A stretch of 64,000 bases of DNA from Candidatus Scatosoma sp. (GCA_045128175.1 JBGVRF010000045.1:3453-67452), one strand, 5' to 3'. Positions 1-64,000 are shown, counted from the first letter of the stretch. Made by a program: numbers and translations. The notes: generated from the letters alone by a model not told the origin.

Positions 1-572
1 ATATCGTGATGGAATCGACGGACGGTGAAGCGCGTCAAGTGCAATATCGAGTCATGCGTACGGATGCGGCGATCAATCACGGCAATTCCGGTGGTGCGCT
101 GTTCAACGCGAAAGGGGAACTGATCGGCATCACCAACGCCAAGAGCGTTGAAGAAGAAGTGGACAATATGGGCTACGCTTTGCCTATCACGCAGGTCAAA
201 AATCTGATAGACAACGCTTTGGATAACGGCGGCGTGGTGAAACGCGCGATGCTGGGTATCGAAGCGCAGACCACGGCGTCGAGAACGGAGTTCGACGAAA
301 GCGGCAATCTTGTTATCATAGAGGAATTCACCGTTTCGAAAGAATCGAAGCAGGGTTCGGCGGCCTATAATAAGCTCAAGTACGGCGACGTGATCAAATC
401 GATCGAGTTGCACGGGGAAAAGATCTCGCTTACCCGTCGCTATCAGCTTAATGATCTGCTTCTTAAAGTGCGAAAAGGGGACTCGTTGGTGCTTAACGTG
501 ATCCGCGATGGCAGCGAAACGGCAGTCACTATCGTTTACGATCAGGACGCGTACTTTACCGATTATCAGTAA
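1..572 (+). CDS. trypsin-like serine protease (HtrA/DegP family), C-terminal part; 5' end lies outside the window
   Basis: The frame is open to the window edge. Catalytic-Ser motif GNSGGALFN is followed by a PDZ-like C-terminal domain. Confidence 0.8.
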   Translation, partial: IVMESTDGEARQVQYRVMRTDAAINHGNSGGALFNAKGELIGITNAKSVEEEVDNMGYALPITQVKNLIDNALDNGGVVKRAMLGIEAQTTASRTEFDESGNLVIIEEFTVSKESKQGSAAYNKLKYGDVIKSIELHGEKISLTRRYQLNDLLLKVRKGDSLVLNVIRDGSETAVTIVYDQDAYFTDYQ

Positions 573-638
573 TTCCCTTTCCGGGAGAATAAATCAGATC
601 ACCCAAAACTTCTCTTTTATGTTTTTTTGTGGAAGGAT

Positions 639-674
639 GCGTCTTGGCTTGCTAAGACGCGTCTTTTCTCTTTT
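639..674 (+). terminator. rho-independent terminator after the protease gene
   Basis: Stem GCGTCTT/AAGACGC with an 8-nt loop, followed by a T-rich run. Confidence 0.6.
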
Positions 675-688
675 ACGATCGGATACAC

Positions 689-717
689 TTGACATTTTGC
701 AGATTTCGTAGTATACT
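689..717 (+). promoter_or_regulatory. sigma-A type promoter
   Basis: TTGACA, 17-nt spacer, TATACT, upstream of the 750 CDS. Confidence 0.55.
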
Positions 718-749
718 AAAGGTAGAAGAACGGGCAAGGAGGCGTGGTT

Positions 750-1481
750 ATGCAGACAGATGAATTTATTTCGTCAATATTCCAATCAAAAGACGAGGAG
801 TTTGACAAGCTGAGGGAGGGACTTCCCTTAGGACAGGATCTTGCCGGAAACGTTACGCTTGCGAGAAAGACGCAACGTTTGTTGGCGTATCGGTTCACCT
901 GCGTAACGGGGGAAGCGCGCAGCGAATATATCCGTCGTCTCATTCTTTCGTTGGCGTGTCTGTACGACAAATATGAGGCGTGTTTTTTGGTCCTTTCTCC
1001 GCGCAGAGAATACGGGGAGCTGTTGCAGTTCAGATATATGGACGTCACCGTGCCGTACGTTCGCGAAAAGCAGGATCTGGAAAACGCCAGAAAAACACTT
1101 AAAGAATTGTTGCAGATGCGCAGTGTCGGACGCGGTTATCCGAAGCTTTTCCTCGTGCTCGACGGGCTGGAGGAGTTGCCCGATTGCAATGCGGACGGGG
1201 AGTTCGAAGAATACCGCAGCTTCTTCGATCTTATCGCCCGTCGTATGGACGTAGACGTGATCGGCGGCGTGGATCTGCAAAAGAGTATTTACAGCGGCCT
1301 GCCGGGCGTTTTTATCGGCGTAGGGAACTGTCTGGTGAACGTACGGGAGGACGGAAAGGCGGACGTCTCGTACGTAAACGATTCGGCGACGCTTTCCGAA
1401 TCTATTTCCGTCCGTATTCCCGATTCGCCCGAGATCGGGCAGACGATCGAGTATCTCAATAAATCGGGCCCGAAGGACTGA
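750..1481 (+). CDS. hypothetical protein, possibly a degenerate P-loop/FtsK-like fold
   Basis: AAGGAGG lies 7 nt upstream of the ATG at 750. There is a Walker-B-like LFLVLDGLEE but no intact Walker A. Confidence 0.6.
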   Translation: MQTDEFISSIFQSKDEEFDKLREGLPLGQDLAGNVTLARKTQRLLAYRFTCVTGEARSEYIRRLILSLACLYDKYEACFLVLSPRREYGELLQFRYMDVTVPYVREKQDLENARKTLKELLQMRSVGRGYPKLFLVLDGLEELPDCNADGEFEEYRSFFDLIARRMDVDVIGGVDLQKSIYSGLPGVFIGVGNCLVNVREDGKADVSYVNDSATLSESISVRIPDSPEIGQTIEYLNKSGPKD

Positions 1482-1484
1482 TCG

Positions 1485-2531
1485 ATGCAAAAAGATAAAA
1501 AAAATATACTTCAACGCATACCGGCCCCCCTCCTTTCGTGGTATCGAGCGAACAAACGCGAGCTGCCGTGGCGGGAGGATCCGACTCCGTATCGGGTTTG
1601 GGTCTCTGAGATCATGTTGCAACAGACCCGCGTGGAAGCGGTGAAGGAGTATTATCTCCGTTTTATGCAGGCGTTACCGACGGTGGAAGCGCTTGCCGAA
1701 TGCGAAGAAGAAAAATTGCTGAAACTTTGGGAGGGGCTGGGCTATTACAGTCGCGCCCGAAACCTGCAAAAGGCGGCGAAGCTGCTTGTCGGCGTATACG
1801 GCGGAGAGTTTCCGCATAGCATAGAAGAATTGAAAGGGTTGCCGGGAATCGGAAGTTATACGGCGGGAGCGATCGCTTCGATCGCTTTCGGGCTTCCCGT
1901 TGCGGCGGTAGATGGGAACGTTTTTCGCGTGATCTCGAGGCTCAGAGAGGACGGGACGGTCATTTCCGATCCGACTTATCGCAAACGTCTGGAAGCGGAG
2001 CTGTCCGCCGTTTATCCGCGCGAGGGAGAAATGTGTTCGCAGTTCACGCAAAGCTTGTTCGAGCTGGGCGCGCTGATCTGCAAGCCGCAGTCGCCGCAAT
2101 GCGAGATATGTCCTCTAAACGGGTCATGCGAAGCGTATAGGCACGAAACGCAGAGCCAATACCCCGTGTTGCCCGAAAAGAAGGAAAAACGCAAGGAAGA
2201 GGTGTACGTATTTTTGATACAAACGCCGCAGGGATACTGTATTCGCCGTCGCGAAGAGGGCGTTTTGCGGGGCATGAACGAGTTTCCCTCTCACGTCGTT
2301 ACAGCAGAGGAAACTCCCGAAAACGTATTAAACGAGTGGGGCATGTCTGCGTTCACGGAAAAAAATCGTAAAAAATACACGCATATTTTCACGCATATAC
2401 GTTGGGATATGACTTGTATATTGATCGAAACGGAAGTTGCGCCGTTTGACGCGTACACGCTGGAGGAAATCGTTGAAACGGTGTCGTTGCCCACTGCGTT
2501 CCGACAGTGTTTGGGTATGCTGAAAGAATGA
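1485..2531 (+). CDS. mutY: A/G-specific adenine DNA glycosylase MutY
   Basis: HhH-GPD region, 4Fe-4S loop CKPQSPQCEICPLNGSC, and a NUDIX-like C-terminal domain. Confidence 0.92.
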   Translation: MQKDKKNILQRIPAPLLSWYRANKRELPWREDPTPYRVWVSEIMLQQTRVEAVKEYYLRFMQALPTVEALAECEEEKLLKLWEGLGYYSRARNLQKAAKLLVGVYGGEFPHSIEELKGLPGIGSYTAGAIASIAFGLPVAAVDGNVFRVISRLREDGTVISDPTYRKRLEAELSAVYPREGEMCSQFTQSLFELGALICKPQSPQCEICPLNGSCEAYRHETQSQYPVLPEKKEKRKEEVYVFLIQTPQGYCIRRREEGVLRGMNEFPSHVVTAEETPENVLNEWGMSAFTEKNRKKYTHIFTHIRWDMTCILIETEVAPFDAYTLEEIVETVSLPTAFRQCLGMLKE

Positions 2532-2992
2532 AGAAGCGTATGAAAAAATATAAATTGACGTTTGAAATGGTGCCCGAGGAGTGTTGGCTAAAAAATCTTC
2601 GTAGCGAATTGAAACCCGAGGATTGGGACAGGGTACGCCGCGACGCGTACGCCCGCGCGAAAGGGCGGTGCATGATCTGTGGCAAAGCGGCAAGGCTGGA
2701 GGCGCACGAAAAATGGAGCTATGACGACGAAAACGCGTTGCAAAAGCTGGAAACGGTCGTCGCGCTTTGTCACGAGTGTCACGAAGTCAAACACATCAGC
2801 CGAGCATATCTGGTCGGTCGTGGTGCGGACGTGATGGAGCATTTCATGCTTGTCAACGGCTGTTCGCAGATGGAATATCACGAGGCGCTCGGCGAAGCAA
2901 ACGAGGAATACCGCCGTCGCAATAAGGTCGAAGGCTGGGTAACGGATATCTCTTGGCTGGAAAAGAGATTTGCTATCAAATTACGCAGATAA
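2528..2992 (+). CDS. HNH-like (CxxC...H...CxxCH) nuclease-fold protein
   Basis: Motifs CMICGK...H...CHECHEVKH. The ATG overlaps the mutY stop (ATGA). Alternative starts are 2507 and 2540. Confidence 0.55.
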   Translation: MKKRMKKYKLTFEMVPEECWLKNLRSELKPEDWDRVRRDAYARAKGRCMICGKAARLEAHEKWSYDDENALQKLETVVALCHECHEVKHISRAYLVGRGADVMEHFMLVNGCSQMEYHEALGEANEEYRRRNKVEGWVTDISWLEKRFAIKLRR

Positions 2993-3009
2993 AGAAAGGA
3001 GAAATTTAC

Positions 3010-3453
3010 ATGGCAAACTTTTGTCCGAATTGCGGCAAACAGGTAAACGCCGGCGACCGCTTTTGTACGGAATGCGGAACGAGCCTGAGCGGCGCCGCAA
3101 GCAATAATAATACTTATACGAATAACAACGGCACAGGAAACGCATCGGCTTCGGATGTAGGCGCGATCCTCGGAACCCTGGTAGCGGTCAGCCTCATCGG
3201 TGGACTCACGCGGCAACTCTACTATTATAACGGCAGATATTTTTACGATCCCTATTGCAGGCGACCGTTCATGAGTCCGCATATGATCCTTGGCAGACCT
3301 CGTCCCTGTTTTCGACCGGGGCTTATGCACAGACGGCCCGGGCACCCGATGCGTCCGCCTATGGGCCCTCACGGCGGCGGACCTCGCGGCCCAATGGGCG
3401 GCGGCCCACGTGGCGGTGGCCCTCGCGGCGGCGGTCCCGGCGGACGTAGATAA
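3010..3453 (+). CDS. zinc-ribbon membrane protein with Pro/Gly/Arg-rich tail
   Basis: Good RBS before 3010. N-terminal CPNCG...CTECG zinc ribbon, one TM segment, and a C-terminal GGGPRG x3 repeat. Confidence 0.65.
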   Translation: MANFCPNCGKQVNAGDRFCTECGTSLSGAASNNNTYTNNNGTGNASASDVGAILGTLVAVSLIGGLTRQLYYYNGRYFYDPYCRRPFMSPHMILGRPRPCFRPGLMHRRPGHPMRPPMGPHGGGPRGPMGGGPRGGGPRGGGPGGRR

Positions 3454-3498
3454 GTAGATAATATCCGAAAATAAGAAAAAATCGAAAGGAGAAAGAAA

Positions 3499-4116
3499 AT
3501 GAAAGTATTGTTGGTAAACGGAAGCGGTCACGAACACGGTTGTACGTACACGGCGCTTGCGGAGGTGGCGAAGGCGCTCAACGCCAACGGCGTGGAAACG
3601 GAGATCTATTGGATCGGAAAAAATCAGGTCGCAGGCTGTATGGGCTGTTGGGCTTGTAAAAAGACGAAAAAATGCGTCCTCGACGACGGCGTGAACGAGT
3701 TCGTGGAAAAGGCGGCGCAGTTTGACGGCTACGTATTCGGTTCGCCCGTATATTACGCTTCGGCAGCAGGCGCATTGGTCAGCTTTATGGACAGAGTGTT
3801 TTACAGCGGCGGCAAGCATCTGGCGTATAAGCCCGCGGCGGCGGTGGTCAGTTGTAGACGCGCAGGCGCAAGCACGACTTTTGACGTGATCAATAAATAT
3901 TTTACGATCAATAATATGCAGATCGTCGGCTCGAATTATTGGAACGAGATCCACGGCAACACGGCGGAGGAAGCGGCGCAGGACGAAGAAGGATTACAGA
4001 CGATGCGCGTGCTGGGCAATAATATGGCGTGGTTGCTCAAATGTATTCAAATGGGCAAGGAAGCGGGGCTCGAGCCCGTCCGCGAACGCAAGATCATGAC
4101 GAATTTCATTCGTTGA
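3499..4116 (+). CDS. flavodoxin-fold NAD(P)H-dependent FMN reductase / iron-sulfur flavoprotein-like
   Basis: N-terminal MKVLLVNGS flavodoxin-like start and a compact Cys motif CMGCWACKKTKKC (Cx2Cx2Cx5C). Confidence 0.75.
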   Translation: MKVLLVNGSGHEHGCTYTALAEVAKALNANGVETEIYWIGKNQVAGCMGCWACKKTKKCVLDDGVNEFVEKAAQFDGYVFGSPVYYASAAGALVSFMDRVFYSGGKHLAYKPAAAVVSCRRAGASTTFDVINKYFTINNMQIVGSNYWNEIHGNTAEEAAQDEEGLQTMRVLGNNMAWLLKCIQMGKEAGLEPVRERKIMTNFIR

Positions 4117-4224
4117 TCTTCGGCGTTTTAGCGCAATTTTTGAAAAAACAACATATCCTATAAATAAAGAAAACGTCAAGCGCGCGTTCGGGCGGTCCTG
4201 CCCGACGGAAGGAGGGAAACGCAA

Positions 4225-4794
4225 ATGGAAAAAAATACAGGCAGAAGACGGATAATTTCCGTTATAGGAAACCATACGATCGAAAAGGACGGGATTCGTT
4301 ACCGTCTCGCCTTTGAAATGGGTAAGGCGCTCGTCGACAACGGCTATCGCGTGCAGTCGGGCGGTTTGCATGGAGTCATGGAAGCGGTCATGGCTGGCGC
4401 CCGCGCTTCGGAACATTATCATGAGGGCGACACCATTGCGATCGTGCCTTCCTTCGATAGCGAAACCGCTAACGAATACGCGGATATTGTTATTCCCACG
4501 GGCTTGGATATGATGCGCAACGCGTTGGTCGCCAACGCATACGCCGTTATCGGTATAGGCGGCGGTGCGGGCACGTTGTGTGAATACGCTTTCGCCTGGT
4601 CGCTCGATCGGTTGATCATCGCGTTTGAGAATTCGGGCGGTTGGAGCGAGAAGCTCGCAAACGTACGTATCGCGGACGACCGTTATCCCGATATTCCCGA
4701 GGACAGAGTTTACGGCGTGAACACGGCGGAACAGGCGATTGAAGTCCTGAACGCGAATATCGATCGCTACGTCAACAGACATAAAGGAATTTGA
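4225..4794 (+). CDS. TIGR00725/LOG-like Rossmann-fold protein
   Basis: GGLHGVMEA and GIGGGAGTLCE motifs typical of the LOG/SLOG family. Confidence 0.65.
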   Translation: MEKNTGRRRIISVIGNHTIEKDGIRYRLAFEMGKALVDNGYRVQSGGLHGVMEAVMAGARASEHYHEGDTIAIVPSFDSETANEYADIVIPTGLDMMRNALVANAYAVIGIGGGAGTLCEYAFAWSLDRLIIAFENSGGWSEKLANVRIADDRYPDIPEDRVYGVNTAEQAIEVLNANIDRYVNRHKGI

Positions 4795-4798
4795 TGCA

Positions 4799-4823
4799 AA
4801 ACGCCCTGTTTTCGGGGCGTTTT
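4799..4823 (+). terminator. rho-independent terminator
   Basis: Stem AAACGCCC/GGGCGTTT followed by a T run. Confidence 0.6.
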
Positions 4824-4923
4824 CTGCAAGACGGGTAAATAATTTACAAAATTTTAACAATTTTTAAATCTTTTATAAATAGTGAAAAAGTAGAATATAT
4901 ATAAAGCAAGAGAGGAGAAGGGT

Positions 4924-5595
4924 ATGTTGAAAATTCTGGTGGCGGAAGACGATAAGGCAATGAACGGGTTGGTATGTACCTATCTTCGCGCTGAAGGGTA
5001 CGAAACCACTGCGTGCTTTGACGGCGAGGAGGCGTTGGCGGCGTTTGAGGAAGGGAGTTTCTCTATGGTCATCAGCGATATCATGATGCCGAAAATGGAC
5101 GGATTTACGCTGGCGGAAAATATCCGCATGACGGATAAAAAGATCCCCGTGCTGTTCATGTCCGCAAAGGATGATAAGCCTTCCAAACTGTTCGCGTACA
5201 AATTGGGGGTGGACGATTACGTGGAAAAGCCTTTCGATATGGACGTGTTCATGATGAAGGTCGCGGCGCTGCTGCGTCGCGCGGGTATTGAGGCGAACAA
5301 ATTGCTCACCGTCGGCGATTTTACCATGAATGCCGAGGAACATACCGCATACCTTCGCGGTGAAGAGCTGACTTTGACCGTACGGGAATTCGATCTGTTG
5401 TACAAGCTTCTTTCCTATCCCAAAAAGACTTTTACCCGCTCGGCGTTGATGTCGGAGTTTTGGGATTACGATTCGTCTGCGACTTCTCGTACGGTAGACG
5501 TATACATGGCGAAGCTGCGCGAAAAAACGGCGGCTTGCGACGGCTTCGAGATCGTGACCGTGCACGGACTCGGTTATAAGGCGGTACTCAAATGA
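4924..5595 (+). CDS. OmpR/PhoB-type response regulator
   Basis: Receiver domain (DD...D...K pattern) plus a C-terminal winged-helix domain. Confidence 0.9.
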   Translation: MLKILVAEDDKAMNGLVCTYLRAEGYETTACFDGEEALAAFEEGSFSMVISDIMMPKMDGFTLAENIRMTDKKIPVLFMSAKDDKPSKLFAYKLGVDDYVEKPFDMDVFMMKVAALLRRAGIEANKLLTVGDFTMNAEEHTAYLRGEELTLTVREFDLLYKLLSYPKKTFTRSALMSEFWDYDSSATSRTVDVYMAKLREKTAACDGFEIVTVHGLGYKAVLK

Positions 5596-6638
5596 AACGG
5601 CGGAGAGGGGATTTTACGCTGATCGGCGCCTTTCTTTTCTTTTTGTCGATTGCGACAATGGTCACCGTTTCCATGCTCATTTACGGATACGTAGACGAAA
5701 AGAGCGGCGGCGATAGAGCAATCGTCTCGCTGGTCATGCTGCTCGTTATCGTTTTTTTGTCCATTGTGACAACTCTGCTCGATCTTGTCAGACGACATAT
5801 CATGGTCGATAAACCCGTTGAAAAAATACTTTCCGCAACGGAAAAAATCACCTCGGGCGACTTCTCCGTTTACGTTGAACCCATACATGGGTACGGCAAA
5901 TACGACGAATTCGACGTCATAATGGAAAATCTTAACACGCTCGCTGCGGAACTGAGTAAAACGGAGGTGTTGAAAACGGATTTTGTTTCCAACGTCTCGC
6001 ACGAGTTAAAGACTCCGCTTGCCATCATTCGGAATTATGCGATGTTGTTGCAAAAGGACGGGCTTACGGACGAGGAGCGAAAAAAATACGCACAAGTCCT
6101 GGTGGATACGTCGGGGCGTTTGGCGGATCTGGTTGCCAATATCTTAAAGCTGAACAAATTGGAAAATCGGAAGATATTACCCGAAAAGGAGCGGATACGG
6201 CTGGACGAAAGCCTCGCGGAGGCTGTGATCGGACTGGAAGACTTGATCGATAAAAAAGGATTAGAGCTGGACTGCGATCTGGACGAAATCTCCGTTTTGT
6301 CCGTTGCCGGTTATCTCGAAATCGTATGGAACAATCTCCTCTCCAATGCCATAAAATTCACAGACGCGGGGGGCAGGGTTGCGTTGACGTTGAAAAACGT
6401 CAATGGAAATGCAGTCGTTACGGTCAGCGATTCGGGCTGTGGAATCGCCCCCGAAACAGGCAAACGGATATTCGATAAATTTTATCAGGGCGACACGTCG
6501 CATGCGAAAGAGGGAAACGGATTGGGGCTGGCGCTCGTCAAGCGCGTTATCGACGTTTTGGGCGGCGAGATCTCCGTGGAGAGCGAATTGGGCAAAGGTA
6601 GTACGTTTACCATTGTATTGAAAGGGGTCGTATCATGA
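5592..6638 (+). CDS. sensor histidine kinase
   Basis: Two N-terminal TM segments, a HAMP-like linker, H-box SHELKTPL, and N/G boxes (NLLSNAIKF, DSGCGI, GNGLGL). It overlaps the response regulator stop by 4 nt. Confidence 0.9.
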   Translation: MKRRRGDFTLIGAFLFFLSIATMVTVSMLIYGYVDEKSGGDRAIVSLVMLLVIVFLSIVTTLLDLVRRHIMVDKPVEKILSATEKITSGDFSVYVEPIHGYGKYDEFDVIMENLNTLAAELSKTEVLKTDFVSNVSHELKTPLAIIRNYAMLLQKDGLTDEERKKYAQVLVDTSGRLADLVANILKLNKLENRKILPEKERIRLDESLAEAVIGLEDLIDKKGLELDCDLDEISVLSVAGYLEIVWNNLLSNAIKFTDAGGRVALTLKNVNGNAVVTVSDSGCGIAPETGKRIFDKFYQGDTSHAKEGNGLGLALVKRVIDVLGGEISVESELGKGSTFTIVLKGVVS

Positions 6639-7594
6639 AAGAAAAGTGGAAAAAGCTTTTAAAAAAGATAAAAAATCCACCGCTTTGGGCACAACTGTTG
6701 ACGTATGGTGTGACGGTCCTCAGCGCTGTCGGCGCGTTGCTCATCCTGTTGGTGGAGTATACGGGTAACGCGTTGGAGATCGTGGCATATTCGCTTTTCG
6801 CGTTGGCGGCAGTCTCCCTTGCATACAGCGTATATCTTATCGCGCGTATGATCCCGCGGCTTAAAAAGTTGATTATTTTGTGGGCGGAAAAATACGAATT
6901 TACCCATTCCCTTTTACGCAACTTTGGGTTTCGGACGATCATTTTTTCCATTGGGTCGTTTGCGATGAGTATTGCGTTCGGCGCGTTCAACGCAGGCATG
7001 TGTATCGCATATCGCTCGATTTGGTACGGGGCATTGGCGGCGTATTACGTCTGTCTTGCTTTGTTCCGCGGCGGTGTATTGCTGTATCATAAGCGTCGGT
7101 TAGGGGAAAAGAAGGGCGAAAAAAAAGGTTCTCACGCAGAAGCGTTTTCACGGGCAAAGATCTATCGTAATTGCGGTATTGTACTTTTGCTTTTGAACAT
7201 AGCGCTGTCCTCGGCAATCGCGCAGATGATCTTTGACGATCAGGGATTTTCGTATGCGGGGTGGACGATCTTTGCCTACGCGGCGTATGCGTTTTATAAG
7301 ATCACGATGTCGGTGATCAATTTGTTCCGCGCGAAAAAGCAGCACGATCTGACGGTACAGGCGGTGCGAAACATCAATCTGACCGACGCGGCAGTATCGA
7401 TTTTGGCGTTGCAGACAGCGCTTTTGGCGTCCTTCCAAACGGATGAGGTAAATATATCGCTATTCAATACGCTCACAGGGATCGCGGTCAGCGCGGTGTC
7501 CGTTACGCTGGGGATCGTGATGATCGTAAGGGGAGTCAAGGCGATGAGAAAAGAGAGAATAACGAAAGAAGGAGAAGAGACACGTGGAGAATAA
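6635..7594 (+). CDS. polytopic membrane protein, cotranscribed with the two-component system
   Basis: ATGA overlap with the kinase stop; multiple hydrophobic segments. Confidence 0.65.
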   Translation: MKEKWKKLLKKIKNPPLWAQLLTYGVTVLSAVGALLILLVEYTGNALEIVAYSLFALAAVSLAYSVYLIARMIPRLKKLIILWAEKYEFTHSLLRNFGFRTIIFSIGSFAMSIAFGAFNAGMCIAYRSIWYGALAAYYVCLALFRGGVLLYHKRRLGEKKGEKKGSHAEAFSRAKIYRNCGIVLLLLNIALSSAIAQMIFDDQGFSYAGWTIFAYAAYAFYKITMSVINLFRAKKQHDLTVQAVRNINLTDAAVSILALQTALLASFQTDEVNISLFNTLTGIAVSAVSVTLGIVMIVRGVKAMRKERITKEGEETRGE

Positions 7595-7976
7595 ATTCGA
7601 ATATACCTATGTAGCGCCGACAGAGCGTGAACGTAAAGAGGCGGAGGCGATCCGCAAACGGTATTTGCCGGAGTCGGAAAACGTAGATAAGTTGACGAAG
7701 CTGAAAAGATTGGACGAAAAGGTGAAACGTTTTCCGATGGTTTTGTCTTTGTCGCTGGGCGTCGTCGGTACGTTGATCTTCGGACTGGGGCTGACGCTGA
7801 TCTTGGAATGGTCGATGATCGTCTGGGGGACGATGGTAGCGGTAGTGGGTATGCTCCCGCTGGCGTTGGCGTATCCTGCGTATAAACTATCGTTAACGAA
7901 TAGAAAGCGCAAATACGGCGCGGAGATCTTGAAATTATCCGAAGAGATCTTGAATGAAACCCGAACGGACGACTGA
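7584..7976 (+). CDS. small two-TM membrane protein (paralog of 13768..14124)
   Basis: GTG start with an upstream GGAG. It shares architecture and motifs with the 13768 gene (KVKR..., G-rich TM pair, KYG..IL.LS.EIL). Confidence 0.6.
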   Translation: MENKFEYTYVAPTERERKEAEAIRKRYLPESENVDKLTKLKRLDEKVKRFPMVLSLSLGVVGTLIFGLGLTLILEWSMIVWGTMVAVVGMLPLALAYPAYKLSLTNRKRKYGAEILKLSEEILNETRTDD

Positions 7977-8059
7977 TTTTTTCTGATTTTCTGTCGCTTC
8001 CGTGTAGGCTTTATAAAAAATAAGGCGGACGTATCGTTTGATATGCCCGTCTTTATTTA

Positions 8060-9061
8060 TTATTCGTTATTATCGTTGTCGTTGTTGCTGTTACCGAGGA
8101 AAATACCAAAGAAATCGTTGGATTTTTTCAGCGTCGTGCCGCCCGTGTTGCCGCCGTCCGAAGGCTTCCTGTCACGGTTGTAAGGTTTTTTATTGTAACC
8201 GCCGCTTTGTCTTCTATCACGGTTATATCCGCCGTCTCTACCGCCACGACCACCGTGGGTTCCGTCCCGTCTGCCGCCACGGTTATATCCACCGCGTCTG
8301 TCGTTACGTCCGCCGCGTCTTTCCGTTCTTGCGGGCAACGCCGGCGCTTCGGGATCTTCGAGATTGTCAGGTACGATCACGATATAACGGTTGGGTTCTT
8401 TCCCTTCGCTCTGCGTCGTTACGCCTTCTCTTTCGGATAAAGCCGCGTGAATGATCCGTCTTTCGTACGGGTTCATCGGTTCCAATTTGATCTTTTTTCC
8501 AAGACGAGTAGCTTTCTGCGCAAGATTTTCCGCCAATTTGTTCAGCGTCACTTCACGGTTTTCACGATAGTTTTCGCAATCGACCACCACACGCTTATAT
8601 TCTTCTCTGCCCGTATTCGCAACCGCGCCTGCAAGAGTCTGGATCGCGTCCAGCATCGCGCCGCGTTTACCGATGATCGCCGTCGTGTTTGCCGCCGTTA
8701 CGTTGATCTCTACCTTCTCGCCCTCGGCAACCAGCTCCGTGCAAGCGGAGATATTCAACAACTCAAACAATCCTTCAAGGAATACGACCGTTCTTTCTCC
8801 GTCCGTCATTTCGCCCTCGCAAGCTGCCGTTTCGGGCGTGTTTTCTTCCGCCTCGACGGTCGCTTCATTTGCCTGCGTTTCGTCCGAAATTTCCTCGTTT
8901 AAAGCCGCGATTTCCACGCGGGCTTTTACCGAGCCGAACAGTTTCTTCTTTCCCTCCTCGAGGACGCGGACATCCGCTTCCTCTCTCGTCAGCCCGAGTT
9001 CTTTCAAGCCTTTCTCGACGGCTTCCTCAACCGTCTTTCCCGTAAATTCTGTATATTTCAT
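8060..9061 (-). CDS. jag: Jag/KhpB RNA-binding protein (Jag_N, KH, R3H) with a C-terminal RGG-rich tail
   Basis: N-terminus MKYTEFTGKTVEEAVEKGLKELG, an R3H-like region, and position downstream of yidC. Confidence 0.88.
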   Translation of the reverse strand: MKYTEFTGKTVEEAVEKGLKELGLTREEADVRVLEEGKKKLFGSVKARVEIAALNEEISDETQANEATVEAEENTPETAACEGEMTDGERTVVFLEGLFELLNISACTELVAEGEKVEINVTAANTTAIIGKRGAMLDAIQTLAGAVANTGREEYKRVVVDCENYRENREVTLNKLAENLAQKATRLGKKIKLEPMNPYERRIIHAALSEREGVTTQSEGKEPNRYIVIVPDNLEDPEAPALPARTERRGGRNDRRGGYNRGGRRDGTHGGRGGRDGGYNRDRRQSGGYNKKPYNRDRKPSDGGNTGGTTLKKSNDFFGIFLGNSNNDNDNNE

Positions 9062-9078
9062 GTTTTATAACTCCTTAC

Positions 9079-9109
9079 CCTGCCGCCCGCGTGTTTTTCG
9101 GGCGGCAGG
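9079..9109 (-). promoter_or_regulatory. 11-bp GC-rich hairpin abutting the jag Shine-Dalgarno sequence
   Basis: Stem CCTGCCGCCCG/CGGGCGGCAGG with a 9-nt loop. No U-tract follows on either strand. Confidence 0.45.
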
Positions 9110-9132
9110 AAATATCATATCCTCAAACCGTA

Positions 9133-10596
9133 TTACTTTTTGTCCTTTTTATTGGACTTTTCTTTCTTTTCCGACTGTTTATCCGTCTTATCGACGACTA
9201 CTTTATTGGGGAAACGTTTATTATATTTTTCCTGTTCCGCAGCTGCTTCCTTTTTCTGTTCGGAAAGATCTACAAGCTTGTTGATGACGATAGTGGAAAC
9301 GAGCGAGAAGATATTGCTGGTGATCATGTAGATCGAGAACGCCGCACTGTACATGAAAGAGAAAATGGCGAACATACCTGTCATGATGACCATCATCATC
9401 TTCTGTTGCGACGCACCTTGTCCGTCTACCGTCGAATATTTCTGCTGTTCCTTCTGCGAACGCATTGAAACGAATTGTTGCAACAGAATCGTGCCGATGG
9501 AAAGAATGATGAGTACGAAATAACCGTTTGCTTCGTTTTTCGCTTCGTTCAGCTTGCCCGTTACCGTATTATACGTTTCTTCGGTATATACGTTCGTATA
9601 CGCGCGCACCTCGTCCAGCTTCAGCTTTTCGCCGCTCACGTAGAAGCTTTCTCGCTCCATACCCGTCTTAAACTCGGAAAACTCCTGTATGGGATGCTTA
9701 TAACTTGCGTCCGTCACCCAAATATTTTTGATCCAAAGGAATTCGGTGTTGTGCACGACGACCTCGTTATACGTCGTTACGACCGCGTCCTGCGCTTTGG
9801 AAATGAAATAGCCTTTTATTCCATCTTGTTCCCACGCCTTGATCTGTTCCGCCGTGATCTCTCCCGCGTCTTCCTGCGCGTTATGCTCGTCCGTCTTTGC
9901 TTTTACCGCCGCGTCTACGAACGATTTGATTTCCTCGTTTGCATACGCTGCGTTTACGTCGATAAAATAACTCTTTTCCGCGTTTTGAAGATAGGCAAGA
10001 CGTTCTTCGTCCGTACCTGTATATCCTTCGCCTTTCGCAACGGTAATATAGATATACTTTCCGTCCTCTTTGATCACCAGCTTATCGCCGTTTTCCGTCA
10101 CGTTGTCAAGGCTGAGCTCAGCGCAATACGAGTACATCTGCGTGTTGTACGCGTCTACCATCGTATTGTAATTTTCGATGTTGGAATATTGCGAATAGGC
10201 GTTAAACGCGTTGATCGCAAAGATGAAGATGAGAAGAGAAAGGATCATAGGCAAGCAGGAGGAGAACATATTCATGCCGCTTTCCTTGTACATTTCCGCA
10301 ACTTTCTGATTGTACAGATCCTTGTTGTTGGCGTACTGTTTTTGCAGCTTTTCCATCTTGGCCTGATTTTCTTTCATCTTGATGTTCTGTTTACGCATCG
10401 ACTTTCTTTGAACTACGTCGAAAGGAAGCACGATGACCTTCAGAATAAGTGAAAATAAAATGACGCCGACGCCGATCGAACCGATGCCAAGTATCCATTT
10501 GACGATAACACCCAACCAGTTGAGGGCTACGTCATAGGTCTGTCCGAACAGCGCGATACCTACGTCGGCAGCGTTTAACAAATTCATAAGTTCCAT
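9133..10596 (-). CDS. yidC: membrane protein insertase YidC/Oxa1 family, unusually long (487 aa)
   Basis: YidC core TMs, a C1 coiled coil (QKSMRKQNIKMKENQAKMEKLQKQY), the FLWIKN motif and a basic tail. A roughly 200-aa insert lies between TM segments. Confidence 0.88.
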   Translation of the reverse strand: MELMNLLNAADVGIALFGQTYDVALNWLGVIVKWILGIGSIGVGVILFSLILKVIVLPFDVVQRKSMRKQNIKMKENQAKMEKLQKQYANNKDLYNQKVAEMYKESGMNMFSSCLPMILSLLIFIFAINAFNAYSQYSNIENYNTMVDAYNTQMYSYCAELSLDNVTENGDKLVIKEDGKYIYITVAKGEGYTGTDEERLAYLQNAEKSYFIDVNAAYANEEIKSFVDAAVKAKTDEHNAQEDAGEITAEQIKAWEQDGIKGYFISKAQDAVVTTYNEVVVHNTEFLWIKNIWVTDASYKHPIQEFSEFKTGMERESFYVSGEKLKLDEVRAYTNVYTEETYNTVTGKLNEAKNEANGYFVLIILSIGTILLQQFVSMRSQKEQQKYSTVDGQGASQQKMMMVIMTGMFAIFSFMYSAAFSIYMITSNIFSLVSTIVINKLVDLSEQKKEAAAEQEKYNKRFPNKVVVDKTDKQSEKKEKSNKKDKK

Positions 10597-10625
10597 ATTT
10601 TAATTGTTTCCAAAAATTTTATTTT

Positions 10626-10661
10626 CCAACGTTCCGTTGCAATGAATTGGCAACTTCGTTG
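10626..10661. repeat. fragment of the triloop-hairpin repeat family
   Basis: CAACG-TTC-CGTTG and CAAC-TTC-GTTG hairpins. A 15-mer CAACGTTCCGTTGCA is shared with 32324-32338. Confidence 0.5.
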
Positions 10662-10731
10662 TCGTAAATCGCGATTCTTGCCCTTTGTCTTTTAAAAAGG
10701 GGCAAGCTTACTTGAGAGGGGAAGGGGCGTT

Positions 10732-11058
10732 TTACATAAGCCATTTACGCAGACGCCATTTCTCCGTCGCCGGATCGTACCCGCCCTTCGACCAGGGATT
10801 GCAACGCAAAATGCGCCAACTACCCAACAGTATGCCGAGGAACACCCCGCGATTATTGATGCTTTCGAGGGTGTATTGCGAACAGGTCGGTCGATAGCGA
10901 CATTCGTGTCGGGATAAAAATTTCTGATATAAGAGGATCAGCCAAAGACAGAGCATTTTCAGATACGGCTTAAAAACCGTCTTGCGTAAATACCCGACGT
11001 TAGCCCTGACCAGCGCGCCGAAACGCGCGTTTACAGTTTCTCTTTTCCGATCATCCAT
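10732..11058 (-). CDS. yidD: membrane protein insertion efficiency factor YidD
   Basis: Motif YQKFLS...CRYRPTCSQYTLE. The start is uncertain: the longest ORF overlaps rnpA by 28 nt, and an internal ATG at 10956 would give 74 aa. Confidence 0.8.
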   Translation of the reverse strand: MDDRKRETVNARFGALVRANVGYLRKTVFKPYLKMLCLWLILLYQKFLSRHECRYRPTCSQYTLESINNRGVFLGILLGSWRILRCNPWSKGGYDPATEKWRLRKWLM

Positions 11059-11348
11059 TGCAAATGCCGTTTAAACGTTTCAAAGGCGTATTTGTCCGAG
11101 ACTTTGGGAATGAGAATGACCGAATAGGTTCCTTTCATCTCGTCTTGCGCGGCGCGAAACGCTTCCCGAAGCAGACGTTTGATGCGGTTCCTTTGTACCG
11201 CCTTGCCGTGCTTTTTCCCGATGGAGATGCCCATTCGCATCTTGTCCGAAGGCCTGTACAGCATCGTCACCGACGCCGAAAACGCGCGTTTGCCTTTCTG
11301 AAAAAGCCTTTGAAAATCCGCTTGTTTTTTTATTCTCAAATACTTCAT
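11031..11348 (-). CDS. rnpA: ribonuclease P protein component
   Basis: Basic 105-aa protein containing RNRIKRLLREAF, positioned between rpmH and yidD. Confidence 0.9.
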   Translation of the reverse strand: MKYLRIKKQADFQRLFQKGKRAFSASVTMLYRPSDKMRMGISIGKKHGKAVQRNRIKRLLREAFRAAQDEMKGTYSVILIPKVSDKYAFETFKRHLQWMIGKEKL

Positions 11349-11482
11349 TGTTTCTACGCGGAAAGTTTTTACGCCACGTTTGACGTAAAATTTCGTCCGT
11401 TATTATAAAATGGCAAATCCTCTCCTTTATAAAAAAGGAAAGGAACGCGTTGTCGATTTCAGCTGTTTATTGACTGTAAAGA

Positions 11483-11617
11483 TCAATGAGTAAGTCTCTT
11501 TCTGCCTTTTGCTCTACGTCTCTTCAGCACCTTTCTGCCTGCGGTGGTCGCCATTCTCTTACGGAAACCGTGTACTTTGCTCTTCTGTCTTTTCTTGGGT
11601 TGATACGTTCTTTTCAT
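11483..11617 (-). CDS. rpmH: 50S ribosomal protein L34
   Basis: Hand-translated 44 aa: [44 protein letters not shown]. An AGGAGA RBS is present. It is absent from the ORF track because it is under 60 aa. Confidence 0.95.
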
Positions 11618-11794
11618 AATCTTTCTCCTGATTTTGGTTTTTTATCTTTTTGGTCGTATACCGCGTTCTTTCCCACGATAACTCTAATTATTATATCGCA
11701 AACGACGGAAGTCCGTCAAGCGATTTTAATGCGTTTTTTGATTTTTGTTCGTGGGGAGGCGGCGTTTTTACGGCAATTCGTTTTTTTTGATTCC

Positions 11795-11824
11795 GACGTC
11801 GTTTGTAAAGACGTCGTTTGTAAA
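11795..11824. repeat. perfect 2 x 15-bp tandem repeat GACGTCGTTTGTAAA
   Basis: Read directly from the sequence. It lies between the dnaN stop and the rpmH start. Confidence 0.9.
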
Positions 11825-11852
11825 ATAACAGCGCGACGCGTATACGTCGTTT

Positions 11853-12962
11853 TTATTCTTGAGGTTGATTGGTGCGCACGGGCAACACCAGATATTGGCA
11901 CCGCTTGTCCGATACGTTTTCCAGCGTGAACGGGGAAACGGGCGTGTTGAAAGACAGCGCCACTTCTTCTTCCTCCAACGCCTTCAACGCGTCAAGCAGA
12001 TACTTCGCGTTCATCGCGATCTTTAACTCTTTACCGTCAAGAGACGCCACGACCGTCTCTTCTACTTTACCCATTTCGGAATTTGCGTTGATGATGATCT
12101 TCCCGTTTTTGATATCGAAAATGATAAGGTTGTTCTTATCGCCGCGGATCAGAACGGACGCGCGTTCTACGCTGTCGATCAGCTCGCTGCGTCTCACCGT
12201 CGCCACCGTTGTAAATTCGACAGGGTAGATGTTTTCTTTACGCACGAACTCGCCCGAATACAAGCGGGACGTGATCACCGTATCCTGTACCTCTACGGAT
12301 AAGAGATTTTTGCTTGCATAGATTTTCAGATCGTCGTCGCCGTCAAGCATACGCGAGATCTCCGTCAACGTACGCGCGGGGCATACGATCTTCATTTCAC
12401 CCGCGCCGACTGCCGCGTCGCAATACGAACAAGCCATTCTGAACCCGTCGAGCGCCGTCGCCGTCAGCTTGCCCGCCTGCGTTTCCAACAGTGCGCCTTT
12501 GAGAATGGGGCGGCTGTCGTCCGTTGCACAACAGAACACGACTTTGGAGATGAGATTCTTCAGCTCGGATTCTTTGGTTTGGAAATAGCGATCCTCCTCC
12601 ACGCTGGACGAAAACTGCGGAAAATCGGAGGCGGGGAGCGCTTGCATATACGATTCACTGTCGCCGTAGCTGATCAGGATGCCCCGTTCGTCGGAAGAGA
12701 TAACGACCTCGAAGGACGCAATCTTGCCGACAAAATCGGCAAAGCATTTGCCGTTGACGCAAATTTCTCCCTCCTCGAGGATCTCTGCCTTGATCTTCTT
12801 TTCAATGGAAATTTCCCCGTCGTAGGCTTTTAACGTGAGCCCGTCGTTTTTTGCTTGTAGCTTGATGCATTCGAGAATGGGTGTGATCGTCTTGACTGCG
12901 CAAGCCTTGCTGACCGTAAGCGCCGCATCCGAAAGCACCGTTCCGTCGCAAACGAATTTCAT
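11853..12962 (-). CDS. dnaN: DNA polymerase III beta sliding clamp
   Basis: 369 aa with a three-domain clamp-like sequence (MKFVCDG...LQAKNDGLTLKAYDGE...) and a GGGAGGAAG RBS. Confidence 0.92.
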   Translation of the reverse strand: MKFVCDGTVLSDAALTVSKACAVKTITPILECIKLQAKNDGLTLKAYDGEISIEKKIKAEILEEGEICVNGKCFADFVGKIASFEVVISSDERGILISYGDSESYMQALPASDFPQFSSSVEEDRYFQTKESELKNLISKVVFCCATDDSRPILKGALLETQAGKLTATALDGFRMACSYCDAAVGAGEMKIVCPARTLTEISRMLDGDDDLKIYASKNLLSVEVQDTVITSRLYSGEFVRKENIYPVEFTTVATVRRSELIDSVERASVLIRGDKNNLIIFDIKNGKIIINANSEMGKVEETVVASLDGKELKIAMNAKYLLDALKALEEEEVALSFNTPVSPFTLENVSDKRCQYLVLPVRTNQPQE

Positions 12963-13099
12963 AGTGTTCTTCCTCCCGTTTCTAAGATGATTTTTATCTT
13001 ACATATTGTACCATATCCGCCCTGTTTTGGCAAGCAAAAACGGGGCGGTGACCGAATGATATTTTTCTTTTTATTTAGGCTTTGTTTCGACGCTCGGTT

Positions 13100-13500
13100 G
13101 ATTTCTGCCTGCAAAATACTGCGCGATACCGCGCTTGCGTTGAACGGCGTGAATATGGACGCGAATAGCGAATATTCTTTCGATGCCGACGGAAGCATCA
13201 TGTAGACACGGACGCTCTTCGTACAGCACTTTTGCTCAACCTTGGCGCAGGAAGCTCGTTGACGCTTGATAAAGGTGCAGTTATCGAATGACGTTTATAT
13301 ATTGAAGACGGAGCAGTGATTTCAAATAACGCTTCTTATAACAATAACAATCATGGTATCTTTAAAGTTTATTCTGGTTCTGTCGTTTATATGAATGGCG
13401 GCGAGATCAGTGAAAAACACGGTTAAATACGGTTTGTTGAACTCGCTTAATTCCCCTGTGGAAGGAGTTATTATAAATAGCGGAACGGTCACAATAATAT
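13100..13500 (+). pseudogene. possible decayed fragment of a beta-helix/repeat surface protein
   Basis: The frame from 13202 reads VDTDALRTALLLNLGAGSSLTLDKGAVIE*RLYIEDGAVISNNASYNNNNHGIFKVYSGSVVYMNGGEISEKHG*, with an in-frame TGA at 13289. Neighbouring frames show similar motifs (GVIINSGTVTI). There is no start or RBS, and the region is AT-rich. Confidence 0.3.
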
Positions 13501-13767
13501 CGCGACCAATAATGATAACAAAGATGCGTTTGCAGTAGTTATCAGTCAAGGGAAAAAAATAAAAGTAGTAAAAGCAATCGAAGCCGGGGAAGAACTCGGC
13601 AATTTTTTTTCGTCTAAGAAAGATAGAAAAGACAAGGTCAAGCGGAACGCTTGTGCTTACAATTTTTTTACAAAACGTTTTCAAAAGTCTAACGCGATTT
13701 TGATATTTTTTAAATAACTTCCGTGTATAATACAAATACAAAATCAAGAACACGGAGGAAACGTGAA

Positions 13768-14124
13768 ATGTATAACGCTATGTATAAAAACGAATCGAAA
13801 ATCGCGGCGGCGATCCGCGAAGAATACACGGAGAAAAAACCGAACAAGCTCGGCGAGCTTGTCGAGCTGGACAGAAAGGTAAAACGCCCCGCGGAGATAT
13901 TTGCGTACAGCTTCGGCACGGTCGGCTCGTTGGTGCTCGGCGCGGGTATGTGCCTTGCGATGAAGGTCATCGGCAATATGATGCCCCTCGGTATCGTCAT
14001 CGGTGCTGTCGGTATCGCAATGGTCACCGTAAACTATTTCATCTATAAAGCAATGGTGAAAAAGGGTAAGAAAAAATACGGCCGTCGGATCCTCGAACTC
14101 AGCAACGAGATCCTGCACGAATAA
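13768..14124 (+). CDS. small two-TM membrane protein (paralog of 7584..7976)
   Basis: GGAGG lies 9 nt upstream of the ATG at 13768. It aligns by eye with the 7584 protein. Confidence 0.65.
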   Translation: MYNAMYKNESKIAAAIREEYTEKKPNKLGELVELDRKVKRPAEIFAYSFGTVGSLVLGAGMCLAMKVIGNMMPLGIVIGAVGIAMVTVNYFIYKAMVKKGKKKYGRRILELSNEILHE

Positions 14125-14166
14125 GTTCTGTATAACAATAAAAATATAATAAAGGAAAAAACAATT

Positions 14167-14412
14167 ATGGCAAACTTTTTCAAAAAGGCATTTCAGGACA
14201 TGAAGGACAGCGCGAAGGCGCAACACGAAGTAGACAAAGCGAATTTCGAAGCGGTGAAAGCGGAATCGAAAGCGCAGTGGGAAGAAGCGAAAATGACGCC
14301 CGCGCAGCGTCAGGCGATGACGCAGAAGGAGCGCGACGAACAGATCGCGGAAGCGAAAGCGCGCACCGCGGCGGCGCAACAGCGTATCGACGCGGCAAAA
14401 AACAACAAATAA
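14167..14412 (+). CDS. small Lys/Glu/Ala-rich coiled-coil protein, function unknown
   Basis: 81-aa ORF with an upstream AAGGAAAAAA and a charged helical composition. Confidence 0.5.
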   Translation: MANFFKKAFQDMKDSAKAQHEVDKANFEAVKAESKAQWEEAKMTPAQRQAMTQKERDEQIAEAKARTAAAQQRIDAAKNNK

Positions 14413-14450
14413 GTCGATTGACGAACGAAGCGTTTAAAGAGTATAACAAA

Positions 14451-14480
14451 AGCCGTATCCGACGGGAAACGGCTTTTTTT
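14451..14480. terminator. terminator between convergent genes
   Basis: Stem AGCCGT/ACGGCT followed by T7, with an A-rich stretch upstream. Confidence 0.6.
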
Positions 14481-14782
14481 CATGCGCCTCGATCGGGGTG
14501 GGCGCGGCGCAGACGGCGGGTATATTCGGCGATCCGCGTCAGATCCCGCGCGCTGTTCTCGTTCAACACCCGAAAATCGCGTAGGCGCAGGGCCAGCTCG
14601 AAACGGGTTCCGTCATCGGTGAGAAATTCCGCGTACATGGGTCTGCCGCGGCCGGTATAAGAATAGGTGAGCGCGCCTAAACTGCCGCTCGGCAAGCCTT
14701 CCGCCCTGTGCGTATTATTTGTGAGGACGATGAGATCCAGTTCTTCCGCAAGGCGATTGTCTATGTATTTGTTCTTTTCCAT
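14480..14782 (-). CDS. hypothetical protein (100 aa)
   Basis: Strong AAAGGAGGA RBS. No motif was recognised. Confidence 0.55.
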   Translation of the reverse strand: MEKNKYIDNRLAEELDLIVLTNNTHRAEGLPSGSLGALTYSYTGRGRPMYAEFLTDDGTRFELALRLRDFRVLNENSARDLTRIAEYTRRLRRAHPDRGA

Positions 14783-15120
14783 ATCCGTTTGTCCTCCTTT
14801 TCTTTTTTAGCGTGCTATTAGTTTACCACGGATTTTGAAAATTACAAGAGGGGACTGCCAACTTTTTTTCAAAATTTGGAAAATTTTTTTTAAACGGCGT
14901 TTTCGGGCGAATAGGATCGGAGAAGAGAGGAGGCTCTTTCGGGGGAGTATTCGGAACAACTTTAAAACGTTGACTTTGCGTTCGCGATATGTTGCAATAT
15001 ATAGGTAAAGTAGGAAATGGAGGTACCATGTATGCGTAAACGTTTGGAGGAAATGATCTTGGAGGCGTTGTGGCGATTGTTTTCTATCTTTTTGGAGCTG
15101 TCAGCGAAAGGGAAATTCGT

Positions 15121-15152
15121 AAAAAATACACCGCTTTGTTGAAAGCGGTGTA
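15121..15152 (-). terminator. rho-independent terminator of the amino-acid ABC operon
   Basis: On the minus strand, an 11-bp stem TACACCGCTTT/AAAGCGGTGTA with a 4-nt loop is followed by T6. Confidence 0.75.
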
Positions 15153-15359
15153 CAAAGATCGGGATGGAAGCAAACAAGTCCCTTGTGGGGGGGGGAGTTC
15201 GCCCCGCGAAGGGAAACAAGCAAAGCTTTGCTTGATTGGAGGGAGTGTTTATGGGGCTCCGCTCCATACCACGCCAAAGGCTTCCGCCTTTGGATTCTGA
15301 CAAGAAACTGAGTTCCTTGATTTCCGACACGGTCCGGTGGAACGCTGGCGGTACGTTGG
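15153..15359 (-). repeat. hairpin-array intergenic repeat, copy D (minus orientation)
   Basis: The reverse complement starts right after the ABC ATPase stop: CCAACGTACCGCCAGCGTTCC...GGAAATCAAGGAACTCAGTTTCTTG..., followed by a series of short hairpins. Modules are shared with copies A to C. Confidence 0.8.
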
Positions 15360-16244
15360 TTAAAGTACCTTGGAAAGGAAGTCTTTCAGACGTTCGTCTT
15401 TGGGTGTTTCGAAAAATTCTTTTGGGGTGTTCTCTTCCTTGATCACGCCATCGCTCATAAAAATGACTCGGTTTGCGACTTCTTTCGCAAAGCCCATTTC
15501 GTGCGTGACCACGACCATGGTCATGCCTTCCTGCGCCAGCTCGGTCATTACTTTCAGCACTTCGCCGACCATTTCAGGATCCAGCGCGCTGGTCGGTTCG
15601 TCAAACAACATCACGTCGGGATTCATCGCTAAGGCGCGTACGATCGCGATACGTTGCTTCTGCCCGCCCGACAGGGTTGCGGGATAGACGTTCGCCTTGT
15701 CTTCAAGCCCTACTTTTTTCAATAACGCCATCGCTTGCGCGTTCGCTTCCGCTTCGGGCATTTTTTTCAGCTTCATCGGCGCCAGCGTGATGTTTTTCAA
15801 AACCGTCAGATTGGGAAACAGGTTGAATTGCTGAAATACCATGCCGATCTTCTGTCTGTGCAGATTGATCTTTTTTGCGACGACCTTTTCGATCGCTTTT
15901 TCTTTTTCGCGCAATGCTTGATATTCCGTTTCCAAAGTAAGATATTCTTCCGTATTCGCGGTTTTGTCTTTCTTTAACGCGTTGAGCTGTCTTTTCAAAT
16001 ATACGCGTTCGTTTTTAAAAACGTATTCGCCGTCGAGTAAAATTTCGCCTGCGGTGGGCGTTTCCAAAAGATTTAAACAGCGTAAAAAGGTGGATTTTCC
16101 ACAGCCTGAAGGTCCGATCACGGCGACGACGTCGCCTTTGTTGATCTCGACGTTGACGCCTTTCAGGACTTCCAATTCGCCGAATTTTTTATGCAGATTT
16201 TTAACGGACAGCAATAATTTTGTTTCGTTTGTATTAGCGTTCAT
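15360..16244 (-). CDS. amino-acid ABC transporter ATP-binding protein (GlnQ/ArtP-like) with a roughly 45-aa coiled-coil insert
   Basis: Walker [10 protein letters not shown], signature LSGGQKQR and Walker [12 protein letters not shown]. An insert lies between Walker A and the Q-loop. Confidence 0.92.
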
Positions 16245-16926
16245 TTCTCTTCAACCTCTTTTCAATATATTTGATCGCGAATACCATGAGATATACCACG
16301 ACGAGATAGCAACAACCGACGAGGAGACCGCTGGCGAGGTAGTTAGGTACGCTGCGGTAGATAGTGCCTGCGGCGGCGTTGAGGTCGAACGTAAGACTGC
16401 CGGGCGTGGAACCGACCCAGCCGATGATGGAAGTTTCTTTTAAAAGAGCGATCATTTCGTTGCCGATTGCGGGGATGATGTTTTTGATCGCCTGCGGCAG
16501 AATGATGCGAATCATCGTCTGCAACCAATTCAAGCCCAAAGCTCTGCCTGCTTCCATTTGTCCTTGATCGACTGACGTGATACCTGCGCGAATGCTTTCG
16601 GAGACGTATGCGCCGGAATTTATGCCGAAGGTAATGATCGCGGCGTAAGGTTTGAAGCCGGGGATCGCAAATACGGCAAACACCATGATGAAGAGCTGTA
16701 AGGCAACGGGTGTGCCACGGAATACGGTCGTATAGATCCCGCAAATGATTTTGGGTAGTTTCATCCATTTGTTGTCGGGCGCGATCTTAACGACGGCGAC
16801 GACAAAGCCTAAAAACAGACCGAGTACCGCGGCGATCAGCGTGACGAGCAACGAATTGCCCAAGCCTTGAAACATATAGCCGACAAGCTCTTTGTCGGAA
16901 AGAATTTTAATGATATCCTGAAACAT
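16234..16926 (-). CDS. amino-acid ABC transporter permease
   Basis: Polar amino-acid permease pattern ([12 protein letters not shown]), overlapping the ATPase start. Confidence 0.9.
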
Positions 16927-17010
16927 AGCTTTTTCCTGTGATGTGACTTTGCGGTCATAGAAAGAGGGAAAGACGTGCCGTCCTTCCCTCGCGTAAAGTC
17001 GTTATATCGA

Positions 17011-17835
17011 TCAAAGACCGAGGTGCTGATTGACGAGCGCCTGAATGCCTTCTTCGCCGAGTTCGTTCAACACTTCGTTGATGGCGTTGAGCAGTTCGGT
17101 CTGGCCTTTGGTTACGCAGATCGCGTATACGTCGACGGCAGCTTCGTCGTTTTCGCCTTCGCCGCCTTTATAATACAGGGGGGCGCAAGCGAGCTCGGAT
17201 CTGCCTTCGATAAGTTTTTTCGCGGGAAGCTCGTCGATGATGAGCACGTCGGATTCTAAGCCGATATCGGCAACGGCGGACGCCAATGCGTCGAAACCGA
17301 CCTTTGCCGCGCCTGTGTCATAGATCGTGCCGCCTTCATCCAACTCGTCGCCGAGGAACAGATCTGCCGTCGTACCGTTCTGAACGGCGATGCTTTTACC
17401 TGCAAGCGAATCCCAATATACGCCCGTCACCGTGTCGGTCGTGGTGCTTTCGTAGGAAGCCGCTGTGTCCGTCTTGTAGATGACGTAAAGGTTTGCCGTG
17501 TAATATTCGTTGGAGAAATCTACCTTTTCGGCTCTTTCGGGGGTCACGGAAATGCCTGCTGCGCCAACGTTGCACAGCTTGCCTGCCGCAACCGCGTCGA
17601 TGATCGTATCGAAGCTGACGTTTTCGAATACGACTTTTTTGCCGAGCTTCTCGCCGACTCTGTTCATAATGTCTACGTCAACGCCGACGATTTTACCGTC
17701 GAAAATATATTCGAAAGGGGCGAAGCCTGCCTCGGTGTAAACGGTCAACGTTTCTTCAGTGGATACGCAGGAGCCGAGTCCGAGGCTTGCGCATGCCGCT
17801 ACGGTTGCGAGAGTCATTGCAATAAATTTTTTCAT
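17011..17835 (-). CDS. amino-acid ABC transporter substrate-binding lipoprotein
   Basis: Signal peptide with lipobox LGLGSC and a family-3 solute-binding pattern. Confidence 0.88.
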   Translation of the reverse strand: MKKFIAMTLATVAACASLGLGSCVSTEETLTVYTEAGFAPFEYIFDGKIVGVDVDIMNRVGEKLGKKVVFENVSFDTIIDAVAAGKLCNVGAAGISVTPERAEKVDFSNEYYTANLYVIYKTDTAASYESTTTDTVTGVYWDSLAGKSIAVQNGTTADLFLGDELDEGGTIYDTGAAKVGFDALASAVADIGLESDVLIIDELPAKKLIEGRSELACAPLYYKGGEGENDEAAVDVYAICVTKGQTELLNAINEVLNELGEEGIQALVNQHLGL

Positions 17836-18040
17836 GATAAAATTCTCCTTATATAATGTAATAAAATTTCTTTACGAGGCTTATTGTATACTTATTTTGG
17901 GAATAAGTCAATCGATTTTGCATTAGATTTGCAAAAAATTTTATAAAATCTTATTATGAAATGCATAAATGAATAAAAATTTTGTATATAACGAATAAAT
18001 TCATTTTTTATGCATTTTATCGGGAGGGGAGTGCAATGGA

Positions 18041-18069
18041 TTGCAATTTTGCGGGAGATGTGGTATAAT
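18041..18069 (+). promoter_or_regulatory. strong sigma-A promoter for tgt
   Basis: TTGCAA, 17-nt spacer, TGgTATAAT (extended -10). Confidence 0.65.
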
Positions 18070-18091
18070 AGTGGTTGCTAAACGAGAATAA

Positions 18092-19234
<1,143 letters not shown>

Positions 19235-19252
19235 CGAAATATGCTTTTTACG

Positions 19253-19280
19253 AAAGAACGACTGCGGTCGTTCTTTTTTT
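19253..19280 (+). terminator. rho-independent terminator after tgt
   Basis: 10-bp stem AAAGAACGAC/GTCGTTCTTT, loop TGCG, then a T run. Confidence 0.8.
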
Positions 19281-19393
19281 GGCATTTTTAGAATTTTTTA
19301 AAATTTTTCTTCAAAACGCTTGACAGAAGTGTAAAATTTGTGATATTATTTTGATATCAATATGAAAATACTTTTTCATTTTTGGAGGCTGAT

Positions 19394-20101
19394 ATGTTAA
19401 AAATAGAAAATTTGACGAAAACGTATGGAGATAAGAAAGCGGTTGACGGGCTGTCTTTGCATATCCGAAAGGGGGAAATATACGGGTTTATCGGTCACAA
19501 CGGCGCCGGGAAGACGACGACGTTGAAGGCGTGCTGCGGAATTTTACAGTTTGACGAGGGGGAGATATTTGTAGACGGGGTATCGGTAAAGGACGAGCCG
19601 CTTGTTTGTAAAGCGAAGCTTGCGTATATCCCCGACAATCCTGATTTGTACGCGTTTATGACGGGGATACAGTATCTCAATTTTATTGCGGACGTGTTCA
19701 AGGTATCGGCGGCGGACCGCGCGGAGAGGATAAAAAAGTACGCGGATGCATTTGCGCTGACTGTGGATCTTGCGCAGCCGATCGCGGCATATTCGCATGG
19801 GATGAAGCAAAAGCTGGCGGTGATCTCTGCGTGGATCCATCAACCGAAGCTGGTGATTATGGATGAGCCGTTTGTTGGGCTTGATCCCAAAGCGGCGCAT
19901 ACGTTAAAAGAAATGATGCGCGAGCTGTGTGATCAGGGAGGCGCGATATTTTTCTCCACACATGTGTTGGAGGTTGCGGAAAAGCTGTGTGATAAAGTGG
20001 CGATCATAAAGGGCGGAAAATTGATAAAGGCGGGTACCATGGACGAGGTGAAAGGGGATGACAGCCTCGAATCAGTGTTTTTGGAGCTGGTGGAGGGCTG
20101 A
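19394..20101 (+). CDS. ABC transporter ATP-binding protein (exporter type)
   Basis: Walker A GHNGAGKTT, signature SHGMKQK and Walker B VIMDEP. GGAGG lies 5 nt upstream. Confidence 0.9.
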   Translation: MLKIENLTKTYGDKKAVDGLSLHIRKGEIYGFIGHNGAGKTTTLKACCGILQFDEGEIFVDGVSVKDEPLVCKAKLAYIPDNPDLYAFMTGIQYLNFIADVFKVSAADRAERIKKYADAFALTVDLAQPIAAYSHGMKQKLAVISAWIHQPKLVIMDEPFVGLDPKAAHTLKEMMRELCDQGGAIFFSTHVLEVAEKLCDKVAIIKGGKLIKAGTMDEVKGDDSLESVFLELVEG

Positions 20102-20152
20102 GTCTTAGCGTTTACAATCAGCTTTAATTGTGCGCATTGAAGAGGTGTGAAT

Positions 20153-21751
20153 ATGGTAAAAGTGTTATTGAAGAAACAGTTGATGGAATTTTTTGCGTTT
20201 TTTACGCAAGGTAAGGGGGGAAAACGTCGGCCGAAGGGCGCGGTAATCGGTTTTTCGGCGTTGATGCTGTATGCCGTCGTGGCGGTTGTTGCGATGTTCT
20301 GGTTGTTGTCGGGAGCACTTTGCGAACCGTACGTTAGTGCCGGATTGACTTGGGTATATTTTGCGTTCATTGCAACCATGGCTACCGCTTTTGGTGTGGT
20401 TGGCGGGGTATTTATGACCAAAAGCACGTTGTATGAGGCGAAGGATAACGAGTTGCTTTTGTCTATGCCTGCGCCGCCTTGGGCGATATTGTTTTCAAGA
20501 CTGGTAGGCGTGTATGCGATTACATTTTTGTTTGAAGGCTTGGTATTTATCCCTGCGGTCGTTCGCTATTTTACCGTCGTGGGCGTTTCGTTGCTGCCGA
20601 TGGTGTTTTTGTTTGTAATTACATTGATTTTGCCGTTGGGCGCGCTGGCGATATGTTGCTTGCTCGGCTGGCTGGTTGCACTCATCACTGCGCGGATGCG
20701 TTCGAAAAACCTGTTTACCATCCTTCTTTCGTTTGTGTTTATGGCTGTCTACGTGTTAGTATATATGAACTTCAACGAATACCTGGTATACGTCATGGAA
20801 CATGGCGAGGCGGTGGGGACGGCGATGAAAACGTCCTTGTATCCCTTCTACCAGTTGGGATTGGCAGCAACGGGCGATCCGCTTGCGATGTTGATTTTTC
20901 TCGGTTTGTTCGTGGGGGCGTTTGCGCTTATTTATTGTATCCTTTCTAAAACGTATTTGCGTATCATTATATCGAATCGAGGTGGCAAACGGGCAAAATA
21001 TAAAGCGAAGGAAGCCAAACGCGCGTCCGTGGGCGCGGCTTTGCTGAAACGAGAGGCGTTGCGTTTTTTTAAATGTGCGGCATATCTTTTGAATGCGTCC
21101 ATGGGTGTGATATTTATTGCGATTGTGTCGGTTTTATGTTTGGTAAAAGGGGATCTTTTCGGAATGACGGGGGAGGTCATCCTTGCCGCCGGTGGCACAC
21201 GGGAGCTTTCGGGATTGATCGTTTCGTTATGCATTTGCATCAGCGTGGCGATGAACGTGGTCAGCTCGTCCTCCATTTCTTTGGAGGGGGAAAATATCTG
21301 GATTGCGCAATCGTTACCTGTTGATACGTGGGAGGTGTTAAAGGCGAAGCTTGGTTTGCATATTCTCGTCACTGCCCTTCCTGCGGCGGGGTTTGCAGTT
21401 ATTGCGGGTATCGTGATGGATGCAGGAGTGCTTTTAACGGCGCTGTCCGTGATTGTCGGGGGTGTTTTCACTTTCTTTACGGCGGCGTTTGGGTTGGCGG
21501 CAAACCTGAAATTTCCCAATTTGCGTTGGACGAGCGAAACGGTTGCCGTTAAACAGGGGGCCGCCACGTTGCTTGCCATGCTGGGAAATATCGCGGTGGT
21601 GATGTTGCTTGTGGGCGGATATTTTCTTTTCGGTAAATATATGCCGGCGGTTTTGTTTACGGCGATCTGTATCTTATTGCTTGCGGCGGCTTGCGCGGCG
21701 CTAGTCTTATGGTTGAAAAAGCGGGGCGTGAAGATCTTTGAAAGTTTGTGA
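20153..21751 (+). CDS. large polytopic putative ABC exporter permease
   Basis: About 12 hydrophobic segments in two halves, immediately downstream of the ATPase. Confidence 0.7.
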   Translation: MVKVLLKKQLMEFFAFFTQGKGGKRRPKGAVIGFSALMLYAVVAVVAMFWLLSGALCEPYVSAGLTWVYFAFIATMATAFGVVGGVFMTKSTLYEAKDNELLLSMPAPPWAILFSRLVGVYAITFLFEGLVFIPAVVRYFTVVGVSLLPMVFLFVITLILPLGALAICCLLGWLVALITARMRSKNLFTILLSFVFMAVYVLVYMNFNEYLVYVMEHGEAVGTAMKTSLYPFYQLGLAATGDPLAMLIFLGLFVGAFALIYCILSKTYLRIIISNRGGKRAKYKAKEAKRASVGAALLKREALRFFKCAAYLLNASMGVIFIAIVSVLCLVKGDLFGMTGEVILAAGGTRELSGLIVSLCICISVAMNVVSSSSISLEGENIWIAQSLPVDTWEVLKAKLGLHILVTALPAAGFAVIAGIVMDAGVLLTALSVIVGGVFTFFTAAFGLAANLKFPNLRWTSETVAVKQGAATLLAMLGNIAVVMLLVGGYFLFGKYMPAVLFTAICILLLAAACAALVLWLKKRGVKIFESL

Positions 21752-21980
21752 TGGATAACGAAACGGGCATACCGTGTATTTGACGAGCGGTAAAAAATCG
21801 TTTTTTCGAAGGTGCGTCGAGCGGGTGTAAGGCGCGTGAAGCGGCATGAAAAATTTGTGAAAAATAAAAAAATCCAAAATTTGTCAGAAAATCGCTTGCA
21901 AAAAAACAAAAAAAAGGATATCATATAGGTACTGAAAATTTGGAAAAGCGCGGTTTCCGCGCAAAAAAAAGGAGAAAGAT

Positions 21981-22418
21981 ATGCTTTTTAATTTATTGAC
22001 TGCAAGCGACGCGGTGGGCTCTGCGACGTCGTCCGGTGCCACTCCAGCGTCAAATCCTTGGCAACAGTGGATCATCATCGGGTTGTTTGCCGTTCTTCTG
22101 ATCGTGTTTATGGTCATCAACAGACGTTCGCAGAAGAAGAGACAGGAAGAAACGAACAATATGCTCAATTCTATCCAGCCCGGTAATAAGGTCAAGACTA
22201 TCGGCGGGATCTGCGGCATCGTCGTAGAGGTTTGCCCTGAGGACAACACCTTCGTGCTGGAGACGGGTACGGAAGCAAGTGGAAAATCCTATCTTAAATT
22301 CGACAAGCAGGCGATCTATCAAACGGACGCCGTGACGAAGAAAGAGGAAAAGGCGGAAGAAAAGCCGGAAGAAACGACGGAAACACCCGCGGAAGAAACC
22401 AAAGCGGACAAAGAATAA
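21981..22418 (+). CDS. yajC: preprotein translocase subunit YajC with an acidic C-terminal extension
   Basis: Single TM followed by RRSQKKRQEE...L..GNKVKTIGGICGIVVEV. Confidence 0.85.
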   Translation: MLFNLLTASDAVGSATSSGATPASNPWQQWIIIGLFAVLLIVFMVINRRSQKKRQEETNNMLNSIQPGNKVKTIGGICGIVVEVCPEDNTFVLETGTEASGKSYLKFDKQAIYQTDAVTKKEEKAEEKPEETTETPAEETKADKE

Positions 22419-22473
22419 GAAACGTTCTAAGAAACGAACACCTTCGCATACAATATGGCGGAGGTGTTTTTGT

Positions 22474-22863
22474 ATGCAGAAAGAAAATTCTTACGGCACG
22501 TACGGCAACGGTTGGTTTTCGGTAATCAAGGGCGCGGGGCTCGCTCTCGCTATCTCTCTGCTTTCGGCAGTGGTATTCGCTTGCATCCTTCGCGCGACCG
22601 GTTTGCCCGATTCGATCGTTTATCCCGTCAATCAGACGGTGAAAGCAGTGTCGATCGCGATCGGCACGCTGGTGTTCACGCGCGGTGAAAAAGGCTGGCT
22701 GAAAGGGTTTGGCGTTGCGCTGGCATTCACGGCGCTGTCCTATCTCGCGTTTTCCGCGCTCGGCGGCGATTTTTCCCTGTCCTGGCTGATCTTTGTCGAA
22801 TTGTTTGTCGCGCTCCTTGTCGGCGCGGTCAGTGGGATCGTCGCCGTCAATCTCAGAAGATGA
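22474..22863 (+). CDS. TIGR04086-type small integral membrane protein
   Basis: Four TM segments and the characteristic position between yajC and the SCIFF peptide. Confidence 0.7.
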   Translation: MQKENSYGTYGNGWFSVIKGAGLALAISLLSAVVFACILRATGLPDSIVYPVNQTVKAVSIAIGTLVFTRGEKGWLKGFGVALAFTALSYLAFSALGGDFSLSWLIFVELFVALLVGAVSGIVAVNLRR

Positions 22864-22919
22864 TTTTATGAAAAATAGCAGGCGGGATAATAAAACTCGA
22901 AAAAAATGGAATAAACTGC

Positions 22920-22948
22920 TTGCAATTTGTGTGAAAGTATAGTATAAT
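22920..22948 (+). promoter_or_regulatory. sigma-A promoter for the SCIFF precursor
   Basis: TTGCAA, 17-nt spacer, TATAAT. Confidence 0.65.
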
Positions 22949-22980
22949 AATTACATAAATTTTAAACTCAGGAGGTCGTT

Positions 22981-23133
22981 ATGATCAAAACGATTGCGAA
23001 ACCCGCAGATAAGAAAGTAACCGGTTGCGGCGAATGCAGAAGCACCTGTCAGTCCGCTTGCAAAACCAGCTGCACGGTAGGTAACCAGTCCTGCGAAAGA
23101 ATCACGCGCGAAGAAAAGATCGAACGCAAATAA
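22981..23133 (+). CDS. scfA: SCIFF (six-cysteine) ranthipeptide precursor
   Basis: Hand-translated 50 aa: MIKTIAKPADKKVTGCGECRSTCQSACKTSCTVGNQSCERITREEKIERK. There are six Cys, an AGGAGG RBS, and the cognate maturase sits downstream. Confidence 0.92.
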   Translation: MIKTIAKPADKKVTGCGECRSTCQSACKTSCTVGNQSCERITREEKIERK

Positions 23134-23175
23134 TCGGGAAAGCGTTTTCTCGGGCGGTAAAAAAGAAAAGATCGC

Positions 23176-23210
23176 AAAAACGGCGTATTTGTTAAAAGTA
23201 CGCCGTTTTT
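23176..23210 (+). terminator. hairpin plus U-tract between precursor and maturase (candidate partial terminator)
   Basis: Stem AAAAACGGCGTA/TACGCCGTTTTT with an 11-nt loop. Confidence 0.65.
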
Positions 23211-23253
23211 AACCGAGTTTTGAATTTTTGATTTAAAAGGCGAAATAACTTTT

Positions 23254-24588
23254 ATGATACACGTATTCAGTTACAAGGATAAGAACTATATTTACGACGT
23301 TGGCAGCGGTAGCCTGCACGAGTGTGATAAGCCCACTGCCGATTTTCTCAAAGCGAAAGAGGAAGGGCAGGACGTCGATATCACTTATATCACGGACGAG
23401 CAGCTCAAAGAGATACTCGCGGACGTGGAGGGGCTGAAAGCGCAGGGCTTGTTGTTTAAGGAAGAGGTAAGCTCGTATCCCATGAAAAGCAACGAGGTGA
23501 AGGCGCTTTGTATCCACATCTGTCACGATTGCAATTTCCGTTGTCGCTATTGCTTTGCCGACGAAGGGGCGTATCATTCTAAGCGTGAATCGATGAGCTT
23601 CGAAACGGCGAAAGCGGCTGTGGATTTTCTCATTGAAAACAGCGGGAAACGGAAGGTGCTGGAAATGGACTTTTTCGGTGGCGAGCCGCTGATGAATTTC
23701 GACGTTTTGAAAAGGACGGTATACTACGCGAAGGAGGCGGCGGCGAAAGCGGGGAAGAAATTCCTGTTTACGACGACGACCAACGCGTTGCTTCTTTCCG
23801 ACGAGGTGATCGAATTTTTCAACGAGGAAATGGAAAACGTCGTGCTGTCGCTCGACGGACGGAAGGAGGTGCACGACGCGATCCGTAAGACCGTCAATGG
23901 TAAGGGCACGTTCGACCTCATCATCGACAAAATCAAGCGTTTTATTTCCCTTCGCGGTAATAAGAGCTATTACGTGCGCGGCACGTTCACGGCGAAGAAT
24001 CTCGATTTTGCAAAGGACGTATTGTTTATTGCCGATCAGGGGGTGGATTCCATCTCGATGGAGCCCGTGGTGACGGAGCTGGAGGACTTGCAGATACGGG
24101 ACGAGCATATGCCCGCGATCGAGAAGGAATACGAAAATCTTTGCGACGCGTATTTACAGCGTTACGCCGAGGGGAAGGGTTTCAATTTCTTCCATTTCAA
24201 CGTGGATCTGGAAGGTGGACCCTGTCTTTCCAAGCGCGTTTCCGCCTGCGGCGCGGGGAACGAATATTTTTCCGTCGCCCCCAACGGGGATCTGTATCCC
24301 TGTCACCAGTTCGTGGGGGATGAGAAATTTCGCATGGGCAGTGTGACAGAAGGAATCACGGCGACGGAAACAAGAGAATTGTTTAAAAATTCCTGCCTGT
24401 TCACGCGGAAAAAATGCGGGGATTGCTTCGCGAAGTTCATCTGCTCGGGCGGGTGTAACGCAAACAATTACCATTACAACGGCGATATCAACGACCCGTA
24501 CGAGGCGACCTGCGCAATGATGAAAAAACGTATCGAGTGCGGTATGCACATTCTTGCGGAAAAGAAACTGTTAAACGGTCGGGAATGA
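23254..24588 (+). CDS. scfB: SCIFF radical SAM maturase (SPASM domain thioether synthase)
   Basis: CHDCNFRCRYC radical-SAM motif and C-terminal SPASM cysteines (CGAGNEY..., CGDCFAKFICSGGC). Confidence 0.92.
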   Translation: MIHVFSYKDKNYIYDVGSGSLHECDKPTADFLKAKEEGQDVDITYITDEQLKEILADVEGLKAQGLLFKEEVSSYPMKSNEVKALCIHICHDCNFRCRYCFADEGAYHSKRESMSFETAKAAVDFLIENSGKRKVLEMDFFGGEPLMNFDVLKRTVYYAKEAAAKAGKKFLFTTTTNALLLSDEVIEFFNEEMENVVLSLDGRKEVHDAIRKTVNGKGTFDLIIDKIKRFISLRGNKSYYVRGTFTAKNLDFAKDVLFIADQGVDSISMEPVVTELEDLQIRDEHMPAIEKEYENLCDAYLQRYAEGKGFNFFHFNVDLEGGPCLSKRVSACGAGNEYFSVAPNGDLYPCHQFVGDEKFRMGSVTEGITATETRELFKNSCLFTRKKCGDCFAKFICSGGCNANNYHYNGDINDPYEATCAMMKKRIECGMHILAEKKLLNGRE

Positions 24589-24795
24589 TAAAACGTCGTC
24601 GCACACAACGGAAGGCAGAGGCAGAACCTTTGTCAAGGTTCCGTTAAGTAAAACGGAGTTTTGCACTTATCCACGGCGACATCCGTTTTTCGTTAGGTTT
24701 TGTTTTTCCTACGAGGGCGTCGCTCGAAAAATGTTAAAAAATACAGTTTTTTTTACGAAAAAAACAAAAAAATTGCATATCTTCGTCGTTATGAC

Positions 24796-24824
24796 TTGAC
24801 GAATGAATTTGAAATGAGTATAAT
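24796..24824 (+). promoter_or_regulatory. sigma-A promoter for secDF
   Basis: TTGACG, 17-nt spacer, TATAAT. Confidence 0.6.
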
Positions 24825-24887
24825 AGGAAGGTAACTATTGTACATCGGATGAAAATTCCGAAAGATAATCAGGAGGCTTATATCAAT

Positions 24888-26417
24888 ATGGGCAAGAAAA
24901 AATCGGTGGTACTCATGGTGATTCTTACCATCGTGATCGTCGTATTGTGCGCGATAACGGCATTCCCCGCGTTCGCTGTTCCCGGAACGGTGAAAAAATG
25001 GAATCCCGCCATCATGCAGTACGACCTCGGCGCTGATCTCGGCGGCGGTTACTACGCGTACTACTATCCGGAAGGCGTAATTACCGAAACCGAGTATGAC
25101 AACGAACTCTCCGCTCTGAATGCGGCTATCGAAGCTGCTGCTGATGCGGACGAGAAAGCGGAGGCTGAAGAAGCGAAGGCGGAATACGTGGATTCGTATC
25201 TGTCTCACAAGGGACTGTACCTGAGCAAGGACGAGGACAAGAACCTCGTTGCGGCAAACGGTACGGACGTAATGGATTCGTTTAAAGAGTCCTTCTCTGC
25301 GGCTGCGAAAGAGATCTCGGCGCGTTACGCTGCGCAGGGATATTCCGATTACCGCGTGGCGATCGTGGACGATTATTCGATCCGCGTCGAGCTTCCCCTC
25401 TCGGAGGCGAACGCGGGCAACGTTTTGTCTATGTTCCTGCATACGGGTGAAATGACCATCGAAATGGGCGGTGAGACCGTGGACGAGCTTAAGAGCACCG
25501 ACGCGGCGATCACCGATCTTATCAAGAGCTTTTCCGTGGGCGATCAGTACGGCGTTTCGTACGTGAGATTGAACCTTACGAGCGCAGGTAAAGATATGAT
25601 CGTGGCGGCGAAAGAAACGCTGACGACTTCCGATTCGAAGGATACGGCGACGACGCTTGACGTGAAGATCGGCGATACGACTATTCTTTCGGTATATCAG
25701 GATCACATCGATACCAAAAATACGGTAAAGGTGCCCCTTGCCTACGTGGAAAACAGAGCGTACGTAGACACCGTTTGCAACCTGCTCAAATCCGTCCTTA
25801 ACAACGGCGGATTCGACGTGGAATTCAGAGATCTTGCAACGAGTGAAGTGAGAGTGTTTGAGCCTGTTTACGGCGAAAATACGTTGCTTTTGATCTATAT
25901 CGCGATCGCTGTCGTTATCGTCGCGTTGATCGTCGGCGCGATCGTGAAGATGGGCGGATTCGGCGGTATGAACGCGTATACGACTCTGTCCTATCTTATC
26001 GTCACGGGGCTTTGCTTTGCATTTATTTCCGGCGGCGTGTTTGAGGTGACGCTCGGAACGGTGCTGATCTTCCTGGCGGGATTGGTACTTACGAACGTAC
26101 TCAACGGCTATATCTATAAGGCGATCAAAGCGGAATTCGACCTCGGTAAAACGGTGGAATCGTCCGTTCGCGGCGGCTACAACAAGACGCTGTGGAACGT
26201 TGTGGACGTTTACGCGGTGCTCGTGCTGGGCTGCATTGCGTTGCTGATCGGCGTTGCGGGCGCTTATACGCTTGCGTTGCAGGGGCTGATCTGTGTGATT
26301 ACGGCTGCGTTCTGCAACTTGCTTTGGGGACGTTTCATCAATTTCGTGAATTTGTCCGCAAGCAAGAACAAATACAAATATTTCCGCTTCGTAAGGGAGG
26401 ATGACGACGATGAGTAA
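24888..26417 (+). CDS. secD: protein translocase subunit SecD
   Basis: N-terminal TM, a large extracytoplasmic domain and a C-terminal six-TM bundle. AGGAGG lies upstream of 24888; an alternative ATG is at 24849. Confidence 0.85.
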   Translation: MGKKKSVVLMVILTIVIVVLCAITAFPAFAVPGTVKKWNPAIMQYDLGADLGGGYYAYYYPEGVITETEYDNELSALNAAIEAAADADEKAEAEEAKAEYVDSYLSHKGLYLSKDEDKNLVAANGTDVMDSFKESFSAAAKEISARYAAQGYSDYRVAIVDDYSIRVELPLSEANAGNVLSMFLHTGEMTIEMGGETVDELKSTDAAITDLIKSFSVGDQYGVSYVRLNLTSAGKDMIVAAKETLTTSDSKDTATTLDVKIGDTTILSVYQDHIDTKNTVKVPLAYVENRAYVDTVCNLLKSVLNNGGFDVEFRDLATSEVRVFEPVYGENTLLLIYIAIAVVIVALIVGAIVKMGGFGGMNAYTTLSYLIVTGLCFAFISGGVFEVTLGTVLIFLAGLVLTNVLNGYIYKAIKAEFDLGKTVESSVRGGYNKTLWNVVDVYAVLVLGCIALLIGVAGAYTLALQGLICVITAAFCNLLWGRFINFVNLSASKNKYKYFRFVREDDDDE

Positions 26418-27570
26418 GAATACGGGAAAGAAATGGACCCTTTGGTCTATCATTATTGCAGTTGTCCTCATTGCGGCGGTTGCGCTTGGAATCGTTTTCG
26501 GCGGCTTTAACGGCGCGACCTCGATGGACGACGCCAAGACGTTGACTGTGACCATGAACAAGCTGGTTTACAACACGCAGCTTGAAAAGGTCGAAGAGAT
26601 CTGTGAAAACGAATTCGGTTCTTTGAAGTACGTTGCCGAAAAGAAAGGCGAGATGTCGGGCGACGACAGCGAGATCGTGTATGTGTTTGACGCGGATGCG
26701 GATCTGGCTGCGTTGGAGGAGGCTTTGAACGCGAAGTTCGAAGCGGCTACGAACGGCGGCGAGCTGGACGGCTCGTTTATCAGCGTTACAACGAATGAAG
26801 AAGCGGTGGTTTCCACCTTGGCGAAAGACGTTGTACTTCGCGGCGTGATTGCGCTGGCGGTGTTTGCGGTTCTGGCATTCGCATACGTATCTTTGCGTTA
26901 TAAACTCGATATGGGTATCGTTGCAGCGATCTGCGTCGTGCTTAGCGGTGCGTTGACGGCGGCGATCGCAATGATCGTACGTATCCCCGTTACGGCATCG
27001 TTGGTGTACGTGATCTGCGTGTCCGCGTTGATGACAGCGGTGACCGTGCTTTTGACCTTTAACAAGATCCGCGCGAACGCGAAAGCGGAAGAAGCGATTT
27101 CTGCGGAAGAACTTGTTTCCTCTTCTGTCGCATCGAAAGAGATCTGTAAGCTGGTTTGGTTGACAGGCGGCGCGATCGTTTTGGTCGGCGTTGTATCCGG
27201 CGTTGCATCGTTGATCTCTGCGGGTGTGCTTTCGACGACGTTCTGGTTTGCCGTTCAGGCAGTCGTTGCTGTTTTGGTGGCTTGGTTTATGGGCGTCGTA
27301 TATGCGCCTGCGCTGTATCTGCCTTTCAAGGCTGCGGAAGACGAGAAAAACGAAGGCAAGACCAAAACCGATTATCAGGGCGCAAAGAAAACGAGCGCGA
27401 AGGTAAAGAAAGTTTTCGCTCCGAAAGCTTCCGCTAAAAAAGTCGAACTCGTCGAGGAAGAAGTAAAAGAGGAAGCTGAAGCTACGGTCGAAGAAGCTGT
27501 TGAAGAAACGGTTGAAGAAGCTGTTGAAGAAACGGAAGATGCTCCCGCGGAAGAAGTGACCGAAGAATAA
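26410..27570 (+). CDS. secF: protein translocase subunit SecF with an acidic repeat tail
   Basis: SecF-like TM bundle that overlaps the secD stop. The tail reads VEEEVKEEAEATVEEAVEETVEEAVEETED. Confidence 0.85.
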   Translation: MSKNTGKKWTLWSIIIAVVLIAAVALGIVFGGFNGATSMDDAKTLTVTMNKLVYNTQLEKVEEICENEFGSLKYVAEKKGEMSGDDSEIVYVFDADADLAALEEALNAKFEAATNGGELDGSFISVTTNEEAVVSTLAKDVVLRGVIALAVFAVLAFAYVSLRYKLDMGIVAAICVVLSGALTAAIAMIVRIPVTASLVYVICVSALMTAVTVLLTFNKIRANAKAEEAISAEELVSSSVASKEICKLVWLTGGAIVLVGVVSGVASLISAGVLSTTFWFAVQAVVAVLVAWFMGVVYAPALYLPFKAAEDEKNEGKTKTDYQGAKKTSAKVKKVFAPKASAKKVELVEEEVKEEAEATVEEAVEETVEEAVEETEDAPAEEVTEE

Positions 27571-27750
27571 AAGCGGGACGGATAAAGCGAAAGGCTTATC
27601 GAAGTTAAAAAACGATTATGAAAGGGCGGGCGGGGATGTACCCACCCGCCCGAAATTATTAAAAGGCGGTTCCGTCTTTTGTGGTTTGCGTTCTTCGAAC
27701 TTGTGGAACGCACTGATATAGAAATTTATCTTTTAAGACAGTATATAATT

Positions 27751-30075
27751 ATGAAGAAAATCGTTCCCGAATACGCCTTTACGGCAGAACAACTGAATAG
27801 TATATCCGTTCTTGCCGATGAAACGGGGTTGACGGAACAAATCACGCGTATCTTGTATGCGCGCGGCATCGACACTGCGCAGAAGATCCGTCGTTTTATG
27901 CGCCCTTCAGAAAAGAATTTTCTTTCTCCCTTTTTGATGCGCGGTATGCGCGAGGCCGTGGAGATGATCACTGCGGCGCGCGACGAGGGCAGAACGGTCG
28001 CCGTATTTGGCGATTATGACGCGGACGGCATTTGCGCGTCGGCAATCATGTATCATGCTTTGAAAGAATTCGGTATCGACGCGCATATCTACGTGCCTGA
28101 ACGCGCGGATGGGTACGGTTTGTCCATCGATGCGGTGGATCGTATTTTCGATGATTGCAATCCCGAATTGTTTATCACGGTCGATTGCGGTATTTCCTGC
28201 GCAAAAGAGGCGCAATATATTTATGAGTTGGGTTCGGACGTGATTGTAACCGACCATCACGAGTTGCCGGGGATCTTGCCCGATTGTGTGATCATCAATC
28301 CCAAACTCAAAGACGAATATCCCTATGACAATCTCTGCGGCGCGGGGGTCGCGTTTAAGCTTGCTTGCGCGTTGATCGGCGAAGCCGCGTATAAATATTT
28401 GGATTTTGCCACGCTTGCGACGGTGGCGGACAGCGTGCCGCTACTGGGCGAAAACCGCGACATCGTAACGGAGGGACTGAAGCTGTTCAACAATCGCATC
28501 CGTCCCTGTTTTGCGGCGTTGTTAGGGAAAAATTATGAAAGCGTGACGGCGCAGACCCTGGCGTTCAATATCGCGCCGCGCGTGAATGCGGCGGGCAGAA
28601 TGGGAGACGCGTGGGCGGCGTTCCGGTTGTTTACCGGCGAGCGTGAATCGGAGATCTACGAGCTGGCGACAAAGCTTTGTCTGTACAACACCGAACGACA
28701 GAAATGTTGCGACGAACTGTATCTTGCAGCCAAGAAAAAGCTGTTGGAGAAGGGGGCGTACGGCAACGTGATCATGCTTTCGGATGAGAGCTGGAACGCG
28801 GGCTTTATCGGTATCGTTGCCGCACGGATTGCGGAGGAATATAACCGTCCGACGTTGCTGTTCGTACACAACGGCGATATGCTCAAAGGTAGCGCGAGAA
28901 GTATTGACAACATCAACATTTTCAACGCGCTGAAAAACTGCTCGGAATATATTGAAGAATTCGGCGGACATGCGCAGGCAGCGGGCATCAACATTCGTTT
29001 TGATATGTTCGAGGTGCTGGAGGCGGCGCTGAACGAAGAGATCGGAAAGACGTATTCGCCTGCGGATTTTGAGCAGACGATCTCCGTCAGTGAAGAGATC
29101 ACGTCCGTGTTCTCGGAAAAGTTTGCGCGGGAGCTGGTTGCGATGGAGCCCTACGGCGTGGGGCATAGACGACCGCTGTTTTGCGTATCGGCGAGCGCGT
29201 GTGTGGCGCGGCCTGTCAAAGCGATGTCTCCCCATCTTTCGGTGCGATGCGATTATATTGATCTGATGTATTTTTCGGGTGCGAAAAATCTGAAGATCAT
29301 CGAAAGCGACGTAAAGAAGAATTTTATTTTCGAGATCAATATTTCCCGCTTTAAGGGCAGGGAATATATCAAAGGTTACGTACGGGATCTTTTATACGAC
29401 GGGCGCACGGGCAGGGGGACGGCGGAAAGTATTTTTGCAAATGCGATCACGCGGTTTTATTCTCCCGAGGTGAACGTGCAGGCGACTCGCTTGACAATGG
29501 AAGAAACGGTGGCGATGATCGAACGGAAACATGCGGAATGTCCGTACGGGCTGTGTCTGATCGCTTCCGATCGCCGTACGTTGAAATTTTATGAGGGCTT
29601 GGAAAGGTTCGGCTGCGATCTGTTTTATCTTTCATCGAGAAATCTTTCCAACGCATTGATCGTGTCACCTGCCGCTGACGCCGATCTTTCGGGGTTCCGT
29701 GATTTTATCTTCCTCGATACGCCGTCCGATTTTAACATTGCAGCATTAGAGGGGAGGCAGGTATTTGTCAACGGCGATATTTGCGGATATAAGATGTTCG
29801 AAAATTTGGACACGGGTAGAGAGAGTTTGCTTGAAATTTTTTCGGCGCTTCGCCGCGATATCCATTCTTTGAACGGAGAGACGGTGGAAGAGCTTGCTTT
29901 TGCTTGTGACGGGCTTGGATTTGATAAGAGGGAATTTATTTTCGCGTTGAGTGTTTTTGAAGAATTGGGGCTGGTATCCTTCGGCGACGGTAGGTTGACC
30001 GTATATCGAGGGATCAAGGCAGAGCTGACCGATTCGACAGTATATCGTAAGGTATGCTTATTGCAACAGGGCTGA
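27751..30075 (+). CDS. recJ: single-stranded-DNA-specific exonuclease RecJ
   Basis: DHH motifs (VFGDYDADG, VTDHHE) and a DHHA1 region (GGHAQAAG). Confidence 0.92.
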   Translation: MKKIVPEYAFTAEQLNSISVLADETGLTEQITRILYARGIDTAQKIRRFMRPSEKNFLSPFLMRGMREAVEMITAARDEGRTVAVFGDYDADGICASAIMYHALKEFGIDAHIYVPERADGYGLSIDAVDRIFDDCNPELFITVDCGISCAKEAQYIYELGSDVIVTDHHELPGILPDCVIINPKLKDEYPYDNLCGAGVAFKLACALIGEAAYKYLDFATLATVADSVPLLGENRDIVTEGLKLFNNRIRPCFAALLGKNYESVTAQTLAFNIAPRVNAAGRMGDAWAAFRLFTGERESEIYELATKLCLYNTERQKCCDELYLAAKKKLLEKGAYGNVIMLSDESWNAGFIGIVAARIAEEYNRPTLLFVHNGDMLKGSARSIDNINIFNALKNCSEYIEEFGGHAQAAGINIRFDMFEVLEAALNEEIGKTYSPADFEQTISVSEEITSVFSEKFARELVAMEPYGVGHRRPLFCVSASACVARPVKAMSPHLSVRCDYIDLMYFSGAKNLKIIESDVKKNFIFEINISRFKGREYIKGYVRDLLYDGRTGRGTAESIFANAITRFYSPEVNVQATRLTMEETVAMIERKHAECPYGLCLIASDRRTLKFYEGLERFGCDLFYLSSRNLSNALIVSPAADADLSGFRDFIFLDTPSDFNIAALEGRQVFVNGDICGYKMFENLDTGRESLLEIFSALRRDIHSLNGETVEELAFACDGLGFDKREFIFALSVFEELGLVSFGDGRLTVYRGIKAELTDSTVYRKVCLLQQG

Positions 30076-30164
30076 GAGGAGGAAATAACAAACGCAAATA
30101 AGGACGCGCGCAGAGACGGCAAGGTCGGCTTGGAAACGCGCAGGAACAGGAAGAGGATGACAAT

Positions 30165-32300
30165 ATGGAAAAAACGTTAGAAAGAATCAAGGAAACTTAT
30201 CCGCAATTGGTAGTCAAGGCGTACGAGTATGCCAAAGAAGCGCACAGCAATCAGAAGCGCGCTTCAGGCGAGCCGTACTTTATCCATCCTTGCGCAGTGG
30301 CGGATATCCTCATGGAATTGGGGTTGGACGCCGCGACGATTGCCGCGGCGCTTTTGCATGACGTCATCGAGGACACTGCTTCGACCGCGGAGGACATCAG
30401 ACGGGAATTCGGCGACGAGGTGCTGGATCTTGTCAGCGGCGTTACCAAGCTGGAAAGGATCGAATTCAAATCCCGCGAGGATGAGGACGCGGAGAATTTC
30501 CGTAAAATTTTCGTCGCGATGGCGAAAGATGTGCGCGTGATCATCATTAAGCTTGCCGACCGTTTGCACAATATGCGGTCGCTGAACTTTCTTTCGTACG
30601 AGCGGCAACAACGTATGGCGAGCGAAACGCTGGATATCTACGCGCCGCTTGCGGGTCGTCTGGGTATTTCGCAGATCAAGTGCGAGCTGGAAGATCTGTG
30701 TTTGAAATATCTTGATCCCGATTCGTATGAATATCTCGTTTATAACATTCGAGAAAAGCTTTCCGAACGGAAGGAGTTTGTCAACGGTATAGTCGAAGAG
30801 ATCAAGGAGTTGATGAAAAACGACGGTGTGGAAGGAGAGGTGTTCGGAAGGCCAAAGCATTTCTATTCCATTTATAAAAAAATGAAGAATAAGGGCAAGA
30901 CGCTGGACCAGATCTACGATCTGACGGCGGTGCGCGTCATTGTCAAGGATATCAAGGAATGTTATACGGTTCTGGGGCGCATCCACGAAAAATGGAAGCC
31001 TATTCCCGGTCGTATCAAAGATTATATCGCAACGCCGAAGCCCAACAAATATCAATCGTTGCATACGACGGTCATGACGCGGTACGGTCAGCCGTTCGAG
31101 ATCCAGATCCGTACTGAAGAGATGCATCATATTGCGGAATTCGGTATCGCGGCGCATTGGAAATATAAAGAAGGCCGCACGGAAGAGGCGAACGGCGATT
31201 TTGAGAACAGACTCGCTTGGCTTCGCGAAGTCATGGAATGGCAGGGGGATTTGAAAGACTCGAAAGAGTTCATAAGCGCCCTGAAAACGGAGTTGTACAG
31301 TCACGAACTGCTGGTATTTACGCCGCGCGGGAAGGTTATTTCTCTGCCGCCCGACGCGACGCCCGTCGATTTTGCCTACGCGATCCATTCGGAGGTAGGA
31401 AACCACTGTACGGGGGCAAGAGTGAATTCGAAAATCGTGCCGCTGACGACGACGCTGGAGGTCGGGGACGTGGTCGAGATCATCACTTCGCCGAACTCGA
31501 AAGGTCCGTCGCGAGATTGGCTGAAGTTTATCAAATCGTCGAGCGCGAAAGCGAAGATCAGGCAGTTTTATAAAAACGAACTGAAGGAAGAGAATATCCG
31601 CGTCGGACAGACGAAACTGGAAGAAGAGGCGAAGAAAAAGGGCTTTTCGCTGTCCGAGTTGCTTAACGAGGAGAGTTTCAAACGTATTTCCGAACGGTTT
31701 TCGTTCGGTGAAATGGAGGAAATGTTTGCCGCGGTGGGATATGGCTCAATCACGGTCAATCAGATCCTGTTCAAGCTGATCGATTATTACCGTAAAGAGA
31801 CGCCGTTGCCGTTCGAAGTGCACGCGGGAGACGGAGGCGGAAGAACGCCCGGTGGCGTTTTGGTGAACGGTCAGGCGGGGATGTTATTGCATTTTGCGGG
31901 TTGTTGTTCGCCCGTACCGGGCGACGAGATCATCAGTTATACCTCTCGCGGACGTGGTACGGTGATTCATCGTGCAGACTGTTCGAATCTGCGCGGCGTG
32001 GATCCGCATAGGTTGTTGCCTGCGTCTTGGCAAATCGCGGCAGGGGTGAAGCAGCGATATAATGCGAATATTTCCATTCGCGCGACGGAGCAGGGCGCGG
32101 CGCTGTCTGTACTTTCGTCCGTGGTATCGGAAATGAAATTATCGATCACGGCGGTAAATGGACGGATTGATAAAAACCATGACGCTGTGTTAGAGGCATC
32201 TATTGCGTTGACGGATATTTCCGAGGTGGATCTTTTGATTAAGAAGATGTTGTCCGATAAGAGGATCTACGACGTACATCGTATCACAGCACTGTCGTAA
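30165..32300 (+). CDS. relA: bifunctional (p)ppGpp synthetase/hydrolase RelA/SpoT homolog
   Basis: HD domain (HDVIEDT), synthetase domain (YQSLHTTV), and TGS and ACT regions. Confidence 0.95.
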   Translation: MEKTLERIKETYPQLVVKAYEYAKEAHSNQKRASGEPYFIHPCAVADILMELGLDAATIAAALLHDVIEDTASTAEDIRREFGDEVLDLVSGVTKLERIEFKSREDEDAENFRKIFVAMAKDVRVIIIKLADRLHNMRSLNFLSYERQQRMASETLDIYAPLAGRLGISQIKCELEDLCLKYLDPDSYEYLVYNIREKLSERKEFVNGIVEEIKELMKNDGVEGEVFGRPKHFYSIYKKMKNKGKTLDQIYDLTAVRVIVKDIKECYTVLGRIHEKWKPIPGRIKDYIATPKPNKYQSLHTTVMTRYGQPFEIQIRTEEMHHIAEFGIAAHWKYKEGRTEEANGDFENRLAWLREVMEWQGDLKDSKEFISALKTELYSHELLVFTPRGKVISLPPDATPVDFAYAIHSEVGNHCTGARVNSKIVPLTTTLEVGDVVEIITSPNSKGPSRDWLKFIKSSSAKAKIRQFYKNELKEENIRVGQTKLEEEAKKKGFSLSELLNEESFKRISERFSFGEMEEMFAAVGYGSITVNQILFKLIDYYRKETPLPFEVHAGDGGGRTPGGVLVNGQAGMLLHFAGCCSPVPGDEIISYTSRGRGTVIHRADCSNLRGVDPHRLLPASWQIAAGVKQRYNANISIRATEQGAALSVLSSVVSEMKLSITAVNGRIDKNHDAVLEASIALTDISEVDLLIKKMLSDKRIYDVHRITALS

Positions 32301-32600
32301 CCAGCGTTCCGCCAGCGTTTCGGCAACGTTCCGTTGCATCCAGTTAGGAAGTCAAGAAACTCAGTTTCTTGCGGGTGTGGGCAGAGCCCACGAAAAATAT
32401 CCCTTTTAAGCAAGCTGTGCTTGCGCCTTTACGCCTTTGGCGTTGATGCGTTGCTTTGCAACACAATGAAATAACGCAAAGCAGAGCTTTGCTCTCTTAA
32501 GGCTTAGTATTTATGGAGCTCCGCTCCATGCCTCGTTAAGGGCTACTCGCCCTTAAAACCTCGCAAGGGACAATGTCCCTTAACCCTTGACTTGGTCCAG
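32301..32600 (+). repeat. hairpin-array intergenic repeat, copy A
   Basis: Starts at the base after the relA TAA. Core GGAAGTCAAGAAACTCAGTTTCTTGCGGGTGTGGGCAGAGCCCACGAA is at 32347-32394, followed by at least 7 short hairpins. The right end CCCTTGACTTGGTCCAGG is inverted relative to the left module. Confidence 0.85.
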
Positions 32601-32631
32601 GGGAATGCTGGCTGGTGGGAGGAGAAAGTTT

Positions 32632-33255
32632 ATGAAAATAATCAAGATCGCGCCGCGCGGATTCGCGGCGAATACGTACGTTTTGACGGAGGACGGGAAA
32701 AATGCCGTCGTTATTGACCCTGCACAGACAAGGGCGGAAAGCGAATTGATCAAGCTTGGTCTCAACCCTGCCTACGTCCTTTTGACACATTGCCATTTCG
32801 ATCACGTCGGTGGCGTGAGCGTTTTACAGGCGAGTGGCGCAAAGGTCGTATGCTCGGAGTCGGAAAAACCCCTGATTGGAACGAATGCGGATCTGTTCGA
32901 GATGTTCGGCGCGCCCCGTGTGAACTATACAGTCGATAAAACGATGAAGGACGGCGAGGAGAGGGAATTTTGCGGAATAAATATTAAAACTCTACTCACG
33001 CCCGGGCATACGAAAGGGAGCTGTTGCTACCTTGTAACAGAAAAGGACGGGGGTAGGTATTTGTTCACGGGCGATACGCTGTTTGCAAGCAGCATCGGTA
33101 GGACGGATTTTCCAACGGGGAATATTATGGAGATGCGCGCAAGCTTGCGCCGCATTTCCGCGCTGGAGGGGGATATGCCCATATATGCCGGTCACGAAGA
33201 GGAGACTACGCTCGATAAGGAACGGAAAAATAATCCGTTTCTGTTGGACGCTTAA
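32632..33255 (+). CDS. MBL-fold metallo-hydrolase
   Basis: HCHFDH motif, with GGGAGGAG upstream of the ATG at 32632. Confidence 0.88.
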   Translation: MKIIKIAPRGFAANTYVLTEDGKNAVVIDPAQTRAESELIKLGLNPAYVLLTHCHFDHVGGVSVLQASGAKVVCSESEKPLIGTNADLFEMFGAPRVNYTVDKTMKDGEEREFCGINIKTLLTPGHTKGSCCYLVTEKDGGRYLFTGDTLFASSIGRTDFPTGNIMEMRASLRRISALEGDMPIYAGHEEETTLDKERKNNPFLLDA

Positions 33256-33282
33256 AAATACGGAAAGCTGCTTTGAAAAGTT

Positions 33283-34683
33283 ATGTTTGTTACCGATTGT
33301 AAATTTTTGGAAAATGAGCTTATGGACGTGGTGCGGCTGTTTAAAAACCGTCCCGCAGCCATCGAACACTCTTTTCGTTTTGAAGAGGGTGTTTTTTACA
33401 ATGATTTTCGTATCGACGGAAAAGCCTTTTTCTTTAAAGATGGGGGGCAGGTATGCGATGAGCTTGAATTTAAGCGTTTCGAACGTCGATTTGCCAAGCT
33501 TGCCTTATACGAGATATTATCCGATCTTTACGGCGAGAAAATGCCGTGGGGCGCGTTGACGGGGATCAGACCTACCAAGCTTGCGTATATGGAACAGGAA
33601 AAAGGGCTTGATTTTGTCGAGCTTTTCCGCCGTATGCGGGTCAGTGAGGAGAATATCCGTCTTGTTGCGGACGTTCTCAAAACGCAGGAGGGGGTGTACG
33701 AGAAAAAGGACGGCAATACCGATCTGTTTGTTTCTTTGCCCTTCTGTCCTTCCAAATGCGCATACTGTTCCTTTATTACTGCCCCGATCGATAAAACGCG
33801 GCATTTTTTGCCTTCTTATCTCGATTGTCTGGAAAAAGAGCTTGTCGCGGCAAAGGATAGCGTGGGCGTTCTTCGCAGCGTTTACGTCGGCGGAGGGACG
33901 CCGTTCGCGCTTGACGCGCCCGATTTGGAACGGGTGCTGAAAGCCGTTGCGCCGATCGTCGAAAATGCAAAACGCGCCACCCATGTATGCGAATACACCG
34001 TAGAGGCGGGACGCCCCGATGTGTTTACGGATGAGAAATTGGCATTGCTGAAAGACTACGGTGTGACCCGTATCTGTATCAATCCGCAAAGTTTTTCGGA
34101 TGAAACTTTGCAAAAGATCGGCAGAAAACATACGGTTGAGGATATTTATAAGGCGTTTGAAAGGTCGGAAAAATACGGCTTTGACGTCAATATCGATCTG
34201 ATCGCAGGTTTGGCGGACGAAACGCCCGATACTTTCGAGCAAAGCGTGCAAAAAGCGGTGAAGCTTAATGCGGATAACGTCACCGTGCATTGCTTGTCCT
34301 TGAAATCGGGCGCGAAGTTGAAAGAGGACAAAATTAAAGAGGAAAACGTGTATCTCGAAAACGGCTTCATCTCAACCATGGTAGCCACGTCGAGAGAGAT
34401 TTTAAGCGAGAACGGATACGCACCTTATTATATGTACCGCCAAAAATATCAGGTAGGAAATAACGAAAACGTAGGCTGGACGAAGCTGGGCAAAGCGTGC
34501 GTATATAATGTCGATATCATGGAAGAAACGGCGGACAACCTTGCCGTCGGTGCCAATGCGGTGTCCAAACGCGTTTATAATGACAAGGGACTGATCACCC
34601 GTTTCGCTTCGCAAAAAGATTTGAAAACGTATATTGAGAAGATTGATGACATCATCGAAAAACGTCGGAAATTTTTCGAATAA
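33283..34683 (+). CDS. hemZ: radical SAM coproporphyrinogen dehydrogenase-like protein HemZ
   Basis: CPSKCAYCSF motif, about 466 aa, and the conserved position after relA and the MBL hydrolase. Confidence 0.8.
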   Translation: MFVTDCKFLENELMDVVRLFKNRPAAIEHSFRFEEGVFYNDFRIDGKAFFFKDGGQVCDELEFKRFERRFAKLALYEILSDLYGEKMPWGALTGIRPTKLAYMEQEKGLDFVELFRRMRVSEENIRLVADVLKTQEGVYEKKDGNTDLFVSLPFCPSKCAYCSFITAPIDKTRHFLPSYLDCLEKELVAAKDSVGVLRSVYVGGGTPFALDAPDLERVLKAVAPIVENAKRATHVCEYTVEAGRPDVFTDEKLALLKDYGVTRICINPQSFSDETLQKIGRKHTVEDIYKAFERSEKYGFDVNIDLIAGLADETPDTFEQSVQKAVKLNADNVTVHCLSLKSGAKLKEDKIKEENVYLENGFISTMVATSREILSENGYAPYYMYRQKYQVGNNENVGWTKLGKACVYNVDIMEETADNLAVGANAVSKRVYNDKGLITRFASQKDLKTYIEKIDDIIEKRRKFFE

Positions 34684-34718
34684 ATCGGAATAAAATTTCG
34701 AAAACAGCGCTAAATCAA

Positions 34719-34747
34719 TTTACATTCGGAAAAGAATGTGCTAAAAT
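34719..34747 (+). promoter_or_regulatory. sigma-A promoter for rpsO
   Basis: TTTACA, 17-nt spacer, TGcTAAAAT (extended -10). Confidence 0.6.
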
Positions 34748-34829
34748 AGTAGTAACGGCTGTCTGAGCGAGTCGATTCTCCACGCTACGCTCAGCGGTAC
34801 GAGATACCATTCCATAGGAGGATAAAAAA

Positions 34830-35084
34830 ATGGAAAAGAATGAAATCATCGCAAAATTTGCTACCCACGAAGGCGACACCGGTTCGCCCGAAGTTCAGAT
34901 CGCGCTTCTGACCTTCAGAATCAACCACCTCAACGAGCATCTTAAAGAACACAAGCAGGATAACCATTCCCGCCGCGGTCTTTTGAAGATGGTCGGTAAG
35001 CGTCGTGGTCTGCTTGACTATCTCAAAGATAAGGACATCACGAGATACAGAGCGATCGTAGAAGCTTTGGGACTCAGAAAGTAA
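34830..35084 (+). CDS. rpsO: 30S ribosomal protein S15
   Basis: Contains [14 protein letters not shown]...[23 protein letters not shown]. Confidence 0.95.
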
Positions 35085-35256
35085 TGCAAGCACGAAAGGG
35101 CGGGTTGTTTTAACTCGCTCTTTTTTGTCGATATGCAAAGAAAGGACAAGCCCCGGCATAGGCTTTTTCGGACTTTGCACGTCAAACCCTGCTTGCCGTC
35201 GGGCGACGCAAGCGGACAAGAACAAAAAAGAATTATAAGACAAGGAGAATTTTACA

Positions 35257-37359
35257 ATGCCATCTTTAGAAAACTACAAAGTATTTAAAACGGATTATGC
35301 AGGCAAAGAACTCGTCGTAGAGATCGGCAAATATGCGGAACAAGCAAACGGCGCGTGTCTTGTGCGTTGCGGCGATACCGCGGTACACGTATCGGTATGT
35401 ATGTCGGAGACCGCAAGAGAAGGAATGGATTTCTTCCCCCTTTCCGTCGATTATGAAGAAAAGATGTTTGCCGTAGGTAAGATCCCCGGCGGCTTCAAAA
35501 AGCGCGAAGGCAGAGCGTCGGATAAGGCGATTTTGACGAGTCGTTTGATCGACAGACCCATTCGTCCCCTTTTCCCGAAGGGAATTTTCAACGACGTAGT
35601 CGTGACAGCGACGGCGCTTTCCGTCGATCCCGACGTTTCCCCCGAACCTCTCGCGATGATCGGTTCGTCTATCGCGTTGTCTATTTCGGATATTCCTTGG
35701 GCAGGACCTACGGGCTCGCTTGTTGTCGGCATGATCGACGGTAAATATCTGATCAATCCCAACGTGGAAGAGAGAGCGAAGAGCGCGATCCACCTCAATC
35801 TTGCGGGTACGAAGGACGCGATTTTGATGATCGAAGCAGGCGCGAACGAGGTTACCGACGCGGAGATGGTCGGTGCGATTATGTACGGTCACGAAGAGAT
35901 CAAAAAGATCTGTGCTTGGATCGAGGACGAGATCGTTCCCGTTGTGGGCAAGCCCAAGAAGGAAATGGAGCTTTACCATATTCCCGAAGAGCTTGACGCG
36001 GCTGTAAAAGAATACGGTTACGATAAGCTGTACGCGGCGCTCGATACCTTCGACCGTCAGGAACGTCAGGCAAAGCAGGCGGCTGCGGAAGCAGAGATCG
36101 TAGAACATTTCGCCGAAATCTATCCCGATCAGATCCGCGAAGTGAAGGATTCGATTTATTATATCGTGAAAGGAATCGTCCGCGCGAAGATCTTTGATAA
36201 AGGGATTCGTCCCGACGGCAGAACGCTGAAGGAAGTCCGTCCCATTTGGTGTGAACACGGGATCCTGCCCAGAGTACACGGCTCGGCAGTGTTCACGAGA
36301 GGACAGACGCAGGCGCTTACCACCTGTACGCTGGGTATGCTCGGCGAAGCGCAGAGAATGGAAGGGCTTGACGAAGAAGAAGAGAAGAGATATATGCACC
36401 AGTATAACTTCCCCGGCTATTCGACGGGTGAAGCGAAGCCTTTGAGAAGCCCCGGCCGTCGTGAAATCGGTCACGGCGCTTTGGCGGAACGCGCGCTGGT
36501 TCCTGTTATCCCTTCTCCCGAAGAATTCCCGTACGCGATCCGCGTTGTATCCGATATCCTTTCCTCGAACGGTTCGTCCTCGATGGCTTCCGTTTGCGGT
36601 TCGACGATGGCATTGATGGACGCAGGCGTTCCTATTAAGGCACCCGTTGCAGGCTGCGCAATGGGTCTTGTCAAGGATCCCGAAACGGGCAAGTACGTCA
36701 TTATGACGGATATTCAGGGCCTTGAAGATTTCCTTGGAGATATGGACTTTAAGGTTGCAGGTACGGACAAGGGTATCACGGCGATCCAAATGGATATCAA
36801 GATCAAAGGTATCTCCGAAGAAATCATGCTCGACGCGATCGCGCAGGCGCAGGAAGCGAGAAAGTTCATTCTCGGTAAGATGCTGGAATGTATACCCGAC
36901 GTCAACGAACAGTTGTCCACGTACGCGCCGAAGATCGTGACCTTCAAGATCAATCCCGAAAAGATCGGCGACGTTGTCGGTAAGCAGGGCAAGGTCATCA
37001 ACAAGATTATCGAACAGACCAGCACGAAGATCGACATCGAAGAGGACGGCACCGTTTGCGTGGCTTGCTTCGGCGACGTTTCGAACGCGAACCGCGCGAA
37101 GGCGATCATCGAATCGATCGCGCACGATCCCGAGGTCGGCGATATGTTCGTCGGCGTGGTCGTCCGTATCCTTTCGAAGGTCGGCGCGTTTGTTGAGTTC
37201 GCGCCCGGTAAGGACGGCATGATCCACATCTCCAAGCTCTCCGAAAAGAGAGTCAACCAGGTCGAAGACGTATTGAACATCGGCGACAAGGTAAAGGTGG
37301 AGATCATCAAGATCGGCGAAAAGGGCATCGACTTGAAGCTGCTTGAAAAAATGGACTAA
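35257..37359 (+). CDS. pnp: polyribonucleotide nucleotidyltransferase (PNPase)
   Basis: Two RNase PH domains plus KH and S1 domains, 700 aa. Confidence 0.96.
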   Translation: MPSLENYKVFKTDYAGKELVVEIGKYAEQANGACLVRCGDTAVHVSVCMSETAREGMDFFPLSVDYEEKMFAVGKIPGGFKKREGRASDKAILTSRLIDRPIRPLFPKGIFNDVVVTATALSVDPDVSPEPLAMIGSSIALSISDIPWAGPTGSLVVGMIDGKYLINPNVEERAKSAIHLNLAGTKDAILMIEAGANEVTDAEMVGAIMYGHEEIKKICAWIEDEIVPVVGKPKKEMELYHIPEELDAAVKEYGYDKLYAALDTFDRQERQAKQAAAEAEIVEHFAEIYPDQIREVKDSIYYIVKGIVRAKIFDKGIRPDGRTLKEVRPIWCEHGILPRVHGSAVFTRGQTQALTTCTLGMLGEAQRMEGLDEEEEKRYMHQYNFPGYSTGEAKPLRSPGRREIGHGALAERALVPVIPSPEEFPYAIRVVSDILSSNGSSSMASVCGSTMALMDAGVPIKAPVAGCAMGLVKDPETGKYVIMTDIQGLEDFLGDMDFKVAGTDKGITAIQMDIKIKGISEEIMLDAIAQAQEARKFILGKMLECIPDVNEQLSTYAPKIVTFKINPEKIGDVVGKQGKVINKIIEQTSTKIDIEEDGTVCVACFGDVSNANRAKAIIESIAHDPEVGDMFVGVVVRILSKVGAFVEFAPGKDGMIHISKLSEKRVNQVEDVLNIGDKVKVEIIKIGEKGIDLKLLEKMD

Positions 37360-37370
37360 AACAAAAAGAC

Positions 37371-37406
37371 AAAGATCCCCGATTTCGTTCGGGGATCTTT
37401 TGTTTG
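37371..37406 (+). terminator. rho-independent terminator after pnp
   Basis: 12-bp stem AAAGATCCCCGA/TCGGGGATCTTT followed by a T run. Confidence 0.85.
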
Positions 37407-37496
37407 CGTTTTCATGATTTTATAAGGTTTTTTGACCTATGTCAAGACTTTTGACCTGAATTATGATATAATTTTTATATGGTATATATTGAAATT

Positions 37497-37676
37497 ATGA
37501 AACAACTTATGTTTGAAAGAAATTTGAGCCAACAAAAGTTGGCTGATATTCTGAACGTCAATCAAACGACGGTCAGCCAATGGTTGCGCGGAAAGAAAAA
37601 ACCGAGCTATGATAATATTTTGATGCTTTATGAAAAATTCGATATTGAACCGAATCGCTTTTTCGGTATTGAATAA
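37497..37676 (+). CDS. small XRE-family helix-turn-helix protein (59 aa)
   Basis: HTH pattern LSQQKLADILNVNQTTVSQWLRG. The gene is low in GC. Confidence 0.8.
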   Translation: MKQLMFERNLSQQKLADILNVNQTTVSQWLRGKKKPSYDNILMLYEKFDIEPNRFFGIE

Positions 37677-37696
37677 AACGAAGTGCGTCCCCAAAA

Positions 37697-37730
37697 GCTT
37701 GGCTTTTGGGGACGTTTCATTTCATTGCGT
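37697..37730. terminator. terminator between convergent genes
   Basis: 12-bp stem GTCCCCAAAAGC/GCTTTTGGGGAC with a 3-nt loop. Confidence 0.7.
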
Positions 37731-37833
37731 GATATTTTTTGCCGCTACGTAATGATTTACAGTCAAGTTGCGTAAAGTCTTGTCCTTTACGTATTCGTTC
37801 CGAGCCAATAGGAAACACGCAAAAATTTTTTGG

Positions 37834-38649
37834 TCAGGAGTTCCGAAAGGCGCTGCTGCGGTCGATAGGTCCGGAAAGTTCGCTCATGCGTATTGCAGTG
37901 GGCTTGCGCTTGCCGTAGCCCGTGGAGTTATATCGTCCGCCCGAACAATCGCCGCAATCGCAACAGCCGTCGCAACCGTCGCCGCAGTCGCAATCGTCAC
38001 AGCCCGCAAGGCATAAAAGTACGATGACGAGCAGTAAAAACGTAGCAACCAGCGCGGGAGTCACGGTTGCTTTTAACAGTTCTGTAAAATCGTCCGCGGG
38101 GATAAGAGAACCCAGCGCGAGAAAACCGAGGAGCAGGAAGAAAAACAGCAGAAACATTCCCGTTTCGGGCGGTTGGCGCAAGCCGAACGCCTGTAAAAGC
38201 AGGGGCAACAGCCAACGCGCAAGGAAAATACTGCCGACTATCCATATTATGTAACAGACCACTACGTACCAGATCCGATATTTCAACTTTGGTACGGTCA
38301 ACAATGCCATTAACAGCAGATAACACCCTGCGACCATAAAGGCGAGGGTGATCAATGAACCAAAATTCAGTGGAATATTTTTGCCGACGATGAATGCGCC
38401 GATGAACAGCCCCGCGCCGATCGCGTTGCAAAGCAGGGCTAGTACGGCGAAAACGAACAGGTCTTTGTTGGTAAGGAGAATAAAAAATACCAACGACAGC
38501 ACCCAAAACACCACGCCGATACCGAACGAAGCGCCCCATTGCCAACCAAGCGATGCAGAGAGGGTCGCGCTGCCGTAGGCGAGAAAGCTCGCGAGCAGAA
38601 GATATGTAAAAATCAGGCTGAACGCCTGCCATAATTTTTTACTGTTCAC
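37834..38649 (-). CDS. polytopic membrane protein with a Cys/Asp-rich C-terminal cluster
   Basis: GTG start with AGGAGA 6 nt upstream (the longest ORF extends to 38691). About 7 TM segments, and the tail contains CLAGCDDCDCGDGCDGCCDCGDC. Confidence 0.65.
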   Translation of the reverse strand: MNSKKLWQAFSLIFTYLLLASFLAYGSATLSASLGWQWGASFGIGVVFWVLSLVFFILLTNKDLFVFAVLALLCNAIGAGLFIGAFIVGKNIPLNFGSLITLAFMVAGCYLLLMALLTVPKLKYRIWYVVVCYIIWIVGSIFLARWLLPLLLQAFGLRQPPETGMFLLFFFLLLGFLALGSLIPADDFTELLKATVTPALVATFLLLVIVLLCLAGCDDCDCGDGCDGCCDCGDCSGGRYNSTGYGKRKPTAIRMSELSGPIDRSSAFRNS

Positions 38650-38782
38650 TTTATTTCTCCTCTTAAAAATCGGTCGAATACAGTATAACATATCTTTTTG
38701 TGCTTGTCAAGTGAAAAATTTTTTTATTTTGTATTGACAAAACGGGTGTTGTATAGTATAATAGAAAAAGTGAGGTGGAAAT

Positions 38783-39715
38783 ATGCCTAAATATTCGATA
38801 ATCGTACCCGCGTACAACGAGGAAAAGAGTTTGCAGCTTTTTTACGACGCGGTGACGCCAATGATGGAAGGACTGAACGAAGAATACGAGATGATTTTCG
38901 TAAACGACGGTAGCAGGGATGAGACGAAAGACATTTTGCGCGGACTTGCCGAAAAGGACAAGCGGGTGAAGGTGTGCAATTTTTCCCGTAATTTCGGACA
39001 GCAAGCGGCGCTTTTATGCGGTTTGAAGGAATCGAGCGGCGAAGCGGTGATCGCGATGGACGCCGATCTGCAGGATCCGCCCGAGGTCGCGTTGCAAATG
39101 ATCGAAAAGTGGAAGGAAGGCTTTGACGTGGTGCACGGCAAGCGCAGGAAGAGAAAGGGGGAGACCGTGTTCAAGAAAGCGACGGCGTTCTTCTTCTACC
39201 GCTTTATGCGCAAGATCACGGGGCTGGACATGCCTGCCGACGTGGGCGATTTTAAGCTGTACGATCGGAAGGTGGTGGACGCGATCCTGTCCATGGGCGA
39301 ACACGACCGTTTGTTGCGCGCGCAGGTCACTTGGGTGGGCTTTAAACAGACGTTTATCGAATTCGACCGCCCCGAACGCGTAGCGGGCGAAACGCATTAC
39401 ACGCTGAAAAAGATGATCAAATTGGCGGAATCGGGGATATTCCCGAACACCGATTATACGCTGACCCTGCCGATCAAGCTGGGGTTGTTGTTGGGATTTG
39501 CGAGCGTGGCGTGCTTTGTTACGTTTATCGTTTTGTCGATCTGCAACGTATGGTTTGGCGGGTTGACGGCGTGGCTGTTCCCGACGGTCGCGGCGTTGGT
39601 CGCGGTCGTGCTGGTTTGCCAAGGCATGGCGAACATTCACACGGCGATGATCTACAAGGAAGTGCAGAACCGTCCGAAATACGTGGTGGCGGAAAAGCTG
39701 AATTTTGAGGACTGA
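38783..39715 (+). CDS. family-2 glycosyltransferase (GtrB/polyprenyl-phosphate glycosyltransferase-like) with two C-terminal TM segments
   Basis: Motifs SIIVPAYNEE, NDGSRD, MDADLQDPPE, and a membrane tail. Confidence 0.88.
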   Translation: MPKYSIIVPAYNEEKSLQLFYDAVTPMMEGLNEEYEMIFVNDGSRDETKDILRGLAEKDKRVKVCNFSRNFGQQAALLCGLKESSGEAVIAMDADLQDPPEVALQMIEKWKEGFDVVHGKRRKRKGETVFKKATAFFFYRFMRKITGLDMPADVGDFKLYDRKVVDAILSMGEHDRLLRAQVTWVGFKQTFIEFDRPERVAGETHYTLKKMIKLAESGIFPNTDYTLTLPIKLGLLLGFASVACFVTFIVLSICNVWFGGLTAWLFPTVAALVAVVLVCQGMANIHTAMIYKEVQNRPKYVVAEKLNFED

Positions 39716-39774
39716 GCGCAATTTTTATCGCGCGTTTATCGCGTATTTATCGCGTAGGATCGAGGAGAAAATTC

Positions 39775-40800
39775 ATGATCGATAAAGAGGAAGTGAGAAA
39801 AGAACGGAGAACGCGGATCCGCTGGACGATAGGGATCGTTGCGTTTGACGTTCTTTTTGTTATTATTGTCGCGGTGTTCGGGTCGCTGTTGCTATTGAAG
39901 CTTTTTCCCGATATTCCGCAGGAAAATCTGACGGGGATCCTGACGACGGTTGCCGTACTTGTCTGCGTTCCGACCATCTTGTCGCGGAAAACGATCATTG
40001 AAAATTGGTCGAAATATTATCGCGAGCAGAAGAAACAACTGCGGCAAAGCCTTGACAAAGCGACGGCGCAGGCGGAGACGGAGAACGAAACGCTGAAAAC
40101 ACGGCTTTGTTTGCCCGAAGGAGCGAGAACGTGGTGGGACGAGAGCTCTTCGCAGGCGGGCGGCTCGATGAAGTTGCGTTGGGCGGGTTGTATCGTTTTG
40201 GAAGTATTGTGTATTCTGCTGACGGTGGGGGTCGTCGTATATAGTATGTTTTTGCCGCCCGAGGCGTGCGTAACGTTGATGCTGGTCGGGTTCGTTTTGG
40301 GGATCTACGGCTTTTGCGTGTTGTGCGAGGCGTACGTGAAGGGGATATTCTATTCGGTCACGCCCGTCGCTTGTTACGCCCTGCCGCTTGCCGCGCTTTG
40401 GTTTTCGGGCGTACGGACGGAGTGGATATTGGGCGTTGTGACGGTCGTCGTCGGGTCGGTCCTTTTCGTGCTGTTTATGTGGCTCGTTGTCGTTCGTCCG
40501 CAACGCAAAAAACAACGTATCCTGTCGGAATATCAAATGCAAAATAAGAAAGAGCCGCAAGATTGGTTTGAGGATGCGTGGGGATTTGTTTGCGGATTTG
40601 TTTCCGCAAGCGGTCGTCGGGTTTTTATTTATAAAAGCTACGCGCCGTTGGAGGAGGCTGCGCCGTTTATCGTGACGATATCGCAGGACGTAACGTATAA
40701 GGGCGTGAAGATCGAGAATGGAAAACAGGAGCGGATCGAAGGGATCGAAACGCAAGAGGAAGCGGAACGTATTGCCGTAAAATTATTGGAGGAAGAATAA
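39775..40800 (+). CDS. membrane protein of unknown function
   Basis: 341-aa ORF with N-terminal and central TM clusters and a soluble C-terminus. Confidence 0.6.
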   Translation: MIDKEEVRKERRTRIRWTIGIVAFDVLFVIIVAVFGSLLLLKLFPDIPQENLTGILTTVAVLVCVPTILSRKTIIENWSKYYREQKKQLRQSLDKATAQAETENETLKTRLCLPEGARTWWDESSSQAGGSMKLRWAGCIVLEVLCILLTVGVVVYSMFLPPEACVTLMLVGFVLGIYGFCVLCEAYVKGIFYSVTPVACYALPLAALWFSGVRTEWILGVVTVVVGSVLFVLFMWLVVVRPQRKKQRILSEYQMQNKKEPQDWFEDAWGFVCGFVSASGRRVFIYKSYAPLEEAAPFIVTISQDVTYKGVKIENGKQERIEGIETQEEAERIAVKLLEEE

Positions 40801-41095
40801 ACGGAAAAACCTGCCTTTTTGGTAAAACCAAGGAGGCAGGTATTTGTTTACGTTAAAAATCGTTAAAAAGTCGGAACCGTCATAGTGCTCGCTATGCTCG
40901 CTTAGTCGGCATGACGGAGGGGCAGGTATGCGTTTACCGAGCTTATTTCCCCCTTTTAACGATATAACGAGCGAAAAAGTATTTTTAAAATTCCTGTATT
41001 TTGTGATGATTTTTCTGTGGTAAATGTATTGTAATTTCCTTTTTTATGTTTTATAATGGGGAAAACCTAAAACAAAACGGATAAGGAGATCAAAA

Positions 41096-42577
41096 ATGAC
41101 AAAAAAGAAAACTTTAGCTTTGGCGCTCTGTCTTTGTATGCTGGCTTCGGTCGGCTTCGGAGCCTGCGAAAACAACGTTGCGTCTACGGGCGACGATCCT
41201 GTAAGCGCTTCCGATTCGGAAACCCCTGTTTCCTCCTCGTCGGGCGCGGCGGCGTCGGATTCCGCTTCGGCTTCCACAAAGCCCGAGGAACCCGAAAGAA
41301 TTTTGCAGGACGAATTTTTGCTCGGGTCGTGGGTCGCGTACTATAACCCCTTGGAGGGCGGATTGTCCATGCGCCAGCAGACCGAACAGCTTGCGGACGC
41401 GGGGATCAATTTTATTATGTACGGCAGTTGGATAAACGACGCGGGAGAAAGCGTAGAGCGGGATCTGCAATCGGTTGATTGGTGGAAATACGTGGACGAC
41501 GTCATGGTCGAGAACGGAATGAAATATATGTTCTCGGCGAGCGGCGGCGGTGCGAACAATCCCGAGAACGTTAAGGGGGCGCTGGACAATCTTTCCGCAG
41601 AGGCGGTAGCAAGCGCGCAGAACATCGTGCCCAATCTTCAGAACTGCATCGGGTATATGGTCAAGGATGAGCCCGTTGCTTCGGAGTTGCTTTCGATCGC
41701 GAATATCTCCAAACAGTATGCGACGATCAAGAACGGCGCATATCCGATGGTAAATATGAATCCGAGCACGGTCGGGGAGGTATACGGCTGGAGCGTCCTC
41801 GGCGGCAGCTATGAGTCGTATTTTGATATGTGGGTAAACTACGTCGGGGCGGAGAATATCGAATATATCAGCCACGACCATTACGCGTTCGGCAAGACCA
41901 AGACGGACATGACCATTTTCAACGACATGGAGATCATGCGTAAGGTAGGCTTGAAATACGATCTGAAAACGCACGGCTTCCCGCAGGCTTGCGGCTGGGG
42001 CGGACAGAGAATGCCCAACGCCGACGAGATCAGATGGAACGTGTACGCATACTTGGCCTATGGCTTTAAGGCTATTTCCTATTTTAATTACGTTATGTGG
42101 GACTCGGAAGGCTGTTATGCAGGGCTGATCGATCTGGAAGGCAACATCAAGGATCAACAGCTGTACGACGACGTTGCGAAGATGAATTGGGAGATCCGCG
42201 CGACGAGCGATATTATTATGCATCTCGATTGCATACACGCGTATCACAATTTGGATAATACGGGGGAAAAGGTGGAGCTGTTGCCGTATAACGCATTGGC
42301 GAATCCGCCTGCGAACGCGGACGTGATCGTGTCGTATATGACGGCGCGCGACGGTAGCGAGCCGTATTTGATGATCTTCAACAAATCGTTTGAAAACGAG
42401 ATCGTCGATATGCCTTTCGAGCTTGGTAAAGGCAAAGGGATCACGGGGTTGGAGGCGTTCGATCCGTCCACGGGCGAATATCAGACGCTTGCGATCGAAA
42501 ACGAAACGTTCAAGCTTAGCTTGAAAAAGGGGGAAGGTAAATTCATCCGCCTTTCCGGCGACGTAAAGATAAGCTGA
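41096..42577 (+). CDS. secreted lipoprotein, possibly a TIM-barrel glycoside-hydrolase-like protein
   Basis: Lipobox SVGFGAC, a Ser/Ala linker, and an NEP-like motif (VKDEP). The fold assignment is tentative. Confidence 0.6.
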   Translation: MTKKKTLALALCLCMLASVGFGACENNVASTGDDPVSASDSETPVSSSSGAAASDSASASTKPEEPERILQDEFLLGSWVAYYNPLEGGLSMRQQTEQLADAGINFIMYGSWINDAGESVERDLQSVDWWKYVDDVMVENGMKYMFSASGGGANNPENVKGALDNLSAEAVASAQNIVPNLQNCIGYMVKDEPVASELLSIANISKQYATIKNGAYPMVNMNPSTVGEVYGWSVLGGSYESYFDMWVNYVGAENIEYISHDHYAFGKTKTDMTIFNDMEIMRKVGLKYDLKTHGFPQACGWGGQRMPNADEIRWNVYAYLAYGFKAISYFNYVMWDSEGCYAGLIDLEGNIKDQQLYDDVAKMNWEIRATSDIIMHLDCIHAYHNLDNTGEKVELLPYNALANPPANADVIVSYMTARDGSEPYLMIFNKSFENEIVDMPFELGKGKGITGLEAFDPSTGEYQTLAIENETFKLSLKKGEGKFIRLSGDVKIS

Positions 42578-42600
42578 TCGGACGAGAGGAAAATATGACG

Positions 42601-42629
42601 AAGGAGGCCTGCGGGTCTCCTTTATTTTT
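42601..42629 (+). terminator. rho-independent terminator
   Basis: 9-bp stem AAGGAGGCC/GGTCTCCTT (one G-U pair) followed by a T run. Confidence 0.7.
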
Positions 42630-42670
42630 ACGGCAAGGAAAAGGACTTCGCTGTGAAAGCCGCAAAACAG

Positions 42671-42699
42671 TTTACATTTTAAAGAAAATAGTGTATAAT
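42671..42699 (+). promoter_or_regulatory. sigma-A promoter for metG
   Basis: TTTACA, 17-nt spacer, TATAAT. Confidence 0.6.
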
Positions 42700-42733
42700 A
42701 TGGAAGATAAAGAAGAATAAAGGAGTAGGTTTT

Positions 42734-44743
42734 ATGGTAAAGAAACCTTATTACATCACTACGGCGATCGCGTATACCTCGGGTAAACCCCACATCGGAA
42801 ACACCTACGAGGCGATCCTTGCGGACGCGATTGCGCGGTTTAAGCGTAAGGAAGGCTATGACGTATTTTTCCAGACGGGCACGGACGAGCACGGACAGAA
42901 GATCCAAGAAAAAGCGGAAAAGGCAGGCGTAACGCCGCAGGCGTACGTGGACAATATCGCGGGTGAGATCAAGGGAATATGGGATCTTGTCGGTACTTCG
43001 TACGATAAATTTATCCGCACAACGGACGCCGACCACTGCAAACAGGTGGCGAAAATGTTTAAAAAATTCTACGACCAAGGGGATATCTATAAAGGATATT
43101 ACGAAGGGATGTATTGTACCCCCTGCGAATCGTTTTGGACGGAAAGCCAGCTTGTAGACGGTAAATGCCCCGATTGCGGTAGAGAGGTCAAGCCCGCAAA
43201 AGAAGAGGCGTATTTCTTTAAAATGGGCAAATATGCCGACCGTCTGATCGAACATATCAATACGCATCCCGAATTTATCCAGCCTGTTTCCCGTAAAAAC
43301 GAGATGATGAACAATTTCCTGTTGAAAGGCTTGCAGGATCTGTGCGTATCGCGTACGTCGTTTACGTGGGGAATCCCCGTGGACTTCGATCCCAAGCACG
43401 TCACGTATGTGTGGATGGACGCGCTCAGTAACTATATTACAGGCATCGGATACGACGCGGACGGCAATCACAGTGAGGCTTATAAAAAATATTGGCCTGC
43501 CGATCTGCATTTGATCGGTAAGGATATCCTGCGTTTCCACACCATCTATTGGCCGATCTTCCTGATGGCGCTCGGCGAGCCTTTGCCTAAGCAGGTGTTC
43601 GGGCATCCCTGGCTGTTGCAGGGGGACGGAAAGATGAGCAAATCCAAAGGAAACGTGATCTATGCGGACGATCTTGCGCGCCTGTTCGGCGTGGACGCCG
43701 TGCGCTATTTCGTATTGCACGAAATGCCGTTTGATAACGACGGGCAGATCACATGGGAGTTAGTGACCGAGCGTTTCAATACCGAGCTCGCGAACGTTTT
43801 GGGCAACCTTGTCAATCGTACGATCGCGATGATCGAGAAATATTTCGGCGGTACGGTCGTAAGATCGTTGCCTGCAAACGAAGAGGATCCTGACGCGGAG
43901 TTTAAGGCTACCGTGACGGGTGTTGTGGCGAAGGTGACGGCGAAGGCGGACGAGCTGCGTATCGCAGACGCGATCTCCGAGGTGTTCACTCTGTTCCGTC
44001 GCGCAAACAAGTACATCGATGAAACGATGCCTTGGGTGCTTGCGAAAGACGAGAGCAAGAAGGCGCGTTTGAACGACGTGCTGTATAACCTTGCGGAGGC
44101 AATCCAGATCGGCGCTTCGCTTTTGGATAGCTTTATGCCCGAAACGAGCGCGAAGATTTTGGCGGCATACGGTGCGGAAAGTAGGAGCCTGAAGGATTGT
44201 GCTTCGTTTGGTTTGCGCGAAAGCGTAACGGTGACGACGATTCCGCCGCTGTTTGCGCGGATCGATTTTAAAGCGCTTGCGCCCGAGATCGAAAAAATCC
44301 GTACGGAACAGGCTGCGGCGTATGCTGCAAGCGAAGGCGGAGAAGTGGCGAATACAGCCGAAAAGTCGGTGAACGCAGACATGGGTGCTTCGTCTGAGGG
44401 GAAAGAAGAAAAAGTACCCGAGATCACGTTTGACGATTTTGTGAAAGTACAGCTTCGTGTAGGCGAGATCGTTGCGTGCGAGGCAGTGCCGAAATCGTCC
44501 AAGCTTCTGAAAGAAACGGTGAAATTCGGGGAGGAAGTGCGGACGATCGTTTCGGGAATCGCGAAGCATTACAAGCCCGAGGAGATGGTGGGTAAGAAGG
44601 TTGTATTCGTGACCAATCTTGCGCCGAGAAAGGTGTGCGGGATCGTGTCTGAAGGCATGATCCTTGCCGCGGAGGACGAGAAAGGCGCGCTTTCTCTTAT
44701 TGTTCCCGATAAGGATATTGAAAGCGGCGCAAGGCTCGGTTGA
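42734..44743 (+). CDS. metG: methionine--tRNA ligase with a C-terminal tRNA-binding (EMAP-like) domain
   Basis: Motifs KPHIGN and KMSKSKGN, a zinc knuckle CTPCE...CPDCG, and a C-terminal OB domain. Confidence 0.96.
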   Translation: MVKKPYYITTAIAYTSGKPHIGNTYEAILADAIARFKRKEGYDVFFQTGTDEHGQKIQEKAEKAGVTPQAYVDNIAGEIKGIWDLVGTSYDKFIRTTDADHCKQVAKMFKKFYDQGDIYKGYYEGMYCTPCESFWTESQLVDGKCPDCGREVKPAKEEAYFFKMGKYADRLIEHINTHPEFIQPVSRKNEMMNNFLLKGLQDLCVSRTSFTWGIPVDFDPKHVTYVWMDALSNYITGIGYDADGNHSEAYKKYWPADLHLIGKDILRFHTIYWPIFLMALGEPLPKQVFGHPWLLQGDGKMSKSKGNVIYADDLARLFGVDAVRYFVLHEMPFDNDGQITWELVTERFNTELANVLGNLVNRTIAMIEKYFGGTVVRSLPANEEDPDAEFKATVTGVVAKVTAKADELRIADAISEVFTLFRRANKYIDETMPWVLAKDESKKARLNDVLYNLAEAIQIGASLLDSFMPETSAKILAAYGAESRSLKDCASFGLRESVTVTTIPPLFARIDFKALAPEIEKIRTEQAAAYAASEGGEVANTAEKSVNADMGASSEGKEEKVPEITFDDFVKVQLRVGEIVACEAVPKSSKLLKETVKFGEEVRTIVSGIAKHYKPEEMVGKKVVFVTNLAPRKVCGIVSEGMILAAEDEKGALSLIVPDKDIESGARLG

Positions 44744-44745
44744 TT

Positions 44746-45531
44746 ATGTATATCGACGCGCATTGTCATTTAACGGGCGAGGAGTTTGAGCCGGTGGGCG
44801 GCGTAGAGGTGGTTTTGCGTCGCGCCGAGGAAAACGGAGTGGGCAGGGTCGTGTGTTCGGGCTTTGATCTTGATTCGTCCGTCGCTGCGAAGGAGCTTTC
44901 CGAACGATTTGAAAACGTGTATTTTTGCGCAGGGTTTCACCCCAGCGAATTGAAAAAACATCGGGAAGGGGATCTCGAGCGTATCCGAGAGCTGTGCGGG
45001 CATGAAAAATGTGTCGCTGTCGGCGAGATCGGGCTGGATCATCATTTCGAGGATAATCCCGTGGCTGAAACGCAAAGGGAGTTCTTTTTAAAACAGTTAG
45101 AGATCGCGGACGAGCTGGGGCTTCCCGTCGTTATTCACAGTCGCGACGCCGCGCAGGAAACGTTGGAACTTTTGCAAACGAACAAAGCGTTGCTTAAAAA
45201 AGGCGGATTGATGCATTGTTATTCGTATTCGCCCGAAATGATGGAGCTTTTCGAAGGGGTGGGGCTGTGTTTTTCTTTTGGCGGAACGTCCACCTTCAAG
45301 AATGCGAAGAAGGTGCAAGATTGCGTTCGTCGCATACCTGCCCACCTCATTTTGTCGGAAACGGACTGTCCGTATCTGACGCCCGTTCCCCATCGCGGGG
45401 AATTTCCCAATGAACCCAAAAATGTAAAGTACGTCGTGGAAAACCTCGCCGTACTTCGCGACGAAAATACGGAGGCGCTTGAAAAACAGATCGTCGAAAA
45501 CACGAAGCGGCTGTTTTTTAAGCTGAAATGA
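44746..45531 (+). CDS. tatD: TatD-family metal-dependent hydrolase
   Basis: N-terminus YIDAHCHL, plus EIGLD and HSRDA motifs. Confidence 0.9.
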   Translation: MYIDAHCHLTGEEFEPVGGVEVVLRRAEENGVGRVVCSGFDLDSSVAAKELSERFENVYFCAGFHPSELKKHREGDLERIRELCGHEKCVAVGEIGLDHHFEDNPVAETQREFFLKQLEIADELGLPVVIHSRDAAQETLELLQTNKALLKKGGLMHCYSYSPEMMELFEGVGLCFSFGGTSTFKNAKKVQDCVRRIPAHLILSETDCPYLTPVPHRGEFPNEPKNVKYVVENLAVLRDENTEALEKQIVENTKRLFFKLK

Positions 45532-45535
45532 TCCT

Positions 45536-46546
45536 ATGGAAGAAAACAAAAATAAAAACGAACAAAACGTACAAAACGCAGGCGGAAACGCCGCAAACAG
45601 AGTCGACGGCGAAAACGGCGGTCGTCGCAGAAGAAAGCACAAGTCTTCGGGTGTTCAGGGCGAAAGCCATAACGCAAACCGCAACGAGAATCATAATGAA
45701 AATCGCGAACAGGGCAGTAAACAGCAACAACAGCCCAAACAACAAAATCAAGGCGGGCAAAGTGCGCAAAATCAAAGCTTGAAACAAAAAAACAAAAACC
45801 AATCGCAGAATCAACAAGCGCAAAACAAGCCCAATCAGCAACAAAACGGGAAAAATCAGAAACCGCAGAAAAATCAAAATAGCGGGAGCAGGGATAAGAC
45901 GAATGACAAAAACGAGCGTAAAAAGGAGGAAAACCGCAAGGATACCTACGTCTATACGCTGGACGGAAATTTGTATATCAATCTGACCAACAAATGCTCG
46001 AACGGATGCGATTTCTGCGTGCGTAACGAGCGAAACAGCTATTACGGGAATTATCTTTGGCTCGTTCACGGCGATCCGACGGCAGAAAAAGTGATCGCGG
46101 CGGTGAAAGGATTTGGTGATCTGACGCGGTTCAAAGAGGTCGTTTTCTGCGGTTTTGGTGAGCCGACATATAAGGTCGCGGAGATGCTTTCGTTATGCGA
46201 TTTTTTCCATGAGAAAGGCTTGCGGACCCGATTGAATACCAATGGACAGGGAAATCTAATCAATAAGCGCGATATTACCCCCGAGTTGAAGGGGAAGATT
46301 GATCTTGTCAACGTTTCTCTCAATGCGTCCTGTGCGGAGAAATACCAGCCTATTTGCCGCTCGCAGTTTGGCGAGGCGGGATTTTCGGGAATGATCGAGT
46401 TTGCAAAACTGTGTAAACGCAACGGGGTTACTTGTCGGTTCTCGATCGTCGATTGTATTGGCGAAGAAGAAGTGGAGGCGTGCAAACGGCTTGCCGAAAG
46501 TATAAAAATTCCTTTGTATATACGCAAATATATTACCGATTCCTAA
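45536..46546 (+). CDS. TatD-associated radical SAM protein with a roughly 140-aa Q/N/K-rich N-terminal extension
   Basis: CSNGCDFC motif and placement directly after tatD. There is no in-frame ATG between 45536 and the radical SAM core. Confidence 0.75.
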   Translation: MEENKNKNEQNVQNAGGNAANRVDGENGGRRRRKHKSSGVQGESHNANRNENHNENREQGSKQQQQPKQQNQGGQSAQNQSLKQKNKNQSQNQQAQNKPNQQQNGKNQKPQKNQNSGSRDKTNDKNERKKEENRKDTYVYTLDGNLYINLTNKCSNGCDFCVRNERNSYYGNYLWLVHGDPTAEKVIAAVKGFGDLTRFKEVVFCGFGEPTYKVAEMLSLCDFFHEKGLRTRLNTNGQGNLINKRDITPELKGKIDLVNVSLNASCAEKYQPICRSQFGEAGFSGMIEFAKLCKRNGVTCRFSIVDCIGEEEVEACKRLAESIKIPLYIRKYITDS

Positions 46547-46800
46547 TGGTAAAACAACGTATCTGCGTCGCAATACGTCGTCGAATTTACGTTTGGGCTT
46601 GGTCACGTACGTCCATGTACGCTCTCTGCCCCCAATCCGCATCCTTCTTGTCTTGCTCGCATCTACGCCGTTTTACTTCGCGTGGGTTAAGTAAGCGGGG
46701 AACTCACAACGTGATCCAACGGAAGGTTGGCGTTTTACTTTGCGTAGGTTGGACCAACTGAAAACTCAACGACTTGGTTCAGCGGAACGTTGGTAAATCT
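46547..46800. repeat. hairpin-rich intergenic region related to the repeat family
   Basis: Contains CCAAC-GGAAG-GTTGG, CAGCGGAACGTTGG (reverse complement of CCAACGTTCCGCTG), and duplicated GTTTTACTTYGCG. Short words are shared with 24590-24720. Confidence 0.4.
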
Positions 46801-46829
46801 ATCGGGGGAAATATATAAGGAAACAAAAA

Positions 46830-47618
46830 ATGAATATAAAAGAAACTGTACAAGAAGAGAAATTGCCGATGTCGCCCGTTCGGAAAAAATTTATTTGGAT
46901 AGCATTGCCCATTTGGGTCGCATTTACGGTGTTGCCTCTGATTTTGATCGGTATCTTGATAGGAGTCAACGAACAAAAATACGAATGGCTGATCATTGTT
47001 TGGGTTGCGACTGTTTGCGTGGTCGGGCTATTGTTTTTATGTTTCGGGACCCGTTGGTTGACGAAAAAGGAAACGGAATTCGAGCTGGAACATTACGCCT
47101 ATCTCTTTAAAAAGTCCGGCGTTTCGGACGTAGAAACGTACGCGTATGAGGATAGGGAAGTGGGCATGACCTACACCTTGACGAAAGAGGGTGTAAAGGC
47201 GGAATGGCCCGAAGAGGGGGAGCAGGTATTTGACGACGTAAAAACGAACGTGCGTTTTCTCGCCTGGGAAGATGCGGAGGTGTCGCTGGCGACCCACAAT
47301 CATATGCGCCGCGCGCACATCGCGTTGGCAATTTTTCCGAGCTTCGATTCCGATATCGAGCAATCGCAAAAACACGCGGATATGGGCATGGTGATTTTGC
47401 CGATGACGGAAGGGCTGTTTGCCGCGATCCGCGCGTTTGGTTTGGATGAAAAAACTTTTTCCGCCGACTGGTCCTATCTTTTTTACAACCCGACGGACGC
47501 CATGAAGCAGATCGTTTCCCGTGGGCGCATCCTCACGATGTGCAATAAAAAAACGGGCAAGATATTCGTGGATAAACGAGGAAATTTTGTAGCGGACAAC
47601 GAGCCGAAAGAAGAATAA
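46830..47618 (+). CDS. membrane-anchored protein of unknown function
   Basis: 262-aa ORF with two N-terminal TM segments and a soluble C-terminal domain. Confidence 0.6.
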   Translation: MNIKETVQEEKLPMSPVRKKFIWIALPIWVAFTVLPLILIGILIGVNEQKYEWLIIVWVATVCVVGLLFLCFGTRWLTKKETEFELEHYAYLFKKSGVSDVETYAYEDREVGMTYTLTKEGVKAEWPEEGEQVFDDVKTNVRFLAWEDAEVSLATHNHMRRAHIALAIFPSFDSDIEQSQKHADMGMVILPMTEGLFAAIRAFGLDEKTFSADWSYLFYNPTDAMKQIVSRGRILTMCNKKTGKIFVDKRGNFVADNEPKEE

Positions 47619-47634
47619 ACCGAGAGGATCCGAT

Positions 47635-48477
47635 ATGCAAGACCTTCGTTCCGTGTTGGAAAAGCACGGCTTCAAATTCAAAAAACAGTTCGGACAGAAC
47701 TTCATTTCCGACGCCAACCTTTTAAGATCCATCGTCGAGGCGTCGGGGATCACCAAGGACACGACAGTGGTAGAGATCGGTTGCGGCGCAGGGACGCTCA
47801 CCCGCGCGCTCGCGGAAGCGGCAAAAAAAGTGTACGCTTTCGATATCGATCGCGATCTGCAACCCGTTCTCGCTGAAACCCTCGCGGGGCTGGATAACGT
47901 AGAGGTGATCTTCCGTGATTTCAATAAATTGGATCTTAAAGAATTCGAGACGGAGATCGAGGAATATACCGTCGTTGCCAATTTGCCCTATTATATCACG
48001 ACGCCGCTTGTCACCAAGCTTTTGGAAGAGAGTGATAAGGTACAGGGGTTGTCGATCATGGTACAGGAAGAGGTGGCGGATCGGTTTTGCGCGAAGGAGA
48101 ATACGCCGGAGTACGGCTCGATCACGGCGGCGATCGCATTGAAGGGTAGCGCAAAGATCGTAAAGCGGGTGCCGCGGACGCTGTTTTATCCCCGTCCCAA
48201 CGTCGATTCTGCAGTGGTAAAGATTGCGTTTGAAAGGGGCAGGGTTGAGGTGAAAGACGAAAAGGCGTATCGTCAAACGGTAAAATGTGCTTTTCTTAAC
48301 CGTCGCAAGACGTTGGAAAATAATCTTGTCAACAGCTTCTCGCTTTCCCGCGAACAGGCAAAAAAGGCTTTATCGGACGCGGGGGTGGACGAAAAGGCGA
48401 GAGGAGAAACGCTGTCGCCGCAACGTTTGGCGAAGCTTGCCGACGTGCTGCTGGACATGGGTGCGATCAAGCTGTAA
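47635..48477 (+). CDS. rsmA: 16S rRNA (adenine1518/1519-N6)-dimethyltransferase
   Basis: Contains FGQNFI...VVEIGCGAGTLT...NLPYYITTP. Confidence 0.95.
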   Translation: MQDLRSVLEKHGFKFKKQFGQNFISDANLLRSIVEASGITKDTTVVEIGCGAGTLTRALAEAAKKVYAFDIDRDLQPVLAETLAGLDNVEVIFRDFNKLDLKEFETEIEEYTVVANLPYYITTPLVTKLLEESDKVQGLSIMVQEEVADRFCAKENTPEYGSITAAIALKGSAKIVKRVPRTLFYPRPNVDSAVVKIAFERGRVEVKDEKAYRQTVKCAFLNRRKTLENNLVNSFSLSREQAKKALSDAGVDEKARGETLSPQRLAKLADVLLDMGAIKL

Positions 48478-48500
48478 AATCGTATAAGCTAAATCGGATA

Positions 48501-48531
48501 AAAAAACGTTTGCAGATTGCAAACGTTTTTT
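48501..48531. terminator. bidirectional terminator between rsmA and galM
   Basis: Palindrome AAAAAACGTTTGCA-GAT-TGCAAACGTTTTTT. Confidence 0.85.
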
Positions 48532-48633
48532 CTATACAAAATAAAGAAATATGGGGGCAGGTATGCGTTCATTGCCCATAAAGACGCGCGAGAGCGCTGT
48601 ATCGCTACGCCTTTCAGCAACAAGACTTTTGCG

Positions 48634-49662
48634 TTAACGCACTGAGAAACGATAAACGGTGATCTCCTGATATTCTTCGCCGGCTTTCAGAACCGTGGAA
48701 GGGTATTCGGGACAGTTAGGGGAATTGGGAAAACCCTGCGTTTCCAAGCATAACGCGCAGTGATCGACGTAATTTTTCTTGCCTCGGAACCCACCCGTCG
48801 AGCAGGCTGTGTACAGCTGTACTCCGGGAAGGGTGGTGTAGCAGTCCATTCTTCTGCCCGTTTCTTTGTCGTACACGTACGCAAAATGCTCTAATCCCTT
48901 GCCGATACGGTCCAAGCAATAGTTGAAGTCGTAGCCGTTGCACTGTCTGATGAATTCCGCGTCCGAGAACATATCCTTGCCCAAAAGCTTTGCGGGCAAG
49001 AAGCTGTACGGCGTGTCGTCGATATCCATATATTCACCGTGGGGGATCAACTCTTTATCCACAGGTGTCATTTTGCGGGAATTGATCATCAGTTCGTGCC
49101 CTAAAACGGTGTCTTGACCTCCAATATTGAAATAAGCGTGGTTGGTAAGATTGCAAAGAGTATCTTTGTCCGATCTTGCTTTATATTCGATAATCAACTC
49201 GTTGGCTTCGGTGAGCGTGAAGATCACGATCACCTCCATCGTGCCTGGGTATCCGCCCGCGCCGTCGGGAGAGGTATGGGAAAGCTCCAAACGGTTGCCT
49301 ATGATCTTTGCGTCCCAGATTTGACGGTCGAAATTGGCGGTGTTGCCGCCGTGCAGGCTGTTTTTCCCGTCGTTTGCCTCCAGCGTGTACGTTTCGCCGT
49401 TCAAAACGAATTTCGAACCGCCGATACGGTTACCGTATCTGCCGATCGTCGCGCCGAAATAGGGATTGTCATCGTAATAATCTTCGGGAGTCTTGCAGCC
49501 AACAAGGCAATCGTCGAATTTGCCTTTTCTATCGGGCATGGAGATGCGGATAAGGCGCGCGCCGTAGGTGAGGACGTCCACTTCGCTACCTTTTGCATTG
49601 GAAAGGGTGTACACGTCGTTGATTTTGCCGTCTTTTTTAAAGGAATAGGTTTTCTGGATCAT
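48634..49662 (-). CDS. galM: aldose 1-epimerase (galactose mutarotase)
   Basis: 342 aa with GGYPG and HAYFN patterns. Confidence 0.88.
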   Translation of the reverse strand: MIQKTYSFKKDGKINDVYTLSNAKGSEVDVLTYGARLIRISMPDRKGKFDDCLVGCKTPEDYYDDNPYFGATIGRYGNRIGGSKFVLNGETYTLEANDGKNSLHGGNTANFDRQIWDAKIIGNRLELSHTSPDGAGGYPGTMEVIVIFTLTEANELIIEYKARSDKDTLCNLTNHAYFNIGGQDTVLGHELMINSRKMTPVDKELIPHGEYMDIDDTPYSFLPAKLLGKDMFSDAEFIRQCNGYDFNYCLDRIGKGLEHFAYVYDKETGRRMDCYTTLPGVQLYTACSTGGFRGKKNYVDHCALCLETQGFPNSPNCPEYPSTVLKAGEEYQEITVYRFSVR

Positions 49663-49788
49663 AGCAGTTCCCTCTTTGTATATTAAGTATATTTATATTA
49701 TAACACGAAAAGGAGAGGAAAGTCCAACGATTAAAAGGTCGGCTTGGACAAAAAAATTTACCAAAAACAAAAAAACGCGATAAAACTG

Positions 49789-49818
49789 TTGACAAGAGTC
49801 GGTCGTGTGTGCTATCAT
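49789..49818 (+). promoter_or_regulatory. sigma-A promoter ahead of the glycine riboswitch
   Basis: TTGACA, 18-nt spacer, TATCAT. Confidence 0.55.
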
Positions 49819-49837
49819 AAAAAACAAGCAAAAGCTA

Positions 49838-50016
49838 TGTGAAGATCGCAGAAGATGGACTTTTGTCCGACCGAAGGAGTAAATCTCTCAGGTGACCGTA
49901 GGGTTGGGAACTGTGATCGGATAGCACTCCGGAGAATCCCGTAACCAATCGGGTGCCGAAGGGGCAAAGCGGTGCAGAACGTTTCTTGCCGCCAATCTCT
50001 CAGGCAAAAGGACAGA
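49838..50016 (+). ncRNA. glycine riboswitch (two aptamer-like units; the second is canonical)
   Basis: Second unit: GGAGAA...GGGTGCCGAAGGGGCAA...AATCTCTCAGGCAAAAGGACAG. First unit: CCGAAGGAGTAA..CTCTCAGGTGACCGTAGG. It sits upstream of an AGCS symporter. Confidence 0.8.
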
Positions 50017-50226
50017 GGTTGCTTTACCTTGATACGTTGCGGTTTTGACGCGCGCTTTTTTGCGTTTTTCAAATACCTGTTTTCCTTTTTTTTGGGGTAT
50101 TTTAACGTATCATAAGGAAAAGTTTCGCATTTGACACGGAGTGATCTTATAGGGACGCTTCGTGTTTTTTATTTAAAACAAATTTTTAAGCCGGGAAGTT
50201 TGTTTTCGGCATAGGAGGTATTATAT

Positions 50227-51876
50227 ATGTGGGAAAGCATTGTCAAAGCTGTTTCCGAAGTCAACTCGTTCATCAACGGTCTCGTTTGGGGCTGGCCGAT
50301 GATTATTCTCATCCTCGGCACGGGGATACTGCTCACTATCCGCACGAAATGTATGCAGGTACGTAAGTTCGGTACGTCGTGGAACGAGACCATTATCTCT
50401 ACGTTAAAGAGCAGCGGAAAAAAGAAGAAGGGAGGGCTGAAGAAGGAAAATTCCATTTCTCAGTTCGAAGCGTTCGCCACGGCCATTTCGGGTACGGTTG
50501 GAACGGGCAACATCGTCGGCGTTACGTCTGCGATCATGACGGGTGGTCCCGGCGCGGTGTTCTGGATGTGGATCTCCGCGTTTTTCGGCATGGTCACTAA
50601 TTACGCGGAAAACGTGCTGGGATTGTATTTCCGTAAAAAAGAAAAGAACGGCGAGTTTTCGGGCGGTCCTGCCTATTATCTTTCCGAAGGCATCGGTATG
50701 CTGCATAAAAAGGGGAAAGCGGGTTCGTTTCTGAAATGGTTAGGTAAGATCCTCGGCGTGATGGCGGCGGTATTCTGTACGTTTGCGGCGATCGGTATGA
50801 GCGGCGTACAGACAAACAAGATCTCGGCTACCTTCCAAAGCGCGATAGGCGGAAATGAACAGACGATCGCGTTGGTCGTGGGGATCGTCGTGGCGGTCGT
50901 GTTGGCGTTGATCATTCTCGGCGGGATCAAGAGTATAGGCAGGGTCGCGTCTATCCTCGTTCCTTTTATGTCCCTGCTGTTTATCCTGATGGCGCTCGTC
51001 GTAATCGTTGTCAACTTCTCTATGCTCGGAGCGGCGTTCGGGCTCATCTTTTCCAATATTTTCAAATTCGAATCCGCGCTTGCGGGCGTAGGCGGATATG
51101 CTTTTGCACAGATCATTCAGAAAGGTCTTGCGCGCGGTGTGTTTTCCAACGAGGCGGGGCTCGGCTCGTCCGTGATCGCGCACAGCGCGTCGGAGACCCG
51201 TGAACCCGTCAAGCAAGGGCTTTGGGGAATCTTTGAGGTGTTCTTCGACACCTTTATCATCTGCACACTGACCGCTTTGGTCGTTTTGGTCAGTTTCGGC
51301 GACGAAGCGGGCATGACGGGCGTTCTGTACGCGTCCGGGGCGGTGGATACCGCTGTTTCCATGCGCGCGTTCGAGAGCGTTTTCAGCACCTTCGGTACGG
51401 TCGTGTATTCTACTATTTTGCCCCTGTTTGCGTTTACCACGATCCTCGCTTGGTCCTATTACGGGGAAAAATCGGTGGATTTCCTTTTCCGTAAAACGGG
51501 TGAAAAGGGTAGAAAGATCGCGCGGACGGTGTTTAAAGTGGCGTACGTGCTTCTTGTCATCGTTTCGGCAGTCATCGACGGAGAACTCGCTTGGGCAATC
51601 TCGGATACCTTCAACGGCCTTATGGCGTTGCCTAATCTTATCGGACTTGTGTTGATGAGCGGATTGGTCGCCGGGATCACGAAAAATTATTTCGAGCGTA
51701 AAAAAGGCGCAAACGTAACGCCCATGCTGTCTGCACATTCCGAACAAAACGAGGCTTTCATCTCCGATCTTGCGGTGGAAAACGAAACGGAGAATGAGAC
51801 CGCTTGCGAAACCGAGCGCGTTGCGGCGGCTGAGACCGCGTCTTCGACGGATACGGCGGAAACGAAAAATATTTGA
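50227..51876 (+). CDS. alanine/glycine:cation symporter (AGCS family) with an acidic C-terminal extension
   Basis: FEAFATAISGTVGTGNIVGV motif and about 11 TM segments. Confidence 0.9.
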   Translation: MWESIVKAVSEVNSFINGLVWGWPMIILILGTGILLTIRTKCMQVRKFGTSWNETIISTLKSSGKKKKGGLKKENSISQFEAFATAISGTVGTGNIVGVTSAIMTGGPGAVFWMWISAFFGMVTNYAENVLGLYFRKKEKNGEFSGGPAYYLSEGIGMLHKKGKAGSFLKWLGKILGVMAAVFCTFAAIGMSGVQTNKISATFQSAIGGNEQTIALVVGIVVAVVLALIILGGIKSIGRVASILVPFMSLLFILMALVVIVVNFSMLGAAFGLIFSNIFKFESALAGVGGYAFAQIIQKGLARGVFSNEAGLGSSVIAHSASETREPVKQGLWGIFEVFFDTFIICTLTALVVLVSFGDEAGMTGVLYASGAVDTAVSMRAFESVFSTFGTVVYSTILPLFAFTTILAWSYYGEKSVDFLFRKTGEKGRKIARTVFKVAYVLLVIVSAVIDGELAWAISDTFNGLMALPNLIGLVLMSGLVAGITKNYFERKKGANVTPMLSAHSEQNEAFISDLAVENETENETACETERVAAAETASSTDTAETKNI

Positions 51877-52011
51877 TTTTTTCGAAAAAATAAAAAATTA
51901 CCCCTGCAAATTGTTGACTTAATTCAATAAGTATGTTATTATAGTATCATTATAATAAATCGAAGCCGTTAAGTCTATTCGAAAACCAAATTATTATTCG
52001 GGAGGAAGAAT

Positions 52012-53073
52012 ATGGAAATCAAGATCACAAAAACGACGACTCCCAAAACGATGCCGCCGGAAGATAAATTGGGGTTCGGGAAAGTATTTACCGATCATAT
52101 GTTGCTTGTGGACTGGTCCGAAGAAAGGGGCTGGTACGATGCGCGGATCGAGCCGTTCGGCCGTATTTCTCTGCATCCCGCGTCCACGGTGCTACATTAC
52201 GGCGCGGAGATCTTCGAGGGCTTGAAGGCATACCGCCGCAAGGACGGCGGCGTGCAGCTGTTCCGACCGATGGAAAACGTACGGCGTATGAATAATTCCG
52301 CCGAGCGCATGAGTCTGCCACAGATGGACGAGAAGGAGATGTTATCGCTTCTGACTACGTTTGTAAAGCTGGAGGAAAGGTGGGTGCCGAAATCGTTCGG
52401 TACGTCGCTGTATCTTCGTCCCTTTCTGTTCGGCAACGACGAAGCGCTGGGTGTACATGCGGTGAAGAATGCGACGTTTATGCTGATCGCGTCGCCCAGC
52501 GGTAGCTATTATGCGGAGGGGATTAATCCCGTCGGCATCATGATCGAAAACGAGGACGTGCGTACGGTGCGTGGCGGTACCGGTTATGCGAAATGCGGCG
52601 GAAACTATGCGGCGAGTACCCGTGCGGGCGAAAGAGCGGCGAAGAAAGGCTATTCGCAGGTGCTGTGGCTGGACGGAGTGGAGAGAAAGTATATCGAAGA
52701 AGTCGGTGCGATGAACGTTATGTTCAAGATCGGCGGAAAGATCGTGACGCCGATGTTGACGGGTTCGATCTTGCCGGGGATTACGCGTAAGAGCTGTATC
52801 GAGGTGTTAAGGTCGCAGGGCGTGGAAGTGGAAGAACGCTTGCTGTCCGTGGACGAATTGATATCCGCGCTGGAAAGCGGGGCGCTGGAAGAGGCGTGGG
52901 GCTGCGGTACTGCTGCGGTGGTTTCGCCGATCGGCAGACTTGCGTACGGGAATAAAGAATACGTCATCGGCGGCGGCAAGATCGGTGAAGTTACTCAGAA
53001 ACTTTACGATATTCTGACTGGGATACAGTGGGGGATACGGGAGGATACGTTTGGCTGGGTCTACCGTTTATAA
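52012..53073 (+). CDS. ilvE: branched-chain amino acid aminotransferase
   Basis: 353 aa with GFGKVFTDHM, EGLKAYR and GGTGYAKCGGNYA motifs. Confidence 0.93.
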   Translation: MEIKITKTTTPKTMPPEDKLGFGKVFTDHMLLVDWSEERGWYDARIEPFGRISLHPASTVLHYGAEIFEGLKAYRRKDGGVQLFRPMENVRRMNNSAERMSLPQMDEKEMLSLLTTFVKLEERWVPKSFGTSLYLRPFLFGNDEALGVHAVKNATFMLIASPSGSYYAEGINPVGIMIENEDVRTVRGGTGYAKCGGNYAASTRAGERAAKKGYSQVLWLDGVERKYIEEVGAMNVMFKIGGKIVTPMLTGSILPGITRKSCIEVLRSQGVEVEERLLSVDELISALESGALEEAWGCGTAAVVSPIGRLAYGNKEYVIGGGKIGEVTQKLYDILTGIQWGIREDTFGWVYRL

Positions 53074-53189
53074 GCCGATCGTGATTTACAACAGAGGGGC
53101 GAATTTCTGCGACGCGGATTTTACGATAAAAGCAGGGCTTTTCTGGCGGAAATTCCCTGAGGAAATCGCGTAAAACAGATGCTATTTTG

Positions 53190-53219
53190 TTGACAAAAGC
53201 TTTGTGAATGCGGTAAAAT
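53190..53219 (+). promoter_or_regulatory. sigma-A promoter for the leader region and ilv-leu operon
   Basis: TTGACA, 18-nt spacer, TAAAAT. Confidence 0.55.
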
Positions 53220-53261
53220 ATATACAATAATAACAATGCAGAAAAAAGCGAGGTAAGAAAT

Positions 53262-53378
53262 ATGGCAACGGGGGCAGCAGGTTGTGCGGGTTTTATCGGC
53301 GGCGTAAGCGCGGTCGTGGTCGTGATGATCGCGGTAGTAGCGATATTTCTATTGAAACGCAGATCGGAAAACCGATAA
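53262..53378 (+). CDS. 38-aa hydrophobic Val/Ile/Ala-rich mini-ORF upstream of the T-box
   Basis: Hand-translated MATGAAGCAGFIGGVSAVVVVMIAVVAIFLLKRRSENR, with GAGGT 8 nt upstream. Coding status is unproven. Confidence 0.35.
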   Translation: MATGAAGCAGFIGGVSAVVVVMIAVVAIFLLKRRSENR

Positions 53379-53442
53379 ACAAATAATTATGCGGAAAAAC
53401 AAATAAATAAAAAGGCTATGACGGGAAAAAATTTGTAAAGTT

Positions 53443-53698
53443 TGCTTGTGCAGAGAGTCGGCGTTTGGTGCGAGCCGATACGGCTTTACGGAATATAGCT
53501 CCTCCCCGAGCCGCCGAGAGAACGGCGAAAAAGTTTTTCAAGCCAAGTAGATTCGGACGGGTTCTCCCGTTACAGAGAAGTTCTTTTCAAGGACATGAGT
53601 GGGCGAGATATCGCCAAACGGAGTGGTACCGCGGAGAAAAATTCTTCGTCTCTTTCGTACGAACGCATTGCGCGCGTTTGTGGAAAGAGACTTTTTTT
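53443..53698 (+). ncRNA. T-box riboswitch leader (probably Leu-specific) with terminator
   Basis: AGAGAG bulge, distal-loop GGTGCGA, T-box sequence GAGTGGTACCGCGG, and terminator GTCTCTTTC...GAAAGAGAC plus T7. A CTC codon at 53497-53499 lies in the expected specifier region. Confidence 0.85.
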
Positions 53699-53741
53699 AT
53701 AGTGTAACCTTGTAAGGTTGAGAGTAAACAGGAAATAGGAC

Positions 53742-55400
53742 ATGAAAAACAGCAATAAATACGTAAAACAATATTTTGAACCGCAGGGCGTGACGATGGA
53801 TTGGACGAAAAAGTCCTGTATCGAAAAGCCGCCTGTGTGGTGCAGCGTCGATCTCCGCGACGGGAATCAGGCGCTGATCATTCCCATGAGTCTGGAAGAG
53901 AAACTCGAGTTTTTCAAACTGCTCTGCAAGGTCGGGTTTAAAGAGATTGAGATCGGATTTCCCGCGGCGAGCGAGACGGAATATGAATTTTGTCGTATGC
54001 TGATCGAGCAGGGGCTGATTCCCGACGACGTGACGATACAGGTACTTACGCAATCGCGTGAGCATATCATCGCAAAGACTTTCGAGGCGATTAGGGGGGC
54101 GAAGCGAGCCATCGTGCATTTGTACAATTCGACTTCCGTTGCCCAGCGTCAGCAGGTGTTCCGTCGGGAAAAGCAGGAGATTATCGATATTGCCGTGTTC
54201 GGCGCAAAGCTGTGCAAGCAGTACCGCGAGCAAGCGGAGGGGAAGATCACCTTCGAATATTCCCCCGAAAGCTTCACGGGGACAGAGCCGGAGTTTGCGG
54301 CTGAGATCTGCAACGCCGTGCTGGATATTTGGCAGCCGACGGCGGATAATAAAGCGATCATCAATCTGCCTGTGACGGTCAGTCATTCGATGCCGCACGT
54401 ATATGCGAATCAGGTCGAGTATATGTGTAAAAACCTGCACGGGAGAGAGAACGTGGTCGTTTCTTTGCATCCGCACAACGACCGCGGTTGCGCGGTCGCG
54501 GACAGCGAAATGGGGGTGCTGGCCGGTGGCGATCGGATCGAGGGGACGTTGTTTGGCAACGGCGAGCGGACGGGAAACGTGGATATTATCACGCTTGCGC
54601 TCAATATGTTCTCACAGGGTGTGGACCCGCAGTTGGATTTTTCCGATCTGCCCAAGATCACGGAGGTATACGAGCGGGTAACGAGGATGAAAGTCGGCGA
54701 ACGTCAGCCATACAGCGGTTCGTTGGTGTTCGCGGCGTTTTCGGGTTCGCATCAGGACGCGATCGCTAAGGGAATGAAATATCGGGTGGAAAAGGGCGTC
54801 GATACGTGGACGGTCCCCTATCTCCCCATCGACCCTGCCGACGTCGGCAGAGTGTACGATGCGGACGTTATCCGCATCAATTCTCAATCCGGAAAGGGTG
54901 GCATTGGATATATCCTCGAAACGCAGTTCAATCTGGTGCTTCCGCCCAAGATGCGCGAGGTGTTTGGGTACCACGTCAAAAATATTTCCGATCACGCGCA
55001 TAAAGAGCTTTCCCCTCAGGAGGTACACGATATTTTTATGCGGGATTTTGTCAACCTGCATGAAAAACTCAGCGTCGTAAATGCGACGTATGAAGACGTG
55101 AACGCAGACATGGTATCGGGAAATGTGGAGATTTGGTATCGTGGCGAGCGGAGAAAAGTGACGGTGGGGGGGAACGGCCGACTCGATTGCGTATCCAATG
55201 CGATCAAGCTGGTGACGGGAAAAGAGTACGCATTGGAAACGTACGTGGAACACGCGTTGGAGGAAAGATCCTCTTCGAAAGCGGCTTCTTACGTGTGTAT
55301 TGTTGCCGACGAAAAACCGTACTGGGGTACAGGTATTCACAGTGATATCATGACTTCGTCGGTGAAAGCGTTGGTGTCAGCGGTCAATCGGATGTTATAA
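53742..55400 (+). CDS. leuA: 2-isopropylmalate synthase (long LeuA type)
   Basis: Motifs DLRDGNQALI and EIGFPAAS, 552 aa. Confidence 0.93.
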   Translation: MKNSNKYVKQYFEPQGVTMDWTKKSCIEKPPVWCSVDLRDGNQALIIPMSLEEKLEFFKLLCKVGFKEIEIGFPAASETEYEFCRMLIEQGLIPDDVTIQVLTQSREHIIAKTFEAIRGAKRAIVHLYNSTSVAQRQQVFRREKQEIIDIAVFGAKLCKQYREQAEGKITFEYSPESFTGTEPEFAAEICNAVLDIWQPTADNKAIINLPVTVSHSMPHVYANQVEYMCKNLHGRENVVVSLHPHNDRGCAVADSEMGVLAGGDRIEGTLFGNGERTGNVDIITLALNMFSQGVDPQLDFSDLPKITEVYERVTRMKVGERQPYSGSLVFAAFSGSHQDAIAKGMKYRVEKGVDTWTVPYLPIDPADVGRVYDADVIRINSQSGKGGIGYILETQFNLVLPPKMREVFGYHVKNISDHAHKELSPQEVHDIFMRDFVNLHEKLSVVNATYEDVNADMVSGNVEIWYRGERRKVTVGGNGRLDCVSNAIKLVTGKEYALETYVEHALEERSSSKAASYVCIVADEKPYWGTGIHSDIMTSSVKALVSAVNRML

Positions 55401-55435
55401 AGGCGGTAAACGCCGTGAAAAAGAGTAAAACGGCG

Positions 55436-55516
55436 ATACCATGTATGCGTTTACGTTTTTGGGAAATCAGTTTTGGACTTCCGCGTAAACTGTTGCCGCA
55501 ACACCAACGAAGTTGG
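55436..55516. repeat. repeat-family fragment in the leuA-ilvB spacer
   Basis: ATACCATGTATGCGTTTACG motif, a GTTTACG...CGTAAAC hairpin, GTTGC-C-GCAAC and CCAAC-GAA-GTTGG. Confidence 0.5.
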
Positions 55517-55544
55517 TCAAATAATCAAGGAGAAAGAACACATT

Positions 55545-57224
55545 ATGAAACTTACAGGCGCGCAAATTTTAGTCAGGACCCTTATCGAACAGGGCGTGAC
55601 CGACGTGTTCGGGTATCCCGGCGGTCAAGTCATCAATATCTACGACGCTCTCTACGAATATAAAGCGGAGATCAATCACGTGTTGACGGCGCACGAGCAG
55701 GGCGCGGCGCACGCGGCGGACGGGTATTCTCGCGCGACGGGCAAGGTCGGCGTATGTCTTGCTACCAGCGGCCCCGGCGCGACCAATCTTGTCACCGGCA
55801 TCGCGACGGCGATGCTCGATTCCATACCCATGGTTGCGATCACGGGTAACGTACCCAACTCCCTTATCGGAAAAGACAGCTTTCAGGAGATCGACATTAC
55901 GGGCGTCACGTTGCCTATTACGAAGCATAACTATTTCGTAAAAGGGATCGATGAGTTGGCGGACGTCATCCGCGAAGCGTTCGCGATCGCAAAATCGGGC
56001 AGACCGGGTCCCGTGCTGATCGATATCCCCAAAGACGTACAGGTGGCAAGCTTCGAATACGAGCCGCAGCCGATCGCGGAAAAGATACCTCTGCCCAAAG
56101 TTAAGGAAAAGCGTATCGATGAAGCGGTCGCGCTTATAAAAGCGGCGAAAAGACCGTATATTTACATCGGCGGCGGCGCGGCGGGACTTGGGCTCGGCAA
56201 GGCGATCGTCGAGTTTGCGGAAAAGATCGACGCGGTGATCGGTTGTACGTTTATGGGGCTTTCCGCCGTACCGCAGGAGAGCGAGCGTTTTCTCGGTATG
56301 CAGGGTATGCATGGGCATTATGCGTCTTCGATGGCGCAGAACGAAGCCGATCTCATTTTGGGCATCGGCGTGCGTTTTTCCGACCGTGCGACGGGCAACG
56401 TCGCAAAATTCGCAAAACAGAGCAAGATTGTTCAGCTTGATCCCGATAGCGCGGAGATCAATAAAAACGTACGCGTGGATCTGGGACTTGTGGGCGACGT
56501 CGAAGATTCGTTCAAGCGTATCGCAGAAAAATGCGATAAAAAGAACAATCCCGATTGGATCGTTCGCGTAAATACTCTGAAAGCGGAAGAAAAGGGTTTT
56601 GAAGAAGAGATTGCGGCGGCGGCCAAAGCGCCACTTACTCCTAAGCAGGTATTTGATATCATAAACGAGCTGAAGCCTCCCAAAACGATTACGGCAACGG
56701 ACGTCGGGCAGCATCAGATGTGGGCGGCGCAGTATGCGACCTTCGACGGACCTAGACGTATCGTATCGAGCGGCGGACTCGGCACGATGGGCTTCGGTTT
56801 GGGCGCGGCGATCGGTGCGTACGTAGCGACGAAGGACCCCGTCGTTCTGATTACGGGTGACGGCAGCTTCGGCATGAATCTCAACGAGCTGGCGACGGCA
56901 GTTACCTACAAGATCCCCGTCGTGATCGTGCTTATGAACAACGGCGTATTAGGCATGGTACGGCAATGGCAGACGCTGTTTTTCGGAAAGCGGTATTCCA
57001 GCACCGTGCTTTCGCGCAAGACGGATTTTGTCAAGTTGGCGCAAGCCTTTGGCGCGGAAGGGTATCTTGCGGAAACGCCCGTGGAATTCAGACGCGCGTT
57101 TGAAGCGGCGTTGAACGCAAAGAAAACGGTTGTCATCGACGTACGTATCGATAAAGATGAGTTGGTGTTGCCCATGCTTCCGCCCGGCGGCGCGATCAGC
57201 GATATGATCACGCTGGTGAAATGA
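55545..57224 (+). CDS. ilvB: acetolactate synthase large subunit
   Basis: N-terminus [18 protein letters not shown] and TPP motif GDGSFGMN...NNG, with an AAGGAGA RBS. Confidence 0.95.
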
Positions 57225-57250
57225 GAACAGACCAAAAGGAGGATCGCCTT

Positions 57251-57754
57251 ATGGAAGATAATAAATTTATCATAGCGGTATACGTAGAGAATAAAGCGGG
57301 CGTACTGACGCGGGTGACGGGTATGTTTACCAGGCGCGGTTTCAATATCGACACCTTGACGGTGGGGGAGACGGAGCGGCCCGATTATTCGCGTATCACT
57401 CTGACGTTGCATGGAGACGCGTACGTAAAAGAACAGATGATACATCAGCTTCGCAAATTGTACGTTGTCAAAAAGGTCGAGGTGCTTGAAGACGAGCCCA
57501 TTAAACGCGAGTTGATGCTGATCAAGGTGAAAAACGACTCGATCAACCGCAGTGAGATTATGACGGCGGTGGACGTGTTCCGCGCCAGCGTCATCGATTA
57601 TTCGGTGGAGAGTATGTGTATTGAGGTGACGGGCAGTCCGTCCAAGATCGACGCTTTTGTCAAGCTGATGCAGCCCTTCGGAATCCTTGAAATGTGCCGT
57701 ACGGGACTCGTCGCTTTAGAGCGTGGCGTCAATACCCTTTTTACGGAGGAATAA
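57251..57754 (+). CDS. ilvN: acetolactate synthase small (regulatory) subunit
   Basis: ACT domain IIAVYVENKAGVLTRVTGMFTRRGFNI, with an AAAGGAGG RBS. Confidence 0.93.
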   Translation: MEDNKFIIAVYVENKAGVLTRVTGMFTRRGFNIDTLTVGETERPDYSRITLTLHGDAYVKEQMIHQLRKLYVVKKVEVLEDEPIKRELMLIKVKNDSINRSEIMTAVDVFRASVIDYSVESMCIEVTGSPSKIDAFVKLMQPFGILEMCRTGLVALERGVNTLFTEE

Positions 57755-57812
57755 AAGCTTTTCGGTTTTTCAATATCCCAAACAATAAAAATATTCAATA
57801 AAGGACAGGTAA

Positions 57813-58835
<1,023 letters not shown>

Positions 58836-58960
58836 CCAGTCGGCGTACCGCTGGACCAACGTACCGTTGGATCTATTTGGGAAGTCAAGGAACTCAGTTC
58901 CTTGCGGGTGTGGCAGAGCCCACGAAGGTAATCCCAAAAAAGCAACCGATAAGTTGCGCA
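58836..58960 (+). repeat. hairpin-array intergenic repeat, copy B
   Basis: Begins right after the ilvC TAA. It contains hairpin CCAACG-TAC-CGTTGG and core GGAAGTCAAGGAACTCAGTTCCTTGCGGGTGTGGCAGAGCCCACGAA (58880-58926). Confidence 0.85.
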
Positions 58961-58984
58961 CTCTCATAACATTCAGGTATCATT

Positions 58985-60646
58985 ATGATTAAAGACACAA
59001 TAGTAAACGGCTTCCACAACGCGCCGCACAGATCCTTATATCATGCGCTGGGCTTGACGGAAGAGGAACAGCAACGCCCTTTGATCGGCGTTGTCTGTTC
59101 GTATAACGAAATCGTTCCCGGACATATCAACCTCGACAAGATCGCCGAGGCGGTAAAGCTGGGCGTTGCAATGGCGGGCGGTACGCCCATCATGTTCCCC
59201 GCGATCACCGTCTGCGACGGCATCGCCATGGGGCATACGGGTATGAAATATTCCCTCGTCACCCGCGATCTGATCGCCGATTCGACAGAAGCGATGGTCA
59301 TGGCGCACGGCTTTGACGGCTTGGTCATGATCCCCAATTGCGACAAGAACGTGCCGGGGCTACTGATGGCGGCGGCACGTTTGAATATCCCCACCGTGTT
59401 CGTCAGTGGCGGTCCGATGCTTGCAGGACGTGTCGGCGGTAAAAAACGCTCGCTTTCGAGTATGTTCGAGGCGGTCGGCGCGTATAACGCGGGCAAAATC
59501 GACGAAGAACAGTTGACGGAGTTTGAAAGAAAGGTCTGTCCGACCTGCGGTTCGTGTTCGGGAATGTATACGGCAAATTCTATGAACTGCCTTACCGAAG
59601 TGCTCGGTATGGGACTTCGTGGCAACGGAACGATTCCCGCTGTGTATTCCGCACGTATCGAGCTGGCGAAGCACGCGGGTATGCAGGTGATGGAGCTTGT
59701 GAAAAAGAATATCCGTCCGAGTGATATCATGACGGCGGGAGCGATCAAAAACGCGATCACGGCGGACATGGCGCTGGGCTGTTCGACGAACAGTATGCTG
59801 CATTTGCCTGCGATTGCGAACGAGCTGGGTGTGCCGTTCGACCTTAACGAGGTGAACGCGATTAGTGAAAGGACGCCCAATTTGTGTCATCTTGCGCCCG
59901 CGGGGCCGACGTATATGGAGGATCTCAACGAGGCGGGCGGCGTGCAGGCGGTCTTGAAGGAGCTGGAAGCTTTGGGGCTTCTGGATACTTCTGTTTTGAC
60001 CTGTACGGGCAAGACGATGAAGGAGAACCTCGAAGGGGTGGTCAACCTCGATACGGAGGTTATCAGAAAACCGGGAAATGCGTTTGGAAAAACGGGCGGC
60101 ATCGCGGTGCTGAAAGGCAACCTTGCACCGGATGGGTGCGTAGTCAAACGCGCGGCGGTCGCGCCCGAAATGCTGGTGCATGAAGGCCCCGCAAAAGTGT
60201 TTGAAAGCGAGGAGGAGTGCATTGCGGCGATTTATGGTGGCAAGATCGTAAAAGGGGACGTCGTAGTGATCCGATACGAAGGTCCTGCGGGCGGTCCGGG
60301 TATGCGCGAAATGCTGTCGCCGACCTCTGCGATCGCGGGCATGGGCTTAGATAAGGACGTGGCGTTGATCACCGACGGGCGGTTCTCGGGGGCTACCAGG
60401 GGCGCGTCTATCGGTCACGTTTCTCCCGAAGCGGTGTCCGGCGGACCGATTGCGTATGTAAAGAACGGCGATATTATTGCGATCAATATTCCCGAATACC
60501 GTATCGAGTTGAAAGTATCCGATGAGGAACTTGCGCAACGTAAAAAAGAGACGGTATTGAAGAAAAAAGAAGTCAGCGGATATTTGAAACGGTACGCGGC
60601 ACAAGTGAGTTCTGCCGACAAAGGGGCGATCATAAATCGACTGTAA
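58985..60646 (+). CDS. ilvD: dihydroxy-acid dehydratase
   Basis: 553 aa with CDGIAMGH and PNCDKNVPG motifs. Confidence 0.96.
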
Positions 60647-60689
60647 CGGCATACCAGGTATGCGTTTACGTATAAAAGGAGAGAAAACA

Positions 60690-61961
60690 ATGTCAATGAC
60701 AATGACGCAAAAAATCCTCGCGGCGCACGCGGGATTGGAGAAAGTGGAGGCGGGGCAGCTGATCTTGGTCGATCTGGACAGAGTGCTCGGCAACGATATC
60801 ACTTCGCCCGTAGCGATCAAAGAATTTGAAAAGATCGGTGCGACGACGGTATATGATAAGGAGAAGGTAACGATGGTCATGGACCATTTCGCGCCGAACA
60901 AGGACATCAAGGCGGCGACGCAGTGTAAGATGTGCCGCGATTTTTGCGAGAAACATGACGTAACGCATTTTTACGACGTGGGCAGAATGGGCATCGAACA
61001 CGCGTTGTTGCCCGAAAAAGGTTTGGTCGCACCCGGCGACGTTGTGATCGGCGCGGATTCTCATACCTGCACGTACGGCGCTCTGGGTGCGTTTTCGACG
61101 GGCGTGGGCTCGACGGACATGGCGTGCGGTATGGCAACGGGCAAGGCGTGGTTCAAGGTGCCTTCCGCGATCAAATTCGTACTCAAGGGCAAGCTGAATA
61201 AATACGTGTCCGGCAAGGACGTTATTTTGCATATCATCGGTATGATCGGCGTGGACGGCGCGTTGTATAGATCGATGGAATTTGTGGGTGAGGGCGTAAG
61301 CGCGCTGACCGTTTACGATCGGTTGACCATTTCCAATATGGCGATCGAGGCGGGCGCGAAGAACGGCATTTTCGAGGTGGATGAACAGACGGAAGCGTAC
61401 GTAAAGGCGCGTTCGGACAGAAAATTCAAGACGTATAAAGCGGATGAGGACGCTGTGTACGACGCTACGTACGAAATCGATCTTTCCGAGATCAAATCGA
61501 CAGTCGCATTCCCGCACCTACCCGAAAACACGAAAACGTTTGACGAGATCGGCGACGTGCCCATCGATCAGGTGGTGATCGGGTCGTGTACCAACGGGCA
61601 GTATAAAGACATCGCGGAGGCGGCGGAGATTCTGAAAGGCAGAAAGGTGGCAAAGCGTGTTCGCGCAATCGTTATCCCTGCAACACAGGACGTTTATATG
61701 CAAGCGGTGGAAAACGGGCTGGTGAAGATCTTTATCGAAGCGGGCTGTGTGGTGTCCACGCCCACCTGCGGGCCTTGTCTGGGCGGGTATATGGGTATCC
61801 TTGCTGCGGGCGAACGGGCGGTTGCGACGACCAATCGGAATTTTGTCGGTCGTATGGGACACGTGGATTCGGAAGTGTACCTCGCATCTCCTGCGGTGGC
61901 GGCGGCGAGCGCGGTGCTGGGCAAGATCGCGGATCCGCAGAGCCTTCCTGCGGTGTTTTAA
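60690..61961 (+). CDS. leuC: 3-isopropylmalate dehydratase large subunit
   Basis: Aconitase-family motifs ([25 protein letters not shown]), with an AAAGGAGAG RBS. Confidence 0.95.
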
Positions 61962-61984
61962 GTCGAATACTTGAGGTGTTTATT

Positions 61985-62479
61985 ATGAAATTTACAGGCA
62001 AATCGATCAAATACGGCGATAACGTCGATACGGACGTGATCATTCCCGCACGATATCTTAATACCAGCGACGAAAAGGAGTTGGCTTCTCATTGCATGGA
62101 AGATATCGATAAAGAGTTTAAAAACAAAGCGGAAAAAGGGGATATCATGGTTGCGGGGTATAACTTCGGTTGCGGCTCCTCGCGTGAGCACGCGCCGATC
62201 GCGATCAAGGCAAGCGGCATATCCCTTGTCATTGCGCGGAGCTTTGCGCGTATTTTCTATCGCAACTCCATCAACATCGGTCTGGCGATCGTCGAATGTC
62301 CCGAGGCGGTGGACGGCATTGCCGACGGTGACAGAGTGGAGGCTGATCTCGATAACGGTGTGATCTACAACAGGACCACAGGCGCAAGTTTTAAGACGCA
62401 GCCTTTTCCCGAATTTATTCAGAAGATCATCGCCAACGGCGGTTTGGTAAGATCTATCCAAAACGGTGACGTGCGCTAA
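61985..62479 (+). CDS. leuD: 3-isopropylmalate dehydratase small subunit
   Basis: Starts [25 protein letters not shown] and contains GSSREHAP. The ORF-track start at 61775 is an upstream extension. Confidence 0.94.
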
Positions 62480-62840
62480 CCGGCGTACCGCCAGCGTTCC
62501 GCTGGACCATGTTGGAAGTCAAAGAACTCAGTTCCTTGCGGGTGTGGGCAGAGCCCACGAAAATAAGTCCCAAAAAAGCAAGGCTTTGCCTTGCGTTTAT
62601 CACGGCAAAGCCGTCATTCGCTTCGCGAAGTTTAGCGCAAGCGGAGCTTGCTTATAAAAGTCCGAAAATAATATGGAGCTCTGCTCCATACCTCGTTAAG
62701 GGCTCCTTGCCCTTAAAACCTCGCAAGAGGCATTGCCTCCTGACTCTAGTTTGGAAATCAAAGAACTCAGTTCCTTGCGGGTGTGGGCAGAGCCCACGAA
62801 AATAAGCCTCAAAAAGCAAGGCTTTGCCTTGCGCCGGAAT
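62480..62840 (+). repeat. hairpin-array intergenic repeat, copy C (contains two ~81-nt direct repeats)
   Basis: Begins right after the leuD TAA. Direct repeats at 62514-62595 and 62753-62833 are about 96% identical, with hairpin modules between them. Confidence 0.9.
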
Positions 62841-62870
62841 ATTCATTACGTAAAAAACAGGAAATCATAT

Positions 62871-63941
62871 ATGAAAACTTATAAAATCGGTTTATTGAAA
62901 GGGGACGGGATCGGTCCCGAGATCGTAGACAGCGCAGTGCGCGTGCTGGAGGCGGTCGGAAAAAAACGTGATATCGGATTCGAATTCACTCCCTATCTCA
63001 TTGGCGGTGCGGCGATCGACGCTTGTGGCGAGCCTCTGCCCAAAGTGACCGTCGAGGGCTGTCTGGCTTCGGATAGCGTCTTGCTCGGCGCTGTCGGCGG
63101 TCCGAAATGGGACGGCTTGGGCTGTAATGCTCGTCCCGAAAAAGCATTGCTCGGTATCCGCGCGGCGATGGGGCTATTCACTAACCTTCGTCCTGCAAAG
63201 CTGTATCCCGCACTTAAAGGGGAATGTCCCTTGCGTGAGGATATCGTGGCGAACGGATTCGATATCATGATTGTACGTGAACTGACAGGCGGGATTTATT
63301 TCGGTGAACGCGGCTATCGCGAGGGCAAATACGGCGAAGAAGCATACGATACCGAGGCGTACAGCCGCATGGAGATTGAGCGCATCGCGCGCGTGGCGTT
63401 TGAAACAGCGAGAAAGCGCCGTAAAAAGCTGACCAGCATCGACAAGGCGAACGTACTGGAAACTTCGCGGCTTTGGCGGAAGATCGTACACGAGATCGCG
63501 ACGGAATATCCCGACGTGGAACTTTCGGATATGCTGGTGGATAACGCGGCGATGCAGTTGGTGCGCAACCCTTCGCAATTCGACGTCATCGTGACCAGCA
63601 ATATGTTCGGGGATATCCTCTCCGACGAAGCGTCGCAGATCACCGGCTCGATCGGTATGTTGCCCTCTGCTTCCCTGAACGAGGGAACGCGTGGCTTGTA
63701 CGAGCCCATCCACGGTAGCGCGCCCGATATCGCGGGACAAAACAAAGCCAACCCGATCGCGACTATCCTTTCGGCTGCGATGATGCTGTTGTACGCCTTT
63801 GATGAAAGCGCGGCGGCAGACGATATCGTGATCGCCGTGGATAAAGTGCTGGAAGAGGGCTTCCGCACGGCGGATCTTGCACGCGGCGGCGAGGCGTTGT
63901 CTACCACCGAAATGACGGATAAAATTATCGAACGCCTTTAA
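62871..63941 (+). CDS. leuB: 3-isopropylmalate dehydrogenase
   Basis: Starts [19 protein letters not shown] and has signature [12 protein letters not shown]. The ORF-track extension to 62733 runs through the repeat. Confidence 0.95.
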
Positions 63942-63964
63942 AAACGGGCGGAAGAGTGAAACAT

Positions 63965-64000
63965 ATGACTGAAAATAAATTGCAAGCAATTTATAACGAA
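63965..64000 (+). CDS. 5' end of an unidentified CDS (truncated by the window)
   Basis: ATG at 63965 and an open frame (MTENKLQAIYNE) to the window end. Only 12 codons are visible. Confidence 0.3.
   Translation, partial: MTENKLQAIYNE

Follow-up and report, generated by a model that had tools for sequence, protein, structure and literature searches.

A family of modular hairpin arrays, often starting beside stop codons, in uncultured gut Clostridia

The small interspersed palindromic repeats of Proteobacteria and streptococci have been studied well, and no description of any was found for the uncultured gut Clostridia, which dominate many animal-gut metagenomes. In E. coli, 260 of 496 REPs are found no more than 15 nt from a stop codon and cause ribosomes to stall (Liang et al. 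2015, cited in PMC12306157). These stop-proximal REPs are the nearest precedent for the arrays described here, which were followed up from a window of 64,000 nt of Candidatus Scatosoma sp. DNA, ie the whole stretch that was analysed. An array is made of units, each a series of short hairpins, H0-H1-H2-H3-H4, in fixed order and the same orientation, and units are repeated 1-3 times. The family works like REP/BIME and BOX, yet it is not a member of REP/BIME. It is a previously undescribed, clade-restricted repeat family of a kind that is itself known (REP/BIME, BOX, MITE).

The likeness to REP/BIME lies in short, GC-closed, extragenic palindromes in high copy number, gathered in mosaic clusters with conserved linkers and present in several hairpin versions per genome. 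As with REP/BIME, the arrays are found in 3' UTRs and between the cistrons of operons and are transcribed together with them, and about half are near the upstream stop codon, 28 of 58 sense arrays here compared with the proportion within 15 nt in E. coli given above (PMC12306157). The BOX elements of Streptococcus pneumoniae, which have been judged parasitic with past bursts, also have a host among the Bacillota, ordered modules (boxA-boxB(n)-boxC, to be compared with H0-H1-H2-H3...), a variable number of internal modules, extensive secondary structure and co-transcription with their neighbours (PMC3049150). By eye, a sequence relation between the two is not apparent, and the Rfam, phage and plasmid searches yielded nothing BOX-like; large BOX elements carry ORFs, whereas the arrays here carry none, and starts at stop codons are not known to be reported for BOX.

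Mycobacterial MIRUs resemble the arrays in lying inside operons and polycistronic mRNA, in having variable tandem units and in ends that touch the flanking genes. They differ in having tetranucleotide direct repeats and small ORFs, the latter overlapping the stop and start codons of their neighbours (PMC3184786); the arrays here have no ORF and no direct repeats, and their 3' side lies away from the next gene. An integron attC site is likewise an imperfect palindrome; it has the orientation of the gene before it and starts at that gene's stop codon or over it. attC sites are recognised as folded single-stranded DNA. Unlike cassettes, the genes which flank the arrays are core operon genes (ilvC, leuD, relA) with no integrase in their context, and the attC core sites RYYYAAC/GTTRRRY were absent, by eye, from the array ends at the junctions of the four window copies.

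Arrays in the window and their hairpin modules

The core hairpin H1 with its 5' flank, GGAARTCAARRAACTCAGTTYCTTG (25 nt), occurs five times in the window compared with 0 expected from 100 shuffles, and these occurrences fall in four arrays, copies A to D (Table 1). A profile derived from relatives detected exactly these five units, with E values of 3e-21 to 7e-10, and no others in the window. The earlier note had described four large copies, all of which are present where it placed them, but copy C contains two cores and the units number five. The start of copy A at 32301 also stands, but its end lies near 32616 and not at 32600. In the 48-nt core which was said to be shared, copy B has a 1-nt deletion, and copy D retains just the first 25 nt, ie H1. 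The wider proposal, of a modular, non-coding hairpin-array family of the BOX/BIME kind, proved genuine, with no Rfam family matching it. Searches of Rfam at the gathering threshold (window and 10 related loci) and at E values up to 10 (copies A and C) gave no match at the arrays; the only matches in the window were a T-box and a glycine riboswitch, both away from the arrays.

Table 1. Features of the window, with strand and context
Feature	Position	Strand	Remarks
H1 core GGAARTCAARRAACTCAGTTYCTTG	32347, 58880, 62514, 62753	+	in copies A, B and C
H1 core GGAARTCAARRAACTCAGTTYCTTG	15301	-	in copy D
Partial sixth copy, isolated fragment CAAGCGTTCCGCTTGACCTTGTCTTTTCTATCTTTC	13615-13653	-	H0 and start of spacer module
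Intrinsic terminator	15126-15153	-	12-bp stem and T-run, directly 3' of copy D
Copy D	15154-15359	-	directly 3' of the ABC-transporter ATPase TAA
Copy D, H0 stutter	15359-15326	-	
Copy D, H1	15325-15301	-	
Copy D, H2 variant CCAAAGGC-GGAA-GCCTTTGG	15293-15274	-	
Copy D, CAAGCAAAGCTTTGCTTG	15234-15217	-	
ABC-transporter ATP-binding gene	15360-16244	-	upstream of copy D
relA/spoT-family gene	30165-32300	+	upstream of copy A; TAA at 32298-32300
Copy A, full-length array	32301-32616	+	core, profile, hairpin count, inverted-end alignment
Copy A, H0 stutter	32301-32337	+	hairpin GCAACG-TTC-CGTTGC at 32323-32337
Copy A, H1	32347-32371	+	
Copy A, H2	32377-32391	+	
Copy A, H3	32410-32424	+	
Copy A, further hairpins	32476-32492, 32513-32529, 32536-32556	+	
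Copy A, right end, inverted H1'	32565-32581		
Copy A, right end, inverted H0-like end	~32590-32616		
Metallo-beta-lactamase-fold gene	32632-33255	+	downstream of copy A
T-box leader	53409-53656	+	heads the leuA-ilvBNCD-leuCDB operon
ilvC	57819-58835	+	upstream of copy B
Copy B, short array, left part only	58836-58959	+	between ilvC and ilvD
Copy B, H0	58856-58870	+	
Copy B, H1	58880-58904	+	
Copy B, H2	~58909-58924	+	1-nt deletion
Copy B, H3	58942-58957	+	
ilvD	58985-60646	+	downstream of copy B
leuD	61985-62479	+	upstream of copy C; coordinates transferred from the L001 gene call
Copy C, two units	62480-62834	+	between leuD and leuB
Copy C, unit 1, H0	62491-62505	+	
Copy C, unit 1, H1	62514-62538	+	
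Copy C, unit 1, H2	62544-62558	+	
Copy C, unit 1, H3	62578-62594	+	
Copy C, unit 1, further hairpins	62637-62651, 62672-62690, 62696-62716	+	
Copy C, unit 1, decayed inverted H1'	~62720-62745	+	
Copy C, unit 2, H1	62753-62777	+	
Copy C, unit 2, H2	62783-62797	+	
Copy C, unit 2, H3	62816-62832	+	
leuB	62873-63941	+	downstream of copy C

Copy A runs from the base after the relA/spoT TAA up to the ribosome-binding site of the next gene, GGGAGGAG. Copies B and C sit within the leuA-ilvBNCD-leuCDB operon, which is controlled by a T-box, and copy D is distinct from the intrinsic terminator that follows it. No sense-strand terminator or promoter was present inside the arrays. Operon spacers are swollen by the arrays from about 30 to about 400 nt. 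Genes were called with a self-trained codon-usage caller and the calls in the window match public gene calls where compared, with the exceptions that leuD was missed at the first pass and that the starts of leuB and leuC were extended. At leuB, ORF calls ran into copy C.

Counts of perfect hairpins (stem of 6 bp or more) were eight in 286 nt of copy A and six in the part of copy C that was counted, while the other intergenic regions of the window, about 40, mostly have 0-2 such hairpins. Folding z-scores were -5.2 and -5.6. The MFE fold of copy A pairs H2 over a long range with the ATGGAGC hairpin, but this is an artefact, as the two are similar palindromes and are mutually complementary. Pairing of the GGG after H1 with the CCC of the linker gave no usable covariation by eye.

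The first hairpin of a unit, H0, has a stem of 5-6 bp and a triloop, SNNNCG-TWC-CGNNNS. Its versions include CCAACG-TTC-CGTTGG, CCAGCG-TTC-CGCTGG, CAAGCG-TTC-CGCTTG, GCAACG-TTC-CGTTGC, CACGC-AAT-GCGTG and CAAGC-TAC-GCTTG, and it is often preceded on its 5' side by 11-nt half-hairpin repeats, (CCAACGTTCCG)n, the 'stutter' of the earlier note. Nested insertion was ruled out as the source of the stutter because the displaced 3' half of H0 was never seen downstream. H1, GGAAGT-CAAGRAAC-TCA-GTTYCTTG, is invariant in at least 21 species but for one covarying pair, which is A-T in 18 sequences and G-C in 18, and it has a paralogous form, H1', with the sequence GGGTCAAGGGAC-ATT-GTCCCTTG. The stems of H2, H3 and H4 exist in several discrete, perfectly complementary versions which recur across species. 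In one draft genome, RGIG4035, the versions of H2 and H3 are found in all combinations, which indicates that modules are shuffled. When H1 and H2 were aligned, 99.4% of cells were paired, and 32 cells had changes on both sides of the stem compared with 10.5 ± 5.2 in shuffled alignments, none of 500 reaching 32; the compensatory change which had been claimed for the core hairpin is thus seen as covariation. Tandem arrays of units have periods of 127, 165, 175 and 239 nt. A CRISPR-like array was discounted, as the 'spacers' between the cores are the same modules repeated.

Distribution and possible means of mobility

Of 90 matches in the genome collection, 87 were in draft MAGs which bear the names Clostridia bacterium, Clostridiales bacterium or Candidatus Scatosoma. 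The MAGs which bear the core come from ruminant, chicken and human gut and comprise at least 21 species-level genomes of uncultured gut Clostridia. A metagenome scan gave 19 short contigs, all of one assembly. Phage, plasmid or viral origin was excluded, there being no match in phage or plasmid records or in viral contigs. Hundreds of copies per genome had been predicted from the density in the window, but draft MAGs hold 1-9 exact cores each, with the exception of RGIG4035, which holds 51. The 51 copies in that genome are near-identical, with shuffled modules and tandem units, and are a recent burst. The spacer module of the partial sixth copy in the window is abundant there. The family breaks assemblies in at least one MAG.

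If the arrays were a true REP/REPIN system or one of the IS200/IS605 type (PATE), their hairpins would be single-stranded DNA substrates of a Y1 HUH transposase (RAYT/TnpA), which at replication forks would place them, on one strand, 3' of a short target. It is improbable that the arrays are of this type, although several of their features would suit it. The hairpins are short and GC-closed and have conserved 5' flanks, and a likeness to published REPs such as TGTGGGAGCGGGCgTGCCCGCGAA is seen in H2 (GGGT-GTGGGC-AGA-GCCCAC-GAA). Target duplication is absent, TAA precedes many left ends, and the inverted H0 ends of copy A are like a REP doublet. However, the REPs of a BIME alternate in orientation, have a GT(A/G)G head and accompany a RAYT gene flanked by inverted REPs (PMC2817692, PMC6006769), whereas the present arrays have several hairpin classes in a fixed order and one orientation, with the half-hairpin stutter on the 5' side. 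The 5' GT(A/G)G head is absent from H0, H1, H3 and H4 (flanks TAA followed by CC.., GGAAGT.. and AAAGCAA..) and H2 is only loosely GGGTGTGGGC-like, leaving no GTAG/GTGG head at a fixed place. Alternation is also absent: the hairpins of an array all run head-to-tail, no intergenic region has H1 both ways, and only copy A has an inverted H0 at its far end.

Only ordinary genes lie between inverted H1 pairs, and the one gene flanked by inverted copies, in L111, encodes an LRR lipoprotein. In the window and about 0.75 Mb of loci, tblastn revealed no RAYT or other Y1 transposase, a weak result as the IS608 TnpA query was approximate; the host is an uncultured Clostridia lineage. The fixed tetra- or pentanucleotide target on the 5' side and the replication-strand orientation that mark a PATE were not found either. 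TAA before the arrays is barely above its background of 76% and is dispensable, there being antisense arrays without it and cases with TGA and TAG, and the orientation of the arrays is not set by replication strand (see below).

MITEs such as Correia/NEMIS, RUP and bcr1 are described as small, non-coding and strongly base-paired, with inverted termini, and they lie beside or inside transcription units, where they are able to affect mRNA processing (PMC3049150). The family shares this description, its inverted termini being confined to full-length copies. Such units, of 212-283 nt, run from GGAAGTCAAG... to the inverted H1' ...CAAGGGACAATGTCCCTTGACCC and recur in at least six genomes, and they alone have the terminal inverted repeats GGAAGTCAAG.../...CTTGACCC. 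In copy A the inverted end is longer and includes H0. The reverse complement of its right end aligned to the H0 of copies C and D with a score of 32 (shuffles 12.3 ± 2.0), and the MITE-like inverted end which had been suggested for copy A is thus real.

A classical MITE would have been derived from an IS with the ends GGAAGTCAAG.../...CTTGACCC and moved in trans by a DDE transposase, and copies B and D, the second unit of copy C and the units of RGIG4035, from all of which the right end is absent, would be one-ended or rearranged remnants. We regard this as highly improbable. No consistent target-site duplication was found in the flanks of nine full-length units, those of copy A being GTAA and TGGG, and no consistent target sequence, as the left flanks are TAA after stops in sense arrays and unrelated elsewhere. 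The arrays are not AT-rich and most are one-ended, and both the H0 stutter and the shuffling of modules are atypical of a MITE. No matching IS was found, ie no pair of the same ends lies 600-3500 nt apart in the window or the related loci, and no mobilising enzyme was found in either.

Position and orientation relative to genes

Each of the four arrays in the window starts, as the earlier note held, at the first base that follows the TAA of its upstream gene (relA/spoT, ilvC, leuD and the ABC ATPase, the last on the minus strand) and in the orientation of that gene. The stops next to the arrays are native, as IlvC and LeuD have the same last residue in relatives which are free of the element; a stop supplied by the element, truncating the gene, was ruled out on the same evidence. 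The distance from the stop was determined for the 39 sense arrays whose first H1 is no more than 140 nt from it. Nineteen of them start at the very next base, and 28 within 9 nt. The 19 comprise 14 which begin with H0 or the stutter, three with a run of (AAATGCR)n overlapping the stop codon and two with another repeat family. In nine further sense arrays H1 itself lies 0-9 nt after the stop. More next-base starts are present in L104, L111, L116 and L120. Passive tolerance would predict a weaker placement at the stop codon than these 19 and 28 of 39 arrays show.

TAA makes up 76% of all stops and precedes 17 of the 18 next-base H0 arrays, a marginal enrichment (p = 0.05). It was rejected both as a target and as a part of the element, since TGA and TAG cases exist and antisense arrays have no preceding TAA. 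Placement after the stop is positional and is not tied to a DNA target sequence. On the 3' side the arrays leave a gap to the next gene, which up to its ATG is 27 nt for copy B and 38 nt for copy C. General genome compaction was ruled out as the cause of the stop-adjacent start, because the ordinary terminators of the window begin at a distance of 11-70 nt from stops.

The start beside the stop, whichever stop codon it may be, is the feature of chief scientific interest and merits experiment. It recalls the closeness, itself unexplained, of REPs in E. coli to stop codons, and the family, its first hairpin being a single and defined one, is an independent and simpler system for asking why repeats are so placed. 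The candidate causes to be separated are insertion, deletion pressure, and selection on translation termination or mRNA decay. One conceivable answer, which we think quite unlikely, is that a process tied to transcription or to the termination of translation puts or keeps the arrays at stop codons, where they would serve as operon punctuation: the H0 at +1 would stall or release the terminating ribosome, the string of hairpins would determine how stable the upstream cistron is, and a dedicated protein would bind the invariant H1. If true, the family would be a Clostridial counterpart of REP-mediated translation control, with its own architecture and recognition factor.

Orientation was scored for arrays between two genes of the same strand, and RGIG4035 was tallied apart. 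Outside RGIG4035 there were 26 sense and 7 antisense arrays; in RGIG4035 there were 3 and 13, respectively. The gene upstream was on the same strand as the array in 35 cases outside RGIG4035 and on the opposite strand in 12, and about one third of all arrays are antisense or beside gene starts. The family had been described as always sense-oriented, and this holds for the four arrays in the window and as a bias outside RGIG4035, but not as a rule for the family. Only about 5 of 31 antisense arrays are close to the ribosome-binding site of the gene they face. The sense bias of 26 to 7 outside RGIG4035 is also what an RNA function would give.

Control by replication strand was ruled out. The GC skew of the window is positive throughout, yet copy D follows a block of minus-strand genes. 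Low-skew (lagging-type) genes adjoin 7 of 33 sense arrays, and high-skew (leading-type) genes adjoin 18 of 20 antisense arrays. The orientation of the arrays tracks genes and not the replication strand. On the antisense strand, H3 and the A-run upstream of it read as an intrinsic terminator, GCAAGGCAAAGCCTTGC-TTTTTTGGGA (copies B and C), and antisense copies would then have polar effects within an operon. In the variant of RGIG4035, often antisense, TTAA stands where the others have the A-run. As a cause of the sense bias, the predicted antisense terminator is suggestive, the numbers being small and the cases few.

Sequence change and the level of action

The arrays might be a functional cis-acting RNA, ie a selected 3'-UTR or intercistronic element which acts as an exonuclease barrier, processing site or termination brake and punctuates operons such as ilv-leu. 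Sense orientation and the start at the stop codon would then be selected features. Consistent with this are the excess of sense over antisense arrays outside RGIG4035, and an orientation which follows genes even where these look lagging-strand. The 28 of 39 sense arrays within 9 nt of a stop, of any kind, lie closer than the ordinary terminators at 11-70 nt. H1 is invariant in sequence in at least 21 species, the hairpins covary, the folding z-scores are near -5, and the arrays have no internal sense-strand terminator or promoter.

RNA selection on the sense hairpins is expected to tolerate G.U in the stems and to purge A.C. Single internal mismatches in stems were G.T in 19 cases and A.C in 25 within units, a comparison of 44 events with modest power, and 61 and 57, respectively, over whole spacers. 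Both H1 cores of copy C hold an A.C pair. Wobble asymmetry, as a sign of RNA selection, was not found, and the G-U intermediate noted in copy D is matched by A.C intermediates of equal frequency. In the species, every strain has copies A and D, and SNPs between strains break pairs of H1 with no compensating change (G to A in L094; C to T in L095, L096, L098 and L101). The element has 3 SNPs in 332 nt compared with about 19 in about 7800 coding nt, which is about the synonymous-site rate, and its rate of substitution looks neutral.

The occupation of equivalent sites is also variable. At the orthologous ilv-leu junctions the spacers of L103 are empty (31 and 23 nt) and other species carry different families. 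Presence, absence and family identity differ at one and the same junction between close species, as unit number does between strains. About one third of the arrays are antisense or by gene starts, and proliferation in RGIG4035 was burst-like and selfish. A selected RNA element is, on this balance, unlikely. The uncompensated SNPs in the H1 stem and the variable occupation of junctions among close species give no specific support to the RNA-level module which was originally proposed. The data fit DNA-level dynamics which are largely neutral or selfish. Template-switch correction can keep palindromes perfect without any selection.

The family probably consists of DNA-level, non-autonomous, mosaic palindromic repeats which are co-transcribed with host operons. 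Its copies multiply and shuffle at the DNA level. A hairpin-specific DNA enzyme would recognise the hairpins, with H1 as its recognition site, and the hairpins would be kept for that reason; alternatively, palindrome-correcting template switching may keep them perfect. Copies would persist where they are harmless, from the stop codon to the next ribosome-binding site, and the orientation tolerated in an operon would be the one that leaves the antisense-strand terminator of H3 and U-run out of the message. By analogy, the co-transcribed arrays would fold into strings of hairpins. An H0 at +1 after the stop would be inside the footprint of the terminating ribosome and, if it behaves as the REPs of E. 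coli do, might be expected to slow termination or to form a barrier to 3' exonucleases. Either consequence is regarded as a side effect and not as the reason for which the element would exist.

The sister strain L001 is without exactly one 239-nt unit of copy C, and the boundaries of the missing unit fall inside identical cores. Such differences in unit number between strains make the family a handy strain marker.

The ilv-leu spacers and the start of leuC

A recurring motif, GGRGGYAGGTAT(T/G)(T/C)GTTYACG, lies on the plus strand in all of its copies in the window, two of which are internal to ORFs. In the ilvD-leuC spacer of the leuA-ilvBNCD-leuCDB operon it takes the form of a perfect palindrome, GCATACCAGGTATGC, with GTTTACG after it; the leuA-ilvB spacer has a near copy of this palindrome motif. 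The motif also occurs in relatives, as GCATACCAGGTATGCGTTGAA and GGGGCAGGTACGCGTTGAA at loci of sister species (L103 and L106, respectively) and as CCCAGGTATGCGTTGAA in RGIG4035, a MAG with 51 near-identical copies of the H1-type repeat. The motif may represent an operator, or else a further family of repeats.

The longest leuC ORF in the window begins at an ATG at 60660, within the palindrome motif. Comparison with the sister strain (L001) and L103 places the true start at about 60690 (aaaaggagagaaaacaATGtcaatg), which makes the ilvD-leuC spacer about 43 nt and not 13.

In one sister species (L106, L107) the leuA-ilvB and ilvD-leuC spacers are occupied by arrays of differing short palindromes. 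Successive palindromes are separated by a constant 8-mer, GTGAATTG, the first of which in L106 includes the ilvD stop codon TGA, and past a centre the arrays are mirrored, ie palindrome plus CAATTCAC. RGIG4035 has a comparable tail, (palindrome + AACTTCAC)n.

Coordinates of features in the window and at loci of related MAGs (L-numbers)
Feature	Sequence	Coordinates	Strand	Context
GGRGGYAGGTAT(T/G)(T/C)GTTYACG motif	Window	29745-29773, 33041-33069, 40824-40852, 40910-40935, 48545-48573, 55436-55460, 60646-60668	+	
Differing short palindromes, arrays	L106	3490-3761, 8993-9234		
	L107	3336-3761, 9092-9333		
~100-nt tandem-unit family	L104	7021-7300		
	L105	1515-1700		
	L106	7021-7250		
	L107	7021-7330		
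AAATGCR heptamer runs, 4-6 copies	L019, L024, L048, L052, L067 (HGM11404)			Just upstream of H1
Glycine riboswitch aptamer	Window	49919-50025		5' of gene 50227-51876
T-box leader	Window	53409-53656		5' of leuA
GAA-rich coding repeats, 12 and 24 nt	Window	22332-22409, 27454-27555		Close to ends of two ORFs

Repeats adjoining H1

The tandem units of about 100 nt have the pattern GCGTCGCAYTTCATCGTTGC...GTACG...CCTTGAANTGCTCGCATCTCC, and their first base is directly 3' of the ilvC stop codon. The same module is also found 5' of H1, the invariant core hairpin, in several further MAGs (L016, L020, L039, L062, L069). Each AAATGCR run starts at the upstream gene's stop codon, which it overlaps, and occupies the position held in the window by the 11-nt stutter of H0, the first hairpin of a unit.

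The dnaN block and low-complexity coding repeats

Genes from 8060 to 17835, including dnaN (11853-12962), form a minus-strand block, despite which the GC skew is positive throughout the window. No dnaA was evident beside dnaN. The block may be a segment that was inverted locally, or it may belong to an origin region of unusual type. In RGIG4035 (JAFTPQ010000050.1, 8612-9492; L026), a repeat array adjoins a cluster of TTATCCACA repeats that resemble DnaA boxes; this is a probable marker of the oriC region.

Conceptually translated, the GAA-rich repeats would encode low-complexity tails rich in Glu and Lys.
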